Source: a virus. Taken from it: a stretch of DNA of 17,696 nt. Position numbers and translations under genes: made by a program. Location: the IMG/VR virus record IMGVR_UViG_3300031521_000017, one strand, 5' to 3'. How positions within the stretch are numbered: position 1 is the first letter of the stretch; each line of letters begins with the position of its first letter. Shown one piece after another: positions 1 through 17,696 of the stretch. The notes below the pieces were generated by a model. The model did no database searches, was not told the DNA's origin, and was given only the letters and a program-made list of their open reading frames with translations.

Positions 1-1700
1 GCCGCAATAAATCCATTAGGACAACTTGCAATCCCTCTAGCTGTATCTAGAGTTACAAATGTATTAGAGCTGGTAGTTAAATCAGAAAGAATCTCGGAAG
101 ACGCTTCCGCAACCTCAATATTGATTTGAGTTCCAAATCCTACTGAGACAGGAATTGTTTCTGCGACGCCTTCAGATGCCGTTAAGATAAACTCAGTATC
201 TCTCAGAATACTAATATCACTTAAAGAATCCGCAGAGGCATCCGCGATAGATAAAGTTACAAACTCATCTGTAACACTTCCAAGCGAGTCACTCTCGGCA
301 AGCGCTTCAGCGACAACCAATTCAGTTTGAGTATCTGTAATAATGTCAATATCAGCAGAAAAAGAATAACTCTCCGTGCTAGGAATTAAGACTAGACTAT
401 CTATGAGAGTAATTGAGTTTAAACTAGACAAAGCTTCTGATATAGAATCTGCGGGAGAGATCAAAACACTTGTATCAAATAAAGGTAGTATATCTGGGAA
501 AATCTCTCCAGCCGCTTCAGATATAATTAAATCTATCTGAGTATCAGTTTTGATTAATTCTAAAGAACTTTCTGCATTTGCTTCTGAAATTGTCAGGATA
601 ACAACAGTATCATTAATATAAGTAAATTGATTAGGGGTATTTCCTATTGTATCATCACTTATTGAAATTAAAGTAATAGTATCTGTCTTAAAAATAACAC
701 CTGATAATATATCTGCCGCAGCTTCTGAAATAACAAGACTCTCTTGAGTATCTGTTAATACAATAAAATTAGAAAAACAGGTTGAGTCAGATTCAGCAAC
801 ACTTAAAGCCATCAGAGTTGGGCTAGTAGTTGTTATTCCGTCTGCTATATTAGCAGACGCTTCTGCAATCATATTCTCAATAACTGTATCTGTTGCGTAA
901 ACAATCTGATTGAGAGTTTCCGCATTCGCAAAAGCAATACTAATTTCCTTTTGAGTATCTGTAACTACACTTCCAAAAGAACTTTCTGATATTGCTTCGG
1001 CAATTACTAATACAGAAGTTGTATCTGGCGCGGTGTTATATGTTATTTCAGAAGAAGCATCTGATAATGCCTCCGAAATAGATAATACTATATTGGTGTC
1101 AGTCCTAAAACTAATATCACTTAAATTATCAACAGTAGAATCGCTAATCCCCAAAGACACTATAGTGTCTGTTGAATATGTAATTTGATTAGGAATGTCT
1201 GCAATAGCATCTGAAATAACGGGTGGTGCTCTAGTATCTGTTGTACTAACGTATCCAGTTGGAATATCAATATTCGCGTCTGAGACTGGGATTGGAATAG
1301 AGGTGTCGGTTATATAGAGTAAGGTCGACGGATTGTTTCCATTAGCTTCAGTAACAATAAGTATCTGAATAGTCGTTGTTGTGATAGATATAGAATTAGG
1401 GCTGTCCCCTATTGCTTCCGCAATAGAAGAAATTTGATTACTAGGCTCAAAAGTTATAATTCCATTCAAAGCATCTACTACTGCATCAGAAATAACTAGA
1501 ACTGAGTTAGTTGGCTCAACTGTTGTGATTGCATTTGGGAAGTTTCCAATTGCGCTAGAGACTACTAATATTTGGCCAGACGGTTCAGAAGTAGTAATGG
1601 TGGAAGGGGAGCTCCCTGTCGCATTAGCAGCTACCAATGTTTGACTGGAAATAGTTAAAGTGTAAAATTGAATGTTTGTGCCATAAGAGGTTCCGGCACT
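1..1700 (-). repeat. Degenerate in-frame tandem repeat, ~69-nt period (23 aa), at least 20 copies, encoding the pattern [IV][SA]EA.[SA].[DE]....I.[FY].TDT..[SL][LV]. It lies inside the fibre gene and continues past the window edge.
   Basis: The recurring plus-strand motif gc(t/a)tc(t/c)ga(a/t)at is spaced at multiples of about 65-72 nt. Occurrences are at about 107, 172, 241, 306, 437, 517, 581, 722, 860, 997, 1067, 1207, 1417, 1485 and 1557. The translated protein shows matching 22-25-aa units, for example ISEAAADILSGVIFKTDTITLIS and ISEANAESSLELIKTDTQIDLI. Confidence 0.8.
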
Positions 1701-3341
1701 ATTCGTAGCATAAGCTCTATAGTAATAGAATGTAGAATGCGTCAATCCCGCTATATCTCCAGAGAAAGTTCCTGTGGTTCCTGAAATAATTATTTTACTG
1801 TCTACTATTGTCGGATTCGCACTGGTTCTATAGCAAAATCCTCGTTCAGTAATAGTTGCCCCACCATCTGCTGTAATATTACCATTAGCAGTCGCTCCTG
1901 ATGTAGTAATATTAGTAGCCGCAGAATCTGTTACTGTCGGGGTTAGTATGGCGGTGAAATTAGCGGTTACTGTTTTATTGGCAGTAATACTTGTATCGGT
2001 ACGCGAAGCTGTGGTGACTCCATCAGACCAATTAACAAATATATATCCTCCATTAGGAACCGCTGTAACTTGAGACCCATTAGATCCATGGTTAACTGTC
2101 TGTGGAGTGGTTCCTGAAATAGTTCCACCAGTGCCTGCATTGTATGTTAAAGTATACGAATTAATATAGAAATATGCAATAACACTCTTATCTGCTGTAA
2201 CATTCGTATCAGTTCTAGCTGCTGTCCCAACACTGTCTGACCAAATTAAGAAATAGTATCCAGTATTTGGGACTGCTGTTACTTGAGTTCCACTCCCTCC
2301 ATTTGCAACAGTTTGAGGAGTGGTTCCTGAAATAGATCCATTACCAGCAGAGGTGTATGTAAGAGTATAATTTTGGACAGAGGAAGTGGTAAATTGGATA
2401 TCTGTGCCGTAACTTGTCCCAACTGAGTTGGTTGCATAAGCACGATAATGATATAAAGTGCCAGCAGCGAGACCGGTCATACTTCCTGAGTATGAGCCTG
2501 TCGTTCCAGATACAATTATTTTTGAATTAGCAGTTGTTGGGTTTGCACTCGTGCTCCAACAGAATCCTCGTTCTGTAATGCCGGCTCCACCATCTGCGGT
2601 GACATTACCATTGCCTGTCGCAGAAGACTGTCCTACGCTAGTAGCCGCAGAAGTTGTTACCGTAGGAGCTGTTGCAGCCGAAGTTGTTGAAAATTGTTGA
2701 TTAGCACTGTACGTGAGTCCGGCAGAGTTCTGTGCATAGGCGCGATAATAATATCCAGTGCTCGCGGTGAGCCCAGTTATTGAGCCATTGATAGCTCCTG
2801 CCGCCCCGGCACCCAATGAAACATAGTGTCCTGCACCAATGGTCGGGTTCGGACTTGTGCCCCAACAAAAACCTCTGGCGGTAAGCGTTCCCCCGCCATC
2901 TGAAGTAATATTGGCATTTCCAGTAGCAGATGTTGATCCTATGTTAGTCGCAGCAGAAATAGATATAGAAGGAGGGACTACTGTCACATCATTATTTGTA
3001 AACCACATTTCTTGACCAGATCCCGCATACCAGTCTCCGGCATTCGGTACAGATGTTTGTGTTCCAGAAGCGACCAATCCACTATCAAGGAAAACTTGCC
3101 AAGATGACTCATTAAGAGACAGTTCAACGATACTATTTTCTGAAGGATAAACCTCAGCAGAAAACAGAGTTGTCCATGACGGCAATGAATACATAGTAAT
3201 CATGCCTGAGTTGGTGTCAGCATATACAGATAAATATGTTCCTCCAGTAGCACGAGCTATGATGGATGCATCGGGGTATCCCATACCATAGTTATAGGTA
3301 ATAGCGACCCCTAAAAGGCCATTCTTACAACTGCGAGTCAT
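1..3341 (-). CDS. Partial (C-terminus beyond window start) large tail fibre / receptor-binding-like protein, at least 1113 aa. It has an N-terminal beta-sandwich-like region (~130 aa), then FN3-like, FN3-like, Listeria-Bacteroides repeat, Listeria-Bacteroides repeat, FN3-like, then a long array of 23-aa acidic repeats.
   Basis: The minus-strand frame is open from the ATG at 3339-3341 (plus-strand cat) to position 1, with no stop. The RBS GGAG lies ~6 nt upstream, overlapping the stop of the upstream ORF. My own translation shows three copies of the motif T.RGFCW.TS.NPT...G...G.tgL...T.YyYRAYAtNSaG.sYg, which is an FN3-like module common in Firmicutes surface and phage proteins. The RGFCW codons sit at about 2865-2885, 2558-2590 and 1829-1865. 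Two copies match the Listeria-Bacteroides repeat (Flg_new) pattern YTLTY.aG.GG.ISGTTPQTV..G..G.QVTAVPN.GY.F..WSD.V.TA.RTDT..TA.K.V.A.F, at about 2226-2430 and 2025-2225. A degenerate repeat follows. Not listed in the ORF track, presumably because it is truncated by the window edge. Confidence 0.85.
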   Translation of the reverse strand, partial: MTRSCKNGLLGVAITYNYGMGYPDASIIARATGGTYLSVYADTNSGMITMYSLPSWTTLFSAEVYPSENSIVELSLNESSWQVFLDSGLVASGTQTSVPNAGDWYAGSGQEMWFTNNDVTVVPPSISISAATNIGSTSATGNANITSDGGGTLTARGFCWGTSPNPTIGAGHYVSLGAGAAGAINGSITGLTASTGYYYRAYAQNSAGLTYSANQQFSTTSAATAPTVTTSAATSVGQSSATGNGNVTADGGAGITERGFCWSTSANPTTANSKIIVSGTTGSYSGSMTGLAAGTLYHYRAYATNSVGTSYGTDIQFTTSSVQNYTLTYTSAGNGSISGTTPQTVANGGSGTQVTAVPNTGYYFLIWSDSVGTAARTDTNVTADKSVIAYFYINSYTLTYNAGTGGTISGTTPQTVNHGSNGSQVTAVPNGGYIFVNWSDGVTTASRTDTSITANKTVTANFTAILTPTVTDSAATNITTSGATANGNITADGGATITERGFCYRTSANPTIVDSKIIISGTTGTFSGDIAGLTHSTFYYYRAYATNSAGTSYGTNIQFYTLTISSQTLVAANATGSSPSTITTSEPSGQILVVSSAIGNFPNAITTVEPTNSVLVISDAVVDALNGIITFEPSNQISSIAEAIGDSPNSISITTTTIQILIVTEANGNNPSTLLYITDTSIPIPVSDANIDIPTGYVSTTDTRAPPVISDAIADIPNQITYSTDTIVSLGISDSTVDNLSDISFRTDTNIVLSISEALSDASSEITYNTAPDTTSVLVIAEAISESSFGSVVTDTQKEISIAFANAETLNQIVYATDTVIENMIAEASANIADGITTTSPTLMALSVAESDSTCFSNFIVLTDTQESLVISEAAADILSGVIFKTDTITLISISDDTIGNTPNQFTYINDTVVILTISEANAESSLELIKTDTQIDLIISEAAGEIFPDILPLFDTSVLISPADSISEALSSLNSITLIDSLVLIPSTESYSFSADIDIITDTQTELVVAEALAESDSLGSVTDEFVTLSIADASADSLSDISILRDTEFILTASEGVAETIPVSVGFGTQINIEVAEASSEILSDLTTSSNTFVTLDTARGIASCPNGFIA

Positions 3342-3344
3342 GGT

Positions 3345-3635
3345 TTACTCCAAAAATTGAATTGTTGGCAATTTAGTCCTAGGATAGCGACGTCGATAAG
3401 GATCTCCAGTTTGGGCATCCTGATTGGGATAATTACTATCAAAGATTGCCCAATTTTCTGGAGTCGCAGCAACGATAAAAACAGGATCTCCATCTCCTAT
3501 ATCTCTTGTAGAAAATCCTTTATGTAGAGTAGGCTCTTGAGTAATAAAAGGGACGTTTATTTCTACTTCATTTGGCCCTATTTTTTGAGTTACTTTTACT
3601 ATATCACAAGAATAAAATCTTTCTTCTAAGGCCAT
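3345..3635 (-). CDS. Hypothetical small protein (96 aa) in the tail-tip module.
   Basis: ATG start at 3633-3635. An AAGGA motif sits ~11 nt upstream and overlaps the TAA stop of the preceding gene, which suggests translational coupling. Its stop lies 3 nt before the start of the downstream fibre gene. It is co-oriented and tightly packed. I recognise no domain. Confidence 0.6.
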   Translation of the reverse strand: MALEERFYSCDIVKVTQKIGPNEVEINVPFITQEPTLHKGFSTRDIGDGDPVFIVAATPENWAIFDSNYPNQDAQTGDPYRRRYPRTKLPTIQFLE

Positions 3636-3649
3636 GTAGAATCACATCC

Positions 3650-4081
3650 TTAAGAAACAGTGATTCGGGCAAGTCCCAAAGCGTCAAGTTGAATAGTATG
3701 CGTTCCCGCAGGCACTACAACATCGGCACCCATATCAGCATAGCACATAACAACACCAGAAGTGGTGTCATAGAATACGATATAACGATAGGTGAATCCT
3801 GCACCAGTGGCAGTAATTACAATATCAGCTGCGTCAAAAGTAGTAATTAATGCGGCAGTCGTCAATGTAAGAGAAGTTAACGCAACTCCACCTGTGGTAT
3901 ACCCAGTCCCAGAAGCCACTTGGTTAGAAGTATAAGGAGCAGAAGAGAATAAGGTATCATTTGTTTGAGAAGGGGTTAAAGAACTTGTAAATAGAGCAGC
4001 TTTCATTGTATTGCTTGCGTAAGCTTGCTTTAATGAAAGTTGTGAATAAAACTTAGCATATTGCTTAGCAGTAACAGCCAT
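3650..4081 (-). CDS. Hypothetical phage structural protein (143 aa), Thr/Ser/Gly/Ala-rich and probably beta-rich.
   Basis: ATG at 4079-4081 with a strong RBS AAGGAGA 5-6 nt upstream. The composition is typical of small phage tail or baseplate accessory proteins. I recognise no specific family. Confidence 0.7.
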   Translation of the reverse strand: MAVTAKQYAKFYSQLSLKQAYASNTMKAALFTSSLTPSQTNDTLFSSAPYTSNQVASGTGYTTGGVALTSLTLTTAALITTFDAADIVITATGAGFTYRYIVFYDTTSGVVMCYADMGADVVVPAGTHTIQLDALGLARITVS

Positions 4082-4118
4082 TTTATCTCCTTAAATCGAA
4101 AGTTTATGTTTGGTTTGT

Positions 4119-4150
4119 AGGATTGCTTTCACTTTAATGGAAGCAATCCT
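4119..4150. other. Stem-loop: 12-bp stem with one G-U pair (aggattgctttc / ggaagcaatcct) and an 8-nt loop, in the 129-nt intergenic region. On the minus strand it lies about 40 nt upstream of the 143-aa ORF start.
   Basis: Inverted repeat read directly from the sequence. No U-tract follows on the minus strand, and only a weak one on the plus strand. It is therefore more likely a leader, processing or stability structure than a terminator. Confidence 0.45.
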
Positions 4151-4210
4151 ATGTTCGTTATATCTTAAAAAATAACCTATTTGGTTGTCTTAAGTGGGTT
4201 AAAATGTTTA

Positions 4211-7200
4211 TTAGAAGAATTCATAATGTAAAATAGAATTATTCAATACATCATAAGTTTCTCCAGCATTTAAAGTACAACGAAAATTGTAAGTAACGCC
4301 AGATGTTACTGGGATAGAACAATAAATAGGACAATTGATTGTTGTATTTGCGATAGGCCCATGCCATATTCTAGTCGTGAAAAATTGTCCATCAGTATCA
4401 CTCGAAATGGATGAATTTCTAAGATAGATATCTACCCATCCAGTTGAATCAGAAAGGGATAGAGAATCAAGTCTTAACAATCCAGAAATCTTTACAGTTC
4501 CATCTCGGTTGGGAGTGAAAGCCCCATTATTATTATTGAGTGTTATTTTAGAAAGAGAAAGGATATCAGATAAGGAGGCAGATCTTGATAATAAACTCGC
4601 AGTTAGCGTCTTCATTCCAAGACTAACTGCCGCAGGATAACCTTCAAAAGTAGCAGACCCAGTCACAACAATAGATTTGTCTATGGCCAATTTTACAGTT
4701 TGATAAGCTCCGTCATAAGAAGTGGGGCTTAAAGTGACCATACCTGTATCAACACCAAGAAGATTCATCCCATCTCGATAAACAATTAGTTTGTCAGTTA
4801 TAACCCCTTTTTCTCCATAAAGAGGACTAACCGAATCGCTCAATGAGGAAATAAGATCTGTCCCAAAACATCCTGTCCCTGTGAAAGAAGCTTTAGGAAT
4901 TCGAACTCTTGGGGAGTCTAATTCAATATTACCACTTCCATTACTATTAAGATTATTAGAGGAAAGTATAATTCCATCATTTCCTTGTAAAGTAACCTCA
5001 TCTCTTAACTGACCATTTGTTGAGCTGTGGAAAAAACGCAAAAAAGAATTCCCGAGATTATTACTTATATTAAACACACTCATAGAACCAATATTAAATC
5101 CATTTATTGCTCCGGTAAGAAGACCCCCCATTCCTTTAAGTCTTAAGCCTCCATATTCAAGAGCGACTCCCTCTAAAGGATCTTCTGTGTCAGGGTTGGT
5201 TTGGAAGAAAGATGCCCCGGTAATTGATCCTCCTATAATATCTCCTCCATAAATAGTTAAATTTCCATCCCACTTTAAATATTTAGAAGCATTCCCAATA
5301 ACAAATTGATATAGATAATTTTTTAATCCCATCCAAAAGCCGCCACCCGCAGGAGGAGCGCCGTCGGTTATTTCCATACCATGATGAATTACGGGAGTAT
5401 CCATATCAATTTCTGCTTTGACATAGTCTGCCTTCATTATCTGTTTCCAAGGAGTGTCCCAAGGAGGAGAAACTAAAGCATTTCCATCCCCAAGAATAAG
5501 AGCTCTTGTTACCCAAACTTCATCTGTACTATTCTCTTGAACAGGTTGTTTATCTAACCATCCAGAAGGGCTAGGAGAAGTGTTATCTGGAATAGTAACG
5601 CTCGTCGTTCCGGCAGGAAACAGCTTATAAATAGTCTTTATCCAATTCCCTGTTGGGCCAGTAACACTAGTTCCATCAGAAACGACCAATACTGTCTTAT
5701 AATCAACTTGGGTATTGAATCCAGAGTCAGTATAAAGACGACAACGAATTGCTTTATAAGTATTTGATAAAGTAATAACTTTACTAGAGTTAAACCCCGA
5801 TCCAGATGGAATATCAAGATAGTTCAATCCATCAGTAGTATATTGTGTTTTATAGTAACCAGTATAAGAAGCTCTTGTCTCTCCAGATGTTCGAAAAAAA
5901 CTAAATAAAACTTGCGTTGGAGTAAATCCTGTAGAACTTTTTACAACTGTTTGAACACTGGGAGATATATCATAGATAACTGCGTCGTTTCCTTTCGCAC
6001 CGTCTTGAACCTTATAAAGAGTTATAACATCTGATACACTAGAATCTTCAATACTAACTGTCTTGATTGTTATAGATTTTGCGGTAGTTGCCCAAAGGCC
6101 TAAAGGAGATTGATAGCCAATAGTTAAAGTTACTGGATTAGAATCTGTCCAAATTGGGTCAGTAATCCCAACTGACATTGCCGTAGTAGGAGCAGCTCCA
6201 TCTAGACCATAATACCAATGGTAAGCATTCGCTAAATTAGGACTAGGAGAAGAAAGACCCGATTGAATTATCGAAAGTGTGATAGTAGTATTCCCTACAA
6301 TTTGTCCAGTAGTATTAAAATTAAAAATTTGTGGCCCAATAAGAGAAAGAGTTTTCGCAATTCCATTAATTCCAGCAATAGCTTTTGATATAGTTACTGT
6401 TTTTTGAATCGTTACTCCGCCATAAATAACTTGTAATATAACTATCGCTAAGTTTGAAGTTAGTTCTGTTAATGTATAAACACCTGTAGAACTAATATTC
6501 ATATTACATCCAGATTGGCTTACTTTGGAATAAATAGTAGTTGGAGAACCCGAACTTGTTTTTTCAAGAGTGCCATCAAATACTCTAAAAATTCCATTGG
6601 CAGGAGTCAAATCTCCATTAAGGATATTTCCCGCAGAATCTGCGGCTAAAGTAGTATTCTCATTCGTTAAGAATCCAACAATAGCATTGGCTCCAGTAGC
6701 CCCAGTTTTAGATTTCGCTATACTATAGCTTGTTATGTAATTTTTTGAAACTCCATTGATTACAACGGAAGCGGTGATAGTAAAAATTTCGTTGTTAGAA
6801 GTCCAGACAGTATTTTGAGAAAGGTTAATAGTTCCATTTGTGCTTACAGAAAGTTTCAGTCCATGTTGAGTAATTCCTTCTGAGGCAAGAGAAGGCGAAT
6901 AGGTAATCCCAGAAGTTAATAAATTCCCTCCCTTATAAATTTTTACTGCATTCCCTGATGGGAGAGAGGTTACACCCCCATCTTTGTCAGCAGCAACTAC
7001 ATCTGCCTCTGAGATAAGATCAATCAAAACTGTATCATCGCCTTTTTTAGATTTAGCAATTGTATAAGTAGCATTATATACAACATTATTATAACTCGCG
7101 GCGAAAGGAAAACTTACAGAACTGCTAGCAGCAGCCCAAGTTCCAGAAAAAGTTACTACACCACTAGTTGAAATTGTCGCAGTTAATCCGCTTACAGTTA

Positions 7201-8899
7201 AAGCATTAACAATGTTAACTCCAGACATTGCCCCATAAGTAACAAGAGAAGGACTTAATAAGGTTCCTCCTGAATAAAGGTTAATTCCATTATCTGGAAT
7301 TGCAGAATAATTACTTCCATCTGCATCCGCAGAAACAACATCTGACTCAGAAAGCAAATCAATTGTTATTGCACTATCTCCAGTCGCGCCTGTTTTGGAT
7401 TTAGCGATGCTATAATTAGTAGTGCGACTTATAGAAATACCATTAATAACGACAGTTGCCACAATAACAAAAGTCTCGCTATTAGAAGTCCAGACAGTAT
7501 TTTGAGAAAGGTTAATAGTTCCATTTGTATTAATGGAAAGCTTTAAACCATTCTGCGTAATCCCTCCAGAAGCCAAGGAAGGTGTGTAAGAAATCCCACT
7601 TGTTAATAAGCTACCTCCTTTATAAAGTTTAACAGCATTCCCGGAAGGTAATGTGGCAACCCCTCCATCTTTATCTGCAAAAGCGACATCAGCCTCAGAA
7701 ACTAAGTCAATAAGAACTGAATCATCACCTTTCTTAGATTTCGCGATAGTATAAACGGATCTATAAGTAGTGTTATTGATACTATATTTTGCCGCAAATA
7801 TAAAACTCGCAAAACTACTACTATTATTCCAAGTTCCAGAGAAAGTAACAGTCCCATCAATAGTTACACTTGCAGTAAGGCCATCTACTGTTAAAGTATT
7901 AACAATATTATTGCCAGACATAACCCCAAAAGTAATATTTGAAGAATCTATTAAAACTCCCCCACTATATAAACGAATCATATTACTAGGGATAGTAGAA
8001 TAATTACTACCATCGGCTTCCGCAAATACCACATCTGATTCAGAAAGTAAATCAATAGCAACTGCATCATTTCCTTTAATTAAAGACCAAGAGTATAAGT
8101 CTTTATTAGTTGAAGCCGCAGATTCTGTATCTACTAGGATTCCTAAATAATCTCCTGGATCTGTTCCATTGTTTCCAGTAAAAGCATGATTCACGGAATC
8201 ATTTGAATACTTAAAATGAATATAATGGGTTACACCATCCGCTCCCGGATATCCAATTCCATCTTCAGCAACTATCTTTACCGGTCCTTGCCAAGGGTTA
8301 TCCCCGACTCTTTGTCGAAGATAAATTGTGTCAGTCTGAAATTCTACTGTCCATCCCTGAGTTTCTGGATCCGCAGTCAAATTATCTCCAGTGTGAGAAT
8401 ATTCAACATCTAAAACAGCCTCTGGAACTTTAAACCAAGAGTAAGTATAATCACCTTCAGTACCATCTTGCTTAAAGATAAAAGAAATCCCAGTATCAGT
8501 ATTTCTAAAAATATCATTAAGGTGAGCAATCTTTTCCTCTTCTGAAGGCCAGTTAGACGCCGGCGCATTCTCTAAATCTGGATTATAAGTTCCAGACCAA
8601 GTTGAAATAAGACTATTTAAAACTGTGCCGGCAGTAGTCCCAATAATTACTTTTCTATTGGCAAAATCATTAGAAGGGACTAGCACATAAACTTGCGTTC
8701 CATTCTTATAGAAGATGGTACCAGGGTCAGGACAGAAACATGTGATAGAACTGTCTTGATACTGGACTTTATACTCTCCAGTGTTTGGATTGACGCAAGA
8801 AGATACTGTTCCCTGAATTGTCTTATCAAATTTTAATTCTGAAATTCGTTTGCGTACAATGATGTCAATTGCATCACATATATTCTTTTCAATAGTCAT
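4211..8899 (-). CDS. Large tail-tip structural protein (1562 aa) immediately downstream of the tape measure gene. It could be a Dit/Tal-position protein or a central fibre / host-specificity protein. It is beta-rich with four tandem ~115-aa Ig-like modules and a C-terminal lectin-like region.
   Basis: ATG at 8897-8899 with a perfect RBS AAGGAGG, 8 nt spacing. It is Gly/Thr/Ser/Asn-rich and beta-type throughout. It has an internal A-B-A-B module repeat. Being the gene directly after the tape measure gene is the conserved Dit/Tal position in siphophages. The exact family is not recognisable from the sequence alone. Confidence 0.85.
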   Translation of the reverse strand: MTIEKNICDAIDIIVRKRISELKFDKTIQGTVSSCVNPNTGEYKVQYQDSSITCFCPDPGTIFYKNGTQVYVLVPSNDFANRKVIIGTTAGTVLNSLISTWSGTYNPDLENAPASNWPSEEEKIAHLNDIFRNTDTGISFIFKQDGTEGDYTYSWFKVPEAVLDVEYSHTGDNLTADPETQGWTVEFQTDTIYLRQRVGDNPWQGPVKIVAEDGIGYPGADGVTHYIHFKYSNDSVNHAFTGNNGTDPGDYLGILVDTESAASTNKDLYSWSLIKGNDAVAIDLLSESDVVFAEADGSNYSTIPSNMIRLYSGGVLIDSSNITFGVMSGNNIVNTLTVDGLTASVTIDGTVTFSGTWNNSSSFASFIFAAKYSINNTTYRSVYTIAKSKKGDDSVLIDLVSEADVAFADKDGGVATLPSGNAVKLYKGGSLLTSGISYTPSLASGGITQNGLKLSINTNGTINLSQNTVWTSNSETFVIVATVVINGISISRTTNYSIAKSKTGATGDSAITIDLLSESDVVSADADGSNYSAIPDNGINLYSGGTLLSPSLVTYGAMSGVNIVNALTVSGLTATISTSGVVTFSGTWAAASSSVSFPFAASYNNVVYNATYTIAKSKKGDDTVLIDLISEADVVAADKDGGVTSLPSGNAVKIYKGGNLLTSGITYSPSLASEGITQHGLKLSVSTNGTINLSQNTVWTSNNEIFTITASVVINGVSKNYITSYSIAKSKTGATGANAIVGFLTNENTTLAADSAGNILNGDLTPANGIFRVFDGTLEKTSSGSPTTIYSKVSQSGCNMNISSTGVYTLTELTSNLAIVILQVIYGGVTIQKTVTISKAIAGINGIAKTLSLIGPQIFNFNTTGQIVGNTTITLSIIQSGLSSPSPNLANAYHWYYGLDGAAPTTAMSVGITDPIWTDSNPVTLTIGYQSPLGLWATTAKSITIKTVSIEDSSVSDVITLYKVQDGAKGNDAVIYDISPSVQTVVKSSTGFTPTQVLFSFFRTSGETRASYTGYYKTQYTTDGLNYLDIPSGSGFNSSKVITLSNTYKAIRCRLYTDSGFNTQVDYKTVLVVSDGTSVTGPTGNWIKTIYKLFPAGTTSVTIPDNTSPSPSGWLDKQPVQENSTDEVWVTRALILGDGNALVSPPWDTPWKQIMKADYVKAEIDMDTPVIHHGMEITDGAPPAGGGFWMGLKNYLYQFVIGNASKYLKWDGNLTIYGGDIIGGSITGASFFQTNPDTEDPLEGVALEYGGLRLKGMGGLLTGAINGFNIGSMSVFNISNNLGNSFLRFFHSSTNGQLRDEVTLQGNDGIILSSNNLNSNGSGNIELDSPRVRIPKASFTGTGCFGTDLISSLSDSVSPLYGEKGVITDKLIVYRDGMNLLGVDTGMVTLSPTSYDGAYQTVKLAIDKSIVVTGSATFEGYPAAVSLGMKTLTASLLSRSASLSDILSLSKITLNNNNGAFTPNRDGTVKISGLLRLDSLSLSDSTGWVDIYLRNSSISSDTDGQFFTTRIWHGPIANTTINCPIYCSIPVTSGVTYNFRCTLNAGETYDVLNNSILHYEFF
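6724..8107 (-). repeat. Tandem duplication inside the 1562-aa gene. A ~690-nt unit (two ~115-aa modules, A then B) is present twice with long identical DNA stretches. A and B are themselves more distantly related, which makes four modules in total.
   Basis: A run of at least 40 identical nt (gtccagacagtattttgagaaaggttaatagttccatttgt) occurs at 6801-6840 and at 7489-7528, 688 nt apart. The protein repeats such as YSIAKSKTGATGDSAITIDLLSESDVVSADADGSNYS...LYSGG and TINLSQNTVWTSN recur at a spacing of ~229 aa. Confidence 0.85.
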
Positions 8900-8917
8900 T
8901 TTACCTCCTTATTATAA

Positions 8918-8945
8918 AGAAGGGGATATTCTCATATCCCCTTCT
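8918..8945 (-). terminator. GC-containing hairpin: 12-bp perfect stem (agaaggggatat / atatccccttct) with a 4-nt loop, 8 nt downstream of the tape measure stop. On the minus strand it is followed by UUUAUAAUAAGGAGG, which is the RBS of the next gene. Candidate partial terminator, attenuator or RNA-stability element.
   Basis: Perfect inverted repeat read from the sequence. The U-tract after the stem on the minus strand is short (TTTAT), so at most it is a weak intrinsic terminator. Confidence 0.45.
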
Positions 8946-8952
8946 CTAGTCT

Positions 8953-11900
8953 CTATTTCTTTGTTGCGTGTTGCGCTGCAATATTAGGTAGATTGATTAA
9001 AGCATCCTGAATTTGTTTTGAATCTGTGACATTCGGGAAATTAGCTGTAATCTCGACCTTTTGCTCTAAGATACCTGTTGTTCCGATTGCTCCTCCTGAG
9101 TTGCCAGAAAGAGATGAAACCAAACTAGAAGCAGAGGCCATCGCTCCTGCCTTTAAGTTGTCAACAATAGATCTAACAATAGAAACCGCAGATAATAGAT
9201 TAACAGTATCTTTCTTGTTCAAAATAACCTCTTTATTATGAACAATAGCAAGCTTACCTCCACTATCTCCATCATCCCCAGTATACCCTCCAGATTCGAA
9301 ACCTGGAATGTGATAATAAGCAGGCCAACTTGACTTGGCTTTTCCTGGTCCTCTAACATTGGCTCCCTTGTACGGCGCCTCAAACCATTTGCCATCTATT
9401 TCAATGCCTGTATGATGCCCTGGGTTAAGACCTAAGGTAATTTTCTTACCACGGCCCTCAGAGAACAAGCCGGCTTCCGTGCGAGTAGTAAATCTACCAT
9501 AATTAAAACCAGCCTTTTTAAGCACCCAAGAGTCAAGACCTGAGCAGTCAAAGGCATCTGGACCGGCAGCTCCCCACTTGTAAGGCTTTCCAACTGCGGA
9601 ATAAGCAGCAGACAATGCCTTGGCTACTTGCTTATTGGCTTCTGGAGAAGTAGTGTCTCCATCATCCCCCTTTGTAGAGTCTGTAGGGGTAGGAACCGCA
9701 AAGTTTGGAATATCAAAAGTAGTTCCTGCTTTAGGAGTGTCCCCTGTGATAGCAGTTGTATCCACTCCGCTAGTTATCGCGGAATTAGGAACATTAGTGG
9801 TGCTGCCAGCTTCTGTAGCTTTCGTCTGAATTGAAGTCCCTACGATTTTACCTGAGGCCGCAATCACCTTCTGCATTGCTATTTCATAAGCGTTAAGTTG
9901 AGAAACTACATCTTGGATAGCAATAGATTCACTTTCCATAGTAGTAACTAGGTCTGAACCAGACTTAGACAAAGAAGTTGTCTGCTCTGTTGCGTCAATC
10001 AAAGCATCTGAAATATCGTCAAAATCGACATTCGCAGATGACTGAAGCTTGTCTATTGATCCTTGGTAGTTTGTAGATTCAGTTGTTAATTGTGTCCAAA
10101 GATCACTTGATACTGACTTAAATCCACCCTCTCCTTCAATAGAATCAATCATTCCCTGAAGAGATGAAGTCCATCTACTGTCTGAGGCCGCCATCGCCAC
10201 ATCTTTATTATCTAAGAAAGCTTTATACTCTTCTGAATCTTTACCATATAAACTAGCATATTGATCCATCGTGCTTTGAGCATAATTTTGCTTAGATGTT
10301 TCATTGATCTGGGTTTGCTTCTGCAATAAAGCGCCATACTGGGTATCAAGAGCAACTCGACTCGCTTGCTTTTCAGCTTCTGTGCTTGTCGTATCTAAAG
10401 CAATTTCTTTTGCTTTATCAGTATACTGCTTAAAAGTCTCTTGATAATTAGTTTGACTTTCCTCAAATGCTTTCTTATCTGAATCATATTGTGCCTTTTG
10501 AGCATCCGCCAAATCTTGGCGTGCTTTGGTTAATTGCTTTTGGTCTGCCGCATAAACATAAGAATAATTTCCTTGTGCATTTCTTTGTAGTTGCATTTTT
10601 GTCTTATTGTTTTGTGCATCTTCAAGAGCAATTCTCTTTAATTCAATATCATATGATTGATTTGCTCGATCTAAGTCTCTTTGTGTAAGTACGTCTTTTT
10701 CTCTTAATGCCTTCAATTGTGCATTCATTATGTCTGTTAATTGTTTTTGAGAACTTACATCTTTAGCATTATTGATATTCTCAACCATTTTACTTTGAAG
10801 TTGATTAATACTATAGCCGGCAGTCACAGTATCAAGATAAACTGCGGCATTCTTATTAATCATCGTCCACTCTTCAGAAACTTTCTCTAGTCCTGCACCA
10901 TTGGTGAGTTTATTAGCAAAAGTATCCAAAATTTGATTTATTGAATTAGTATATTTAGTAGTTAAATTATCCATTGAAGTTTCTACAAGAGAATCCAAAG
11001 ACTTCTGAGTATCTTCAACTTTTAGATTAAGAGTATCCCATAGATCTGGATTAGTAATCTTATTAATACTATCTCTAGTATTTGTAAGAACTTTAAGTTG
11101 ATTCTCTAAGAAAACTGCCTGAGCATTATTGTTAACTTCCTGAGCCTGATAAAAATCATCCATTTCTGAATAAGCTTTATCTCCATAGAGAAGTTTCATC
11201 AATGAAGACTGATGCTTTAGAGAACTATTAATATAGTCAAACTGACTACTGACCTCGCCAAAAGATTCCGCAGATTGAGATACCCAGTCAATAGTAGATT
11301 TCTTAACATCATCAATAAGAGTCTTATAAGAAGTTAATCCATCTTCTAATTGAGTTAATAGCGAATCCCGCATATCTGTGGCCGCACTCAAGTCATCTCC
11401 GAAGAGAGAACTATTCTTGCCATTTTGAATCTTTGTGACTTCTTCATTAACAGTGTTTAATTGAGCAGTAAGCTTATCAAGATTCGCATCCCCAACTGCA
11501 TTAAAATATGTAGACAGATCAGCGATAGATACGCCAAGTTTATTAATAGCTTTATCCATATCCAAATCATTAATAACAACAGCTCTAAATTCATTCCACT
11601 TTCTTTCTGCCTCTGCGAAATTGGTACTAACATCAATAGAAACAGAGAACTTCTGGATTGTTATTTCTGTCGCTTTTGCTTGGAAATCAGAAATCTTTTG
11701 AAGAGTATCTTTCATATCTGTTTGAGTTAATTGATCATAGTTAGAAATTTCATCTTTCAGTTTGGTTAAAGCATTCTCAGCAGCCTTTTCTTTCTTCTCT
11801 TCTGCTTTTTGTGCTTTTTCTGTTTTTAGTTTATTGTACCTATCAATTTCCACTTCAACTTTTTTCTCAGCTGCTTTAATTCTGGATTCATAATTGCTTA

Positions 11901-14900
11901 TGTTTCCTTCTTTATCAAACTTTAATCCTTCTTTAGCAAGAGATTTCTGTAATTGTTTTTCATTTAATTTTTGAAGTTCATATTTATCTTTTTCTGCTTT
12001 TACCTGTTTTGCAATTATATCTAGTTGCTTGTTAAGATTAGAAATTAATCCAGATCCAATTAACTTCTTTTGTGCTTCTGAGAGTTTATCAAAATTAACT
12101 ACAAGTTCTGCAATAGTTTTATTGATATTATAATAAGGATCAAATTCAGAAGCAATTTGTTCCATTTTATTAAGATTGGCTTTTGCTTTAGTTTTGCTTC
12201 CTGAACCCGAACCTGATTTAGCAGTGGAAGCAGAAGATGCTGAAGGAATATCAATTTTAACTGTTAGGGCAGCTGTTAAGGCTTTTATTCGATCTTGAGT
12301 AGAAGCTAAATCGGCAGCTGCTTTTGAATTAGAGGTATTGTTAACATAGTCGCGAGCATTTCCTCCCTGTTCGTAAGCAGTAAGAGCCGCTGCCGCTACT
12401 GCAGCATAAGCTCCTTGAAGTTTACCTAATTCAGATCTTAAAGCAGCGAGTTTAGCAATAGCGCCTTCATGTCCCTTTGATATAATTTTAGCAACCCATG
12501 AAGCATAACTTCCAAGATTTAGTTCTTCTAACCCAGTTTTAATAACTGCTGTCCGATAGGCTAGAATTGTCGCCTTAGATTTTGCTCTCGCTGCTTCTAA
12601 TTGCTTTTCCGCCAAAGCCGCTCTTTCGCTACTAGCTCCAGATTTCTTAATAACATCCTTTAAATTTGTTTCTGCGGCAATTACATCTGCTTTTGATTTT
12701 GCAACCTGTTCTTCTCTATTAGCATTGATTTCTAATAAATCTAATTGATCTTGTCGTATAGCATTACTGTTCTTATTTGTTTTATCCATTTTAAGAGTTG
12801 TTTGGATAGCCTTCTCTTGGGCATCTTTTAAAGCAAAAAAGAATTTAACTGAACTAGGATCCATTTTTGCTAAAGTTGGATTAATATCTTTGAGGGCTTT
12901 ATTCAAACCAACAGCGGTTAAACTTCCCTTAGCGAGAGAATCCGAAACAGTTTCATATGCAGCTGCTTCTGGAGTTGCTGCAATCCCCTCAGCTATAATT
13001 TTAATTTTCGCAGGGTTTTCTTTTGAAATTTTATCTTTAAATTTAGTAATATTTTCTAAAGTTTTAGGTTTATCCTCTTCTGGATACATAGAAATAATAG
13101 CATTAAACTGTTTATCCCCACCTAATTTTTGGACAAAACCTTCCACTTGTGATTGAGAAATACCCTTTCCCTTTTCAGTGAAGTTAGAAGTAAGATTCGC
13201 TTGATTTGCCTGAGAAGTCGCTAAAGTCGCATTTGCGTGACTTTGAAGAAGATAATCTCTCGCAGCTTTTTCTGCTTTCTCTGCAGGGACATTATTTCGT
13301 TTGCCATCAGGCCCAGTTTCCATTGCGTGTGCGAGTTTTGCAACTTCATTATTAAGTTCTTTCGTAGAAGCCAACATTTTATTAGAGTTCTCAAAATTAT
13401 ACATTTCCTTTTTAAGGTCAATAATATTTTGCATTTGAACTTCAGTAGCGGCATAAACTGCATCTAGTTTTGCAATATCCTCTGCTTCTTTTTTAACAGC
13501 AGGGTTTTCTGAACCTAAAGTATCTAAATCTTTTTTGTATTGAGCTTTTTTAGAAAGATACTCGGCATATAAATCTTCAGGAGCTCTTCTCATTCTGAAA
13601 CCATATACTCCACCCGTAGTGGGTTTGCTAGAATCTAAAACTCCCCTTGCTTGTTTAGAGTCTGCTGAATCAAGAGCAGAAGTTACTCCTGTAGAAGCCG
13701 CTTTTATAGAATCTTCAAGCTGTTTCTTTAAAGCTTTTGTCGCACTTACTCCGTACTCATCCCATCGTTGAGCATTGGCTGAAGTAATTGCTCCTTGGTC
13801 TTGTAAAGAATTATTTAATGCTTTAGAAGCATCTAATACAGCTTGATAAGTTCCAGTTCCTTCTTTATTGGCTGTTAAAGCAATTTGAAATTGGTCATAT
13901 AAATCTTTATTTTGAATATAAGCTTCTTTCGCAGCTGTGGCTGCCTTCATTGATTCTTCTCGCTGTTTCGCTTGAGCTTTTGCTACTCCAACCAGTCCCG
14001 CAACCATAGCGGCTAAAGCAGCTACAATAAGAGTAATACCAGCAGTCGCAGCCGCATTTGCAGCAGCCGCAGCAGTCGCAGCAGCCGCTTCTTCTGCCTG
14101 AGCGATAGCTAAAGTTTCTGTAGCAACAACCTCTCCACTGATCGCGGCAATGGCCTTGCCTCTTTCCGCGGTTGTCATTTCAGTGGCGATAAGTTCTTCC
14201 GCAGCCGTTTGAATTGTCAAGGCACTTTTTGCCTTTATAGCAACAATTTCTGCAGCTAAAGCAGTTTGTTTTGTAGCAAGCCCTGCTAATTGTTTGACTA
14301 AACCAAGATTTTGTAATGCCTCTCCACTTGCCACAACATTGTATAGCATTTGATATCCTGAAATAACACCAGGAATTATCATAGAAAGAGAGAATAAAGT
14401 TTGTCCTAATTGATCAGCAATGCTAGCATTTTTATCTTGCCAAATAGTTCCTAAATTAGAGACAGAACTAATAGCGAATCCCACTTGACCGATAGTCCCA
14501 GCTAATTCAGTAAACTTTTGAATTGACTGTTGAGTTTTAGCCGTACTTAATAATCTTTCTTGAGAGCCCTTCGTGGCAACTTCTACCGGAGCATTAGCGG
14601 ATTGACTGTCCCTAACTCTTTGCTGCTGAGCAACAATTTCTTGAGCTAAATCACTTCTTCTTTGGACTTCTATCCCTGCTTGAGATGCCATGAATGTAGT
14701 TTGTCCTAAAAATTTCCTTCCTTCATTCCCTTGGAAACTCTTAGCTGTCATTCCATTTAATTCAACCAATCGATCCTCTAAAGCTTTAACACTTATATTA
14801 GCATCTTTTCCATCTACAATAAGATTCTCTAAAGCTTTCTTGAGATTGTTGAAGCTTTTTGTATCTTTATCTCCACTTTCAACACTCTTATATAAATTTT

Positions 14901-16935
14901 GAATATTATCAGAAACTGATTTAACGTCTAAATTAACTAAGTCCGCTGCAGCTCCCAATGAACCTAAAGCTTGTTTTGACTTATCTGCATCTGGACTTAA
15001 TATTGCTGGTAAAGTACCGTTACTTTTGAATAAACCATTCTCTCCAGTTTGAATATTTCCAAATTGGCCTGCATTTGGAGACTTCCCAAAAGTTTTATTA
15101 TATTCTGCAGCTCTTGCTTCGCTTAAAGCTCTGAGTTGATCTCGTTCTTCTCCCAAGGCCTTAACTTGCTTTAGAATAAGATCATATTGTTCTCTCTGTT
15201 GAGCAGTCATGTTTTCTAAATATGGAGCAAGTTCTTTGGTTACTTCGATCATTCGGTAGGCAGCAGTCCCATTCCCGAAGGCTCCGCCAGAACCCACTTC
15301 TTTCTTGCTCCAATCAACATTCGCATATTGCATTTGCATTTGATTAATAGCACTAGCTTGTTTTGCTTCTGTCGCCATCAATCTCATATTTCGTACCATT
15401 CCAGCTATACTTTGAGAAAGTTGTACTGAAAATACTTTTGCAAGGACTGAAGCCAATCCCATAAACATTGGGATTCCTCCACCCGCAGCCTGAAACATAT
15501 TGGTAAGAACACCTAAAAAGGTTGTCGCTGCATCTGTGGCTCCAATTATAGAGTCAGTATCAAAAATGCTAGAGTATAGTTTTTCTGAAGCCGTCTGAAG
15601 TTTCTTCATGTGAGCTTCCGCAGAATCCATATAAATAGCATTTTGCTTATCTAATGTACCAAGAGCTCCCTCTGCGACTCCCAATTCTTTTTTATACATA
15701 TCTTCATTATCAAATAAAGCAATTAAATTGTTGTATTGTCTCTTACCCGCAAGAGAGACAGCAGCCGCTTCCTGCTGCGCCCTTGTCCATCCTTGCCACT
15801 TACCAGAAACTTCTTCTATGATAAGTCCCATATCTCGCATTTGACCTTTTTCATCGAGAATATTAACTCCCATAGCTTGCATATCTTTACCAATTTTACC
15901 TAAAGATACGCCAAATTCATCAACAGCTCCAACTACCTTAAGGTCACCCATACGCGCATAAATAGTCTTAAGAGCAGTACCAACAATTTCTGGAGATTGA
16001 CGAGTAACAGACTCAATAGTAGCAATCTGCGCAGATAGTTGATTAATATTAACACCCATCATAGATGCAGTTGAAGCAACCTTGCCCATAGATGTTGCTA
16101 ACTCATTAAGGTCAGTAGCAGAGTCAGTAGCGACCGCAGCCATAACATCAATATATCCTGCGGCGTCCTTAGTCTGTACATTATAAGCATTCCAAACAGC
16201 CGTCAACTGCTCAGCTGCCAATCCAGAATCCTCATGTGAAACATTAGCAGCTTTGATAGCAATTGCCGCACGAGGTAAAACGTCTTTATCTTTTAGACCC
16301 TGCTCATAGAAGAACTGGGCAGCTTTGGTATACTCTACCGTAGTAGAGCCAATAGCTTTGGCTGCATTATTCGCATATTGAGCAAAATCTTTCATATCAT
16401 CTTTAGATTTGAAAGTAACAATTCCAATGTTGTTTAAAGCAGTGTCTAATTGAACAACATAGTTAAAAGCTTTTCCAATTTCCGCAGTAATCCCTTGAAA
16501 GATACCAGCAGTAATTCCCCAACGGACAGTGTTTCCCATAGTAGTTGCCATTTTATCAAGCAATTCATTGCTTTGTCTAATACCAGTGTTCATCTTAAGA
16601 GTCTGGTAAGTAAAATCGCTAAAAGCCTTTTGTCCTGCTGGTCCTAATCTATCTAGATCTTGGTGGATCTTTCTAATACTTAAATCACTTTTTGATAGTT
16701 CTGTATTGAATTTCTGAACATTGAAAACGCCAAGTTCAACATCAAAAGAACTGTTCAATAAAGCTCTTAACTTTTCAACCATTGTTAAGGTTTCTTGAAA
16801 ACCTTTGTTATTAGGTGTCGTACTCTTTAAAACCTGAGCCTCCACATTTTTTAATGATTGCATTAATTGTGTCAAACCACTTTGGTCTAACTGGGTTTTT
16901 AGATTAACCTCAACAGTAGTCCCATATTTAGCCAA
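8953..16935 (-). CDS. Tail tape measure protein, 2660 aa, with an embedded NlpC/P60-type cysteine peptidase (peptidoglycan hydrolase) module near the C-terminus. It uses a TTG start codon.
   Basis: The start is TTG at 16933-16935 (plus-strand caa), preceded by AGGAGG with a 9-nt spacer. The ORF track shows M for the alternative start. The N-terminal region (WGITAGIFQGITAEIGKAFNYVVQLDTALNNIGIV) resembles the Phage-minor-tail / TP901-family tape measure core. Very long Ala/Gln/Lys/Glu-rich helical stretches are typical of tape measures. There is a hydrophobic Ala/Leu/Val/Gly transmembrane-like segment (...AGITLIVAALAAMVAGLVGVAKA) at about 13985-14050. The motif GPDAFDCSGLDSWVLKKAG...NPGHHTGIEIDGKWFEAPY carries the Cys and His signature of the NlpC/P60 papain-like family. 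Confidence 0.8.
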   Translation of the reverse strand: MAKYGTTVEVNLKTQLDQSGLTQLMQSLKNVEAQVLKSTTPNNKGFQETLTMVEKLRALLNSSFDVELGVFNVQKFNTELSKSDLSIRKIHQDLDRLGPAGQKAFSDFTYQTLKMNTGIRQSNELLDKMATTMGNTVRWGITAGIFQGITAEIGKAFNYVVQLDTALNNIGIVTFKSKDDMKDFAQYANNAAKAIGSTTVEYTKAAQFFYEQGLKDKDVLPRAAIAIKAANVSHEDSGLAAEQLTAVWNAYNVQTKDAAGYIDVMAAVATDSATDLNELATSMGKVASTASMMGVNINQLSAQIATIESVTRQSPEIVGTALKTIYARMGDLKVVGAVDEFGVSLGKIGKDMQAMGVNILDEKGQMRDMGLIIEEVSGKWQGWTRAQQEAAAVSLAGKRQYNNLIALFDNEDMYKKELGVAEGALGTLDKQNAIYMDSAEAHMKKLQTASEKLYSSIFDTDSIIGATDAATTFLGVLTNMFQAAGGGIPMFMGLASVLAKVFSVQLSQSIAGMVRNMRLMATEAKQASAINQMQMQYANVDWSKKEVGSGGAFGNGTAAYRMIEVTKELAPYLENMTAQQREQYDLILKQVKALGEERDQLRALSEARAAEYNKTFGKSPNAGQFGNIQTGENGLFKSNGTLPAILSPDADKSKQALGSLGAAADLVNLDVKSVSDNIQNLYKSVESGDKDTKSFNNLKKALENLIVDGKDANISVKALEDRLVELNGMTAKSFQGNEGRKFLGQTTFMASQAGIEVQRRSDLAQEIVAQQQRVRDSQSANAPVEVATKGSQERLLSTAKTQQSIQKFTELAGTIGQVGFAISSVSNLGTIWQDKNASIADQLGQTLFSLSMIIPGVISGYQMLYNVVASGEALQNLGLVKQLAGLATKQTALAAEIVAIKAKSALTIQTAAEELIATEMTTAERGKAIAAISGEVVATETLAIAQAEEAAAATAAAAANAAATAGITLIVAALAAMVAGLVGVAKAQAKQREESMKAATAAKEAYIQNKDLYDQFQIALTANKEGTGTYQAVLDASKALNNSLQDQGAITSANAQRWDEYGVSATKALKKQLEDSIKAASTGVTSALDSADSKQARGVLDSSKPTTGGVYGFRMRRAPEDLYAEYLSKKAQYKKDLDTLGSENPAVKKEAEDIAKLDAVYAATEVQMQNIIDLKKEMYNFENSNKMLASTKELNNEVAKLAHAMETGPDGKRNNVPAEKAEKAARDYLLQSHANATLATSQANQANLTSNFTEKGKGISQSQVEGFVQKLGGDKQFNAIISMYPEEDKPKTLENITKFKDKISKENPAKIKIIAEGIAATPEAAAYETVSDSLAKGSLTAVGLNKALKDINPTLAKMDPSSVKFFFALKDAQEKAIQTTLKMDKTNKNSNAIRQDQLDLLEINANREEQVAKSKADVIAAETNLKDVIKKSGASSERAALAEKQLEAARAKSKATILAYRTAVIKTGLEELNLGSYASWVAKIISKGHEGAIAKLAALRSELGKLQGAYAAVAAAALTAYEQGGNARDYVNNTSNSKAAADLASTQDRIKALTAALTVKIDIPSASSASTAKSGSGSGSKTKAKANLNKMEQIASEFDPYYNINKTIAELVVNFDKLSEAQKKLIGSGLISNLNKQLDIIAKQVKAEKDKYELQKLNEKQLQKSLAKEGLKFDKEGNISNYESRIKAAEKKVEVEIDRYNKLKTEKAQKAEEKKEKAAENALTKLKDEISNYDQLTQTDMKDTLQKISDFQAKATEITIQKFSVSIDVSTNFAEAERKWNEFRAVVINDLDMDKAINKLGVSIADLSTYFNAVGDANLDKLTAQLNTVNEEVTKIQNGKNSSLFGDDLSAATDMRDSLLTQLEDGLTSYKTLIDDVKKSTIDWVSQSAESFGEVSSQFDYINSSLKHQSSLMKLLYGDKAYSEMDDFYQAQEVNNNAQAVFLENQLKVLTNTRDSINKITNPDLWDTLNLKVEDTQKSLDSLVETSMDNLTTKYTNSINQILDTFANKLTNGAGLEKVSEEWTMINKNAAVYLDTVTAGYSINQLQSKMVENINNAKDVSSQKQLTDIMNAQLKALREKDVLTQRDLDRANQSYDIELKRIALEDAQNNKTKMQLQRNAQGNYSYVYAADQKQLTKARQDLADAQKAQYDSDKKAFEESQTNYQETFKQYTDKAKEIALDTTSTEAEKQASRVALDTQYGALLQKQTQINETSKQNYAQSTMDQYASLYGKDSEEYKAFLDNKDVAMAASDSRWTSSLQGMIDSIEGEGGFKSVSSDLWTQLTTESTNYQGSIDKLQSSANVDFDDISDALIDATEQTTSLSKSGSDLVTTMESESIAIQDVVSQLNAYEIAMQKVIAASGKIVGTSIQTKATEAGSTTNVPNSAITSGVDTTAITGDTPKAGTTFDIPNFAVPTPTDSTKGDDGDTTSPEANKQVAKALSAAYSAVGKPYKWGAAGPDAFDCSGLDSWVLKKAGFNYGRFTTRTEAGLFSEGRGKKITLGLNPGHHTGIEIDGKWFEAPYKGANVRGPGKAKSSWPAYYHIPGFESGGYTGDDGDSGGKLAIVHNKEVILNKKDTVNLLSAVSIVRSIVDNLKAGAMASASSLVSSLSGNSGGAIGTTGILEQKVEITANFPNVTDSKQIQDALINLPNIAAQHATKK
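9300..9660 (-). other. NlpC/P60-like cysteine peptidase domain within the tape measure protein, roughly aa 2425-2545. The catalytic Cys codon is at 9544-9546.
   Basis: The DCSG motif lies 9541-9552 on the minus strand. A downstream His-containing segment, HHTGIEIDG, is encoded near 9393-9430. The Cys...His arrangement and spacing are consistent with NlpC/P60 endopeptidases, which are known to be embedded in phage tape measures. Confidence 0.65.
14041..14090 (-). repeat. GC-rich GCN-triplet simple repeat (gcagccgcagcagtcgcagcagccgc) encoding an Ala-rich tract (AAAATAAAAANAAATA). It lies next to the hydrophobic segment of the tape measure protein.
   Basis: Seen directly. It is a local GC island in otherwise AT-rich DNA. 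Confidence 0.6.
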
Positions 16936-16969
16936 TTCCTTTTACCTCCTCTATATATCTTCGTCTCTT

Positions 16970-17025
16970 ATTTTAAGATAATAAAAAACGGACTTTACTA
17001 TTATACTTAATAGTAAAGTCCGTTT
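16970..17025 (-). terminator. Rho-independent terminator on the minus strand. It has a perfect 18-bp stem (16986-17003 with 17008-17025) and a 4-nt loop, followed on the minus strand by TTTTTTATTATCTT (16970-16985). It sits between the 177-aa gene and the tape measure gene.
   Basis: The inverted repeat aaacggactttactatta / taatagtaaagtccgttt was read from the sequence, as was the U-run immediately 3' on the minus strand. The tape measure RBS and start lie ~35-50 nt further downstream. Confidence 0.75.
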
Positions 17026-17042
17026 AATTAATGTATCTCGGC

Positions 17043-17576
17043 CTATTCAGTTGGAGTTTGTGCCTCTGCTTTCTTTGTGAAATTAATTCCTAAAGCTTGC
17101 GCGAGCGGGCCTACCTGCGCTAAAAGATTAGGATCTAAATCTTTAAAGTTAGCTAAGCTCATATTAGTTTTTTCCGCAATATCTCCAATAAAGATCTTAA
17201 GACTATCTAGGAAGCCACTAAAAGAGCTATGATATACAATAAATTCATCTGACCAAGCCGCCAAACTCTCTTCAAGAAAATCTAAAGTCCCAGGAAAGTT
17301 TGTTTCCATTTCCATTTCAAACTCCTCGAATAGATTAGCTTGTTTAAATGAATCATATAATTCAAATTTATCCATTCTTTGTTCTAGCGTTAAATCACTA
17401 TCTGTACAAGCTAAAATTAAATTAACTGGGAATAAAACATCCAAAAGCATTGGATTTAGAATTCCATCTACATATGACTCCTGAATTGTAAGATCAATTA
17501 AATTAATTTGACGCTCTATAGGAATAGATTCTTTAAGGTTAAAAGTAATCTCTTCTCCATTAATAACTACTGACAT
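17043..17576 (-). CDS. Acidic 177-aa protein in the position of a tail assembly chaperone (gpG-like).
   Basis: ATG at 17574-17576 with RBS GGAGGA 6-7 nt upstream. It is strongly acidic (Glu/Asp-rich) and sits immediately upstream of the tape measure gene, which is the conserved chaperone position. Its N-terminus, MSVVINGEEITFNLK..., resembles the M..I.INGKEY.F.F start of Gram-positive phage TAC families. No downstream overlapping T-frame is present: the following 107 nt are a terminator. Confidence 0.7.
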   Translation of the reverse strand: MSVVINGEEITFNLKESIPIERQINLIDLTIQESYVDGILNPMLLDVLFPVNLILACTDSDLTLEQRMDKFELYDSFKQANLFEEFEMEMETNFPGTLDFLEESLAAWSDEFIVYHSSFSGFLDSLKIFIGDIAEKTNMSLANFKDLDPNLLAQVGPLAQALGINFTKKAEAQTPTE

Positions 17577-17611
17577 AATATCCTCCTTGTGTCGCTTTTA
17601 TTTCTACCCAT

Positions 17612-17640
17612 AGTATAACACAATTTTTCTAGACAGTCAA
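17612..17640 (-). promoter_or_regulatory. Sigma-70-type promoter on the minus strand. The -35 is TTGACT (plus-strand 17635-17640), with a 17-nt spacer and an extended -10 TGtTATACT (-10 at plus-strand 17612-17617). It lies ~35 nt upstream of the 177-aa ORF, in a 120-nt AT-rich non-coding region.
   Basis: Hexamers read from the reverse complement: ...aatTTGACTgtctagaaaaattgtgtTATACTatgggtag... This gives 5/6 and 5/6 matches to consensus with optimal spacing and a TGn motif. Confidence 0.55.
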
Positions 17641-17696
17641 ATTAAATCATTAATGAAAATGTTAATTTATGTCTATATAAAATCTGATAAAAGTTT

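Follow-up and report, generated by a model that had tools for sequence, protein, structure and literature searches.

What kind of protein is encoded at the left end of this stretch of viral DNA (17,696 nt, here called the window), where most of a large gene built of several module types and a long repeat array is found, and what would it do for the phage? Host recognition modules of phages infecting Gram-positive anaerobes are poorly known. On balance we consider it probable that the product, hereafter the target, is a virion-associated adhesin or side fiber of a siphovirus-type phage and a cassette subunit, its repeat array serving as a stalk and its N terminus lying distal.

The minus-strand frame is open in translation from the ATG at 3341 through 1113 codons and past base 1 (Table 1), and the GGAG ribosome-binding site of the gene and the stop of the gene before it overlap. 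A first interpretation, made from the sequence alone (the sequence-only reading), had noted that the gene runs off the window and had supposed that a receptor-binding tip was hidden in the unseen C terminus. The first point is confirmed by an identical full-length protein of 1390 aa, P0001, which we recovered on two metagenome contigs: The window covers its first 80%, and 277 aa fall outside. The second is contradicted by the same protein, since these 277 aa consist of nine further repeats and a 69-aa repeat-like C-terminal tail, for which no match was found. The higher GC at positions 2000-4000 is no evidence of a recent transfer: The amino-acid composition explains the signal (GC2 0.62), and GC3 is as in the rest of the genome.

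Table 1. Features of the target gene and of the two small genes upstream (positions in the window; aa, residues of the target)
Feature	Positions	Strand	Basis or remark
Target gene	1..3341	-	Codons 1-1113 of 1390; 3' end past left edge of window
N-terminal domain, aa 1-121	2979..3341	-	No Pfam, PHROG, or PDB match
FN3-like module 1, aa 122-220	2682..2978	-	Module HMM; below Pfam cut-offs
FN3-like module 2, aa 224-320	2382..2672	-	Module HMM; below Pfam cut-offs
Listeria-Bacteroides (InlB B-type) repeat 1, aa 325-394	2160..2369	-	Flg_new_2
Listeria-Bacteroides repeat 2, aa 396-465	1947..2156	-	Flg_new_2 best stretch; Flg_new
FN3-like module 3, aa 466-562	1656..1946	-	Module HMM; below Pfam cut-offs
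Units 1-24 of 33 acidic 23-residue repeats, aa 560-1113	1..1664	-	Lag-23 autocorrelation, register
96-aa cassette protein	3345..3635	-	Translationally coupled to target; stop overlaps target ribosome-binding site
143-aa cassette protein, phrog_644 family	3650..4081	-	phrog_644 E 2e-16

The domain content of the N-terminal part agrees with the sequence-only reading in some modules and not in others. The beta-sandwich proposed for the first 121 residues finds no match in Pfam, PHROG, or the PDB. A ConA/LamG-like fold for the N-terminal domains of the target and of its relative P0121 (see below) was no more than an impression: hhalign of aa 1-121 against the LamG domains of other large cassette proteins and against the P0121 N terminus was negative. 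The three modules of ~97 aa that had been called FN3 share clear homology among themselves and with about 1100 modules in 90 of the homologs retrieved. They stay below the Pfam FN3-clan thresholds (12-18 bits against cut-offs of 30-39; best scores of 14.9-17.6 for Pur_ac_phosph_N, cut-off 30, and of 12-18 for FN3_DSCAM C-terminal, cut-off 39), yet a profile of 23 modules matches almost exclusively FN3 domains in the PDB, and we call them FN3-like. Its titin match (1.4e-8) is summed over eight weak domains, and the single-domain matches (DCC, neogenin, contactin, and fibronectin) have E-values of about 5e-3 and cover mainly the E-F-G strand motif. Both Listeria-Bacteroides repeats (LBRs), in turn, exceed the Pfam gathering thresholds: Flg_new_2 scores 78.3 bits (cut-off 23.6) in two stretches, with a whole-protein E-value of 4.2e-22, and Flg_new scores 34.0 bits (cut-off 27). 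The module set is as unusual among phages as had been suspected, since only three of 50,697 phage records matched the gene in a tblastn search, all in the FN3-like/LBR part; megablast of the gene against the same records gave none. No ligand is established for either FN3-like or InlB-B modules, which may be mere spacers. The sequence-only reading had suggested wall polysaccharide or teichoic acid as possible adsorption targets.

The array of acidic repeats extends outside the window to aa 1321, where the 69-aa tail begins. Self-identity at a lag of 23 residues is 0.204, compared with a maximum of 0.145 in 200 shuffles, and an iterated HMM together with a register set by hand counts 24 units within the window, more than the 20 first estimated as a minimum, and 33 in the full protein. 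The units are 22-25 aa long, with the consensus x-[YVI]-x-T-D-T-x-[VI]-x-L-x-[IV]-[SA]-[ED]-A-x-[AGS]-[ED]-x-[LP]-x-x-I. Of the TDT/SEA signature described earlier as conserved, the second half is present as [S/A/T][E/D/N]A in 23 of the 33 units; exact TDT occurs in just 12, and T at the third motif position in 27. Acidic residues dominate the part in the window (D+E 76, K+R 7). A three-unit (69-aa) super-repeat, considered because of a lag-69 peak, is at best marginal (identity 0.279 at a separation of three units, 0.272 at a separation of one).

The repeat is regular and of rung length, and its residues alternate as in a beta-strand (I-x-Y-x-T-D-T-x-V-x-L-x-I), the sequence pattern of a beta-solenoid. 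AlphaFold predicted six repeats, from a six-row alignment, to be all-beta and free of helices, with low confidence (pLDDT 51); confidence was also low for 830 aa modeled from a single sequence (pLDDT 37). A Foldseek search with the low-confidence model returned mostly beta-solenoids, none of them significant (E ≥ 0.5, TM ≤ 0.46). As a rough estimate, the rod would be about 16 nm long as a solenoid and about 30-60 nm as a hairpin stack or spiral.

This repeat is rare. A word-indexed homolog search with the repeat region alone found nothing beyond the protein itself, and tblastn of the repeat against the 50,697 phage records gave no match. In an exhaustive profile search of 1.84 billion representative proteins there is one convincing relative, P0121 (E 2.4e-23). 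Two other candidates, P0122, whose 23-aa repeat is of the GLTQIDVPVAEALAKHEG type, and the RTX/VWA giant P0123, were judged to score through the addition of many weak matches; designed armadillo repeats in the PDB were matched by this profile in the same manner.

P0121 is an uncharacterized protein of 803 aa from a prophage-like contig with 65% GC (L002/L003). It consists of a 270-aa N-terminal domain with no assigned fold, six repeats, and a C-terminal Prophage_tail/Tal domain (Pfam 3.8e-17; phrog "tail tip protein Tal" 5e-33), and it is 34% identical to the target over 164 aa (BLAST). The repeats are of the same 23-25-aa type (LVVAEAxADAPSGIxxxTDTxxx), and the gene follows those for the tape measure protein and Dit, a position in the tail module that matches the target's. 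In contrast to the target, with its 33 repeats, P0121 has another N-terminal domain and neither FN3-like modules nor LBRs, whereas the target lacks a Tal domain. No match was found in phages by tblastn with the N terminus and repeats of P0121. The 1562-aa neighbor of the target has no similarity to the Dit and Tal of L002, nor does the 123-aa gene after the target resemble Tal.

The genes around the target encode, in order, a 2660-aa tape measure protein, the 1562-aa protein, the 143-aa and 96-aa proteins, the target, a holin, and a CHAP/SH3 endolysin. The target closes the series of large genes in the tail module, ahead of the lysis pair, an order that agrees with its first description as a modular fiber-like protein of a phage tail module. 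Relatives of the endolysin are found in Clostridia (30%-43% identity), and from such sequence relationships the host is probably Gram-positive and Clostridia-like.

The two small upstream genes are conserved together with the large one. The 96-aa protein is 54% identical to a 93-aa protein encoded directly before P0121 in L002, and the 143-aa protein is 75% identical to a 142-aa protein of the same contig. This orthology holds despite GC contents of 37% in the target phage and 65% in L002 (GC3 0.26 and 0.91, respectively). Relatives of phrog_644 are present at at least 185 IMG/VR loci. Homologs include Gordonia phage Sixama gp104 and MiniFlayer gp6, and in Sixama, GMA1, MiniFlayer, and many IMG/VR contigs the phrog_644 gene lies upstream of a large protein with 22-24-aa repeats. 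The target locus has the same layout: Its large repeat-bearing gene is immediately preceded by a small gene and, before that, by a phrog_644 gene. The best reading is that the target would supply the large subunit to a portable cassette of three genes, comprising a 143-aa phrog_644 protein, a protein of ~70-96 aa, and a large repeat-bearing protein.

As an adhesin, the target may work as follows. The array of 33 × 23 residues, acidic and predicted to be beta-rich, would be an elongated, stalk- or spacer-like structure; at its distal end it would hold the N-terminal region (the aa 1-121 domain, the three FN3-like modules, and the two InlB-B-type modules), where this could contact cell-surface polymers; and the C-terminal end, possibly with the two small cassette proteins, would attach to the tail tip. 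We infer the presence of the protein in the virion and the stalk function of the array, and any oligomeric state or ligand would be put forward on the same footing. For the polarity, the array of P0121 is N-terminal to a virion-embedded Tal domain, which suggests that the N-terminal modules of the target are distal and its C terminus proximal, opposite to what the sequence-only reading had assumed. This argument draws on a single relative, P0121, possibly an unusual fusion.

Phage fibers classically attach by their N terminus, and this is true of most characterized ones. If the target followed them, its N terminus would sit on the baseplate with the FN3-like modules and LBRs proximal, the array would be the shaft, and the C-terminal 69 aa, which differ from the main repeat in having shorter EIxVDT-like motifs, would be the receptor-contacting tip. 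However, 69 aa is very small for a receptor-binding domain, and besides the order of array and Tal in P0121, the lectin-type LamG domains of other cassette giants are N-terminal. We regard the classical polarity as rather unlikely for the target.

The array could also be the functional surface itself, either as a multivalent polyanionic T-x-T/S-x-A ladder for cations or wall polymers or as a docking string for many copies of the 143-aa or 96-aa protein. Its net charge is -80 over the whole length, and conservation is highest at polar or small residues (T, D, T, S/A, E/D, A), not in a hydrophobic core; conserved polar turn residues are, however, equally typical of structural beta-arcs. The docking variant is modeled on beta-strand augmentation between LtfA and LtfC, a strand donation documented in T5-like phages (PMC10713586). 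Repeat arrays do co-occur with phrog_644, and in Sixama an LtfC-like gene (gp103) is directly upstream of the phrog_644 gene. But neither phrog_644 nor the 96-aa protein has similarity to this gp103, and the small genes stay single-copy whether the array has 6 repeats or 33. Such a role for the array seems improbable to us.

Modules like those of the target otherwise occur in cellular surface proteins: Bacteroidota surface proteins with "RGxCW...YYxRAYAxN" FN3-like arrays have modules 37%-54% identical to those of the target, and InlB B-repeat proteins of Paenibacillus and Brevibacillus have LBRs that are 56%-65% identical. The target also has no PHROG match, tail-fiber families included. Both observations would fit a protein outside the virion, an adhesin of lysogenic conversion or one that is secreted, with its gene as cargo beside the lysis genes. 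The cellular proteins, however, are equipped with signal peptides and with SLH or other anchors, they contain dozens of modules, and none carries the 23-aa repeat, whereas the target has no signal peptide, transmembrane segment, LPXTG motif, or SLH motif. The translational coupling inside the tail operon, the fusion of the relative P0121 to a Tal domain, and a GC3 equal to that of the rest of the phage also speak against cargo, which we hold to be very unlikely.

At the DNA level, the 69-nt periodicity had been seen as a built-in mechanism for length variation. Identity at lag 69 is 0.38 over a background of 0.31. By codon position, the signal is present at positions 1 and 2 (0.39 and 0.42 vs. 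0.29), and position 3 shows no lag-69 periodicity (0.338 vs. 0.337). The longest exact internal match in the repeat region is 16 nt, the units are 24%-28% identical at every separation, and TRF on positions 1-4000 found no tandem repeat even at a minimum score of 30. Because third positions are aperiodic and TRF finds nothing, slippage-driven length variation is unsupported; the periodicity is an echo of the protein-level repeat. A contingency locus, with copy number shifting by slipped-strand mispairing or recombination between 69-nt repeats, is thus essentially refuted despite the weak autocorrelation and the copy numbers of 33 in the target and 6 in P0121, and both contigs that bear the gene encode an identical protein.

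If the adhesin reading is true, phage tails can be equipped with FN3-like and InlB-B modules taken from bacterial surface proteins. The target would also add a kind of repeat for which there is neither a Pfam family nor a solved structure, and which has the single relative named above. The phrog_644 partner, so similar in phages of 37% and 65% GC, also flanks the unexplained "adsorption module" of MiniFlayer. A bolder proposal, tentative and in our estimate rather unlikely, is that the TDT/SEA array is an undescribed fiber-shaft architecture and the cassette a self-contained plug-in adhesion organelle on very different virions, anchored by the C-terminal side of the giant protein, with the small proteins as adaptors and a polarity inverted relative to classical fibers. 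Its mounts would be the tail tips of siphoviruses in Firmicutes and Actinobacteria, as well as the capsid-proximal region of tail-less satellites like MiniFlayer. Cassette attachment, once understood, could explain adhesion genes of phages and satellites that form a widespread class as yet without annotation, and the cassette could serve as a modular scaffold for phage retargeting.

Among known systems, the satellite MiniFlayer (gp6-gp7-gp8) and MiniFlayer-like contigs share the order of a 143-aa phrog_644 protein, a small protein, and an 1100-1800-aa protein with 22-24-aa repeats; its authors named the gp6-gp8 region a "putative adsorption module" (PMC10690885). Between the MiniFlayer-type repeat (ETPATA/PMTGSG) and the TDT/SEA repeat no homology is detectable, with an hhalign probability of 0.1%. 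The MiniFlayer-type giants carry Laminin_G_3 domains, whereas the target has no LamG match, and their cassette sits after the major capsid gene, that of the target after tail genes. Beta-solenoid shafts (tailspike beta-helices, DUF3494 ice-binding proteins, and the pectate lyase fold) have no significant structural or sequence match to the target, and natural tailspike helices seldom have sequence repeats as regular; the target is like them in a repeat about one rung long, T-x-T-type ladders, and, in the low-confidence model, an all-beta character. In T5-like phages, the side fiber LtfA, used in reversible polysaccharide adsorption, has an N-terminal anchor and a coiled-coil stem, whereas the low-confidence model of the target predicts no helices, and LtfC, a small beta-rich accessory, has no sequence similarity to phrog_644 or the 96-aa protein. 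What the target locus shares with these lateral tail fibers, in which LtfA is attached via an LtfC collar, is a small accessory gene adjoining a long side-fiber-like gene.

The minus-strand gene at window positions 1-3341 encodes a modular, tail-associated, fibre-like adhesin. The sequence-only reading had described a modular fibre; as a tail-associated, fibre-like adhesin that description stands, and its C-terminal tip, DNA-driven length variation, and assumed polarity are wrong or unsupported. Translation gives a single uninterrupted frame of 1113 codons from an ATG at 3341 to past base 1. By protein search we found an identical full-length version of 1390 aa (P0001) on two contigs, one from ENA (38.8 kb) and one from JGI (126.7 kb); the last 277 residues therefore lie outside the window. 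Its GGAG ribosome-binding site and the stop codon of the 96-aa gene before it overlap, and the two genes are thus translationally coupled. The protein lacks a signal peptide and has neither a membrane segment nor an LPXTG motif. An 80-aa GTG ORF (2458-2700, plus strand) lies antisense to the region coding for the FN3-like modules and Listeria-Bacteroides repeats (LBRs), and most likely arose by chance, the sequence there being rich in G/A/T codons.

Residues 560-1321 form an array of 33 units of 22-25 residues each (24 of them within the window), with the consensus x-[Y/V/I]-x-T-D-T-x-[V/I]-x-L-x-[I/V]-[S/A]-[E/D]-A-x-[A/G/S]-[E/D]-x-[L/P]-x-x-I. Conservation is strongest at three positions: the last T of TDT (27 of 33 units), the A of SEA (24 of 33), and the preceding S/A (29 of 33). 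Lag-23 self-identity of the C-terminal region is 0.204, with peaks also at multiples of 23, against a maximum of 0.145 in 200 shuffles; nearly all units are in register when the sequence is laid out in lines of 23 or aligned with an iterated HMM. These data bear out the earlier count of at least 20 copies of an acidic 23-aa repeat: D+E make up 12.5% of the array and K+R 2%, with a net charge of -80 overall and -69 in the window part. Unit-to-unit identity is 24%-28% at any separation. A three-unit super-repeat was marginal in the unit-by-unit identities and was set aside. The array is followed by a 69-aa tail with shorter EIxVDT-like motifs and then the stop codon. Since the missing C-terminus thus consists of more repeats and this tail, there is no distinct receptor-binding head there, of the kind that had been expected beyond the window edge.

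A 69-nt DNA periodicity had also been proposed as a built-in mechanism for length variation. TRF reported no tandem repeat in 1-4000 at minimum scores down to 30. DNA identity at lag 69 nt is 0.38 (background 0.31 +/- 0.017), with the excess confined to codon positions 1 and 2 (0.39 and 0.42 vs. 0.29) and absent at position 3 (0.338 vs. 0.337); no exact internal match is longer than 16 nt. The lack of periodicity at position 3 and the short exact matches indicate that the repeats are old and maintained by protein-level selection. Neither slippage nor homologous recombination would find a substrate in them, which leaves the proposed mechanism unsupported.

AlphaFold2 was run on six repeats with a shallow six-row alignment, relatives being few, of the protein's own repeat blocks and the 803-aa relative P0121. 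The resulting all-beta model (pLDDT 51) has one six-residue and one twelve-residue strand per unit and no helices; a single-sequence run on the 830-aa C-terminal region was uninformative (pLDDT 37). We attribute the low pLDDT to missing alignment depth and do not take it as a sign of disorder. Foldseek with the six-repeat model gave no significant match (E >= 0.5, TM <= 0.46). The weak matches, none significant, are mostly beta-solenoids; they include DUF3494 ice-binding proteins, family 3 pectate lyase, the CAP C-terminal beta-helix, SV2 luminal domains, FapC, and a tailspike. Inward-type residues alternate strictly over 13 positions of the unit. Together, the all-beta model, the alternation, and the weak solenoid matches make a beta-rich elongated structure likely and a beta-solenoid plausible; the array could also be an intertwined trimeric fibre or a stack of hairpins.

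The repeat is extremely rare. Neither Pfam nor PHROG has a family for the array, and the PDB contains no meaningful match to it. With the array alone as query, a word-indexed search over 5.8 billion protein clusters returned only the target protein itself. An exhaustive HMMER search of 1.84 billion representative proteins, using a profile of eleven three-unit rows, returned four proteins: the query, P0121 (2.4e-23), P0122 (1.8e-11), and P0123 (5.5e-7). We rejected P0122, which has a different 23-aa repeat, and P0123, an RTX/VWA adhesin, since we regard both scores as sums of many weak matches; the profile matches designed armadillo proteins in the PDB by the same additive effect. P0122 (970 aa) contains ~15 near-identical 23-aa units, GLTQIDVPVAEALAKHEGxLxLD, which probably form a strand-helix solenoid.

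P0121, with six units of the form LVVAEAxADAPSGIxxxTDTxxx and 34% BLAST identity to the target over 164 aa, is a true relative. It comprises a 270-aa N-terminal region without assignment, the six repeats (~aa 271-415), and a Prophage_tail/Tal domain (residues 433-795; Pfam, 3.8e-17; phrog "tail tip protein Tal," 5e-33); the repeat's single relative is thus a Tal fusion. Tal is the hub embedded in the siphovirus tail tip. Because Tal is virion-embedded, the P0121 array connects a free N-terminal domain with a C-terminal part embedded in the virion. By analogy with this single relative, we infer that the FN3-like/LBR N-terminal end of the target is distal and its C-terminal end proximal. The polarity first proposed is wrong or unsupported, the array of P0121 being N-terminal to its Tal domain.

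The two LBRs recognized earlier, which are of the InlB B type, score above the Pfam cut-offs (Flg_new_2, 78.3 bits, cut-off 23.6; Flg_new, 34.0 bits, cut-off 27). They are 56%-65% identical to their closest repeats, whose few named sources are Paenibacillus and Brevibacillus surface proteins. The three proposed FN3 modules fall below every Pfam FN3-clan threshold (12-18 bits vs. cut-offs of 30-39). A profile of 23 such modules, searched against solved structures, matches almost only FN3 domains, centered on the E-F-G strand motif (titin, 1.4e-8, a total over eight weak domains; DCC, neogenin, contactin, and fibronectin, near 5e-3). "FN3-like" is therefore a reasonable label at the fold level, short of Pfam-grade membership. 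The modules also match ~1100 modules in 90 of the retrieved homologs. Few of these have a source name, in each case a Bacteroidales or Bacteroidetes MAG protein, and the same holds for the hits that are 37%-54% identical to the modules. Residues 1-121 match nothing in Pfam, PHROG, PDB, or hhalign searches, and the beta-sandwich proposed for them is putative. The combination is as unusual in phages as had been supposed, with anything resembling these modules in three of 50,697 phage records. No established ligand is known for either module type, and binding of wall polysaccharide or teichoic acid is a guess.

Coordinates of modules in the target protein and of neighboring genes (L001, DNA around the P0001 gene)
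Feature	Location	Strand	Remarks
FN3-like modules 1, 2, 3	aa 122-220, 224-320, 466-562		~97 aa each, mutually homologous
LBR 1	aa 325-394		Pfam Flg_new_2
LBR 2	aa 396-465		Pfam Flg_new_2, Flg_new
1562-aa protein	window 4211-8899	-	directly after tape measure gene, where Dit and Tal expected
Tape measure protein, 2660 aa	window 8953-16935	-	TTG start
123-aa gene	L001 14174-14545, outside window		begins at base following target stop codon
Second fibre-like genes (1032, 616, 358 aa)	L001 16324-22372, outside window		after endolysin

The tape measure protein, encoded like the 1562-aa protein upstream of the target, carries a PhageMin_Tail domain near its N-terminus and a C-terminal NlpC/P60 peptidase segment (aa 2449-2487); by the usual length rule, its size implies a tail of ~400 nm. 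The 1562-aa protein has internal duplications (NTVWTSN...VVING at ~aa 467 and 696), no Pfam match, and no recognizable Dit/Tal signature; it resembles neither Dit nor Tal of the P0121 contig. Downstream from the target, outside the window, lie the 123-aa protein, a holin, a CHAP+SH3_3 endolysin, and the second fibre-gene set. The 123-aa protein has no family match; its sequence pattern may resemble that of Ig-like baseplate domains, and the protein might pair with the C-terminal end of the target. The last protein of the second set has a phage tail Collar domain, and this cluster suggests that the phage may carry two adhesion systems. In species-representative genomes, relatives of the endolysin occur mostly in Clostridia, Lachnospiraceae and Ruminococcus among them (30%-43% identity), which fits a Gram-positive host without pinpointing it.

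The P0121 gene lies on a 65%-GC prophage-like contig (L002), in the order tape measure, Dit (Sipho_tail), 142-aa gene, 93-aa gene, P0121, collagen-like protein. Its 142-aa and 93-aa proteins share 75% and 54% identity with the window's 143-aa and 96-aa proteins, whose genes directly precede the target. These orthologous pairs and the shared repeat show that a three-gene cassette has been conserved in two phages, one of low and one of high GC. The window's 143-aa gene has a GC3 of 0.26, against 0.91 for its L002 counterpart; with codon usage wholly different, the similarity reflects long-term constraint and not recent transfer. The identity of the 143-aa protein (3650-4081, minus strand; L002 7243-7671) spans phages of 37% and 65% GC, and so high a level is unusual for an accessory structural protein of a phage that has no assigned function. 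A perfect 10-bp inverted repeat, AGGATTGCTT ... AAGCAATCCT, with a 12-nt loop (4119-4150) sits in the 129-nt intergenic gap (4082-4210) between the 1562-aa and 143-aa genes. No T-run follows it, and it may mark the edge of the cassette or act as a hairpin in regulation or processing.

The 143-aa protein is a member of phrog_644 (PHROG annotation: function unknown), with relatives in several actinobacteriophages, including Gordonia phage GMA1 and Mycobacterium phage WIVsmall. The homolog in Gordonia phage Sixama, gp104, is annotated "minor tail protein," and the order there is an LtfC-like gene, gp104, a 583-aa repeat-bearing protein, and lysins. In the Streptomyces satellite MiniFlayer, gp6 (phrog_644 family) is followed by the 68-aa gp7 and the 1376-aa gp8, which has Laminin_G_3 domains and PMTGSG-type repeats; in the MiniFlayer paper (PMC10690885), these hypothetical proteins are named as possibly forming an adsorption module. 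Scanning IMG/VR with the family alignment, we found at least 185 loci carrying phrog_644. Many share the MiniFlayer layout (terminase, portal, scaffold, major capsid protein, phrog_644, small ORF, 1100-1800-aa LamG protein), and small viral contigs with this order (e.g., L015, L022, L031, and MiniFlayer itself, L006) range from 29% to 70% GC. Sixteen of these large proteins have in common a ~24-aa ETPATA/PMTGSG repeat, which appears to be an undescribed family; no homology to the TDT/SEA repeat was detected (hhalign probability 0.1%). The theme common to these loci is a phrog_644 gene and, after it, a very large protein with arrays of 22-24-residue repeats. The target's TDT/SEA repeat is a rare variant within this theme, and the target belongs to a conserved, widely distributed, and uncharacterized phrog_644 cassette.
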